A stretch of DNA of 64,000 nt, taken from assembly GCF_046119375.1 (NCBI RefSeq), contig NW_027362767.1, positions 385,392,001 through 385,456,000 on the forward strand, read 5' to 3'. Positions 1-64,000 of this stretch are shown in pieces. A program made the position numbers and the translations under genes. The stretch comes from Phyllobates terribilis (lineage: Eukaryota). The notes under the pieces are model-generated. The model saw nothing but the letters and a program-made list of their open reading frames with translations. It made no database searches and was not told where the DNA came from. Numbering within the stretch: the first letter of the stretch is position 1; every line of letters starts with the position of its first letter.

Positions 1-1215
1 GCTGAGGTGTTATGGAAGCCCAGGTGGCTTTGATAGCTGCCTTCAGCTCGTCTGCATTGTTGGGTCTGGTGTCTCTCATCTTCCTCTTGACAATACCCCA
101 TAGATTCTCTATAATAGATTCTCTATGGGGTTAAGGTCAGGCGAGGTTTCTGGCCAATCAAGCACAGTGATACTGTTGTGTATACACCAGGTGTTGGTAC
201 TTTTGGCAGTGTGGACAGGGGCCAAGTCCTGCTGGAGAATGACATTTCCATCTCCAAAAAGCTTGTCGGCAGAGGGAAGCATGAAGTGTTCTAAAATTTC
301 CTGGTAGACGGCTGCACTGACTTTGGTCTTGATAAAACACAGTGGACCTCCACCAGCAGATGACATGGCTCCCCAAACCATCACTGATTGTGGAAACTTC
401 ACACTAGACCTCCAGTAGCTTGGATTGTGGCCTCTCCACTCTTCCTCCAGACTCTAGGACCTTGATTTCCAAATGAAATGCAAAATTTACTTTCATCTGA
501 AAACAACACCTTGGAGCACTGAGCATCAGTCCAGGTCTTTTTCTCCTTGGCCCAGATAAGACGCTTCTGGCGTTGTCTATTGGTCATGAGTGGCCTGACA
601 CAAGGAATGCGACACTTGTAGCCCATGTCCTGGATACGTCTGTGTGTGGTGGCTCTTGAAGCAATGACTCCAGCAGCAGTCCACTCCTTGTGAATCTCCC
701 CCAAATTTTTGAATGACCTTTTCCTAAAAATCCTTTCAAGGCTGCGGTTATCCCGGGTGCTTGTGCACCTTTTTCTACCACACTTTTTCCTTACACTCAG
801 CCTTCCATTAATATGCTTGGATACAGCACTCTGTGAACAGCCAGCGTCTTTAGCAATGACCTTTTGTGGTTTACCCTCCTTGTGGAGTGTGTCAAAGACT
901 GCCTTCTGGACATCTGTCAAGTCAGCAGTCTTCCCTATGATTGTGGAGCCTACTGAAATTGACTAAGGGACCTTTTCAAATGCTTAGGAAGTCTTTGCAG
1001 GTGTTTTTTGTTAATTATTCTAATTTACTGAGATAATGACTTTTGTGTTTTCATTGGCTGTAAGCCATAATCATCAACATTAACAGAAATAAATACTTGA
1101 AATAGATCACTCTGTGTGTAATGACTCTATATAATATATGAGTTTCACTTTTTGTATTGAAGAACTGAAATAAATTAACTTTTTGATGATATTCTAATTT
1201 CATGAGAAGCACCTG
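1..1215 (-). mobile_element. Tc1/mariner (DD34E) DNA transposon, decayed, running off the left edge of the window
   Basis: ORFs 399..920 (HTH, GRKR, WTxxQxSKVLFSDESKF) and 109..402 ([19 protein letters not shown]) are split by a frameshift. The start is mutated to ATA-GGG-AAG (~939). The TIR ends CAGGTG at 1215 next to a TA. Confidence 0.93.
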
Positions 1216-2304
1216 TATATAGATGTTACCTTTCATTGTAATTCTGTCTGTGATAATGAATGAGACTGTCGAAAAGTCACCTTTACATAACAAAAAATAG
1301 GAGTCTAGTATTAGAAGCCAGTGTGAAAATTTCAAGGTATTTTTTTTTTTATTGTTTTTTTGTTCAGATACATACAAACATTGTTTTTCACAAAATACAT
1401 TTAAGATACCAACCTGATTTAAATAATGGATCATTTTCTGATGACAGATTCCCCTTAATAGAGGATGAGCTGCAAGTATGGGATATGTTTGGCCTGTGCG
1501 CCATTTCATTACAGCAGAAAAAAAAAATTATACTGATAGTCTGCTGGACTTGTACCTACAGCAGACTCTGAAAATGCAATGTGAAGGCAGCCTAACACTG
1601 GAAAGCTCTTTAAAAGCCAGTCACACACATGAAATATTTGGTATATGTTTGGCCAACTTCACAATAAACATGCACGATTGTATCAGTGAGCATGCATGTT
1701 TGCCTCAATTTAAAGTGATTTTCCTTTACTCCTTCTGAATCCTTGTTTCCCACCAGTAAAATAACACTTATACTCCCCTCCGCTGCTGGCACCGTTCCAG
1801 CATTGGCTCTCCCGGGGCTTGCGTGACATTGTTATGTCACGCAATCCCTGTGGCCAATCAGTGCTAGCTTCATTCTCTCACTTCCTCTGGACCATGCCGA
1901 AGCCGAAAGTGAGTAAAAGTGTTATTATTCCACGGAGGGATTCAGAAGACGTTTTCAAAGTAGTGGACCACTCCTGTAAGGAGCATAGAAAGCGGCTGCA
2001 AGTCACAAATGGCAGCAACTTTTGTACTATAAGAAGAAAGGATCGGACGTATTGAAGTCAAACATGTCCTATTGGCATATGGTGGAGCGGTAGTATCAGC
2101 ATACCCTTTCTCTTTAACTCTGTAGGAAAGAGTCGTGTGCTTCGCTTTCCTTTGGAGATGTGCACATTAAAACATGGCGGATTTGTTGCGGATTCTACCT
2201 GCAGATTTGCACAAGTAGAAACTATCGCAAAGGAAGAGCGTGGTGAAGATTTACAAGTTTGCAGCATCCCCATTCTGTTGTGGAAGCACCACGGACAGAC
2301 TTAC

Positions 2305-2404
2305 CAATGTAGGCCACTCTGTCTGTCACCATATACTTGTTGTGGTTTACACGGGCAAAGGGGATGGGCTTCTGCTCTGGAGATACTGGAACTATGAAGA
2401 TTTT
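2305..2404 (-). CDS. PLD3: PLD3 exon with second HKD motif ([33 protein letters not shown])
   Basis: 100 bp; acceptor cctgttcag, donor gtaagt. Confidence 0.97.
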
Positions 2405-5400
2405 CTGAACAGGAAATGGTAAAAAGAAAAAACACAAGATAAATAAATCACTCATTATATCTAGTTATACATATGTAGTGAAGGTTACAGGAAATAAAAT
2501 CTAAACCAAATCTGCCAATATCATATGCTTATGAGGGTCTCCAGATAGTTCCCGACAGATGTTGCTGCATTAATTATTGAGCACTTCAAAATAAACTTAC
2601 CTTTTTGTTCTCCGGGAGATAAGCTGCCGCCAGAGGTGAGAGCCTGCTGTAACTATTGAAAACTCATGAATGTTCATCAGACACGAACATTCAGGAGTTT
2701 TACACCGACAGCTATCGCATATGTCCAATTTTCCATACAGGTGGACCCACAAGTCCACTTACCCCTGAGGACCCACCCTTTTCAGGATCATTTTTAATCC
2801 CTTAAAGGGGTATTCCCATCTCCAAGATCCTATCCCAATATGTAGTAGGTATAATAATAATAATATTAGCAAATACCTCCAATTAGAAATGTAGTATATT
2901 TTTTCTGATTCGCTATCTCTTACCTCATGTGCAGGCATCGCAGGACCTTAGGTATCCATGGTTACGTCCACTGATAAAGTCACAGTTAGTTAGCTAGTTG
3001 GTAGTAGTCGTAACCATGGATACCTAAGGTCCTGCGATGCCTGCACATGAGGTAAGAGAAATAGCAAATCAAAAATACTATACTAAATTTCTAATTGGAG
3101 ATATTTGCTAATATTATTATTATTATTACACCTACTACATATTGGGATAGGATCTTGGAGATGGGAATACCCTTTTAAGGATGGAGCCAATTATGTACTT
3201 AATGACCAGGTCCATTTTTACAATTCTGACCAGTGTCACTTTATGAGGTAATTACTCTGGAACGCTTCAACGGATCCCACTGATTCGGAGATTGTTTTTT
3301 GTGACATATTGTACTTCATGATTGTGGTAAAATTTCTTTGATATGTCTTGCGATTACTTGCGAAAAAAACGGAAATTTGGCGAAAATTTAGAAAATTTTG
3401 CAATTTTCAAACTTTGAATTTTCATGCCCTTAAATCAGAGAGATATGTCACACAAAAGAGTTACTAAATAACATTTCCCACATGTCTACTTTACATCAGA
3501 ACAATTTAGGAACCCAAATTTTTTTTTGTTCGGAAGTTATAAGGGTTAAAAGTTGACCAACGATTTCTCATTTTTCCAACAAAATTTACAAAAACATTTT
3601 TTTAGGGACCACATCACATTTGAAGTGACTTTGAGGGGCCTTTATGACAGAAAATACCCAAAAGTGACACCAGTCTAAAAATTGCACCCCTCAAGGTGCT
3701 CAAAACCACATTCAAGAAGTTTCTTAACCCTTCACGTGCTTCACAAGAACTGAAGCAACGTGGAAGGAAAAAATGAACATTTAACTTTTTTTCACAAAAG
3801 GTTTACTTCAGACCTAATTTTTTTATTTTCACAAATGTAAGGAGAGAAAATGGACCACAAGATTTGTTGTGCAATTCCTCCTGAGTACGCTAATACCCCA
3901 TATGTGGGGGAAAACCAGTATTTTGGCGCACGGCAGGGTTCAGAAGGGAAGGAGCGCCATTTCACTTTTTGAATGTAAAATTTGCTTGAAAAATAAGCGG
4001 ACGCCATGTTGCATTTGGAGAGCCCCTGATGTGCCTAAACAGTGGAAACCCCCCACAAGTGACACCATTTTGAAAACTAGACCCCTTAGGGAACTTATTT
4101 AGATGTATGATTAACACTTTGAACCCCCAGGGGCTTCACAGAAGTTTATTACATTGAGCCGTAAAAATAAAATTTTCACATTTTTCCCACAAAAATGTTT
4201 TTCAGCCCTCAATTTTGCATTTTCATAAGGGTAACAGGAGAAATTGCCCCCCCCTATACCATTTGTTGTGCAATTCCTCCTAGTAAGCCGATACCCCATA
4301 TGTGGGGAAAAACCACTGTATGGGCGCACGGCAGGGTTCAGAATGGAAGGAGCGCCATTTGACTTTTTGAATGTAAAATTTGCTTGAATAATTAGTGGAC
4401 GCCATGTCGTGTTTGGGGAGCCCCTGATGTGCCTAAACAGTGGAAACCCCCCACAAGTGACCCCATTTTGGAAACTAGACCCGTCAGGGAACTTATCTAG
4501 ATGTGTGGTGAGCACCTTGAACCACCAGGTGCTTCACAGAAGTTTATAACATAGAGCAGTGAAATTAAGAAATTAAACTTTTTTCCACAAAAATGTACTT
4601 TTAGCCCCAATTTTTTTATTTTCACAAGAGTAACAGGAGAAAATGGACCCCAAAATTAGCTGTGCAATTGCTCCTTAATGCAGACATACCCTATATATAG
4701 GGTAATACTATTGTTTGGGCGCACGGAAGGGCTTGGAAAGGAAGGAGTGTCGTTTGGAACACAGACGTTGATGGAATGGTCTGCGGGTGTCATGTCGCGT
4801 CTGGAGAGTCCCTGATGCGCCTAAACAGTGGAAAACCCCAGCAAGTTGCTCCATTTTGGAAACTACACCCCTCAAGGATTTTATCCAGGGGTATAGTGAG
4901 CATTATTTTCATGAAAATGTAGATTTAGCCCCAAATTTGTAATTTTTGCAATGCATAATAGAAGAAAAGGGACCCCATAATTTGTTATGCTATTGCTCCC
5001 GAACGCGATGATGCACCATATGTCATCAGAAATTACTGTTAGGCCACACGTCAGGGCTGAAAAGGAAGGAGCACTATTTGGCTTTTGGAGCATAGATTTT
5101 GGTAGAATAGTTTGTGGGAGACATTTGAGGAGCCCCTAAGATGCCAGAAAAGCAGAAAACCCCCAAAAGTGACCCCATTGTAGAAATTACACATCTCAAT
5201 GAATTCACCTACTGCTGCATTGACTATTATGTAACATCCACGCCAGACTTTATTCTTATGCCAGTTTAGTGCCCATACATTGTGCCCCCATAAAGTGTAG
5301 CGCCCCCATACATTTCTCCTGGTGACACACACCCTGTAAATTAAGTGGTCCCTCCGCTACAATAACGCCAAACATGTGGCCGCTTACTGCGATTTAGGCA

Positions 5401-8400
5401 CAGTGGGGCTCAGAAGGCATTTGGATTTGGGAGCGCAGAATTCACAAGATTATATTTGAGGGGGCAGGAGCTGTCGCTTTTCCAGAGTCTTTGTTCTACC
5501 AGTAACGTGGGACCCCCTATAGTCCCAGTGACAGATGACGGACCTGAGACGGGGCTGGTTTTGTGTGGGATAAATTAGGGGTTTTATTGGTAACATTTTG
5601 TGGTACATAATTTTTGATTGCTTCCAGAATAAGACTGGATCGCCAGTCTTCACTGAGCACTTACGTCGGGGTTTCCGTGTAAATCCCACAAAAATGCGAT
5701 TCAGAGGAAACCCCCAACGGAACCACCCACCACAAAGAGGCAGATGGAGACACTTTGGAGTCCGTTTGACGTCAGCTCCGGTGGTCTCCATCTTTTTAGG
5801 TGTGCACAGATCTGTGGTCGTCCACACTTGTGTGCTAAAAAAAAGCCTAAAATGATGGGACGCCGCCGGAACAGAGACCAGTCCAAAGGTACTCCATCAG
5901 CCTCATAAGTGAGTGGCTCCATCTGAGTTTTTTGTCTGAATTGCGGTTTTGGTGAATTTACATGGAAACCTCAACGTAAGCGCTCAGCAGAGAGCGCAGG
6001 ATAAACGTGAGCCGAGCCTTATTCCAATTTTTTTGGAGGCAGAATGAAGAAATAGAAATCAGTACCAGAATAGTTCTTATTTTTAATTTTTCACGGTTCA
6101 CCGTGCGGTATAAGTGATAAGGCGGATTTATTCTTCGGGTCGGTGCGATTACAGCGATACCAGATTTATATGGTTTTTTTTAGTTTTTGCTGCTATCACA
6201 CAGTGAAAATGATTGTTTTTTTTATAAAAAGTAGTTATTTTCGTCGCCATATTCTGAGAGCTGTAACTTTTTTATTCTTTGCCGAACAGCGCTGTATGAT
6301 GGCTTATTTTTTGCAGGACAAGTTGCACATTTTTTTGGAACCATTTTGGGGCACGTAGTAATTTTTGATCGCTGTTTATTCAGATTTTTTAGACAAAACA
6401 AAAACCAGCAAATCAGTTACTGTTTTTATTTTTTGTGCAGTTCGCCGTGAGCGGTAAAAGTCATAAGACCAATTTGTTCGTCGGTCGATACAATTACAGC
6501 GATACCAGATTGATATATATATATATTTTTTATGCTATGATAATTTTACACACTAAAAACAGTATTTTACAAAAAAGAACTTAATTTTGCATCGTCGCAT
6601 TTTGAGAGCTGTAACTTTTTTATTTTTTTGCCGAATGAGCCATATTAGAGCTTGTTTTTTGCGGGACTGATTGGCGTTTTTATTTGTACATTTTTTTTTT
6701 AAGCGTGACTTTTTGATCGCTTTTTATTAATTTTTTCATGAGTCAGTATGATGAAAAAGTGTCATTTTCGGCGTGTTTTTTATTTTTTAAGTCGTTTGCT
6801 AAACGGACTAAATAACGCAACAGTTTTGTAGAGCGGGTTGTTCCGGACAATTATCTGTACATTTTTACGTCTATTTTTATCACAATCGCTGAGTTTTAAG
6901 CGTCAAAATGAATTTTAGCGATTTGTGTGCACTTTTTGTGTGGTTTTTTTACTTTCTTACATATTTTATTTAACTTTTTTTCACTTTTTCACTAAGTCCC
7001 ACTGAGGGACATGTGTGATTTTCACTTTCATTGTTGATCTCATACTCTGCAGTAAGGCTGTACTGCAGTGCATGAGATCTGTCAGTGAGTTATGTCGGAG
7101 TCACTGACTGTGCCGGTGAGATCCAGCTTATTGCTGGATCTCACAGGCCCACCGTACCCTGGGATCATCACATGATCTCTGGGTACTATGGTTACCATCG
7201 GGACCCGCGATTCTAATCGCGGGGGTCCGATGCTTACAAAGGGGGTCGCAAGACCCCCTTGTAACAACTTAAATACCGCTGTCACGATTGACAGTGGCAT
7301 TTAAGGGGTTAATCGGCCCCGATCGGCATTGTGACCGGCTGGGACCGATACTGCAGGGTGTCAGCTGTCATACACAGCTGACACCCGCAGGAATCACTGC
7401 CGCCGGGCGGCACTATACACTTATTCCGCTGCGTCGCATTTTCACGGCGCTGTGGAATAAGTACCCTTAATGACTGCCGTAAAAATGTGTTACGGTGGTC
7501 GTTAAGGGGTTAAACAAAAGTATTAATAAAAGTCAATAGCAGAAGGATAAAAATATATGAGTACACATTTGCATCTGTCTCGAGAAAGAAAAATCTAAAA
7601 ACTTTCTACTTCTCCATTTACAAAACAATGTGCGGTCCAAATCTATAAGTAACTACGCACAGGCTCGTACATTACTACAGTGCAGGTAGCTTGGGCTTGT
7701 AAGGGATATTCAGACTGTAATTACTTATAGACCTCATAGATCACGACAAAGTAACAAATGTTCATGTGTAGGAAGGCGATCAGTAGACATACCACTTCTA
7801 TGTTATAGTGGGACTTGTTGTTCTGCAGAGCGTCAAGAGAGTTCAGGAAGGGGAACATATTGGGTTTAGAGTTTCCCCAGCAGCTAATTAACAGACGGAC
7901 GGTCACGTGTCTCTCGTAAACGGCTTTCCTCAGATGATCATCAATGACGGGCCAGTACCTTAAAAAATAAGGAAGGAAGAGACCAAGTAACGCAAACTGA
8001 AAAGAGGTCATGAAAGTGGAAGAGACTACAACCACCCGAATAGAAAGAATACACTTCTTACACTGACAAGAAATACATAAAAAACTGGTCTCACTTCAGC
8101 AAACTGCGACCACTACTAGACACCACTGCATCGTGGAGGTCAGCCTCACAAATTAGAGGCAGAAATAGATATAAAATAAAAAAAATTATATATATTATAT
8201 ATAGAATGTTATTTTTACTAATATATGTCTATAGGACTCATCAGAGGGAGGTTACCTTGCCGTGGTTGATGGGCATACATGAACTGGCCAATTTATGAGC
8301 CAAGAACCTTCATTTTTTGTAAGTACATCTTATTGAGTAAAAATTAAATCTAGACTTCATGTTTCCAGTGCTTTCATATATTTTGGCCCTTACAGAGTGC

Positions 8401-8416
8401 TGCTCTGTTTTCTTTT

Positions 8417-8467
<51 letters not shown>

Positions 8468-11127
8468 CAGTACAGACCAAAAGTTTGGACACATCTTCTC
8501 ATTTAAAGATTTTTCTGTATTTTCATGACTATGAAAATTGTACATTCACACTGAAGGCATCAAAACTATGAATTAACACATGTGGAATTATATACTTAAC
8601 AAAAAAGTGTGAAACAACTGAAAATATGTCTCATATTCTAGGTTCTTCAAAGTAGCCACCTTTTGCTTTGATGACTGCTTTGCACACTCTTGGCATTCTC
8701 TTGATGAGCTTCAAGAGGTAGTCACCGGAAATGGTCTTCCAACAATCTTGAAGGAGTTCCCAGAGATGCTTAGCACTTGTTGGCCCTTTTGCCTTCACTC
8801 TGCGGTCCAGCTCTCCCCAAACCATCTCGATTGGGTTCAGGTCTGGTGACTGTGGAGGCCAGGTCATCTGGCGTAGCACCCCATCACTCTCCCTCTTGGT
8901 CAAATAGCCCTTACACAGCCTGGAGGTGTGTTTGGGGTCACTGTCCTGTTGAAAAATAAATGATGGTCCAACTAAAAGCAAACCGGATGGAATAGCATGC
9001 CGCTGCAAGATGCTGTGGTAGCCATGCTGGTTCAGTTTGCCTTCAATTTTGAATAAATCCCCAACAGTGTCACCAGCAAAGCACCCCCACACCATCACAC
9101 CTCCTCCTCCATGCTTCACGGTGGGAACCAGGCATGTAGAGTCCATCCGTTCACCTTTTCTGCGTCACACAAAGACACGGAGGTTGGAACCAAAGATCTC
9201 AAATTTGGACTCATCAGACCAAAGCCCAGATTTCCACTGGTCTAATGTCCATTCCTTGTGTTCTTTAGCCCAAACAAGTCTCTTCTGCTTGTTGCCTATC
9301 CTTAGCAGTGGTTTCCTAGCAGCTATTTTACTATGAAGGCCTGCTGCACAAAGTCTCCTCTTAACAGTTGTTGTAGAGATGTGTCTGATGCTGGAACTCT
9401 GTGTGGCATTGACCTGGTCTCTAATCTGAGCTGCTGTTAACCTGCGATTTCTGAGGCTGGTGACTCGGATAAACTTATCCTCAGAAGCAGAGGTGACTCT
9501 TGGTCTTCCTTTCCTGGGGCGGTCCTCATGTGAGCCAGTTTCTTTGTAGCGCTTGATGGTTTTTGCAACTGCACTTGGGGACACTTTCAAAGTTTGCCCA
9601 ATTTTTCAGACTGACTGACCTTCATTTCTTAAAGTAATGATGGCCACTCGTTTTTCTTTACTTAGCCTTATGGCAAGAAAAAAGCAGCTGTGTGCCCACG
9701 ATGCGTTTTTTAAGCGTTTCCGCAGCGGCAAAAACACTGCAGAAACGCTTAAAAAACGCATGGTAGAAGGTCTGCCATGTCCCCCATGCGGATTATCATT
9801 GCGGAAAAAAACGCAGCACTACCAATTATTTTGACTTGCATTAGAACGCGCCAATTCCTCAAGACTGCATCTGTACTTGTGTAATTGGCGCATTCTAATG
9901 TGCGGATGGTACCCGGGTGTGGAGGAGAGGAGAGTCTTAGTCACACCCAGGTACCATTAAAATACCTGTAAAAAAAGAATAAAATAAAAAATAAATGTAT
10001 ACTTAATCATAGAATCATAGAATCATAGAATGGTAGAGTTGGAAGGGACCTCCTGGGTCATCTGGTCCAACCCCCTGCTCAAAGCAGGATTCACTAGATC
10101 ATCTCAGACAGATGTCTGTCCAGCCTCTGTTTGAAGACGTCCATTGAAGGGGAACTCACCACCTCTCGTGGCAGCCTGTTCCACCTTACTTACCTTCTGG
10201 CGGCCCGCGCTGCGCTCCTCCTTGCTTCCCGGCACTTCGCGATGGACAGAAGGACCTGCGCTGACGTCAGAGTCATGTGACGGGTCACGCGACGCTGACG
10301 TCGGCAGGTCCTTCACTCTACCGCTGCCGGCAGCCGAAACGGAAGATTACAAGACAGCGCTGGCCATCGGAGGGTAAGTATATATTTATTTTTTTACATT
10401 CTCTCGGGTCACAGTATATAAATCCATGCTATTTGCATGGATTTATATAGTGTGACCAAGTTGACAAGCACTTTCCAAGTGATGCTAAAATCGCTTGGAA
10501 AGCGCTTGTCAACCCGCATGCGGAAATGCAAGTGAAGAACGCTTCACATCCGCATGTCCCTGGCAGGAAAAACGCATGTACAATCCGCATGTACAATCCG
10601 CATGTACAATCCACATGTACAATCCGCATGTACAATCCGCATGTGTTTTTTTCTGCCAGGGAGATGCAGAAACGCTCAGAAAAAATCCTGAGCATTTCTG
10701 CATCGTGGGCACATAGCCTAATACAAATTGTAACAGTCTATTCAGTAGGACTATCAGCTGTGTATCCACCAGACTTCTGCACAACACAACTGATGGTCCC
10801 AACCCCATTTATAAGGCAAGAAAACCCACTTATTAAACCTGACAGGGCACACCTGTGAAGTGAAAACCATTTCCGGTGACTACCTCTTGAAGCTCATCAA
10901 GAGAATGCCAAGAGTGTGCAAAGCAGTCATCAAAGCAAAAGGTGGCTACTGTGAAGAACCTAGAATATAAGACATATTTTCAGTTGTTTCACACTTTTTT
11001 GTTAAGTATATAATTCCACATGTGTTAATTCATAGTTTTGATGCCTTCAGTGTGAATGTACAATTTTCATAGTCATGAAAATACAGAAAAATCTTTAAAT
11101 GAGAAGGCGTGTCCAAACTTTTGGTCT

Positions 11128-11181
<54 letters not shown>

Positions 11182-14100
11182 AAAAGATACATAGATATAT
11201 CTATCTATATATCATACACATATTATATTATATTATATTTAATATATTATTTTAATGATTTTTTTTTTACAAATAGTATTGAAACTCAGAGAGAAATAAA
11301 AAAGATTTCCCTTACTAGCAAACTTTTCGAAAGTCATTGTACCCCCGACTCTGAGAGCAAAAAAATTCACATGACCCAGGTCCAACATTCACTTAGGGAC
11401 TAGGTGGCAGCTGGACCAGGGCAGTGTGAACTTCCTCAGCGCCTCTTGCAATGGCTTGACCCCTTCCATGTAATGGCGTCATGTGAGACTTTGCCTCGTA
11501 GCATAACATCACAAGGGCCTAATAAATCGCAAGAAGTGCCCAGTATGCAGACATTCAAGTGCAGCCAAGCCAATTCACACTGCCTTGGTTCAGCTGCCAG
11601 GGAGAACTGAAAAGAATGGCGGATCTGGGTAGTGTGAATCTTTTTTCATCATCTCTCGTCCCTGGTTATTGGCCAAAGTACTCCTATCTGAGTCTGTGAC
11701 CCAGGTTGGGTTATTTTTGTCTTTTCCATTTTGGAACCAAACGATAAGAAGTATTGTGTAAAATGGATCTGTAGCATAACTGAAGCGAACAGAAGTAGAG
11801 GAACCACTCACGGATTATTATGGAGTCTGTCTGGATTTTGTTATAGCAGAAAAAACTGTTCTGCACGATGCACTTTTTCTTCCATTCTAAAAAAGGACAC
11901 AACAGAATCCAGATGGACCCCATAATAGTCAATGGTGCCCCCTTTCCGTCACCAGATTACATGTACATTAGTTATGAAATGGATCCGTTTTGAACATTTA
12001 TTCCACTTGGTTCTAGAATGGAACAAACAGAACTGAAGAACGCATGTGTGAACCCAGCCCTAGAAAGGTCCCTGGGCTGTGCGCCAGATGCATAAGATTT
12101 TCATGCGATCACTTCCCAGAGACTCCAGTAATGGCAGCTGCGCATACTGCGCTATATTGTACCTACACGTTTTCAATATAACACTACAGATTGGTATAGG
12201 AGCCATGATCGGTAAAATCACAGTCAGGGCAATTTTGCATCACGTTCAAGTCTTTTATTCTTTGCATTATTTACTTTGCCACCTTGTATATTACCTCCGT
12301 GGTTTAGAAAACTCTTCAGTGGGTGTATAATCCATGACTGAGATATACACAAACTTCTTGGCGTCATCTATTATGCTCACGATGGAGTCTATATCATCCG
12401 TTCTGCCCTTCGCAGACAGTGGCGGAGGCGAGCTCTAGTGAAGAGTTATAAAAAGTGAATTTCATGGTTTGCCCTGCCGTTATCTGACAAACACACTTGG
12501 TCAGGTTGAGACTACATGTGACAAGTAAGTTGCACTTACAGACAGGTACACGTGGGACTCGGTGTTGTTTAAAGACACTTCCATGGGAGTCTCTTTGTTG
12601 TAAATGGTGGAGAACGTGTCTGGCCATGGAGAAGGAATAGTAGCGTTTGCTTCACCAAGTACCCAATAAGCCTCAAAGATTTTTTCCAAATCTTCGGCAA
12701 GACAAGTACAGTTGTAGACGGTGCTCCCCAATTCTTTAACCTGTCAGTAAAAGTTATTAATAAGGTTAGAATTAATTAAAAAGGCAGCCAAAATCTGTCC
12801 ACACGCATTGAATGGAAGTTGTCTGATTCCGTTGCTTTTTGAGGAATCTGAAGAAAGAAAGATCAAGCATGATGCATGTCAGAAAATCTGATCCTCCAGG
12901 GAGAACAACCAAAATTGATCTTAGCAGATATTAATAAATTACCTGTGTTAATGATCTCCAGTCCATGTTGGCACTCCCAATATATATATGTTTGCCATCC
13001 ACCACCCAGAACTTAGTGTGCAGCACGCCATCAGTCAAGTGTGGCAGGTCTACGACCCGAACCTCCGCTCCTAGGTCCAGACAAGAATAAGAGATTGAAG
13101 GTAGACAGTCATAAACTCAGTAATGTAACTATTAAAGGGGCTGTTACATCTGAGACATTTCTATGTGCAGCAATTTTCTGAGCTCCCATAAAATGAATGG
13201 AGAGAGAGCAGAGCACGTGCGGCCATCTCCCCATTAATGACAGCGAGTACGGCAGGTCCCAGCGGTGCAAACATCATATACTGGACATTTATGGCATATC
13301 ATAGCAACGTGCCAGAAATATCTCAGACAGTAACATCTCTTTACACTTAATCAGTAAGAAAATACATCCCTTAGATTTCAGTTCTTGGGAGACTGAATAT
13401 ACGCTGTATCCATTGCAGTCTTGTAAAGCCGGATAAAGGTCGCCCCTTAATATTACCAAACTAAGGCGAGACTCTTACCGCTGGCTCTCAGTGCATTAAT
13501 ATCTGCGTCTTTGGTTGGAGATCCTGAAGGGTTGACCGCAACTCTTAAGTTGATACCTCGCTGCTTTAATTTGATCATTTCTTGTAGAATTAGTTCCCCC
13601 TATAAGCAAAAAAGATTTGCTTTGTTACATGTTTTAATTATCAAGTGCAAATATAATAGCAACAAAATGCCAATTTTCACTGTGTACCTAGATTCTCTGA
13701 ACATAAGGCTTTTCCTACTAAAAGTCTACCTAGGTGTTTGCACAAAAAGACTGAGCTGCTGCACAGAAAAAAAAAAAAAAACAGTGCGAAATCAAGCAGA
13801 CGTTGTTTTGGAATTGTTGCTGCACATTTTCTACACATTATGTGCAAAAGATTCCTACTGCATTTCCGCCCCAGGCATACAAGCCCAAAAGGTGGATATT
13901 TGTAGATCACTCCCAATTATATTGACTTGATCTGCCCTCTCCCTGCAAATATATATATTTCTTAAATTAAGTATTTGAATCTGTAAATAGATAAAAAAAA
14001 AAGTTTTGGAAACTTTTCAACTACTTTTTATTTTATTTCCTCTATCAAGATCTGTTTGTTGTCAGGAAATAAGACGAACTTGTCATTACAGAATGATTAA

Positions 14101-14916
14101 GCTTTTTCATAAAACTTGACAAGCCTCAAGTTCTTTAGATAAAAAAACGTGTTTAGCCACAATATGGCTCACAACACAGAGAACAAATATGAGCAATCAG
14201 TTCAGGATGACACAGGCGCTTTGCAGAAACGCTGGGGTATTTCACCTCTTGAGCTGAGGGATGCTTTGTGTGAGTGTCATTATTGGTCAGGGTCCAGTAG
14301 AAAGATGCGATGTCCACACTGATCTTAGCTTGGCTTAGGAGGTTCATCCAGCTCTGAAATACCGAAGGATTGATGGTGGAGTTTGGAGAATATTCCAGCC
14401 CTTCAGGGATGCTTTCCACTAGAACAATACTAAGATATAAAAAGATGTGATACATATAAAACCACAGCGAGTCTACAGCAAGTAACTACATGTTCACATC
14501 GCTCCGATCTGCCCATACATATGCAATCTGAATGAAGCATACTGGGAATTGTGTCAGCAGCTCATCTCCTGAAAGTGCCAATAATCAGGCATGTCGAAAT
14601 CCGACATGTCCGATACATATTTATTCTGCTGTTAGGGGCAATAAGTAAGCAGGTGATGAAGAATATGCTGAAATAGGATCACAAACTGTTAAATAGTCTC
14701 TTAATAACAAATTAAATGTATAACAGCTATACTAACCTCCACATCATATACATTTATTAGGTGTTCAAATCAGGCCTTTGAGGTGTAAGAGATTTGCTTT
14801 GTTTCTTGCAAGTGCTAAAGAAACATTTTATGAACAGTGAACAAACTGCATCAAACATTTCATAAAATCACATGAATTATAAACCTGTGGTGAAAACATA
14901 TATATATATATACATA

Positions 14917-14957
<41 letters not shown>

Positions 14958-16660
14958 CCTAATAAACCTATTTAAAGAAAAACTGAGCTTTCTTCTTGAT
15001 TTTTCATATTTAGCAGGCATTTGATTTGCCTGCAGACTGGTGGGGGTCTGAGTCCTGATACCCTCATACCTGCAGATTTGTGGGGATCTCAGTCCTGATA
15101 CCCTCACACCTGCAGACTGGTGGGGATCTGAGTCCTGACACCCTCATACCTGCAGACTGGTGGGGGTCTGAGTCCCGATACCCTCATACCTACAGATTGG
15201 TGAAGATCTGAGTCCCGATACCCCCATACCTGCAGATTGGTGGAGATCTGAGTCCCGATACCCCCATACCTACAGATTGGTGGAGATCTGAGTCCCGATA
15301 CCCCTATACCTACAGATTGGTGGAGATCTGAGTCCCGATACCCCCATACCTACAGATTGGTGGAGATCTGAGTCCCGATACCCCCATACCTACAGATTGG
15401 TGGAGATCTGAGTCCCGATACCCCCATACCTGCAGATTGGCAAGGGTCAGAGTCCTGATACCCTCATACCTGCAGATTGGCGAGGGGGGGGTTTGTGTCG
15501 TGATACCCTCACCAATCTTGCAACAGACCACCAACGTGAGATGTGCACAGCACGCTGGAGCACACCTACAGACTGCAGTACAGATTCAATTGAAGGAATA
15601 GGGGGCGAAGCATAAAAAGAATATATTTATAGATGTGATTATACATTTTTTTCTCTATCAACCTGATATCAGCTCCAAATTATAAAAGTTTTATTAACAA
15701 AAAGAAAAGAAAAAGGAAAAACATGTCATAAGTTGACTTACTTGCACGGGTCGCTGCAGCTGTTGTCTTGCTTCACCAAGATCTCCATCTTCTCCGTCGA
15801 GCTTGCGCAGAGCAATGGAAACAGCAGAAGCTGAGCAGCCATGAGACAGAAGAGTACAGTGACCACGGTGGCAATGATCAATGCACACTGATAGTACTGC
15901 AAGAAAGAGAATATACAGGTTATTCTACCAGTCATACCAAAACAGACAGTGCCAAGAAAACCCCCAAAAAAGTGCAGCACAAATATGTTGGAACTTTTTT
16001 TAGCCCATGTAATGTAGCAAAAAGCGATAAAAAGAAGAAGTCTACACAAAGAAAAATAACCAAAAATTTGCTACCTAGGGTGTATGGATCCATTTTAATA
16101 CACGCGCCAATAGCTTTCTAGATGCAAACGGTAAATGTACAGTGCAAACACCATGCAAGCACTTAATAAAAAAAGTACAGACTAATGAAGCCTCCTGTAT
16201 ACAATGCTGTGTGCACACAGAGTTTTCCTTTACCAATCCCCCAGTTATACAAGTTTGAGCTTCGTGAGTAGACATACCCTGCGAGCACTGCTCTGTAAAT
16301 GGCCCATATATACCAGATGTTCTTCTGCCTCCTCCGGGGAGGAAATCTGGGGGAAAAAAACACACACCACCACATAAGTACTGTGATATTCCTTAGATCT
16401 ACCAACGATAAATCAAAAATAACACTCATAATTCATCATTTGTTTTGACAGATAAATGTTGGATGTCAGAAAACAGAGCAGAGGTAAAAAGATGGAACGT
16501 TTCCCTAATTAAGCTTATATTCACACACGGACGATTTCTGTCTGGATTTGTGTGCAGAAAATCTGTAGAACATTACGCTAGCACCAAAGTGGATGAGATA
16601 TTATCAAATGTGTGCATTAAAGTAAGTACTCACTGGCTTGTAGACAACTTTTGGTTTCAT
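2305..16660 (-). CDS. PLD3: Phospholipase D3 / 5'-3' exonuclease PLD3, multi-exon, 3'-partial in this window
   Basis: Ten GT-AG exons with consistent phases join to 1291 nt: 16660-16634, 16346-16278, 15896-15742, 14429-14246, 13599-13479, 13070-12943, 12740-12540, 12434-12295, 7958-7793, 2404-2305. The translation begins MKPKVVYKP, has one TM segment and two HxKxxxxD motifs ([16 protein letters not shown]), and matches vertebrate PLD3 as I recall it. The last exon (GTSNWS...) was not found in 1-2304. Confidence 0.97.
2798..7509. mobile_element. Large non-autonomous piggyBac-type element (TTAA TSD; CCC/GGGG termini)
   Basis: TTAA-tccc-TTAA at 2794-2805 and gTTAA-gggg-TTAA at 7501-7513; no transposase ORF; internal ~395-bp repeats. 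Superfamily inferred from terminus type. Confidence 0.72.
2806..3174. mobile_element. T2/Kolobok-type fold-back MITE
   Basis: TTAA TSDs at 2802-2805 and 3175-3178; AGGGG...CCCT ends; near-perfect ~165-bp arms with a ~45-bp spacer. Confidence 0.88.
7793..7958 (-). CDS. PLD3: PLD3 exon ([27 protein letters not shown]...HYNIEV)
   Basis: 166 bp; AG acceptor at 7960-7959, donor gtatg. Confidence 0.96.
8419..8462. repeat. (TA)n microsatellite; partner tracts at 11132-11168 (with (CA)n) and ~14905-14955
   Basis: Read directly; the first two tracts flank the Tc1 at 8468-11132. Confidence 0.95.
9686..10718. mobile_element. PIF/Harbinger-like MITE (TAA TSD)
   Basis: TIR GGCT(A/G)TGTGCCCACG mirrored at 10701-10718 and followed by TAA; the left junction is micro-inverted (see findings); same family at 27313 and 30623. 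Confidence 0.85.
10005..10185 (-). mobile_element. CR1 LINE 3' end, 5'-truncated
   Basis: Tail (CATAGAAT)x3 on plus, i.e. (ATTCTATG)n, followed by a typical CR1 3' UTR (ggttggaccagatgacc...). Confidence 0.8.
12295..12434 (-). CDS. PLD3: PLD3 exon ([46 protein letters not shown])
   Basis: 140 bp; GT-AG borders; translated by hand (absent from the ORF track). Confidence 0.95.
12540..12740 (-). CDS. PLD3: PLD3 exon ([26 protein letters not shown]...HVYLS)
   Basis: 201 bp; donor gtaagt; followed by a 105-bp intron. Confidence 0.96.
12943..13070 (-). CDS. PLD3: PLD3 exon with first HKD motif ([29 protein letters not shown])
   Basis: 128 bp; GT-AG borders; translated by hand. Confidence 0.97.
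13136..13342. mobile_element. T2-type MITE, degraded
   Basis: TTAA-AGGGGCTGTTAC left end; GTAACATCTCTTTA right end. Confidence 0.55.
13479..13599 (-). CDS. PLD3: PLD3 exon ([40 protein letters not shown])
   Basis: 121 bp; donor gtaaga. Confidence 0.94.
14246..14429 (-). CDS. PLD3: PLD3 exon ([17 protein letters not shown]...[23 protein letters not shown])
   Basis: 184 bp; lies within ORF 14153..14455. Confidence 0.96.
15029..15482. repeat. 40-bp minisatellite, ~11 copies
   Basis: Unit tggagatctgagtcccgatacccccatacctacagattgg; 40-bp period seen at 15241/15281. Confidence 0.93.
15742..15896 (-). CDS. PLD3: PLD3 exon encoding the type II TM anchor ([29 protein letters not shown]...DPC)
   Basis: 155 bp; acceptor tctttcttgcag, donor gtaagt. 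Confidence 0.94.
16278..16346 (-). CDS. PLD3: PLD3 exon, cytosolic tail ([23 protein letters not shown])
   Basis: 69 bp, phase 0-0; acceptor ttttttcccccag, donor gtatgt. Confidence 0.88.
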
Positions 16661-16692
16661 TGTTGACCCAGTACCGTTACGTTGCAAAAGTT
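16634..16692 (-). CDS. PLD3: PLD3 start-codon exon (5'UTR 16692-16661; MKPKVVYKP 16660-16634)
   Basis: ATG at 16660; donor gtgagt; acceptor ttttttcctttag. Confidence 0.9.
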
Positions 16693-16755
16693 CTAAAGGA
16701 AAAAAAGGCAAAAATCATCTACTGTTCAGAATGTCAACATTCAGTCCATCTAAAT

Positions 16756-19168
16756 CATACATGTCAAATCTGTCCCACAGGATGGTTTTATTTCGCCTGT
16801 GACACCACAACCACCACCCCTATGTGTGGCCATTATTCTGTACGGAGGACTATGCGGGGCCCATTATTCTGTATGGAGGACTATGCGGGGGCCATTATTC
16901 TGTATGGAGGACTATGCGGGGGCCATTATTCTGTATGGAGGACTATGCGGGGGCCATTATTCTGTATGGAGGACTATGTGGGGCCCATTATTCTGTATGG
17001 AGGACTATGTGGGCCCATTATACTGTATGGAGGATTATGTGGAGCCATTATACTGTATGGAGGACTATGTGGGGCCCATTATTCTGTATGGAGGACTATG
17101 TGGGCCCATTATTCTGTATGGAGGACTATGTGGAGCCATTATACTGTATGGAGGACTATGTGGGACCATTATACTGTATGGAGGACTATGTGGGGCCCAT
17201 TATTCTGTATGGAGGACTATGCGGGGCTCATTATTCTGTATGGAGGACTATGTGGGGGCATTATTCTGTATGGAGGACTATGTGGGGCCCACTATTCTGT
17301 ATGGAGGACAATGTGGGGCCATTATACTGTATGGAGGACTATGCGGGGCCCATTATTCTGTATGGAGGACTATGCGGGGCTCATTATTCTGTATGGAGGA
17401 CTATGCGGGGCCCATTATACTGTATGAAGGACTATGCGGGGCCCATTATACTGTATGAAGGACTATGCGGGGCCCATTATACTGTATGAAGGACTATGCG
17501 GGGCCCATTATACTGTATGAAGGACTATGCGGGGCCCATTATACTGTATGGAGGACTATGCGGGGCCCATTATACTGTATGGAGGACTATGCGGGGCCCA
17601 TTATACTGTATGGAGGACTATGCGGGGCCCATTATACTGTATGGAGGACTATGCGGGGCCCATTATACTGTATGGAGGACTATGCGGGGCCCATTATACT
17701 GTATGGAGGACTATGCGGGGCCCATTATACTGTATGGAGGACTATGCGGGGCCCATTATACTGTATGGAGGACTATGCGGGGCCCATTATACTGTATGGA
17801 GGACTATGCGGGGCCCATTATACTGTATGGAGGACTATCCGGGGCCCATTATACTGTATGGAGGACTATGCGGGGCCATTATACTGTATGGAGGACTATG
17901 AGGGGCCATTATACTGTATGGAGGACTATGTGGGGCCCATTATTTTGTATGGAGGACTATGTGTGGCCATTATACTGTATGGAGGACTATGTGGGGCCCA
18001 TTATACTGTATGGAGGACTATGTGGGGCCCATTATACTGTATGGAGGACTATGTGGGGCCCATTATACTGTATGGAGGACTATGTGGGGCCCATTATACT
18101 GTATGGAGGACTATGTGGGGCTCATTATACTGTATGGAGGACTATGTGGGGCCATTATACTGTATGGAGGACTATGTGTGGCCCATTATTCTGTATGGCG
18201 GACTATGTGTGGCCCATTATTCTGTATGGAGGACTATGTGTGGCCCATTATTCTGTATGGAGGACTATGTGGGGTACATTATACTGTATGGAGGACTATG
18301 TGGGGTACATTATACTGTATGGAGGACTATGTGGGGTACATGATACTGTATGGAGGACTATGTGGAGCTCATTATTCTGTATGGAGGACTATGTGGAGCT
18401 CATTATTCTGTATGGAGGACTATGTGGGGCTCATTATTTTGTATGGAGGACTATGTGGGGCTCATTATTTTGTATGGAGGACTATGTGGGGCTCATTATT
18501 TTGTATGGAGGACTATGTGGGGCTCATTATTTTGTATGGAGGACTATGTGGGGCTCATTATTCTGTATGGAGGACTATGTGGGGCTCATTATTCTGTATG
18601 GAGGACTATGTGGGGCTCATTATTCTGTATGGAGGACTATGTGGGGCTCATTATTCTGTATAGAGGTTTATGTGGGGTCCATTATACTGTATGGAGGACT
18701 ATGTGATTCCATTATTCGTCTGTATGGAGGACTATGTGGGGCTCATTATTCTGTATGGAGGACTATGTGGGCTCATTATTCTGTATGGAGGACTATGTGG
18801 GGCTCATTATTCTGTATACAGGACTATGTGGAGCTCATTATTCTGTATAGAGGTTTATGTGGGGTCCATTATACTGTATGGAGGACTATGTGATTCCATT
18901 ATTCGTCTGTATGGAGGACTATGAGGGGCTCATTATACTGTATGGAGGACTATGAAGGGCTCATTATACTGTATGGAGAACTATGTGGCGCTCATTATTC
19001 TGTATGGAGGACTATGTGGGGCCCATTATTCTGTACGGAGGACTATGTGGCGCTCATTATACTGTATGGAGGACTATGTGGCGCTCATTATACTGTATAC
19101 TGGTTGGCCCGTAACTTTATCCAAGTTTTTCATTTTGGCCCTCTGTGTGTTTGAGTTTGACATCCCTG
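16756..19168. mobile_element. Non-autonomous hAT element carrying a minisatellite
   Basis: Imperfect TIRs CATACATGTCAAA / TTTGACATCCCTG; 8-bp TSD atctaaat (16748-16755) vs atctaaag (19169-19176). Confidence 0.72.
16821..19097. repeat. 31-bp minisatellite, ~73 copies
   Basis: Unit ggcccattatactgtatggaggactatgcgg, with blocks of variant units; explains the long spurious ORFs at 16651-19218. Confidence 0.97.
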
Positions 19169-19559
19169 ATCTAAAGGATCCGGTCAATGATGTGCGGTTT
19201 GATGAGTATTCGGCTTAGTAATAGGTCGTCTAATATTTAATATCAGCCAAATGTGTGGTCACTAATTTCCGCAGCTCCTGACCACAATTGTTCCTCCCGT
19301 TGCTGATGTGCTCCTTGTTTTCAGGGTAGGGGCTGTATGTACAACCCCCACAGATTGCAGAAGTTACTGAAGGTCAAGCTGTGTAATCAAATTTTAGACA
19401 GAAGACAGGCATGTGACTAGTCACCGCGATTCACAAGACTTCTTTTTTGATGATTTTCTAACTATTCAGGAACATTCAGCTAGATCTGGATTCTAATGTT
19501 CGGCAACTTTTTTGACGATGACAGCAGTCATGTTCCACGGAAGACAGGCGGCTTTCAAT

Positions 19560-19880
19560 TTAAGAAGACTTGTAAAAAAATATCACAAAGGGCAAAGATT
19601 CAGTGAGCTGTTCTAAATCATTATCAAAATACTTTGGTCAAGGCAGAGTGGCTCGTCGGAGCCCCTTGTTTGTACCCGACAAGCTCTACCCTATCCAGGT
19701 TCTCAACCTCAACAAGTGGGTACTTGGATGTAATACATGTGTTGACTTGGAACGTCTGAGGATGGTTTCACGCGTTCACAGCAAGAATATAGATCACAAT
19801 ATATGGACTGGCCAAAGGTCTCCTGACCTGAACTCAAGAACCTCTTATGATACTTTTAGAAGGTCAGATAATTGAGGAAC
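19560..19880 (+). mobile_element. Old Tc1 transposase remnant
   Basis: gactggccaaaggtctcctgacctgaactcaa (~19807-19838) resembles the [19 protein letters not shown] segment; the rest is heavily decayed. Confidence 0.35.
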
Positions 19881-21087
19881 ACTCATTCTTGACTATCAAG
19901 GCTTAAACAGGCTGGCAGGCTTCCAACGAACCTCACTGGGTGCAATGTTTTTTTTTTCTTTTGCTAGCTTAAAAATCTTCATTCTCAGCAGTACATCGTC
20001 TTGTGTAGACTGGGGACATGTGCTCCCGAGAACAATGATATTCTATGCACAATGTAGGGACAGTTCTGCAAGTGTAAAAGTGGGGTGGGTCGGTCTGTGC
20101 AGGCCATTAAACAATCACTGATTAACTTGTATAATGCCAATCGGCGGTCATTTAACAGCCACAGTCGCCTTCTGTAAACCCAGCATAGGTATATAGGAGT
20201 CCATGGAGATCAGGTTAGCAGACCTGAGGCCATATAAATGATGGATGTGTGATCCTTTTTTTTTTCTCAGGAGACAAGCTGCCACCAAAGGCGTTTGACA
20301 GCTGCTTAATCCCCTCTCCGCAATGAAGTCACATACAGGCTCGACCAGACAGAGCAGGAATGCAATAGTAGATGGTGGTTCAGGAGAAAGGGGCACAAAC
20401 CAACACCTACTGAAGGTGTATAGGCCCCTGTAGGAGGACCATATACATTATATATCTGTTCACTAAACCAACAGATGCCACAATACACATGTATAGAGAT
20501 AAGGTGCTGCCAGATAAGGTGCTGCCAGACACTTCGGATGGCAGCTTCTCTACCCTGACAAAAGGATCAGGTATATTGAAATCCAACTTCCCAATCCTTC
20601 TCTCATATGATATCTGGGGGGGGGGGGGGGGAATTAGTTGCTCCCCACCATGTACATTAAATACTGGTGGCGATTAGGGATTTAGGAGCGTTTGGCATAT
20701 TTAAGTCATAATATGGACTACTCTGGTGAATAACTTCCAGCACAGATAACACTCAGGACTTGTTGCATTTGATCACTTTTGAGGCTACAGATCTGCTCAA
20801 GTCACAAAATAGGAATTGCAACCAATTTCCCCATCACATGCTATGTTCGTGGTTTCCATAATGCGAGGCCGAGCAGCAGGATACTGACCTACATTGCAGA
20901 GTTGTGATTCATATGGGCGAGGTGTTCAACAGGTTTCAGGTAGGCCAAGGATAATGAGGACTGTCCTAAATAAATCAGGGGATGAGCTCTGACATGGGGA
21001 ATTCAATTATTTTATATTTGCATGTATAGACACTGCTGCGAATTATCAATGGATTACAACCTTAAATGTCAGCAAATCCTATACATA

Positions 21088-22718
21088 CAGTGGGTACGGA
21101 AAGTATTCAGACCCCTTTAAATTTTTCACTCTGTTTCATTGCAGCCATTTGGTAAATTCTAAAAAGTTCATTTTTTTCTTATTAAAGTACACTCTGCACC
21201 CCCATCTTGACTGAAAAAAACAGAAATGTAGAAATTTTTGCAAATTTATTAAAAAAAAACAAACTGAAATATCACATGGTCATAAGTATTCAGACCCTTT
21301 GCTCAGTATTGAGGAGAAGCAGCCTTTTGAGCTAGTATACCATGAGTCTTCTTGGGAATGATGCAACAAGTTTTCCACACCTGGATTTGGGGATCCTCTG
21401 CCATTCTTCCTTGCAGATCCTCTCCAGTTCCGTCAGGTTGGATGGTGAACGTTGGTGGACAGCCATTTTCAGGTCTCTCCAGAGATGCTCAATTGGGTTT
21501 AGGTCAGGGCTCTGGCTGGGCCAGTCAAGAATGGTCACAGAGTTGTTCTGAAGCCACTCCTTTGTTATTTTAGTTGTGTCCTTAGGGTCATTGTCTTGTT
21601 GGAAGGTGCACCTTCGGCCAAGTCTGAGGTCCAGAGCACTCTGGCAGAGGTTTTCATCCAGGATATCTCTGTACTTGGTGGCATTCATGTTTCCTTCAAT
21701 TGCAACCAGTCGTCCTGTCCCTGCAGCTGAGAAACACCCCCACAGCATGATCCTGCCACCACCATGTTTCACTGTTGGGATTGTATTGAGCAGGTGATGA
21801 GCAGTGCCTGATTTTCTCCACACATACCGCTTAGAATTATCACCATAAAGTTCTATCTTTGTCTCATCAGACCAGACAATCTTAATTCTCATAGTCTGGG
21901 AGTCCTTCATGTGTTTTTGAGCAAACTCTATACGGGCTTTCATATGTCTTGCACTGAGGATAGGCTTCCGTCGGGCCACTCTGCCATAGAGGCCCGACTG
22001 CTGGAGGGCTGCAGTGATAGTTGACTTTGTGGCACTTTCTCCCATCTCCCTACTGCATCTCTGGAGCTCAGCCACAGTGATCTTGGGGTTCTTCTTTACC
22101 TCTCTCACCAAGGCTCTTCTCCCACGACTGCTCAGTTTCGCTGGATGGCCAGGTCTAGGAAGACTTCTGGTGGTCCCAAACTTTTTCCATTTAAGGATTA
22201 TGGAGGCCACTGTGCTCTTAGGAACCTTGAGTAAAGCAGAAATTATTTTGTAACCTTTGTCAGATCTGTGCCTTGCCACAATTCTGTCTCTGAGCTCCTT
22301 GAGCAGTTCCTTTTGAGCTCATCATTCTCATTTGCTCTGACATGCACTGTGAGCTGTGAGGTATTATATAGACAGGTGTGTGCCTTTCCAAATCAAGTCC
22401 TATCAATTTAATTAAACACAGCTGGACTCCAATGAAGAAGTAGAACCATCTCAAGGAGGATCACAAGGAAATGGACAACGTGTGACTTAAATATGAGTGC
22501 CTGAGCCAAGGGTCTGAATACTTATGACCATGTCATATTTCAGTTTTTCTTTTTTAATAAATTTGCAAAAATATCTACATTTCTGTTTTTTTTTCAGTCA
22601 AGATGGGGTGCTGAGTGTACTTTAATGAGAAAAAAATGAATTTTAGAATTTACCAAATGGCTGCAATGAAACAAAGAGTGAAAAATTTAAAGGGGTCTGA
22701 ATACTTTCCGTACCCACT
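21088..22718 (-). mobile_element. Full-length Tc1 (IR/DR type, ~210-bp TIRs, TA TSD)
   Basis: TA|CAGTGGGTACGGAAAGTATTCAGACCCC ... GGGGTCTGAATACTTTCCGTACCCACTG|TA; 1631 bp. Confidence 0.96.
21332..22330 (-). pseudogene. Tc1 transposase, near-intact
   Basis: 315-aa ORF with HTH and DD34E ([22 protein letters not shown]); frameshifts just after the start (~22310) and in the last codons (~21335). Confidence 0.9.
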
Positions 22719-22792
22719 GTAGTAGCCCCAATGTCTGAATATGGCTTCATTATGGTGTCCGGCTCTGAAGTCACTACATACATTACATTTAA

Positions 22793-23102
22793 AGGGGTTG
22801 TCTTGCTGAATGGTGGTGGTCCGAGCGCTGGGACCTGCACCGATCGTTAGGCGTGCACACTGCTGCTCCAGTCTAACAGCCGATCCACTCATTTCCTATC
22901 GGGCTACTTAGCGCTATGCTACGCTTTTCCAGCAGCCACATTAAGAATGAATGGAGGGGCAATCGGGCATCCGACCTGCTGCTTCTTTTTGTAACGGGGA
23001 TTATAAAACTTCCCCTTTCTGCTGATCGGTGCAGGTCCCAGTGCTTGGACCTCCACCGATCAGTAAGTAATCACCTACCCCACATTTGCACTGGACAACC
23101 CT
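22793..23102. mobile_element. T2/Kolobok-type MITE
   Basis: TTAA|AGGGGTTGTC ... GACAACCCT|TTAA with internal inverted ggacctgcaccgatc arms. Confidence 0.85.
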
Positions 23103-24824
23103 TTAACTCTACTGAGAGCAAGTCGCCCATCTCTATAAGCTGGCACTGGATAATGGGTACCTGGTGACATACGCGGTGAGCACCCATGTATTCAAAAGAG
23201 GCAATCGTTATGGTTTCTCAGCCAATAATTCAGCATATAAATTCCCTGAAATCACTACTGGGTGCAGTCATGCACTTTTTTTTTAATTATTATTTACACC
23301 AATTGTGCAAGTATATGACTGCAACATGTGAACAGACCCATCCAAGTAATCTTACACTGTATTTTTTTCCAACTTTTTTACAGCAATTTTCATAATCACA
23401 GTGAAAAGGAGCATATATGCAACAACTGAAGCGAAAAAATAAATAAATTAAAAAAGAGATATATATTTATATAATCTTGGACTGGTTTCACACCAGGAGT
23501 ACGGACAACAATGTTTGGACCAAGTGAGGGTCTCATGACCAGATCTCAATGGCCACAAGACGTGCGGCCGCCCCAGACATCGCGGTCCATGCTCAGACCG
23601 TGAATGTCGGATATGTGGGACCAGCATGTTAGGATCGCATGGAACGGCTGCTACATGCGGCCATGCGATCTCTTATTCTACCCTTCCTCTAGAGAAGAAT
23701 GTACACATACCTATAACTTATTAACCCCTCAAAGAGGTTGTCCAACTATCCCCCCCACCCCCCGAAAGAAAAAAAGAAAAAATTGGTAGAGAACAAATAC
23801 GGTAAATACGGTGACATTCCGACATAGGGACATGCTGCAACCAATCACTGGCTGTGGCAGTGATCGGTGGCGTCTGATCTCAGAGCGGCTACTTTTATTT
23901 TCCAAAGGGCTTCTAAAAAAAACCTAAATAAATAAGAGATAGCAACTTCAGAAAATTAGTCTAATAGCAGAGAGGGCAGCAGAAAGGACATTTGGGTGCT
24001 GGATGTCAGTTAACCTGGGCTGGGGTACTCAGATATATGGTGAGGGCAACATATTTAACCCTTTATCCCCGGCGAAAGAAAGCCTGGCCAGAGCTATAAC
24101 AGAACACAGGACACTTATTATTATTGCTGCACAGTCTTCTTATTCACATCGGATATTATGGGGAGCTGCTCCCCGTTTTTCCTGCAAGTTTTTTTTTTCC
24201 CCATGAAGATCCGAGGACACTTCACCTTTCCCCTAAGGGCCGTTCAGATATAAGTATATAGCAAGGTAGACTCCACATTGTTTACCAAGGACGTACAAGC
24301 CGCGCTGACATGTCGTAATACCTCCCGCTCATAGACCTGCGCACACTGTATTGTGAAATACAGAACTCCTATAATGTGTCAGTATCAGGGGAGTTGCTGA
24401 GAACTGGAGAGATGTAACTGAAGACTATATAGTGACTATGGAGTAGGGTTGTTGCTTTTTTTGTTTGTTTGTTTGTATATTTTCCTATAATACTTTAGAA
24501 CATTACAATAAATTGGCTGATAACAGGAAACAATAGATATCTTTTTTACCCCCCAACATATTAAGTGGAGACCAGACAAACAGTAATTTACTGCAGTTTT
24601 GCAATATGTAATCAACTGCAACTTACAGACCAAGACAAATATCCAATGATTCTGGGAAAGATTCATCATTTGCAAGTTTTATAAGTAATATTTTTGGTCT
24701 CCTTTCTTTTTTTTCACTGGCAAAAAAAGAGCACGATGTCGGAATAGTTTACTTTAAATTAAAATGTATTTATTTTTTGCTCTTTTACTGTATCTGTGCC
24801 TTTTTGACCACATCACTAAGCATG

Positions 24825-25157
24825 TAAAGACCCCATACACATTAGAATAATTTCGACCGGATCCACCGTTATTGACGGGTGCAGCAGACACTCTAATGTG
24901 TATAGGGACGTCGGCTGACTGATCGTCAGGGAAGGTGTCGATTGGACATGTCCGAATTCAGACTGACGATCACTTTGTTCCCCTGAAGATGATCCGCCGG
25001 CAAAGATGTCGACCAGTGTTTTCATTTCATAGCGAACACAGGTGATTTGTGCGAGTGCTTCCGTGTATGGGGGAGACGGCCGAGATGGCTGGCGAAGCGA
25101 ATGACTGCCCAAAGCGTTGTTCAGCCAACAGCCATCTAATGTGTATGACCGGCTTTA
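24825..25157. mobile_element. Palindromic MITE (Harbinger-like TIR CCCCATACACATTAGA)
   Basis: Inverted termini; a short derivative lies at 53913-53982. Confidence 0.65.
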
Positions 25158-26959
25158 GTCTCCAAGTGAGCCAAAAGGAAAAAAAAAGTGGACAGATAAC
25201 AGATTATATACTCCACAATTGCTTAAAAATTGTGCGACATATCAAAAAAAAAAAATCACAAATAAGGAATTAGTTCAAAACATCTGGATAATGAAAACCA
25301 CATCCATATTGGCGAGCAAACTTAAAAATGATGAGGATTGGAGGAAAAAAAAATAATAATAAAAGTAAAAATGTTGCAAAAGCCATAATGACGTTAATGG
25401 AAAAATAAAAATGCTTAAAACAAAGTACAAAAAAAGGGATTAATCGGGGCCTTAAAGGGTTGTCCCATGATTGATTTTCAGGAGTGAACCACTCCTCTAG
25501 CTCACGGCTTTCTGCTTGCATTTCTAAATGATTGACAGTTCAAACCAACGGCATCGAGTCACTGATCCAATCTGTGCACTCTCCCATGCATTGCCTCTGC
25601 AGCAACGGAGAAGCGCAGCAACAGGCCTCAGAGCAGCACTTACAAGCTATTTTCAATAGAGTTTGCAAGAGCTGCACTCCTTGCCTAGGAGACCGGCCAC
25701 TGCTGATAGACTGCAGAGGTGGCCGATAACCTGGGTCAGTAAACAATTAAAAATACCTTTGTTTTTTAAGATTGGAGATGATTTTTAATAATGAGTAAAT
25801 TGCAAAGTTGCTTGTTTTTACAAGCCCTTTTCAACAAATTTTGTATTAACACTTAAATTTATGGAAAGCAATCTAACTTTATACAATGAAGCCAAGAAAA
25901 CAATCCTTGAGTATATATTAAAAAAAAAAGTGCAATGGAAAGCAGAAACTCATTTTTGACCTCATTGTATATAAATATTACAATATATGTTCACCACGAC
26001 ATAATGTAATGCGATAACTGCAGTCAGCAAAGCGCACTTTTGACGCGTGCCACTTTTCCATTTGTTCTACGACACGGTTACTGCGCTATAGCACGGTCGT
26101 CACTGGAAATCGCTGTGGTTTCCCATCTTTACATAGAGAAGGTAGGGTCTGAACACAAGGACTGCGGCTCAGAAAGAGATGAAAGAAGAAGGATATTAGG
26201 ACAATAGTGTCAGCTGTCACAGAGGAGAAAAGCGGACATTAAGGAGCCCTCCTTGTATCCATACAACTGACACAAAGTAGCAGAGAAGTCAGCAGTGAAA
26301 CCTACCCCAAGCTCAGCAGGCAGCGTCCTCCTCCACCGTCATCTGTGGGATACAAAGCAACTGCCCAGACAGGCCTGGTGTGCAGGGGGCCGGGCAGGAC
26401 GCGGCCAGGAGGGGCCTGTGCAGCTGTGGTTTCCTGCTGTAGGAGTGGTTATTCCAGGGCTGCAGAAATGTCACTTGGGTTAATGCTGAGCTTCTTTTTG
26501 ATTTCTAGTGGTATGTGCACACAGTCGGCATTGGCAGCGCTTTGAACGCAGTATACTTTATGCTGTGTCCAAAGCTCTGCACGCAGGTATAGCCGCATGT
26601 GTTCATTGAACCATGCGGATTCACCGCATCCCATACATTACAGTGATCTAATTTCTCTTGCGGAGACTAGTGGCTCCGCAAGAGAAATTGACATGCTGCG
26701 GTCTGGAAAGACGAGCCGCATGTCCGTGTCCTCAGGTGATCCGCAGGTGCACGGAGACACATAGTGGGCATGGGATTTCTACAAATCCCATCCACTATGC
26801 TGTAACATCTAGCCGCTGTGGTTTGCACGCAGTGCAAGTGTGCTGCATCCAATCCGCAGTGATTACTGATCGTGTGCATGTACCCTAACTGTCTCAAACT
26901 TCCCCAAGTTTCCATTTTTTTCATCCCCACCTTCTAAGAACTATAACCTTTCTTAACAA

Positions 26960-27245
26960 TAGATGTCACCTCCTCCTCCTGTACAATGACTGATAACACC
27001 TCTATATACAGTAGATAACACAGGATCCGCCATTCACAATAGGTGATGTCACAGCTCACCTCCTCCTCCTGTACAATGACTGATAACACCTCTATGTACA
27101 GTAGATAACACAGGATCCACCATTCACAATAGGTGATGTCACAGCTCACCTCCTCCTCCTGTACAATGACTGATAACACCTCTATATACAGTAGATAACA
27201 CAGGATCCACCATTCACAATAGGAGATGTCACACCTCACCTCCTC
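26960..27245. repeat. 90-bp tandem repeat, ~3 copies
   Basis: 90-bp period at 27001/27091/27181. Confidence 0.9.
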
Positions 27246-27312
27246 ATTATAAAAATATGAAAATGCCAAAAGTCATTTTCTGTAGCTGCATTTCCCCCAA
27301 AAATACAATTAA

Positions 27313-28014
27313 GGCTATGTGCCCACGTTGCGGACCTGAAGAATATTTTTTACGCTTCTCCCTGGCAGGAAAATCGCATGCGGATATTACATGCGGTTTT
27401 CCCGCCAGGTAGAAGCGTTTGTGAGGCGTCTTTGCATGCATTTCCGCATGCGGGTTATCAAGCACTTCTCCAAGCATCACTTGGAAAAGTGCTTGACAAC
27501 TTGTTCAGAATGGTAAAAATTAAAAAAATAAATTTTATACTCAACTTCCGATGCATTCTCTGCCCCGTCCGGAGTCTTGAGCGGCTCACGCTGTTGTGTG
27601 CAGGACCTGCGGTGACGTCATTGAGTCATGTGGTGGGTCACATGACTCAATGACGTGGCAGGTCCTTCAGACAACAGCGCGACGGAGGGAAAACATCAGA
27701 AGATAAGTATAAACTTTATTTTATTCTTTTTTTTACAGGTTCTTTGGTACCCAGGTCTGGATGAGAGTCTCCTCTCATCCAGACTTGGGTACCATCCGCA
27801 CATTGATTCCGCTGCGCTTCCGCAAAATTAATGAACATGCTGCGGATTTTTGACCGCAGCATATACGCTGCGGAAAAATCCGCAACATGGGCATTGACAT
27901 TGCGGAATGCCATTGGGGACCATGGGGTGCGGATATACATGCGTTTTTCAAGCGTTTACGCTGCGGAAATTCCGCAGCATATACGCTTGAAAAACGATAC
28001 GTGGGCACACAGCC
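27313..28014. mobile_element. PIF/Harbinger-like MITE (TAA TSD)
   Basis: TAA|GGCTATGTGCCCACG ... CGTGGGCACACAGCC|TAA. Confidence 0.88.
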
Positions 28015-28023
28015 TAAAGAATA

Positions 28024-29595
28024 CACTGCTTAAAAAAATAAAGGGAACACTCAAATAACACATCCTAGATCTGAGTGAATGAAATATTCTCACTGAATAC
28101 TTTGTTCTGTACAAAGTTGAATGTGCTGACAACAAAATCACACAAAAATCATCAATGGAAATCAAATTTATTAACCGATGGAGGCCTGGATTTGGAGTCA
28201 CCCCCAAAATTAAAGTGGAAAAACACACTACAGGCTGATCCAACTTTGATGTAATGTCCTTAAAACAAGTCAAAATGAGTCTCAGTATTGTGTGTGGCCT
28301 CCATGTGCCTGTATGACCTCCCTACAACACCTGGGCATGCTCCTGATGAGGTTGCGGATGGTCTCCTGTGAGATCTCCTCCCAGACCTGGACTAAAGCAT
28401 CCGCCAACTCCTGGACAGTCTGTGGTGCAACGTGACGTTGGTGGATGGAGCGAGACATGATGTCCCAGATGTGCACAATCGGATTCAGGTCTGGGGAACG
28501 GGCGGGCCAGTCCATAGCTTCAATGCCTTCATCTTGCAGGAACTGCTGACACACTCCAGCCACGTGAGGTCTGGCATTGTCCTGCATTAGGAGGAAGCCA
28601 GGGCCAACCGCACCAGCATATGGTCTCACAAGGGGTCTGAGGATCTCATCTCGGTACCTAATGGCAGTCAGGCTACCTCTGGCGAGCACATGGAGGGCTG
28701 TGCGGCCCTCCAAAGAAATGCCACACCACACCATTACTGACCCACTGCCAAACCGGTCATGCTGAAGGATGTTGCAGGCAGCAGATCGCTCTCCACAGTG
28801 TCTCCAGACTCTGTCACATGTGCTGAGTGTGAACCTGCTTTCATCTGTGAAGAGCACAGGGTGCCAATGGTGACTTTGCCAATCCTGGTGTTATGTGGCA
28901 AATGCCAAGCGTCCTGCACGGTGTAGGGCTGTGAGCACAACCCCCATCTGTGGACGTCGGGCCCTCATACCACCCTCATGGAGTCAGTTTCTAACCGTTT
29001 GTGCAGACACATGCACATTTGTGGCCTGCTGGAAGTCATTTTGCAGGGCTCTGGCAGTGCTCCTCCTGTTCCTCCTTGCACAAAGGCGGAGGTAGCGGTC
29101 CTGCTGCTGGGTTGTTGCCCTCCTACAGCCCCCTCCACGTCTCCTGGTGTACTGACCTGTCGCCTGGTAGTGCCTCCAGCCTCTGGACACTATTCTGACA
29201 GACACAGCAAACCTTCTTGCCACAGCTCGCATTGATGTGCCATCCAGGATGAGCTGCACTACCTGAGCAACTTCTGTGGGTTGTAGAGTCCGTCTCATGC
29301 TACCACGAGTGTGAAAGCACAACCAACATTCAAAAGTGACCAAAACATCAGCCAGAAAGCATTGGTACTGAGATGTGGTCTGTGGTCCCCACCTGCAGAA
29401 CCACTCCTTTATTGAGGGTGTCTTGATAATTGCCAATAATTTCCATCTATTGTCTATTCCATTTGCACAACAGCATGTGAAATTGATTGTCAATCAGTGT
29501 TGCTTCCTAAGTGGACAGTTTGATTTCACAGAAGTTTGATTTACTTGGAGTTATATTCTGTTGTTTAAGTGTTCCCTTTATTTTTTTGAGCAGTG
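28024..29595 (-). mobile_element. Tc1 transposon (28-bp TIR, TA TSD), decayed
   Basis: TA|CACTGCTTAAAAAAATAAAGGGAACACT mirrored at 29595|TA; ORFs 28984..29493 and 28282..28857 (FTDESRF, MQDNARPH, SPDLNPIV with the catalytic E changed to V). Confidence 0.94.
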
Positions 29596-30093
29596 TATAT
29601 TATGTAGCCCAAACTAGTTCCAGTAAAAAAAAAAGTCCTGACAAAGCTCCATCAACAGAAAAATAAAATGATAAAAAAGTCTCAAATGGTCACTTTTTTC
29701 TATTATTATTACATTGTTGGCTTAAAAAAAATCTGAAGTTTGTAAAAAAAAATGTAAAAATATCATACTAGTTTGGTTTTGCCACAATCATAAAATGACT
29801 GGTGTCATTCAAAGCTACAACTCGTCCCGCAATAAACAAGTCTTAAGATGTGGAGAGAAATCTAGTTTGAGATCTTGGAAGAAAATAATATTGTCTGTGT
29901 CCTTAAAGCCTCATTCACGTGTTTATTTTTCAATTCAGCATATTGGAGACATCCAGTGGTGGACAATCCCTCTAAGGGATCCCTACAACTCCCAGCATGT
30001 ACATGACTCCATTATTAACATGAGCAGAGCCAGCTAGGAGCGATATGAATATTGGAGGGCTTTGCATGCAGACAGAATATCCCCCTCTCCTAC

Positions 30094-30408
30094 CTCCCCT
30101 CCCCCACAACCGGAGAAAATTGTCGGAAGAGATGGTTTAGGTCCCACGTTTATTTACCAGGTCAGTATCCTGCACCCGCTGTGGATGACGTCAGCACGCA
30201 ATCAGCGCCTCCCACAAAACTACAATTCCCAAGAGGCATCGGGTTGCAATTGGCAGTCACGAGTCTGTGTCCACCAATCAGCGTGTCTCATGCTAGCAGA
30301 GCGCTTGTTGATTGGCTGAGTGTGAATGACGTGAGATCCGGGTGCGGGCACAACGGAAGAGGGTCCCGGGGACAGCGGAGGCGGGAGGCTGCGGTGGAGA
30401 GGACGGGG
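30094..30408. promoter_or_regulatory. Candidate bidirectional promoter and non-coding first exons of PLD3 (-) and C19orf47 (+)
   Basis: GC/CpG-rich island between the two genes. Motifs: CRE TGACGTCA 30186-30193; ZNF143/Staf ACTACAATTCCCA 30219-30231; CCAAT boxes 30249-30253(-), 30274-30278(+), 30311-30315(-); TGACGTGA 30328-30335; ETS CGGAAG 30354-30359. Outward-facing donors: plus gtgagt at 30409; minus gtaaat at 30157 or gtagga at 30093. Confidence 0.75.
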
Positions 30409-30622
30409 GTGAGTTTTGTCTGCACTCTGTAATGTAAGGATTGCCGTTGAGGTAGAAGTGGCTTGTTGGCAGCCTTCCATGTTGTCATGTCACAGAACTC
30501 ATTTTAATTCCAGAAGTCTGTACTACTGCTTGTGTGAACTGTCCTCTATAAGACGCCCTTCTTCTTTGTACTTAGTAAGGCTTCATTGACTTCAATTACA
30601 TCGGAGATGATAGCTGCACTTA

Positions 30623-31449
30623 GGCTATGTGCCCACGATGCAGAAATGAAGCAGAAAATTTCTTCAGCATTTCTGCATCTCCCTGGCAGAAAAAACGCAT
30701 GCAGATTGTGCATGCGTTTTTCCTGCAGAATACATGCGGATCCACATGCGTTTCTGCATGCAGATTGACAAGCGCTTTCCAGGCGATAGCATCACTTGGA
30801 AAGTGCTTGACAACTAGGTTACACTGTATAAATCCATGCAAACGGCAAGGATTTATACAGTGTGAACCGTAAAAATTAAAACAAATAAAGCTATTCTCAC
30901 CCCCGAGGCCCCGGCGTGGCTGCAGCGCTCGTTCCTGTCTGGTTCCTGGATGCCGGCATATCGCGAGACAGAGCGGTGAAGGGCCTGCGGTCACATGACT
31001 GTGACGTCACCGCAGGTCCTCAAACGATGCCGGCATTCAGAGAGAAGCCGCCGGACAGGTGAATATAAACTTTATTTGTTATTTTATTCTTTTTTTACAG
31101 GTACAATGGTACCCAGGTCTGGATGAGAGTCTCCTCTCCTCCAGAACTGGGTACCATCCGCACATAGAGACGCATAGAAGCCGCTTGTACAAATGTACAG
31201 TCGCGGTTTCTGTGCGTCTCAATGCAAGTCAATGGCGGGAGTTCCGCTGCACTTCCGCAAAATTAAATGACATGCTGCGGACTTTTGTACGCAGCATAAA
31301 CGCTGCGGAAAAATCCGCAGCATGTGCATAGAACATGCGGAATCCCCTTGGGGACCATGGGGTGCGGATTACCTAGCGTTTCACAAGCGTTTCCGCTGCG
31401 GAAATTCCGCAGCATAAACGCTTGAAAAACGCTACGTGGGCACACAGCC
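30623..31449. mobile_element. PIF/Harbinger-like MITE
   Basis: GGCTATGTGCCCACG ... CGTGGGCACACAGCC; flanks TTA/TAA (one mismatch); internally similar to the 9686 and 27313 copies. Confidence 0.85.
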
Positions 31450-32722
31450 TAAGACTCCACATCTGCATGTGCAAAGGTTTGGACATTCCCTTTAAAAGGG
31501 TTATTCCCATCTTCATAGATGGATATTGTCGCATAGAGCTTGTAAGTACCAACAATTTAGCAATTTACTGCTTGTTAAAATTTTCAGCTGTTCTTGAGAT
31601 ATTAACACTTTTTTTTTTTCTTTTTGCTTGCAGCTTGTTGCCTAGGAGACCGACCACCGCTGCTTGATAACAGAACATGCACAGGGTGTACAAGCTCTTT
31701 TATTTTGCGCTTCTGAGCACCATTTTGAAGCCAACCAGGATCGCTGGAGTGCGCTCCAAATCCTGGCCAGCTTCAGAGCAGTGCTTACAGACTTAGACAA
31801 CAGCGGCGGTCGGTCACCTAGGCAATGAGTGGTAAAGAAAAATGTGAATATCTCAAAAACTACTGAAAATTCTAATAAGTAGTAAATTGCAAAAGTGCTT
31901 GTTTTTATAGGCTCTATCCAACAACAGCCATCTGTGAAGATAGGAAACCCATTGGGTCCACCATCCCTCCACGACTAGGTTACACGGGCCAGTTCCTGCA
32001 TTCTTACAGGGTTTTTGTTGTCCCAGATAAACAACTATTAAGGAGTCGCTCTCCACATGCTAATTAACCAGGACTAGTCCCGTGGGGGCAACGCTTCCCC
32101 CAAAACTGGCTTGTCTTCAAACCCTGTAATCTCACCCTAACCTTGGTGTCATTGAGGTCTGCCTCCCTGTCGAAGTCCTTCTCTTGGTGATGGAAGTCTC
32201 TCGCATTCAGAAGGTAGGAACGTTTATGAAGGACTGCAGGAATTGGCCTTTGTAACCCAGTGGTGGTGGATTGGGAAACCTGACCGGCTCCTTTAGAGGA
32301 TCTGTCTTCTATCATAAATGTTGTTTGTTGTTTTTTTTTTTTTACCTGATGTAAATGCCCCTGTTCTCCTGAATCCGGCGACATTTTTCTTTTGTTCCAT
32401 GCCTGAGGTTTTGTTCTTTCTTCCCTGTATTCTTTGTGTAGCTAAGTGGGTGTGGTCTTTAACAAGTGATGACAAGACTAGATTTACATGTAGGGAGAAG
32501 GGAGCCATATCTTGGGAACTGAGAGGTGCAGTAACAATCTGAGAACAGCGACATTTACCCCTGGTATAATAATTACATATTCATGGCAAGTGACAGGTCC
32601 CCTTTAATGCAATTGCCACAGTTGTTTGCACTTGGCGCAGTCATTGGTTTCAGTGGGCGATATGCTAATATTGTCTTAAATATGAGTGTATGAGCAAAGG
32701 GTCTGAATACTTATGACCATGT

Positions 32723-33812
32723 TACATATACATAGTTACATAGTTTATAAGGCCGAAAAAAGAGAAGCGTCCATCCAGTTCAGCCTATTTCTTGTGCACT
32801 GCAGCTATTCCGCAGCGTTGATCCAGGGGAAGGCAAAAAAACCATGCGGTATAGGCCAATTTACATCATTGAGGAAAAATTCACTTCCCGACTCCAATCT
32901 GGCAGTCAGATTAAATCCCTGGATTAATTAACTATCACTAAGCATAAGATGTAATTTTATTGTTCTCAAGAAAGGCGTCCAGGCCTCTCTTGAACTCATT
33001 AAGTGAGTTGGACATCACCACTTCCTCTCCCAGAGAGTTCCAGAGTCTCACGGCTCTGACCGTAAAGAATCCCCTTCTATGCTGGTGCAGGAACCTCCTT
33101 TCCTCCAGACGGATAGTGTGCCCCCTCGTCTTTGTCACCATCCTTGGTATAAACAGGTCATGGGAGAGATCTCTGTACTGCCCCCTGATGTATTTATACA
33201 TGTTTATGAGGTCTCCCCTAAGCCTTCTCTTTTCCAACGTAAATAGGCCTAATTTTGACAACCTCTCTGGGTATTCTAGTCCCTCCATTCCCTTTATTAC
33301 CTTAGTCGCCCTCCTTTGTACCCTCTCTAGCTCCAATATGTCTTTCCTGAGCACCGGAGCCCAGAACTGTGCACAATATTCTAAGTGCGGCCTTACCAGC
33401 ACTTTATACAGAGGAAGAACAATGTTCTCATCATATGCCCCTATTCCTCTTCTGATGCATGCCATGACTATTTGCCTTCGCAGCTGCTGCCTGACACTGG
33501 GCACTCCAATTTAATTTACTGTTAACCTAGACGCCCAGGTCCTTCTCCATGTCAGATTTCCCCAACGGTTTCCCATTTAATATGTATGGGTGACTGCTGT
33601 TTTTCTTTCCCATGTGCATGACCTTACATTTATCGGCATTGAACCCCATTTGCCATTTTTTGGCCCAACTCCCCAGTTTATCTAAATCCTCCTGTAGCTG
33701 TGCCCTATCCTCATCTGTATTAACTACTTTACAAAGTTTAGTATCATCTGCAAATATTGCTATTTTACTATGCAACCCTTCCACTAGATCATTAATAAAT
33801 ATATTAAATAAT
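32723..33812 (-). mobile_element. CR1 LINE, 5'-truncated (~1.1 kb), RT C-terminus
   Basis: ORFs 33527..33835 (IAIFADDTKL) and 32938..33504 (LYKVLVRPHLEYCAQFWAP...KRRLRGDL); (CATAGTTA)n tail; abuts a Tc1 TIR remnant at ~32690-32722. Confidence 0.92.
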
Positions 33813-35404
33813 ATAATTGTCATCAAATCTAGCAATGAAGATGTTAAAAATGAGTCTTATTGCATAGTCGCAGCGCCACAAGCTTTACCAGCAGACTGTT
33901 ATCGCGTCTGTTCATAGAAATTGCTCTGCCTATCCAGGTGTGATTGTGTATGGGCAGCAAAGATCTGTCATTCGTTCTTGTGGCCGGGTGCTGATACAAA
34001 TAACGAGGCGTTACTTGTGTTTTGCTTTTTACTTGGTCTCCGTCACGCCTGGTTCTGTACCTGTGTAATGACAAGATCATAGTCTTTGGCTTGGGGTAGT
34101 GTTCAGCACTAGCATTTCCCTCAGGGATCCATGAAATGATTGTAGCACAAAGGACTCGGACACTTATCCTAAATTCTCTTCCTCATTCCTGGCAGATTTT
34201 TGCTACCTTTCCAGTTGTCTTCTGTGCAGCAGTGTAGCCTGGGTGCTTCTGCTCATTACTAGGAGTGTTTTTTTGGGGGGGGGGGGGGCAGATTCTACTC
34301 CAAAATCCACTTGCTCTAGGAACAAGCTTCCTATTGATTTCAATGGGAAAAAACACTAAGGACTCATGCAGACAGGCATGCAAATGTTTAGAGCACGGAC
34401 CAGCCGCGGGTCTCACAACCTGAGTGTGCCGGCCTCCGATATTTCTGTGAGGCTGTCACGCTCTGGTTTGGAGACTCTCGGCCACTCCGTGCTTGGACCG
34501 GGTTGCACGGACATCTGCAGGGTAATGTGTCAATTCTTAAGGTGTCTCTGCTTGAATGACAGCTCCAAATTTGGCTGCTGAAAAAAAAAAAAAAACTCCA
34601 TGCGCAAAAACTATATATATATCTATATATATATATTTAAAAAAAAAAGGGCTTGGTTTTTTAAGTGGATTTTTTTCAGCCAGAAAAATCAACTTAAAAA
34701 GCTCCATGTGAACATACCCTGCGGCAGGAATTTATTATTTATTTTATTATTTTTTTGTGAATTTGCAAAAGAATTCATCCTATACATTGCGTAGTGTGCA
34801 AACCACATGGGACATCTCTCTGCAAATTTAAAATCTGCGCCAAATGTTAATGTTTGCCACTGTAATACCCTGCCTCCAATGCCAAAAAAAGATCTGCAGT
34901 TTATCCTCCTTGTGTGAACATACTACATAGCGTGGATGGCTACATGCCTGGCTGGCATGTAGCACGAAGGCTGTAGGCAAATTGCATGAGGAATGTGGCT
35001 GGGGTAGATGCCAGGGTCCGCTGTTGTTCAGTCTCATGCTGTGGATTGCATGTACTTAGACTGTGCACCTGTCCTCCTAATTAGATGTGCCAACAGACTT
35101 AATGTCTCACCCCATAATGCAGATGTTAGAGACGCTGGATCACCCCTTTAAAAATGGTACTCCCTCCAGAAATATCTCTATCTGCTGCACACAGCTTTTT
35201 TTTTTTGCACATTTTATAGAGGTGTATGATTCAGACGAAGAAAAGTAGATAAATACAGATGACAAGGTACGTAAACCGATAAAATGGAATATAGTATAGA
35301 GCCACTAGACTGGATAAGCAGTGAGAAACTATTTATTATGCTCACAAAAGTAATTAAAAATAAATGCATGGAGCAGTCCACCTCGTGGCAGGTGCTGAAT
35401 GCTT

Positions 35405-35452
35405 AGCCCGACCAAGGGTTTCGCCCTACAAATGACTGCTTCTTCTGGGGCT
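35405..35452 (-). ncRNA. Degenerate Penelope-type hammerhead ribozyme motif
   Basis: AGCCC-CAGAAGA-A-GC..GC-GAAAC-CCTTG-GTC-GGGCT; perfect 5-bp stem I, but the core has CUGA>CAGA and stem II is only 2 bp. Confidence 0.5.
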
Positions 35453-36078
35453 TGAAACCAAGGATTCTGTTCACATTATCCTTTGTATGTATTAGGTGGC
35501 AAATTCACTCCCATTTCTGTCCAACGTTGTAGTGTGGGGTTTTGTTTTTGCAATTTTACTTGATGGGTGATAAATGTTTGTGCTGGGATATCTCTTTTTT
35601 TGAGATCACAAGTGGGGAAGATTGGTCTAAACTAGTAGTGCAGAAGTGGAGCGGTTTCTTCTTTTATCTTCAAGAGACAGGTGCAAAGTGGAGCAGCCGC
35701 CCGTAGCAACCTGAGCTGCTGCATTTTGCTGGGATGAGTCGACTTCTAGGATCATTTATGCCGGACTGTAAAATACAGGCTCTCTGTTATCAGAGCCAGG
35801 CATACGGCGCCCCCCCTCAGTATTATATGGAGGCCGTCAGTCCTGGCCATAAATAGAGCGCGGCCTCGTGTGTAGTCAGGAGCTATTTCTGTCTCCCAGC
35901 TGCTTCCCGGGGATCTCGGGTAGGGCCGACCAGCTCATCCCACCCGCTGTGTCCTCTCCATCCTGATCTACCAGATCATCCGGCATATTCACATAGGAAG
36001 TTATCAAATCTGACTCCGACAGACTAGACACAATGCTCCGTCCCAGGTAGAGAATAATCTCATGTGATTTCTTTGCAG

Positions 36079-36124
36079 CTGTCAGTCATCCTTAAGGCTC
36101 CCATCATGGTGTCTGTCACGATGG
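36079..36124 (+). CDS. C19orf47: C19orf47 start exon (ATG 36106; MVSVTM)
   Basis: acceptor ctttgcag, donor gtaaga. Confidence 0.92.
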
Positions 36125-39100
36125 GTAAGACATTTACCTTTATAAATCCGGTGCTATCATTTGATTGTTGCATAGATTTGGTTCCCTTTAAATCCATCCA
36201 CTTCTTTTTCAGCCACATCTGAATGGATCAACTTCTTCAAAGAAGCCGGGATCCCTGCCGGGCCGGCTGTCAACTACGCTGTGATGTTTGTGGACAACAG
36301 GTGAGGATGGAAGCTGCCTGCATGGAGGCAAAGGGAGGGAGGAGCTGCTCCTGAAGATCCTACACCATGATCTTTAACCCTTTCCCAACATTGGATGTAA
36401 TATTTCATCCTTTGGGGGGGATAGGGGCAGATGTGGTGAGCCTCTTTCCATAGAGGGAAGGTGCTGACTGTTTTATACAGCCTTTATCCACCTCTAATAG
36501 CAGCAACCAGAGTTTGCTCCAATCGCTACTTATTAAATGCCAGAGTCAATATCTAGATAAATAGTGTGTGGATGCGGTGGTGCCAGTGAAAGCCGCGCTT
36601 CCTCCAGGAAAGGACAGTAGGATAGGTTGATTTGAATCTTTTATTGAAAAGCTACAATACTACGCATTTCTCGGATGTCCTGTCCGCTTCTTCAGGTAAT
36701 AGCTAGTAATCACTATAGTGCAGGTATCCAAATATATATACACAGACATATAAATGTTAACCCATGTGATCAAAGAAAAAGCCCGCCAAGGGATCCCTTG
36801 GCGCCAATAGATAACGGTCTTAAAAAAAAAAAAAAAAAAACTCCTATGAGGTCAAACAATCGATTTGCAATATACATTACCAGTTGCTATTGCCCACAGC
36901 TTATCACACCACCCCTATATCAGCAGTTGGCATACACACCTCATCTGTTTGGTTTCTCCAGGGTTACAGCTCCTGAAGTTTAGCATAGTGGGGCAAAACG
37001 ATAGCCCTTTAGAAAGTAACTTAATTTCATCCTCGCTCAGTTCATAGGATGATAAATTGTAGATGTTGGATTTCTCTGTTGTTGTATTAAAATGTTCTGC
37101 TCCCTTGCCGCTCTTTTTGTATTTTTTTCCCCCTCTGTTACCTCTACGGGATTTTTTCTTTTTCCTAGTCTCTGAAAAAAAGCGATCTAAAGTCTCCTGT
37201 CCTAGGGGTAGAGCCTGGGGTAAAAAATAAGTGTTATACAGTGGGATTTGTCAGTCATCGTGTTATCTACTAATATTTTGTGATGGGTGAGAGTGGCAGT
37301 GCCCTCAGAAGTGGGTACTGTGGCCGTCTCTCTGTTGCCCAATGGAGATGATGTGAGGGACAACGGGGTGCAATGTAGTGAGAAATTTATCAAATCTGTA
37401 ATATCTGAAGGCTCATAATTGGATTAGGATGCTCTTGATATTAAATGTAATTGTTTTTACCATTTATCTAATTCTATGTAATATTCATATATAGCTCCTT
37501 GTGTATTTAATAATCATGCATTTTTATTTCATTTTACTATGACAATAGCAACTGGTAATGTATATTGCAAGTCGATTTTGACCTCATAGGAGTTTTTTTT
37601 TTTTTTAAGACCGTTATCTATTGGCGCCAAGGGATCCCTTGGCGGGCTTTTTCTTTGATCACATGGGTTAACATTTATATGTCTGTGTATATATATTTGG
37701 ATACCTGCACTATAGTGATTACTAGCTATTACCTGAAGAAGCGGACGGGACGTCCGAGAAACGCGTAGTATTGTAGCTTTTCAATAAAAGATTCAAATCA
37801 ACCTATCCTACTGTCCTTTCCTGGAGGAAGCGCGGCTTTCACTGGCACCACCGCATCCACACACTATTTATCTCGTTAAGGATCCCTGGAGATTCGTGTC
37901 GGCTGCAGCACCTCTATTTATATCTTTTCAATGAGTTGTGCATGTCACAACCCTGAATGGTGAACAATTTCATTTATTATCTTCACAATTGGTTATCGGA
38001 TTTCAGCGCTATTTGCTCACCCAATCTTCTTTACTTCTTTCAGTGTCAATATCTGACAGGTGCATTTAAATAGACTGGTTGCCAGCGCATGTTTTGGCTC
38101 CCATCTGCCACTCGGCATCACAGTTTTGGGGTGCCATGGCATCCAAGGGCCTACTGAATTCTCCAGCGCTGCCATCTTGATGCTCCTGTGAAGCCCAGAC
38201 TGAGGCAGGGTTTCATATGAGAACATCATATTCTGATACGCCGAACAAACGTCTGTAGGATCCAGACCACTATGGGGACTAGAAATAAAGGTTAAAAAAC
38301 ATTTGATTCACTCTCAACCACATTCTTTTCCCAGTTTAACCCCTTTCTTGCCTGTGCCGTATTAGTACGGTACAGGCTAGCACCCCTGGATCAGCGCGGG
38401 CTCCAGCGCTGAGCCTGCACTGAAGTGGGCACATGTCAGCTGATTTATACAGCTGATATGTGCCTGCAACAGCCCCGGGTGGAATCGCAATCCACTCGCA
38501 GCTGTTAACCAGTTAAATGCCGCTGTCAATCTGAGGGTCCGTGCCCATGATGCATTTTTGCAGCGTAAACACTTGTAAAACGCTTGGTAATCCTTCTCCC
38601 ATGGTCCCCAATGTAAATCTGCAATTTCAATGCCCATGCTGCGGAAAACCGCAGCGTTTTTGATGTGCGGAAAATTCAGCAGCATGTGCATTATTTGTGC
38701 GTTTACGCATGCGGAATTGCCATCTTCAAAGCATTAGAAAAACGCATGTGAAATTCCGCACATGTTTTTCCCGGCAAGGACATGCGGAAATTTTCCGCTT
38801 CATTTGCATTTGGCATGGCAATCCAGGGTCTGCAACAGACCCCTGTGGTTGTCATGTCCTGATTGCTATGAGCGCCGCCCAGTGGTCGGCGCTCATAGCA
38901 AGTGAGCATTTCTGCTGCATACTGGGGATCTGCTCATTGCCTGTATATAGCAGAGCCGATCAGGCAAGTGCTGCTTCTCGTCTCCTATTGAAGCAAGCAA
39001 AAAAAAAAAAAAAAAAAAGTTTTTAAAAAAATATAGAAGTTTCACACCATTCAAAATAAAATAAAAATTAATCCGATCGGTAAACGGTGTAACGAGAAAA

Positions 39101-42100
39101 AAATTCTAAGCGCCAGAATTACGTTTTTTTGGTCGCCGCAACATTGCAATAACGGGCGATCAAAACATCGTATCTACCCCAAAATGGTATCAATAAAAGC
39201 ATCAGCTCGGCAAGCACAAAATAAGCCCTCACCCAGCACCAAATCCTGAAAAATGGAGACGTTACAGATCTCGGAAAATGACGCCTTTTTTTTTTGTTTG
39301 TTTGTTTTTAGCAAACTTTGTTTTTTTTTCACCGCTTAAATAAAAAAGAACCTATACATTTTTGGGGTCTTTGAACTCGTAATGACCTGGAGAATAATGA
39401 TGGCAGGTCAGTTTTAGCACTCGGTGAATGTGGTAAAAAAAAAACAACTGTGGAATTGCCTTTTTTTTTTTTTGGGCAATTTCACCACACTTGGAATTTT
39501 TTCCCCGTTTTCCAGTACACAATATGATAAAACCAGTGATGTCGTTTAAAAGTACAACTTTTCTCACAAAAAATAAGCCCTCACATGGCCGTATTGTCAG
39601 AAAAATAAAAACTCTATGGCTCCGGGAACAAGGAGAGCAAAAAGCGAAAACACAAAAACTGAAGATCCCAAGGTTGTTAAAGGGTTAAATATAAAGAAAA
39701 AAAATGTCCTGTATCGTTGCGTCTGTAAAATTTTGATCTATCAAAAAAAAAAAAAAAACAATTAGCTCATAAGTTAATTGCCATAAAGAGGAAAAACAAA
39801 GGCAAAACTCTGGAGTTTCTGTTATATAATTGCTGCTTTTTTCTGAAAAAAAAAAAAATGCAATAAATTGTTCATTATATCATTTATACCCCAAATTGAT
39901 ATTGATAAAAAAAACGACAACGCCAGCAAGAAACAAATACTTGAAGATCTCTATGGCCGGAAAGATAAAAAGGTTACTGGTCTCGGGGGAAAATGATGGC
40001 ACTAACCAACTTTAAGTGATGGGGTGGGGGGGGGCTAGTGTGGTGTCCCTGTAATCGTACCGACATGGAGAATCGAGCTGTCCCGTCATTTTCACCACAC
40101 AATGAACGATGTGAAAAAGAAAACGCAAAACAATGGTGAAACTTCGGTTTTGATTTTTTTTTTTTTAAGCTTCTTAATCACACTTTTATTTTATGTATTT
40201 TTTTTCTCCGTACGTTGTATGATAAATTGTAAGAGGTCATTAAAAACCAAAAACAAACGAAGTGCCTCATCTGTCTATGTTGACATGGCTCTTGGAAGGG
40301 AAAAAAAAAATGTATGAAAAGCACAAAAATGAAAATTGAAGGGGTTAAGTAGCATCAGGGTTTCTTTTGCGAGGTCCGTCATCTCTGCTAGAAAATTACT
40401 GTACAGCAAGAATGCATCTCTGCATGTGTTTTATTAGCCCTTATGTATCTGGATTAGCAATTGCCATGTGTGCACAGAGGCTCGCCTACACTGATGTTAA
40501 ATGTGCATCATGCAAAGTGACGTGGCATAGAAATGTGTAAAGGTGCACATTGTATATGGGACAAAGTGACTGATATATCATACGTCATTTATTACTTAAT
40601 TTAACTGCAAGGTCACCGCTACGTGACATTTGTCCATTTTATTTGGAGCGTGACTCATCAGGCGTTGCATGACGGAAATCATCCTGGAGCACAAACGCGG
40701 AGTCCTGTTACTTGTTCCATCCACTCTCAGCCGAGGGTTGAGTTCTTGGGTTTGATCCCCGGCATTGGTGATCACATACTCGCCCTGTTCCTGGATGTAT
40801 TAATGCCATAAAGATGTTTTTGTGCTTTTGGTTTTTTTTCTCCCCTTTCTTCCAAGAGACATCATTTTTCTTTACCATAAAACATTACAAAAAGCAGGGA
40901 AAAAAATCCAGCTTCGGTGAAAAGAAAAAAAAATTCTTCCATTATTTTTGGGATTTCATGCGTCAGTGTGCCGGAAAAAATGATCTGAAACTTCATTATC
41001 GGTTCGATTATGGCAACATCAAACTTTCAGTTTTCGCTTTTCCTTATATTATTGTTTTTTTAAGAATTAGGAACTTAAAAAAATAAATCTACTAATCTTT
41101 GCCCACGACCCTCGTCTGGCCAGTACTTGATTGTGACTGTTGCATTAGCTGCAAGAGGGACTAAGGTGGTCATATGCCCGTTCCTGCTAGAAAAGGGAGT
41201 ATGGAGAGACCACAAGGGATCTGGGCATTGTTAGAGGTGGACAGGTGGGCCTCGCTAAGTGTGTTGTTTTTTTTCTGATTTTTATACCATTTTTGTGTGT
41301 GTATGTGTGTGTGTGTGTATATATAGATAGATAGATAGATAGTAAGAACTTTAACATAGTGGTATCATTTTGACAGGCTGCTTCTAATGTTGTTTTTTTT
41401 TCTTCCAGGATCCAGAAATCTATGCTGATGGATCTCAATAAAGAGATTATTAATGAACTGGGCATAACGGCAGTGGGGGATGTTATTGCCATCCTGAAGC
41501 ATGCCAAAGTTGTCCACCGACAGGTAAGGAGACTCTTATATGGAGGTTTAGCTGTAACTTGTTAGGAGAAAGATCATAGGATATAAAACAATCGTGTACA
41601 ACACCATCCCAAAGATACTTCTCATTACTTCAGTCCTCACAACTAAAGGTTACAATATAGTAAAACAATTAAAGGGGTTGTCCACTAGTTTTACATGCCT
41701 TAGGATAGGCCATCAATGTCTGATTGGCCGGGATCTGACAATCGCACGCCCCCCCCCCCGCCGATCAGCTGTTATCAGTGCTGGCGGCCGCCAGCCGGAA
41801 GTACTCGCTTGCTGAGCTGCTCCGTCTATTCCTGGTGGCCGCCGCAGGGTACTACACATCCACCTTCTATTGATTTGAATAGTAGATGGAGATGCAGTAC
41901 CAAGCCTCAGCCAGTACAAGTAGACAGCCAGCTCGGCAAGTGAGTACTTCCGTCCGGCAGCCGACACCTATATCAGCTGATCGGGGGGCCGGGTGTCGGT
42001 CCCCGGCCGATCAGACTTGATGACCTATCCTAAGGATAGAGTAGTGGACAACCTCTTTAAATCTTCCTCCCTCCTAACATGTCTGCTAGTTTAAACATAA

Positions 42101-45100
42101 AACAAAATTGTATTCTCCATAAAAACAATTCTGGTGCTTCTTTTCTTATAACTCCATAATGTGCTATCCTTCGGTTATTCCTTCTTGAAATGTACAAATA
42201 AATTGTAGCTGGGTGTGACAAGATGGTGGTGATGCCCCGATAGGGTCGACCATGGTGCAGTCAGTGCTTGTAATGTCACACCGACTAAGGACATTCTTCT
42301 GGGGGAATAGTAACACTCTATTTGTTTCATTTCCAGGAGGAATAAGAGAGGAAACGTACAATGCACATAAAGGTCTATCTAAGCTTGAGTCTGCAGACTG
42401 TTACCCACTGTACCCACCATTGATCTGTGGACTACGGCACTGCCCCCAGCCTAATCCATATCCTAAGTCAGCTGTGCCAGGCAGAAAGTCTTCACTGCCG
42501 TCACTTATTTCTCTCACTGCAGAAAAATGTAATTAAATTTAAGCCTGTGAAATGACGTGGTCTGATTGCGCTTCCACAATTCTGTCCCCATCAGGATATA
42601 TGTAAAGCTTTGACGGACTTGTCGAGTGGAACAAGTATGCAGAACGAGCTCAGGAGAAACGCCAACAGCCGTGAGTACAGCCCAGTCAAGAGGAATCTCA
42701 TCAGAAAAAGACCGGGCTTTAAATCAGATTTTTATGTTAAATATATATTTATATTTTTTTCCACATCACTATTAAAAAAAAAAAAAAATCTTGTAAATTT
42801 TCCCACAGGCCACACGGCCGTATACCAGGCTCCTACTTACTGTCATTTACATGGACACTGTGTGCCCCAGATGGAAAACAAAAAGTTTCCTCAAAACCCC
42901 CTCAGATATATGACAGAATTAAATGCATCCAACCTCATAATAAGGGAAGGTGAGAAAAACTGAGCAGAAGACTGAAAATAAATAAGGATAAAGTTTTATT
43001 ACATAAATGGCAATAACTGTACAACTAAAGTGAGGAAGAAATACGGCTAAGAACAAATAAAAGGAAGATGGAATTACCCTTAGATAAGAGGCGAAAAAGA
43101 CAAAAAAAAACACAATTTATGCTCCAGGACACAGGAATAGTGGCATTAGGTGACCAAAGACCAATATATAAGGTCTAGTGATGAGCGAACGTGCTCTGCG
43201 GTACTCGCCCGAGCATCATGGTGCTCGTCAAGTATTTCCGGGTTGCTCGAGCGGGAACTCGGGTCCCCTCCCTGCATGTTTGGCGCTCTTTACAGAGCCA
43301 ATGAACATGCAGGGATTGCCTGCTATGCACTGTAATGCCGTAGCCATGTTGGTTGTGGGCATTACAGTGATTGGCTGGACGCACAGCGTCATCAGGTGTA
43401 TATTAGACCTGGCGCCGCCATGCTCGTCACAGTCACTCCGGATCAGACGGTGTAGGGAGAGGTGCTGCTGTGTCAGGGAGAGATTTGCTTGCGTATTAGG
43501 TAGTGTAGGGAGAAAAACCGTACATTACACATATCCATCTTTACCAACAGTCCTTTTGAGGACTAACTAATCCATCTGCAGAGATATCAGGCAGGCAGTG
43601 TATATAGGCAGGCAGGGTATATAGCAGACTGCAGTGCATATAGCACAAGAGGCTGCATTCCAGTTCTGCCTTCTGCTGCTGTTACATATTTGTATACAAA
43701 GGCCTAGGTCTCAGGGGCCAGGAATATTTTTTTTTTTCATCTTAATCCTCATTATTTGCTTAAAAAGCAATCCAGAAAACACGTTTTTTCTGCGCCATTA
43801 CCTTGTTGGCACTGCAGAATACAGCCAGGTCCTTTCCATATTACAGCGCTAAAAATGCATTTATTTAAAACTGTTTTCTCAGTCACATGCATCACATATA
43901 CGTTTTCAGAAAATACTGCCATTTCTGGCCTCCATTAAAAAAATTTTCAGTGTGTCAGTGAAGCAATTCACACCAGATTGCTGTTCAAAATAGTTACCTA
44001 CAGGTCAGGTATTTAAAACTGTTTTCTCCTTCACACGGATCACATATAAATTCGCTCCAAACTCAATCATTTGTGGTGAGCGTGGAAGATACTGTCTTCC
44101 ATTTAAAATGGGCAAGGCACGTGGCAAAGGACAGGGAACTGGACGTGATGGTACATGCAGAGGCCGAGGACAAGGCCGTGGGCAAGCTGAAATTGTGCCA
44201 CAACAAACACCCACCTTTTCCCGCCTGACCTTCCTGTCCCAATTTCCCACTATTGAACCCAGAGCAGTGTCAAAAGGTTGTTGGTTGGATAGCGGATAAT
44301 GCTTCCAGTCACTTAGCCACCACCACCACCCTGTCTTCCACACGGTCAAGTCTCTGTAGCCGTGAGTCTGGACCCGCATATTCCTCACCCTGATCCTCCT
44401 TCCTCCCACCATGCCGAGTACCCAGAGACAACTGATCCCTCACTTGGACACTCTGAAGAGCTGTTCACTTTTCCATTTATAGATTCGGTCCACTTGAAGG
44501 GGGGCAAGAGGAGAGCGCGTGCAGCGATGCCCAAATATTTGAGCAGCCACGGTCACACGAAGGCGACGGTGGGAAAGTGTCACAAGAGGTGGACGATGAT
44601 GAGACACAATTGCCAGAAAGTCAGGAGGAGGACCAGGGTGCGGAAGTGGAAGACGAGGTGGTGGATGATATAGTAACTGACCCAGCCTGGCAGGAGGACA
44701 GGGGGAGGCAGGCAGAGCACCCCAACAGGCAGGAAGAAGCAGTGTGGTGGCCGCAGACAGAAGGCAGGCAACCGTTCCCCGTAACACCAACACGAAGGAA
44801 GTTGCCAGTACAACTGTTAGGTCTTCCCGAGTCTGGTTGTTTTTTAAAGACTCTGCCGATAACCCCAAAAAGGCCATTTGCACCACCTGCCAGGCCAGCA
44901 TCAGCAGGGGTGGCAAAACGACCAGCTTGACCACCACCAGCAAGATAAGGCACATGGCAGCAAAGCACCCGACTTTGTGGGCCGAACCCCAAGGTCCAGG
45001 AACAGTGTCTGCGGGTGGCACCATTGCTTCTTCCGCTGTTGTGCATGCAAGCCAATCCCCTGTCCATGGTGCATGCGAAGATGCCTCCTGCCCTGCACCT

Positions 45101-48100
45101 GTCGTTGCACACTCTCAAGTAGCAGCATCAGGAAGCCCGTCCATGTCCTTGTCCCAGCGCATTGTTCAGTTGTCCATACCTCAGTCCTTGGAACGCAAGC
45201 GCAAATATGCAGCCAACGCCCCACAGGCCGCACTACTAAATTCTCACATTTCACGACTGCTTGCGCTCAAAATGTTGACTTTTATGCTCATGGAGACGGA
45301 AGCATTCCGCAACCTGATGGCGGCGGCCGTCCCTTGGTACTCGGTCCCCAGCCGCCACTATTTCTCCTGGTGTGCCGTCCGTGCATTACACAAGCACATG
45401 TCTCAAAACATTAGCCGTGCTCTCAACAATTGTTACCGGTAAAGGCCACCTAACCATGGACAAGTGCTTGTGGGCAGGGAAGGTACATCTCGCGGACGGA
45501 ACATTGGGTTAACATAGTGGAAGCCGGGACCCAGTCGGACCTTGGGACGGAACACGTCCTCCCGACGCCAATGATTGCGGGACCTAGGTCATTCAGGGTT
45601 GCCCCCACGGTCTACAGCTCCTGCACCTCAGCCTCCATCTCCGAAATGACCACATCAGTCACAAGCTGGAAGCACTGCCTCGGCTAAGCGGCAACAGGCT
45701 GTGCTGAAGCTAATATGCTTAGGTGAAAAACCACACAATGCTGAAGAGTTGTGGACTGCTCTGAAAGAGCAGGCAGATCTGTGGCTCTCACCGCTGAACC
45801 TACAGCCAGGCATGGTCGTGTGTGACAATGGCCGGAACCTGGTGGCTACTGAGGTGAGGCAAGCTCACAAACGTACCATGCCTGGCCCATGTGCTTAACC
45901 TCGTGGTTCAGCGGTTTCTCAAATCCTACCCGGAGCTGCCGGATCTGCTTGTTAAAGTACGCCGCCTTTGTGCCCATTTTAGAAAGTCAGCTACAGCTTC
46001 CGCCGCCCTTGCAGTGTTCAGCAGCATTTGCAGCTTCCGGCTCACAGACTGGTGTGTGATGTCCCCACACGTTGGAACTCTACACTGCAGATGTTAGGAA
46101 AGATTTGTGAGCAGAAGAGGGCAGTTGTTGAGTACCAGCATCAACAAGGCCGTCGCTATTCAGTTCAGACTCCACACATAAGACCTCAGGAGTGTACATG
46201 GATGTCAGACATATGTACCATCCTCCAAAACTTTCAGGACTCCACCAAGATGGTGAGCGGCGATGACGCCATAATTAGTGTCACCATCCCGTTTCTCTGT
46301 CTTCTGAAATGCTCTCTGCTCACAATCAAAGAGGATGCATTGCAGGCAGAGCACGATGAGATGGAGCAAGGAACCATACAGGGTGATTACACACAGCCCA
46401 GCCTCATCTCATCCCAACGTGGATTGGGTGACAATGAGGAAGAGGAGGAGAAGGAAGGACAGGAGCTAGTTTCATGCGCTATAGACGGTACTACCTGCAC
46501 AGCTGTCATACCATCTGTTCAGCGTGGATGGCCAGAGGACAGAGAAGGAGGAGGAGAGCATGGTCAGTCATCCTCTTGGTGAGGACACGGAAGTCTTGCC
46601 TGTTAGTAGTCTGGCACGCATGGCCAAGTTTGTTACGCTGCCTTTACCATGACCCTCGTGTTCTCAAAATTTTGGGTGACAGTCATTACTGGTTGGTGAC
46701 ACTTCTAGACCCACGCTACAAGGAGAACTTTATATCTCTTATTCCTGAGGTGGACTGGTTTACAAAAAATGGCTGTACCAGAAGGCCCTTGTTGCGGAAC
46801 TATTAAAAAAATTCCCATCTGAAAATGCTGGCGGCAGAGGGCACACTTCGTTGGACATCCAAGAAGTACAGGCGAGAGAGACACAACTTCAATCCAGCAG
46901 AGGCAGGGGAACACTGTCAAAGTTCTGGGAGAGTTTTCTCAGACCCTCCCATCGGACAGGCCCTAAGGCGCGGGGTACTCACAAGGAGTGCAAAGTTTGG
47001 GAAGATGCTGAGAGTACCTTGCCGACCGTACCAACGTCCTCCGTGATTCCGCTGTGCCTTATAATTATTGGGTATCCAAGCTGGACACTTGGAATGAACT
47101 CGCTCTGTACGCCTTGGAGGTCCTGGCCTGCCCTGCCGCCAACGTTTTATCAGAGCGGGTTTTTAGTGTCGCTGGTGGAATTATAACTGATAACCGCATC
47201 CACCTGTCAACTGAAAATGCTGACAGGCTGACTCTTATAAAAATGAACACGGGCTGGATTGGGCCAGACTTCTCAACACCACCGAATGATAGCAGCATAA
47301 CATAAACTCCAATCCAGTGTCTTTTCTTGGGAGGTGTATTCCCATGAATCTTTTCATACCCACACATGGGTATACGCTTCCTGATTTTGGCTATTTGCTC
47401 TTGTCCTCCTCCTTCTCATCCTCCACCACATCACTAGGGTGACCGTGGTCCGTGATGCAACACCCACCTAATTTTTTTTAAAGGGTGTTTATGATGCCCT
47501 TAAAAAAAATGACAGCCAGAGTAGATTCGGTTTCCCTCTATGCCAGCCCTTTCACCGAGCTAAAGAATATGGCTGTGGTGAAATACAACTCCCACTGAGA
47601 AGCTGTTTCAGATTGAAAAACATTGTGCCCACCAGAGGATTTGATTCTGAGGGCTCACCTTTCTCACCCGCTCAAGAGCCCCATAGCAGCTGCAAAGTTA
47701 GCGCTATCATGAACTCTCCTGAGGTAGAAGCCAGGGCCCACCCGAGGATTCTCTGGTGGGACCGTCCCAACCCTGCCAAGAAGCAGTCCTGGCTAAGAAA
47801 AGTGTGTAGAAAGGTTCCCGGACACTCTATGGCTGCTTTTTTTACTGAGGAGGAAACCCACGCAAACACGGGGAGAACATACAAAATCCTTGCAGATGTT
47901 GTCCTTGCTGGGATTTGAACCCAGGATCCCAGTGCTGCAAAGCAACAGTGCTAACCACTGATCCAATGTGCTGCCGTTCACCCTCTAATATCTAACAGGC
48001 TGGAGAAACTTGCATCTACTGCCACTCTATCTTCAGCTCCTTTGTGAGAAAATGTATTTGGGCTGCCACTCAGTCTACCAAATAAAATTCCTGAGAAGGA

Positions 48101-51100
48101 AATTGAGGAAGGCTTCGCTACTGGTACTGGGGGCAGTGCTAATACAATGGCGTCGTACCATAGTTTACTGGAAATATTACAGGCTGGTAGGAGGCAAGCA
48201 GATTCCCACAGAAAAGTACCAGCAGTAATGTTCAGGGACCCGTGCTTGTAGAAGACGGAGACAACACCCGGAGAAATAGTGACGGCTGGGGACCAAGTAT
48301 GGACACGAGGCATGTGGTTGTGAAAAGCTTCCGCCTCCACGAGCCTAAAAGGCCACATTTCAAGTGCAAGCAGCTGTCAAAAATTTGGCAGTATAGTATT
48401 GCAGCCTTTTGGCTGCATATTTGCGCTTGCATTCCAAGGAATGGGGTAGGGACAACTGAACTCTGCAGTGGGACAAGGACATGGACGGTGATTGTGGCAA
48501 GTCTGCAATGACAGGTGCATGGCGGGAGACATCTTCGCATGCGCCAAGGATCACTTATGATGGACACACTTTTAGGCAGTGACCTGGGAGTCAGAGATGC
48601 TTCCAGAGGTCTTCCCCATGCTGTTTCCATTTCTTTTCAGCACGGTATGGATGTGTCTGATGTGTCACACATCACATGGCCAGATAAGGTTGTAAAATGT
48701 TAAAATGAAATTTCCTGTTGAATGCATTTGTCTTGGTTGAAAGCAATGCAAAAGTGGAAAAACACATCAAAAATGCTACGTGTGAACATAGCCCAAGGTG
48801 TGGAGGAGCATTTTTGTTTTTGGTTATTTATTTTGCCTTGTATACAAGTCATTACCCTGGAAAGGATGTTCGTTAACATATTTCCCTGGAAAATCCATTT
48901 TGGTTTCGTTTTTGTGTGTTTTATTGTGAGTCTGTAAAAGTGGCTTAATACGTCTGACAATGTTGTTCACAGCAGTGATCTGGGAGTCAGAAATGCTTCC
49001 CGGGGTCTTTCCCATGCTGTTCCCATGTCATTTGAGCACTGTTCCCATCGATTTGGGCAATTTCTAGGCCCTCTGCAGACCGCCTGGGGGAGCTGCCTGA
49101 CAAATGCTCGAGTTTCCCATAGACTTACATTGGGCTCATTGCTCGGGTCGAGCACTCGAGTATTCCAATTTGCTCGACCCCAGCAACGAGTACCCGAGCA
49201 TTTTAGTGCTCGCTCATCACTAATCAGGTCTGATCGTGTATTGTGTGATGCAAAGAAATAAATGTAGTAGAATCGATATGAATAGAATCATGGCCCATAT
49301 ACTGATCAAAACATATGCATAAAGGTATAAAAGCGTTCATTAGTATGGAAAAAGTAGTATGGCAAAGTGCTTAAAGTAGAAGCCTGTGTATGACAGGACA
49401 TAAAATAACCAATGGAGCAGCTGCACAAAAGGTAACGCTAGTGTAATAGGCAGTCATACTATTATACAGTGAAAAGAATAGCTGTGCAAAATGTAATATG
49501 CAAGTGCAGTGTCACAATGCTGTTATAATGCATATAAAAAGCCCTCAATATTCGTAGTAGCCACAAAATCCATTAAATATGGATGGTCTTCATGACTATA
49601 CATAAAGTTTAGTAGAGGATGATACCTTGAGACATGATGTATAGTCAAAGTGTTGACATAAAGGGGGGGCGCTTGATTGCCCTGACGCGTGTTTCACCGC
49701 ACTGGGCTTCATCAGAAGGCATGGCTAGCATAAAACATAGGTACTATTTAAATGGCTGGGGTTAATGAATGAATCAATCGGCACCTTCGCCACATAATGC
49801 TCTGCCCAGCTATGACGTGGCCTTGCGCGGCCTGCATGATCTATGTATAGTCATGAAGACCATCCGTATTTAATGGATTTTGTGGCTACTACGAATATTG
49901 ATGACTTTTTCTCACTGTATAATAGTATGACTGCCTATTACACTAGTGTTACCTTTTGTGCAGCTGCTCCATTGGTTATTTTATGTCCTGTCATACACAG
50001 GCTTCTACTTTAAGCATTTTTCCATACTAAAAAAACGCTTTTATACCTCTCTGCTTATGTTTAGATCAGTATATGAGCCTTGATGCTGTTCGTATCTGTT
50101 CTGCTACATTTATTTCTTAGCATCACACAATACAGAATTTACTGCAGTGAATGCTAAATATAAATAAAATAATATATAGTTACACACATAATTGTTGTTT
50201 TGCATCAGACCTTATATACTGGTCTTTGGTCATCAATTGCCACCATCAATGTGCCCTGGAGCATAAATTGTGGGGTGTTTTTTTTTTTTTTTTTTGTCTT
50301 TTTCGCCTCCTATCTTAGGGTAGTTCCATCTTCCCTTTATATGTTCTTAGCCACATTTCTTCCTCACTTTAATTGTACAGTAATTATTATTGATGTAATA
50401 ATACTTTATTTATTTTCAGTCTTCTGCTCTGATTTTTCTCACCTTCCCCTATTATGAGGTTTGATGCAATTAACCCATTATCTACCAATGTCCTTTTTTT
50501 GGGACGCCTAATTTTTTGCTTCTAGCAAGTTACATTTTCTAATTAGGTCAAAAAAAAAAAAACGAAAATTGCTAATTTTGGCAAGTAATGGGTTAACTAT
50601 GTGCCACAGGTCTGCTCTCACAATAGCTATAGGTTTGGGATAATTCAGGTTTTGTCTTGGTCAATCTGTCGCTGACTATTTTAATCTTAATGCACGTACA
50701 CTCCCTCGGAATATAAAGACTGTCGCTCTGTCAATATTAGTAATATGATTTCTTTTTAGCTGCCACAAGGATGATTGCTAACAGCCTCAGGCGGGATTCT
50801 CCCCCGTCCACCCCTGTCCGCAGGCCGGAGACAAGTACATCCAATATCTCTGTGACCGTGTCCAATAAAGTGGCTCTGAAGAAGTCCCTAGCAGGTAGCC
50901 CTTATATTTGTATTCTCTGCTTCTAGCTAGGAAAGACTTCTTTTTTTTTTTTTTTCCCCTGATATTTTTCTGTTTCCTTCTCCTTTTGACTGCAAGACCC
51001 TACTTAAACGGCTGTCCCAACATTGTAAATTATTCCCTATCCATCAAATAGGCAATAATGTGCTGATTTGTGGGGATCTGACCACGGAGACCCCCAGGAG

Positions 51101-53034
51101 CGAAGTTTCACAACTAATGTCTTCACACTTTCTTTTTCTGGTGGTCAAAAATGACCGTTTTTGAAGTAGAAGATACTTCTGGAATCGCTGCTTTTTTTTT
51201 TTTTTCTGGTGCTCTGAAAACCTGAAGTCGTGTTTTGTTTTTTAATTATTATTATTATTCCCGGAGTGCTTTTTTGACTTTGTTTTGTTTTTTTTTTGTT
51301 TTTTTTACTGGCGGTATCTGGACTTTTTTCTTTTTTTGTAAGCTGACCCACTCAAAAAAAAAAAACAGCAGAAGAGGCACAGTGTGACCCAGTCCATCCT
51401 CCACATTAGATGCCATCTGTGGCTCTTGTTTTGGTTGGCTGGCCCGGCGTCACGTTACATGTACGTCATGCTGCAACAATGCGATCGCACCAGGTTGGCT
51501 AATCGAAAGAGGAGCTGGAGTTGACGTCCAGCGGCAACAGATTTAACATTGCTGATGGACCAGGTCCTGTGAATTGGTTCAGATCAGCTCTGGTTCTAAC
51601 CCTAATGTTGCCATGCGCCTACTAGGAGCTGAGCTGCAGTACCTGGGAATAGCCACTAGGCCGTGTATGGCGCTGTACTGTTCCTCCCCTGTATCCTGGT
51701 TAGATCTGAAACTTCTGGCGCTGACAACAGCTCATCAGTCAAGGGGCCTGGTGTCAGACCTCCCCCTCTGATACGTCATCAATATTGCGTCTGCGTGAAC
51801 ATGCACCCATCACATGGTCCGTTTTTGCCGTCCTTTTTAGTCCGTGTGGTATGTTTGTTTGTCGTCCGTGTGTATGTGTTTGCCATTCAAAATACGGATG
51901 GTGTTGTAATTAAAGGTTTAGATGTGAAAAAGTTATGCAAACGTTTAAGAGTTGGCTTGTGTGTTTGCTGTTTGGGCTCCTTGTGCTTTGCAAATATGAC
52001 GCAATCGAGGGAGCTCTTGCTTAAAACCTCTTTTTTACCCGTATAATTTGCTACTCACGGCCTCCCTCTTGTTCCAGCCTCGTCTTCCCCAGAAGAGGAC
52101 GCTAGTGCTGAGGTTCCATTGAAACGTCGCAGGGTGACCGCCGAGATGGAAGGGAAGTATATCATTAATATGCCCAAAGGGACCACACCGCGGACGAAGA
52201 AGATCCTGGAGGAACAAGCTGCAAAAGGTGGGTGAGCAATTTCACAATAATGAGCGAGTAGTGCATGATACAATAATGGGAGTCATACAAGAACTAGCGT
52301 ATGACCTCTGGTTTATAATCCGCACAGGTACGAGCAGAACGTCCGTCTTTGACAGACTGGGGGCAGAAAGTAAAGCCGACACAACAACAGGAGCAAAGGT
52401 GAGTGAGGAGCATTTTGGATTCAGAGTGCCTTTGATTCGTGGCTGTTTTTTTTTTTGATAATCTTTCCATCCCTTACAGCCCACAGGAGTGTTTAGTCGA
52501 TTAGGAGATCCCCGCGAAGAAGACAAGTCTGCAGACAGCGATGAAGACAGCAGCGTTTTACAGTATGCAGGCGTTCTTAAAAAAGTGAGCGCTCCGGTCT
52601 CCAGAGAGAAAGTAACCCCAGGGATTACCATTAAGGCTAAAGCCACCAGTTCAGAGCAGAAGCCGCCCATCACCACCATAAAGAGACTCGCTCCCAAAAT
52701 CTCTGCTAGCGCACCTGCCAAACTAACCGCATCAAAGATCACCCTGGCGCAGAGATTGGGCACCGTTCAACGGGTGAACGTAGAGGAGGAAAGGAGGCGA
52801 AAGAAGCCGTCCGCAGCCTTGGCCCAGCGTCTGGGGAAACAGCTAGTCGTCGCTCAGGACAGCAAAGTCAGCAGCAGCAAGGCCCCAATAGTGGCATATA
52901 AGCCGTCATTTACCATCAAGAGGACTGTAGGGACCACCGCCCGTGTGACCAGCTCCAGTGACAACAGCAGCGCCCAGATGGACAACACCGGGAACGTCAG
53001 CGTCTTTAAGCGGCTGGGGAGGAAATCTGTTTGA
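36106..53034 (+). CDS. C19orf47: C19orf47 ortholog (uncharacterised; N-terminal SAM-like region, basic low-complexity C-terminus), complete, 402 aa
   Basis: Exons 36106-36124, 36213-36300, 41409-41523, 42595-42670, 50760-50894, 52078-52227, 52328-52398, 52480-53034 sum to 1209 nt with consistent phases. Translation runs MVSVTMATSEWINFFKEAGIPAGPAVNYAVMFVDNRIQKSMLMDLNKE...VSVFKRLGRKSV*, matching human C19orf47 as recalled. The head-to-head layout with PLD3 matches human synteny. Confidence 0.95.
36213..36300 (+). CDS. C19orf47: C19orf47 coding exon 2 (ATSEWINFFKEAG...FVDNR)
   Basis: 88 bp; GT-AG. Confidence 0.95.
36650..36705 (-). ncRNA. Type I minimal hammerhead ribozyme motif (antisense copy, more decayed)
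   Basis: CTGAAGA-A-GCGGAC-AGGAC-ATCCGA-GAAA-TGC-GTA; stem II and stem III changes relative to the 37724 copy. Confidence 0.62.
37724..37778 (+). ncRNA. Type I minimal hammerhead ribozyme motif (sense to C19orf47)
   Basis: agcta-t-tac CTGAAGA(37733-39) A G CGGAC-GGGAC-GTCCG A GAAA(37758-61) C GC GTA gta-ttg-tagct; palindromic stem III ACGCGT; predicted cut after 37767; closing pair of stem II is G-A. Confidence 0.72.
38340..40344. mobile_element. Non-autonomous piggyBac-type element with a nested Harbinger-MITE fragment (~38535-38820)
   Basis: TTAA|CCCCTTTC ... GAAGGGG|TTAA; internal AAGGGTTAA at ~39680; no ORF. Confidence 0.6.
41409..41523 (+). CDS. C19orf47: C19orf47 coding exon 3 (IQKSMLMDLNKE...KVVHRQ)
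   Basis: 115 bp; GT-AG. Confidence 0.95.
41673..42056. mobile_element. T2/Kolobok-type MITE
   Basis: TTAA|AGGGGTTGTCCACTA ... TAGTGGACAACCTCT|TTAA; internally palindromic. Confidence 0.87.
42595..42670 (+). CDS. C19orf47: C19orf47 coding exon 4 (DICKALTDLSSGTSMQNELRRNANS)
   Basis: 76 bp; donor gtgagt. Confidence 0.88.
44108..47305 (+). pseudogene. hAT transposase pseudogene
   Basis: Fragments across frames: BED finger (SRVWLFF...AICTTC...RHMAAKH), VVCDNG, DVPTRWNSTLQML, and the C-terminal dimerisation domain (ALEVLACPAANVLSERVFSVAGGII); several stops and frameshifts. Confidence 0.9.
47851..47975 (-). mobile_element. tRNA-derived SINE head (V-SINE-like)
   Basis: GGCAGCAC..TGGATCAGTGG (A box)...GGTTCAAATCC (B box) followed by a SINE body; inserted in the hAT. 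Confidence 0.75.
49678..49721 (-). ncRNA. Type I minimal hammerhead ribozyme motif with intact core
   Basis: TGCCTT-CTGATGA-A-GCC-CAGTGC-GGT-GAAAC-ACGC-GTC-AGGGCA; 6-bp stem I with one GU; predicted cut between 49684 and 49683; a TTTAAATAG TATA-like motif lies upstream. Confidence 0.78.
50760..50894 (+). CDS. C19orf47: C19orf47 coding exon 5 (ATRMIANSLRRDSPPSTPVRRPETS...KKSLA)
   Basis: 135 bp, phase 1-1. Confidence 0.92.
51385..51790. mobile_element. Dispersed repeat (probably MITE-derived); second copy ~57420-57740
   Basis: Shared blocks cgcaccaggttggctaatc, gagctgcagtacctgg, actaggcc.tgtatggcgctgt and gtcagacctcccc in both copies. Confidence 0.6.
52078..52227 (+). CDS. C19orf47: C19orf47 coding exon 6 (…VPLKRRRVTAEMEGKYIINMPKGTTPRTKKILEEQAAK)
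   Basis: 150 bp, phase 1-1. Confidence 0.94.
52328..52398 (+). CDS. C19orf47: C19orf47 coding exon 7 (TSRTSVFDRLGAESKADTTTGAK)
   Basis: 71 bp; donor gtgagt. Confidence 0.93.
52480..53034 (+). CDS. C19orf47: C19orf47 terminal coding exon (PTGVFSRLG...VSVFKRLGRKSV*)
   Basis: 555 bp to TGA; coincides with ORF 52489..53034. Confidence 0.95.
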   Translation, partial: PTGVFSRLGDPREEDKSADSDEDSSVLQYAGVLKKVSAPVSREKVTPGITIKAKATSSEQKPPITTIKRLAPKISASAPAKLTASKITLAQRLGTVQRVNVEEERRRKKPSAALAQRLGKQLVVAQDSKVSSSKAPIVAYKPSFTIKRTVGTTARVTSSSDNSSAQMDNTGNVSVFKRLGRKSV

Positions 53035-53537
53035 AATACAGCAGGCTGCGTTTTTAGGCCTGTTTGGTGGTCCGAGACCCAGTTATCAGTTGGATTACAC
53101 CGTTCTGCTATCTCATAGCTAAACGTTTCAGGGGTTTATTCTTATTGAACATATGGACTTGTTTTACGCTGCATTGTTGGACAGCCGTTTACTTTCACTA
53201 CTGCCACCATTTATTACTTGCAGGTAATACTAGCAGTGATTTTGTTGTTTTGTAATTAAATATTTTATTAGAACACGTGAATTTGTTGCCATTTTATATG
53301 TGGTTGGTTTTTTTTTTTTTGTTTTTTTTTAAGAATCCCATTAAATATGCAGAACCGAATCAGGGAAACCTGGCCTATATACTGATCACCTAAGGTAAAT
53401 CCTCTGCATCTTGTTAAAATGATCCCTGTGTAATCTCCGCTCATCTCGGCCTCCCCTCCCGGAGTGTTTTGCATATTCTGACGAGCAGATTTATATTGGG
53501 ATGTTGTAAGAAAATCCAGGATCCTGCACCACTTGCA

Positions 53538-53670
53538 TCAGTATGTCTTTGGAGTGTGGGAGGAAACCGAAGAACCTGGAGGAAACCCACACAAACACGG
53601 GGAGAACATACAAACTCCTTGCAGATGTTGTCCTTGGTGGGATTTGAACCCAGGACCCCAGTGCTGCAGA
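53538..53670 (-). mobile_element. SINE fragment (same family as 47851) in the C19orf47 3' region
   Basis: Near-identical aggaaacccac.caaacacggggagaacatacaaa.tccttgcagatgttgtcctt; B box present, A box missing. Confidence 0.75.
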
Positions 53671-54013
53671 GACCTGTCAGTCAATCTGATGGTAGTAGCC
53701 TAGCAGACTGCACATGACTCGTTTTTTTTTTTTTTTTTATGTTTTCTGAGCAGCCTCCTATCACCCAACAGCTCTCTGTCCCTGAGGGGGCTATGCATAT
53801 GAACACTCGGCTTGGTCGAGCGTCCATGTTCATGGTGTAAGCTGCTGCCAGTCTCAATGTGCGAGCGATTAAATTCAGTCCTCAATTTCCCTCAACAGAT
53901 GAAGTCGGCAAGCCCCCATACACATTAGATGGTTGTCTGAAATCCGTGACCTCGGCCCACTTTTATCTAATGTGTATGGGGGTCTTTAAGTCCCACAGTA
54001 AAACTTTTGTTTT

Positions 54014-54024
54014 ATTAAAATAAA
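54014..54024 (+). terminator. Candidate C19orf47 polyadenylation signal (overlapping ATTAAA/AATAAA)
   Basis: About 1 kb after the stop codon and followed by GT/T-rich sequence; alternatives exist (ATTAAA ~53255, AATAAA ~54121). Confidence 0.45.
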
Positions 54025-54808
54025 AACCGTGCTTTGATATTGCAGCTCGCTGCCAGTCAGGTTCCTGACTAATGGAAAATGTTCTTTCAACACAATTTGA
54101 TCTAATACACAGTAAGAAAAAATAAATTCCAGAAGTGTTTAAATATTTCAAGGTCATCCCAGTGCATCGTTGTGCCCAAATGTCGTAACGTTATCAAGGG
54201 AAGACTTAGTGTCTATATAATAATAAAAAAAAAAAATAGGCCGCTAGGGCAGGATATGTGGGAAGTAAACAGCCCGGTCACAGGCCGGTTATACAGGTAC
54301 ATCCTTTAACGAGATAGAAGGGATTTTATGTATACCATATGCCACTGTGCAAGTGAGCATGTAATCTTCTGGACAGTGGCCGTGCTGTCGGGGGCAGCAG
54401 TGGTCCCTACAGCCTGCAACTATCCTGGTCCACAGATCCTTGCAGATTTATGATCTGTACAGCATACGAAGGAAGGAGGTGACTAACGAAGACCGGTCTA
54501 CGAGGAGACGATGGGAGAAGGACACTTCTACCAAAATCCATTCTCAGTAGTATATACACTACTCACTAAAAGTTAGGGATATTTGGCTTTTGGGTGAAAT
54601 TTTAAGATAACCCTACAATACCCTCTAACCTTTTCAGGTGAACTTAATGTGACCATCTGTAAGCCTTTGAATGCACATGTCCAACTGTTCAATGTTTCGG
54701 TTCTTTTTGCACAATTTGCTGTTCTCTAACAAGGAGCGTAATGGCAAAACTCAACAGATCCATGAATTGGCCGATAAAATTTGGGGGTCAATTAGAATTG
54801 GTATTAAA

Positions 54809-55089
54809 TAGTGATGATCTAGTATGTTTCATTAACTTTTTCTGGCGAGCACGCTTGGGTGCTCGCCGAGTATTTCGGCGTGCTCGGATTTCTTTTATTG
54901 TCGCCGCAGCTGCAAGTGTCACGGCTGTTAGACAGCTGTGACACATGGCGAGATCGACTGATGGACAGTTGATCTCTCCATGTGTCACAGCTGTGGCGAC
55001 AAAAGAAATCCCGAGTACGCCGAAATACTCAGCGAGCACCCAAGCGTGCTCGCCGGAAAGGGTTAATGAAACATACTCGATCATCACTA
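54809..55089. mobile_element. hAT MITE, palindromic, nested in the Tc1
   Basis: Perfect 8-bp TSD gtattaaa (54801-08, 55090-97); TAGTGATGA termini like the 6-kb hAT. Confidence 0.9.
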
Positions 55090-55992
55090 GTATTAAACAG
55101 TCCTCCACATCATGCTGTTCACATTTTGACATGAGACCAAGATGACACCTAACAATTGATCAGCAGTACTTGGCATTGCGAGGCTTCAGTTAGGATGTTC
55201 TCGGACAGAATTGGCCACTGAGCTGGGAGAGTCACAGTCATCAGCTGGGTGCAACAGCGATACAGAGAGACTGGAAGAGTCACAGAGAAGGGGACGTCCT
55301 TTGGCCACATCCAACACTGATGACAGCTTCATTGTGAACAATGCCCTTCAGAAGCAGATGATGAATCCACAGAACTCCAGGCACTTGTAAGGGAGGTGAG
55401 AGGCACCCAACGTCACGTCAGACCACTCGAAACCGTTTACATCAGCATGGTCTGCGTGCTAGACGACCTGCAAGGGTAGCAGACAACACCACCAGGCTCA
55501 GGCGTCATCTACGCTGGACGAGGGACCAGTGGCCTCAGTGCTGTTCACTGATGAAAGTCTATTCACACTGAGCAGAAATGATGGCCGCCAACGATGTTAG
55601 TGACATGAAGGGGAGAGCTATGCATCAGCCACTATTGTCATCAGACGAGCCTTTGGTGGTGGTAGAGTGTGGGCAGGTGTGTCTAGTCACTACAGAATGT
55701 GACTGGTGCAGTGACAAGCCCTTACTACTGAATAACATCATTACTCCAGTCATTGTGTTCCTGCATGAACAACACAGGCCTAATCTCATCTTCATGGAGG
55801 ACAATGCTCCAGCTCATCGAGGTCGCATCATTAGGGAACTTCTGCTGGAGACTGAGGAACCTCAAATAGAGCGGCCTGCACTTTCTCCAGACCTGAATCC
55901 CATAGAAAACCTATGGAATCAGCTGAGTCGCTGTGTAGAGGCTCGTAACTCTGTACCCCAGAACCTCAAAGACCTGAGGGCCACCCTTCAAG

Positions 55993-56429
55993 AAGAGCGG
56001 GACGCCGTGCCTGAGCACAAAGAGAGCGGGACGCCGTGCCTCAGCTCAAGGAGAGCGGGACGCCGTTCCTCAGCTCAAGGAGAGCGGGGACGCCGTGCCT
56101 CAGCTCAAGGAGAGCGGGGACGCCGTGCCTCAGCTCAAGGAGAGCGGGGACGCCGTGCCTCAGCTCAAGGAGAGCGGGGACGCCGTGCCTCAGCTCAAGG
56201 AGAGCGGCGACGCCGTGCCTCAGCTCAAGGAGAGCGGGGACGCCGTGCCTCAGCACAAGGAGAGCGGGGACGCCGTGCCTCAGCACAAGGAGAGCGGGGA
56301 CGCCGTGCCTCAGCACAAGGAGAGCGGGGACGCCGTGCCTCAGCACAAGGAGAGCGGGGACGCCGTGCCTCAGCACATGGAGAGCGGGACGCCGTGCCTC
56401 AGCACATGGAGAGCGGGACGCCGTGCCTC
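55993..56429 (+). repeat. 30-bp minisatellite (~14 copies) inside the transposase 3' end
   Basis: Unit cagctcaaggagagcggggacgccgtgcct. Confidence 0.95.
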
Positions 56430-58329
56430 AGCAGACAATAACTCTACTTGTGGACAGCAGGAGACGTCGTTGTCAGCTGTAATTGATGCTCAAGGCCACA
56501 TGACAAGTTATTGAGACAGTGACATTTTTAGTTGGGGTATATCCATTACTGTTGTTGGCTTGTGTTTCAATAAATTGTTTGAGATGAGGAAATCACCATT
56601 GCTGCTTCTACTGAAATGCCCGACTGTCATTATAAAATATCACTGTAGCAGGAACTTTTTACGTTTTCCATAAATTTCACTTGAAATCCAAGTATCCCAA
56701 ACTTTTTGTGAGTAGTATATGTGATCTGTTACTAATGCTGTGTGTGTACAGGGCTGTGGAGATTAGAGGAAACGCTCGAGTCTATAAAGGATCACTTCTT
56801 TTATTTGGGGCTAACTCTCCTCTCCGGCCATATTACTGCTTTATTAACGGCTTTGCGCTCTAAATGGTTAAACATGGCGCGATTTATATTACTGCTTCAT
56901 AGCAACACTGTGTCCCCCAAAAGTGATGGGAAAACCCTGATCTCTTAGAGATCTGACGTTTTGCTATAGGGAAAATGTGGGGAAAAAAAGCAAAAAAATA
57001 TTCACGCTGCCGTAGGGTGGCAGCGGGACCAGGGCAGTCTTCACCTAAGCGCCCGGAATCATGGGCACCTCTTGCATTTATTAGGCCCATCATGGTGCGG
57101 TGCACATCATGACATTGCATGAGGCGCCTGGGATGCCGGCCAGAAGATACAGAGTACAGACATAAAACTGCCCCGGTCTGGCTGCCGTAGAGGACCGGAC
57201 CAGCGCATTGTGAATCGGTACACATCTGATCGCGCTAGAGTTGATAGCCGCGTGCTCGCTTGCTACTTTGTTTCCTATAGAGAACTATTATTAAAATTGT
57301 GGTTTTATGATTTTATTCCTACTTTGTAGCCATATCCTAAAGCTGGCCGCACATATTGGATTAATAGTTGGTGCAGGATCCAGTCTTTCGGCCCCGGTAG
57401 ATGGCATCCGCGGCTCTTCTTTTGATTAATCGGCACGGCGTGACGTCGCATGTACGTAATACCGCAACAATAGCGTCGCACCAGGTTGGCTAATCAAAAG
57501 AGGATTCATCTGTCGACCACAGATTATCGTCATGGCCGGTGGACCGGGGTCACATCCACTCTGGTTCTAATGAGCTGAGCTGCAGTACCTGGAAATAACC
57601 ACTAGGCCATGTATGGCGCTGTGCTGTTCCTGCCCTGCACCCTGGTTAGATCTGATAGCTGCTGGCGCTCATTGGGAGGAGGTGCCCGGGGTCAGACCTC
57701 CCCCACTGATAGGTCATCAATATAGACATGGTGTATTTAAAGGAAAGGAAATCGCAGGAGAAAAAAAGTGTTTTTGTGGTTTTTTTTTGTTCTTTTCAGC
57801 CTCGAAAAAGAAATGTATACATTATATGTATTCCAAAACATTGATAATGAAAAAAGATCTAGCTTTCATTGAGATTTGTGCTCACATCCCAGTCCTGTAG
57901 CTGTACAGGCCATGCCCCTACATGACTGTAGGGTTTTTGTTCTGAACCCCAGAGATTCTGGTAAAGGACCTGAAACGGGAACCGTATTACATTTTTTTAA
58001 AATTGTCTCTTAAAAATACATTTTAGCCCCTGTAAAAGCCTTAAAAGTGGTCTAGGGTTACTGTGTGCGAGAGATATATATCAAATTATATGAATCAGTT
58101 TGACCTTGGATCTTCCCGTTACTGCCCCCTACTGACCCCATTTATCTCTTTACAGGGGTGGCATAATAAAAAGTCAGTGCTACACGATATGGACACACAT
58201 TTTAAATTCAGGTTTTGACTTCAGTCCCATTGCCCCCTCCATTGTATAACATCCACTCCCCCTACCCCCGGTATATAACATGTGACAGAACGGCCGGTGG
58301 TGCAGAGCTCTGATACCAGCGCGGTCCTG

Positions 58330-58842
58330 TAATAGGAGCCACCGGGTAACAAGTCTGTTCATGACATTTCTTCCCTCCTAAATTTTCCCCCATCACCTGT
58401 GAGTGATATTATTGAGAAGCGGAAGGAACCACAGCAACTCAGCCCCGAAGTGGAGACCCTGTAACATTACAGACCGGGGGGCCGAGTGCTGAGGAGCAGA
58501 GGGCAGAAAAGTCACCAACGCTCTGCTGACCCCATAACTGCAGAGTCCAGACCTCCTCAGGTATTAAAAGCACAAACACAGCGGCCCTGCCGGGAGCTTC
58601 ATGGCCGAGCAGCTGCATGCAGCCTTACATCACCAAGCACAATGCCGAGCGTCGGATGGAGTGGTGTAAGGTCACCATGGACTATAATGCTCCAAAATCT
58701 TATAGAAATCCTTGCCAGAAGAGTGAAAACAGTTGTAACCGGGGACCAACTCCATATTAATGTGTATGGATTTAGAATGGGGTGTGATAAAAGCTCCTGT
58801 AGGTGTCATGAGCAGGGGGCACATACCTTGGATCATATAGTG
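58330..58842 (+). mobile_element. Tc1/mariner deletion derivative
   Basis: HTH-region and C-terminal (NLIEILARRVKTVV) transposase-like remnants; ends ...GATCATATAGTG|TA. Confidence 0.5.
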
Positions 58843-59000
58843 TAGATTATAAGGTATATTGCCTGCGCGGGGTGTTACAGATCCAGTACAGGTGGGGGCT
58901 GAGTGGCTGGCTCAGCATAAAGCTCTATCGGCCTCTCATCTCCCAGAGGTAACTTTAATCTTTCGGATTATCCCTTCCTCACCCCACTGACCTGCTTCAG

Positions 59001-59095
59001 AGTAGAAACTTTCACTGCCGCACATGCAGGGCTGATATGGTGGCTGCAGATACTTCAAGGAAATCTCAGGTCTCGTCTACTAACCCCACAGACCG
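59001..59095 (+). other. Candidate exon of an unidentified transcript
   Basis: Branch-like ctgac, acceptor cctgcttcag, donor CG|gtaaga; open frame SRNFHCRTCRADMVAADTSRKSQVSSTNPTD. Confidence 0.4.
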
Positions 59096-59269
59096 GTAAG
59101 ATCATTGACCCTGAGAAGAAGTGATGGACACAAGGACCCCATTAGTCCTCAGTATTGGATATAACCTCGGGGGCTAACGATCTGACATCTTCTTGTGGAC
59201 CACACAAGTGTCGGCCATGCTTGTAGGTTAATATACTACCATTGGTTTAGCACCTTTCTCGCCCCATAG

Positions 59270-59340
59270 CTGTGCAGAGAATCTCCGAACTTCATCCAAA
59301 ACCTCACCTCTTTACATCGTGACAGCCAGATACAAACCAT
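59270..59340 (+). other. Candidate exon of an unidentified transcript
   Basis: Acceptor ctttctcgccccatag, donor AT|gtaagt; phase-compatible open frame CAENLRTSSKTSPLYIVTARYKP. Confidence 0.45.
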
Positions 59341-59859
59341 GTAAGTGGATTTAAAACATTTTTTAATAACAAAACTTGTATGGTTAGAGAGACCAATTTT
59401 TTTGCAATTAAATATTTTCTAGTATATTAACGGGTGAGAAACTATTACTATTTTTTATTCTTTTTTTTTTTTTTTTTTTACATTTTTGCATGTGCTAACT
59501 GTTTTATGTCTGCGAATATATAGAATATTGATTGGTAGTTATAATCCAGCATCCTAAAACAAAAAAATGTATATTTTATTTTATCATTTTTTTGTGTATT
59601 TTATTGTGTTTTTTAATGTACCTTTTAGAAAATAATCTTATTTTTATTTAAATTTTATATTTTTACCAGTTTTTAAGATTTTATACATTATAATTTTTTT
59701 TGTTTTTATTGTTTCATTGTATATTTGTTTTGGGTATTTTTTTCCTTCTTTTCAGAAAATGTCAAATGTATTATTTTTTAGATATTTTTAAGTTTCAGAA
59801 ACTAAAATACCACGATTCAAGTTATATCCTTTTCATACCGTTAGCAGTTTATTACTTAA

Positions 59860-60051
59860 ACGGGGTTGTCCAGGATTGCAAAAACACGGCTGCTTTTTAT
59901 TAAAAACAGCGCCACCCCTGATTATGGGTTGTGGCTGGTATTGCAACTTGGCCCCTTTTGCATTGAATGGAGCTGGGCTGTAATACATGGTCAGGAGTGG
60001 TGCGATTTCTGAACGAAAGCAGCCATGTTTTTCTAATCCTGGACAACCTCT
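59860..60051. mobile_element. T2-type MITE
   Basis: TTAA|ACGGGGTTGTCCAGGATT ... AATCCTGGACAACCTCT|TTAA. Confidence 0.82.
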
Positions 60052-60366
60052 TTAAGTGGGGTTTCCCACCTAAATTTTGGTAGTCAGTGGGATAAATGAT
60101 CGCAGGAGAGTCTGTATATAAGTGATTTCTACTTTATGGCTGTCCAGTTGTTACAAAACTACACCTTTGTTCTGGTGCTATATATTAGAGTATCAGACCG
60201 CACAGACCTAAAATAAATGTATATTTGATAAACATTTATTTATTGGAGATGCTTTTTTTATTTTTTTTTTCTAATTTTTACAACTTTTCTGCAATTATGA
60301 TTCTGGCCACAAGAGGGCTGAGTTGTTGCAGGCAATTTGTTCGTTTGCTTCTTACAACGAATAACC

Positions 60367-61808
60367 CAGGGGTCTCAAACTCGGCTGGGTATATGGGCCG
60401 CATGCGGAAAAAAAATTAATTTGGGGGGCTGCATTCTTTGCAGGACAAAGTGACATTTTTAGTGATACCATTTTTTTTTCTATACACCTTTTGAACATTT
60501 TTGCTGTTTTATTTTTATAGCTTGGGTCGTTACGGATGTGGCGATAATAAACGTGCACTTTTTTGGTTTACTTTATTTTATATATGAAGCAGCATTTTTA
60601 GTGGCAAAATATATTTTCATGCTTTATTTTGACGTTTTTCTGCCAAAATCTTGTAGTAATGTGCCCACCCTGGTCTACATCTTGTAATGTCCCCCATCTT
60701 TGTCCCCATCTTGTCGTAATATTCCATTCTGGTCCCCATCTTGTTGTAATGTCTCCCATCCTGGGCCCAATATTGTCGTAATGTCACATACCGGTCCCCA
60801 TATTGTAGATATGTCCTCATCTTGTAGTAATGCCCAATCCTGGTCCCCATCTTGTTGTAATGTCCCCATCTTCTAGGAATGTCCCCATCCTGGTCCCCCT
60901 CTTCTAGTAATGTCCCCAGCCTGGTCCCCATGTTTTAGGACTGTCCCCAGCCTGGTCCCCATGTTTTAGGACTGTCCCCAGCCTGGTCCCCATGTTTTAG
61001 GACTGTCCCCAGCCTGGTCCCCATGTTTTAGGACTGTCCCCAGCCTGGTCCCCATATTTTAGGACTGTCCCCAGCCTGGTCCCCATCTTTTAGGACTGTC
61101 CCCAGCCTGGTCCCCATCTTCTAGGAATGTCCCCATCCTGGTCCCCCTCTTGTAGTAATGTCCCCATCCTGGTCCCCATGTTTTAGGACTGTCCCCAGCC
61201 TGGTCCCCATGTTTTAGGACTGTCCCCAGCCTGGTCCCCATGTTTTAGGACTGTCCCCAGCCTGGTCCCCATGTTTTAGGACTGTCCCCAGCCTGGTCCC
61301 CATGTTTTAGGACTGTCCCCAGCCTGGTCCCCATCTTTTAGGACTGTCCCCAGCCTGGTCCCCATCTTTTAGGACTGTCCCCAGCCTGGTCCCCATCTTG
61401 GAGGACTGTCCCTTGTGCCGTTCTACACATAAAAGAGAAAAAAAAAAAAAGATTCTTCTCACCTGTCCTCCGTTCCCTCTGCGTCCTTTCTGCACCTGTG
61501 GCCCGCAGGCACCATAGACCCCAATCGTGGCCCGGTCCAGGAGCTGCCGGCAGCTGCGCTTCAGTTCAGTGTATTGCTGCGCAGAGACCGGCTCTCTGCA
61601 CAGCAATACCAGTGCCAGCCGCCGGCCTATCAGAGGCCAGCAGCTGACATCTGCGCGTGTCAGTGACGTCATACGCCGCTGCGTTGGGACGCAGATGTCA
61701 GCTGCTGGCCTCTGATAGACCCCAATCGTGGACCGGGCCACGATTGGGGTCTATGGTTCCTGCGGGCCACATGAAGCAGCCTGAAGGGCCGCGTGTTTGA
61801 GACCCCTG
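60367..61808. mobile_element. Non-autonomous hAT element carrying a minisatellite and nested hairpins
   Basis: Perfect TIR CAGGGGTCTCAAAC / GTTTGAGACCCCTG; 8-bp TSD gaataacc / gaatagcc. Confidence 0.9.
60650..61411. repeat. 31-bp minisatellite, ~24 copies
   Basis: Unit tgtccccagcctggtccccatgttttaggac; the left third is degenerate (tgtccccatcctggtccccatcttgtagtaa). Confidence 0.93.
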
Positions 61809-62889
61809 GAATAGCCAGTGGGACGTTCAGCAGACGCCATCTATTAGATATTTTACTATCTTTGGAGAGTCCTGTGCCTTGATACAGTATTAAATTAATT
61901 AAATCAGATAAAATAAAAAAAATTGTTTGAGATTTTTTATCTGATTTCTTTAGTCTATTATGACATTTTATATGCTATTAAAATGTATTTTCCATATGCA
62001 ATGACCTATTTTACATAATTAAAGCACAGATCTGTAAAACTGACTGTACATTAAGTATAAGTAATTATACAGTCTCACCAGAAGGGGGTGCACTATATGT
62101 TCGTTGTTGGCCATTAGCACATACATATCTCCTCTTCTAACTTTGTGGACTTTGCCAAACTTCTAGCAGAGCAGCCTGGTATCTTGAAAAAGCTGCAGGC
62201 CACGAGAAAAAGCTCGCTGCAAGTATATATTGCTCGCACTGGCTTTAATAGAAGCTGTGTATGCAGTGAGTGCCATCTTGTGGCAGCTTCAGGCGGTCAA
62301 AACATTTTTTTTTACATCTAAAGTGACTTCACAGTGAGGAACTGAGAAATTATATGTATGTCAATACTTATGGGGGATTAATATCTGCTATTTATTTGCC
62401 ACAAGAATTTTGCTGTTTGCCTAACTTTGAGCTCAGCTTACTGCCCTTTTTCTCCTGCAAACATATGTGCGCTCAACCAACCTGAGTGTGCATGTGTATA
62501 GAGGGTTGGGAAGAATAGCTCACTTCAGACTATGACAACCATTTCTGCAAGTGTGACAAGAGGAAGTGCAGCCATATTGACCGTCCCCTAATTAGCTGCT
62601 CAGAAACTGATGATTAGTTGTCATTTGCTCAGCACGTTCGATCCGTAAAAAGTGACAAATTACAGAAAAAAATAATTGAAGGTGACAATTAACATGGCGC
62701 CTGGTATTAGTACTGCAAAAATACTGATATCTATGTAACCGAAAGAATCTGATGATCTGACTTTGGCCACTGCTCCCCTAAACTGCATTACCAGATGTAG
62801 CCATTGAAGAGGAGGGGCGCTGTTTCTGGGGGGGGGGGGGAGTTTATTTTCTAATTTCAGTCAGCTCTTTCATAATGTTTGATTGATCC

Positions 62890-63701
62890 AATGATGGGAC
62901 CCCCAGCAGTCAGACACTCATCTGTTCTAGTGATTAGTGGGACCCCCAGGAATCAGACACTTATCTGTTCTAGTGATCAATAGGACCCCCAGGACCCAGA
63001 GACTTATCTGTTCTAGTGATCAGTGAGACCCCCAGGAATCAGACACTTATCTGTTCTAGTGATCAGTAGGACCCCCAGCAATCATACATTTATCTGTTCT
63101 TCTGATCAGTGGGACCCCCAGGACCCAGACACTTATCTGTTCTAGGGATCAGTGAGACCCCCAGGTATCAGACACTCATCTGTTCTAATGATCAGTGAGA
63201 CCCCCAGGTATCAGACACTCATTTGTTCTAATGATCAGTGAGACCCCCAGGTATCAGACACTCATCTGTTCTAATGATCAGTGGGACCCCCAGGACCCAG
63301 ACACTTATCTGTTCTAGGGATCAGTGAGACCCCCAGGTATCAGACACTCATCTGTTCTAATGATCAGTGAGACCCCCAGGTATCAGACACTTATTTGTTC
63401 TAGTGATCAGTGAGACCCCCAGCAATCAGAGACTTATCTGTTCTAGTGATCAGTGGGACCCCCAGCAATCAGACACTCATTTGTTCTAGTGATCAGTGAG
63501 ACCCCCAGCAATCAGAGACTTATCTGTTCTAGTGATCAGGGGGAACCCCGGCAATCAGAGACGTATCTGTTCTAGTGATCAGGGGGAACCCTGGCGATCA
63601 GAGACTTATCTGTTCTAGTGATCAGGGGGAACCCTGGCGATCAGAGACTTATCTGTTCTAGTGATCAGTGAGACCCCCAGGAATCAGACACTTATCTATC
63701 C
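62890..63701. repeat. 43-bp minisatellite, ~19 copies
   Basis: Unit gtgatcagtgagacccccaggaatcagacacttatctgttcta; 43-bp period at 63016/63059. Confidence 0.95.
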
Positions 63702-64000
63702 AGTGGATTGATTGCTAAATGTAGATGATGGGTAAACCCATTTTGGGGCAGCAAGCAGTGGTCCTCAGATTGCTAGAAGAACCAGCAGCTGACCTATAGG
63801 GCTCCGACCTGGAGATAAGCCCTGATCACTTGTGAGTGACCCTAATCTGCTAGAATAAGCCGGCTGTGGTCCTTTAATGCCACGGGGGTGAGATAGGGGT
63901 GAGGGGGATTTGCTGAACTGCAATGTACGGTCCGGGATTACCATAATTATTAGTTCTAAATGATTAATTACCCACTTACTAATGATCCGGATAAATATAT

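Follow-up and report, generated by a model that had tools for sequence, protein, structure and literature searches.

Insertions of EN+ Penelope-like elements (PLEs) have been described as inverted copies that lack their 5' part and carry a tail on one side only (PMC8557442) and as head-to-head pairs bounded by target-site duplications (TSDs) of 8-10 bp (PMC3846280). The minimal hammerhead ribozymes (min-HHRs) of these elements occur as dual motifs on opposite strands, 100-700 bp apart, and in the available sections of PMC4209133 the G10.1-C11.1 pair is called highly conserved, PLE hammerheads have low activity in vitro, and single minimal motifs give no cleavage as monomers. For Poseidon PAc of Anolis carolinensis, a PLE of a different clade, the protein has been found to cut and extend both DNA strands and to start copying at two internal sites, and the PLE ribozyme tested depended on the element's protein for cleavage (PMC11167929).

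We analysed a 64-kb stretch of DNA (the window) in which positions 36555-38044 very probably represent a single head-to-head PLE insertion of Neptune type, with its own pseudo-LTR (pLTR) hammerhead on each arm and with masking of the ribozyme as a passive by-product of the layout. As far as the available text of PMC8557442 and PMC3846280 goes, the insertion resembles the EN+ units described there in its head-to-head arms, one-armed tail, TSD and strong 5' truncation, but its tail measures 171 nt against 30-40 bp in print, and its spacer differs in being a rearranged ORF and 3' UTR fragment. The layout is already in print and the locus, one of many dead PLE insertions, is itself of little weight. 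Of wider interest are two testable departures from the textbook element, a fixed A at hammerhead position 11.1 and a two-frame ORF with a slippery heptamer, and a set of copies that start at the ribozyme cut site, which could serve as a genomic handle on PLE hammerhead cleavage in vivo.

Table 1 Features of the PLE insertion and the surrounding host gene (window coordinates)
Feature	Position	Strand	Remark
Host exon 5' of the intron	36213..36300	+	SAM_4 positions about 8-36
Intron holding the PLE insertion	36301-41408	+	GT..AG, spliced
Left TSD, 10 bp	36545..36554		Identical to 38045-38054
Inverted 5'-truncated copy of the element end (pLTR), tailless	36555..36892	-	
Minimal type I hammerhead, antisense to host	36650..36704	-	Decayed
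Junction filler, short 3' non-coding piece, 94 nt	36898..36991	+	Matches L032, L033, L041, L051
Broken PLE coding fragment, ORF1/ORF2 overlap (basic block and start of RT polyprotein)	36988..37418	-	
Slippery-type heptamer TTTTTTA in ORF1/ORF2 overlap	37221..37227	-	Putative frameshift site
5'-truncated 3' segment (3' non-coding region, pLTR and tail)	37421..38044	+	
TATA-like run	37688..37696	+	~30 nt upstream of the main copy 5'-end cluster at 37712-37726
Minimal type I hammerhead, sense to host	37724..37778	+	Core intact, G10.1 opposite A11.1
One-sided tail, 171 nt, single arm only	37874..38044	+	
Right TSD, 10 bp	38045..38054		Identical to 36545-36554
Host exon 3' of the intron	41409..41523	+	Remainder of SAM_4

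The host gene lies on the + strand and has exons matching the Pfam families SAM_4 and DUF5577 within the 64-kb window; from this architecture we take it to be C19orf47. An earlier note on this DNA, written from the sequence alone, had correctly placed the palindrome in an intron of this gene. Contigs joined the two exons of Table 1 at a depth of 208-500 in 4/4 sequencing runs that are RNA by guess, consist of assembled contigs only and all come from one study; intronic contigs of at least 139 nt reached a depth of 2-10 in the same runs, and the window stretch was not found in runs on record as RNA. Three short matches to the ribozyme itself (35-51 nt, depth 3-29) and one further match (depth 6) derive from other family members. 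In one run (X2), two 151-nt pieces match the spacer and inner right arm at ≥99%, so the sample probably has the insertion, yet it probably makes spliced mRNA. Upstream of the first coding exon (window 35932-36123) the RNA-like contigs differ at their start, one running on from 35932 and two joining from another exon at 36078.

Alignment of the two arms, 36555-36892 and 37543-37873, gave exactly the bounds of the earlier note. Over 331 columns they differ by four substitutions and two small indels, and no inverted repeat in the window is longer; their divergence of 1.2% falls at the low end of the 0.5-8.5% found over 11 arm pairs. The left bound proposed for the element stands, but an end at 37873 was ruled out, since the sequence of the right arm extends as far as 38044 in other copies, and the TSD lies beyond that point. 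A 10-bp duplication at zero offset flanks 36555-38044 on both sides, which identifies it as one insertion of 1490 bp made of four pieces: an inverted arm (-), a 3' non-coding piece (+), an ORF fragment (-) and a 3' segment (+). The last is colinear with the 3' end of the near-full-length copies at family loci L033 and L032, and the filler matches sequence that lies behind the endonuclease in the four copies listed in Table 1. The ORF fragment (~430 nt) has DNA matches at 40 places in the genome and shares 63% identity, over 62 aa, with the ORF2 (821 codons) of a young sister element, at an E of 3e-20. Nine paralogues of the left flank were compared for an empty site.

The PLE origin and inverted pLTR proposed earlier were borne out. 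In L032 and L033, RT and endonuclease remnants precede the 3' segment, on the strand that carries the ribozyme. The parent element has an RT, a CX4CX2C linker and a GIY-YIG-type end. RVT_1 matched the sister ORF2 with an E of 9e-7 and 29.2 bits, just below the Pfam cut-off of 29.6; Pfam gave no GIY-YIG match in this ORF, and the GIY-YIG-type endonuclease was recognised by eye from motifs. A CX2-5CxxC linker between RT and EN is present in L032 and in the ORF2 of L072/L073. According to PMC8557442 this linker is common to Neptune and Nematis, and our putative Neptune-type assignment is one by motif and host group. Within L032, a prostanoid receptor exon (8391-9344, - strand) adjoins another two-arm family copy; the receptor is presumably of the thromboxane type.

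The young sister family, with 408 candidates at first look, has intact frames, copies that are 99-100% identical and inverted arms of up to 4.5 kb (L072, L073, L084, L086, L185-L214). Its intact copies carry two overlapping frames, 562 and 821 codons stop to stop (L073:5542-9536; also L072 and L086), whereas the Neptune clade is given a single ORF in the available text of PMC8557442. The start of the RT frame was read from five sister copies in L072, L073 and L086. TTTTTTA lies at the ORF1/ORF2 overlap in 21/22 aligned copies, a count to be read with a search pattern that itself favours the heptamer. The arrangement suggests that ribosomes may pass from ORF1 into the RT-endonuclease frame by a -1 frameshift. 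No conserved structure emerged downstream of the heptamer, and a literature search on Neptune frameshifting found no paper; for some type of PLE, a frameshift with a pseudoknot is named in the legend to Fig. 1 of PMC8557442. A short ORF leaving the arm in L033 was considered as the real start and rejected as a chance fusion at the truncation point. A 34-bp tandem array lies in the 3' non-coding region of the element (L033:7793-8231; L039; L040) and, between the arms of a single insertion, has grown to many kilobases.

The wider family was examined at 35 sites from a genome of 10.6 Gb, probably amphibian by its repeats and size, 32 from a first genome search and three from an exact motif-pattern search, with 3-25 kb of DNA per site. 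An inverted partner of the 3' segment was present at 19/35 sites, a count that excludes more distant partners and ORF-only partners. The ribozyme was found at 31/35 and occupied both arms at seven, the window included. TSDs of 8-15 bp flank 10 of the 11 two-arm loci tested (slack up to 8 nt), which indicates that the two-arm layout arises at insertion. The arms of the young sister family, 99.2-100% identical in L072, L073, L084 and L086 and 98.4% in L083, likewise point to an inversion made at insertion. At other two-arm sites, too, the tail is present on one arm only.

Motif inspection agreed with the earlier note that the ribozyme copy sense to the host keeps its core and its palindromic ACGCGT stem III. 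In this copy C3 is at 37733, G12 at 37758 and the predicted cut after A37767; a bulged A follows A9 and stem II has five pairs. The motif claimed for the left arm is present as well, but in decayed form, three CpG transitions having removed the stem III palindrome (ATGCGT) and broken one stem II pair. Both window copies have the core C3-U4-G5-A6-N7-G8-A9, G12-A13-A14, A15.1-U16.1 and H17; core positions are kept in 31-35 of 34-37 family arms, depending on the position, with A at H17 in 39/39. The Rfam comparison that had been proposed as a check returned no match of the motifs to the hammerhead families, either at the gathering score or at E≤10.

Relative to the min-HHR in the available sections of PMC4209133, the motif is alike in its core, the bulge after A9, the short stem I, the palindromic 15.2-16.2 and the occurrence of opposite-strand pairs, but has G10.1 opposite A11.1 in place of G10.1-C11.1. 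The earlier note had described this stem II letter accurately and suggested that it may weaken activity. Local decay was rejected, because A11.1 is a conserved trait of the subfamily, present in 34/35 aligned arms and in 9/9 exact pattern matches from a genome search with position 11.1 left free; the genome holds at least nine exact matches to the intact motif, the sense copy among them. Three of these belong to a subfamily that is only 73-78% identical over the segment and identical over the 34-nt motif, so the motif appears to have been conserved during transposition. On sequence criteria, then, the A11.1 hammerhead is a variant of the minimal type I motif, and at least two subfamilies have the A fixed. 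In the young sister family position 11.1 is the usual C, and 10.2-11.2 is a compensatory U-A. Stem II covariation at this pair, C-G here and U-A in sister families, amounts to a single compensatory change.

The 5' ends of family copies bear on whether the variant is active. We placed 41 5' ends of arms, taken from 28 loci; 15 are in the cluster at 37712-37726, the likely transcription start, about 30 nt below a TATA-like run (Table 1) that is the likely element promoter. Six copy ends from four loci lie at 37764-37769, within 4 nt of the predicted cut, and in the copies at L099-L102 the 5' ends cluster both at the cut and at the likely start about 45-55 nt upstream. Counting ends in 37727-37873, 6/19 are at the cut (binomial p 7e-4); counted by locus the figure is 4/14 (p 0.009, or 0.075 if two tries per locus are allowed), in each case for a 9-nt bin that was set after the data were seen, though centred on the predicted site. 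Excluded before counting were arms starting at the truncation point of the window copy (37400-37441) or interrupted by later insertions, as well as L182 and loci of other subfamilies. In the young family, 30 loci gave 10 internal ends, at -97, -90, -51, -51, -51, -48, -44, -2, +46 and +91 from the cut.

These copy ends hint that the A11.1 variant may cut the element's own RNA, so the ribozyme is perhaps not dead. An RT stall at the stem III palindrome would yield similar ends, and the cluster is therefore a hint, not proof. For Poseidon PAc, RNA ends at the ribozyme cut were not seen according to the available text of PMC11167929; here, some genomic copies begin at that point.

The earlier note had gone further and proposed that the upstream antisense arm captures the sense ribozyme and so protects the host pre-mRNA. 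The capture itself is supported by the predicted fold of 36540-37900, in which 54/55 ribozyme bases pair with the left arm at a mean probability of 0.98 and the duplex has -614 kcal/mol, compared with -13.6 kcal/mol for the monomeric hammerhead; physical masking by the upstream arm is thus plausible. That masking was selected, the ribozyme otherwise cutting the host pre-mRNA and the insertion surviving because the upstream arm blocks the cut, is very unlikely. This idea draws on the stability of the duplex, in which three of the four arm differences still allow G-U wobble pairs, on the copy ends that hint at activity in vivo, and on the intact state of the sense copy beside a decayed antisense copy, which, together with the low divergence of the arms, counts against a passive reading. 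Two-arm copies, however, are common wherever they have landed, and their arm order is forced. The antisense arm is transcribed first, as had been pointed out, but head-to-head geometry guarantees an upstream antisense arm in every two-arm copy, on either strand, so the order is no evidence of selection.

Nor does the sense ribozyme look like a strong hazard. The window contains one sense and one antisense motif only, so that a dimer partner is absent, and even with the left arm removed the hammerhead fold would be rare (predicted pairing ≤0.002 for stem I and 0.03-0.23 for stem II). Given the inactivity of monomers in PMC4209133 and the dependence on protein in PMC11167929, as far as their available sections go, the sense ribozyme in the host pre-mRNA is likely inert even when unmasked, since neither a further sense copy nor the element's protein is present. 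Protection of the host pre-mRNA was therefore not upheld: the layout is family-wide, its geometry is forced, the sense ribozyme is single and monomers do not cut. The four arm mutations are too few to separate selected masking from chance or youth.

Given the copy ends at the cut, the ribozyme may still pose some threat to the host transcript. A scenario that we consider unlikely, though less so than selected masking, is that the A11.1 hammerhead is active, that the cut RNA is the template, that the insertion mechanism muzzles the intronic ribozyme, and that two-arm copies outlast lone sense copies. If masking does shape the survival of insertions, PLE insertion geometry would be linked to host tolerance. 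A literature search on antisense masking of a transposon ribozyme returned unrelated reviews only.

The terminal inverted arms and TSD of the insertion would also suit a non-autonomous unit mobilised in one piece, of a MITE-like or retrozyme-like kind, and one other site, L037, has a comparable ORF piece fused to the same 3' segment. Such a unit is more improbable still, as arm length and spacer vary at every site and the full 1.5-kb arrangement has no second copy in sets of 20 and 18 loci. A remobilised composite with a junction common to the window and L037 was rejected, the two junctions differing by about 50 nt. Animal non-LTR retrozymes (bioRxiv 10.64898/2026.07.22.740005) are, in the part of the preprint available, alike in being hammerhead-bearing, pLTR-derived and amphibian, but they consist of tandem non-coding repeats, whereas the window has an inverted single insertion with ORF remnants. 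Here each strand has one motif, and the arrangement typical of non-LTR retrozymes, two or more same-strand ribozymes in tandem non-coding units, is absent. Least probable of all is an exapted source of regulatory dsRNA, yielding siRNAs against the family or controlling editing or splicing of the host gene, for although a 331-bp near-perfect duplex lies in a transcribed intron and the Dicer idea has a precedent in transgenic Drosophila, where Penelope inverted repeats give rise to siRNAs (described in the available text of PMC3681739), the CpG decay looks neutral, the insertion is young and the genome contains many similar hairpins.

The preferred reading, a single head-to-head PLE insertion, can be set out as a sequence of steps. 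Judging by the anatomy and by the portions of PMC11167929 available, the element's enzyme would make cuts about 10 nt apart in the two DNA strands, and RNA would be copied from each side, from two different internal start sites, 37873 and 38044. Copying begun at these different sites would account for the one-sided tail; the two-strand extension and two RT starts described for Poseidon PAc would likewise explain the arm ends and the tail. Template jumps would then join the two truncated copies and leave the scrambled ORF fragment in the middle. The intron is spliced out, and the hairpin would be at most an incidental substrate for ADAR or Dicer.

The window contains further repeats. Other long inverted repeats lie at 8464-8739 / 10862-11137, 49237-50134 and 2800-3180, and are probably ends of DNA transposons or MITEs. 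A broken hAT transposase with zf-BED and dimerisation domains occupies about 44000-47400 (+) in a host-gene intron further downstream, and fragments of a CR1-like RT and a Tc1-like DDE domain are found at 32938-33856 (-) and 55572-56441 (+), respectively. Minisatellite arrays with units of 30-43 bp are located at 14949-15560, 16700-19000, 56000-56450, 60700-61540 and 62770-63800.
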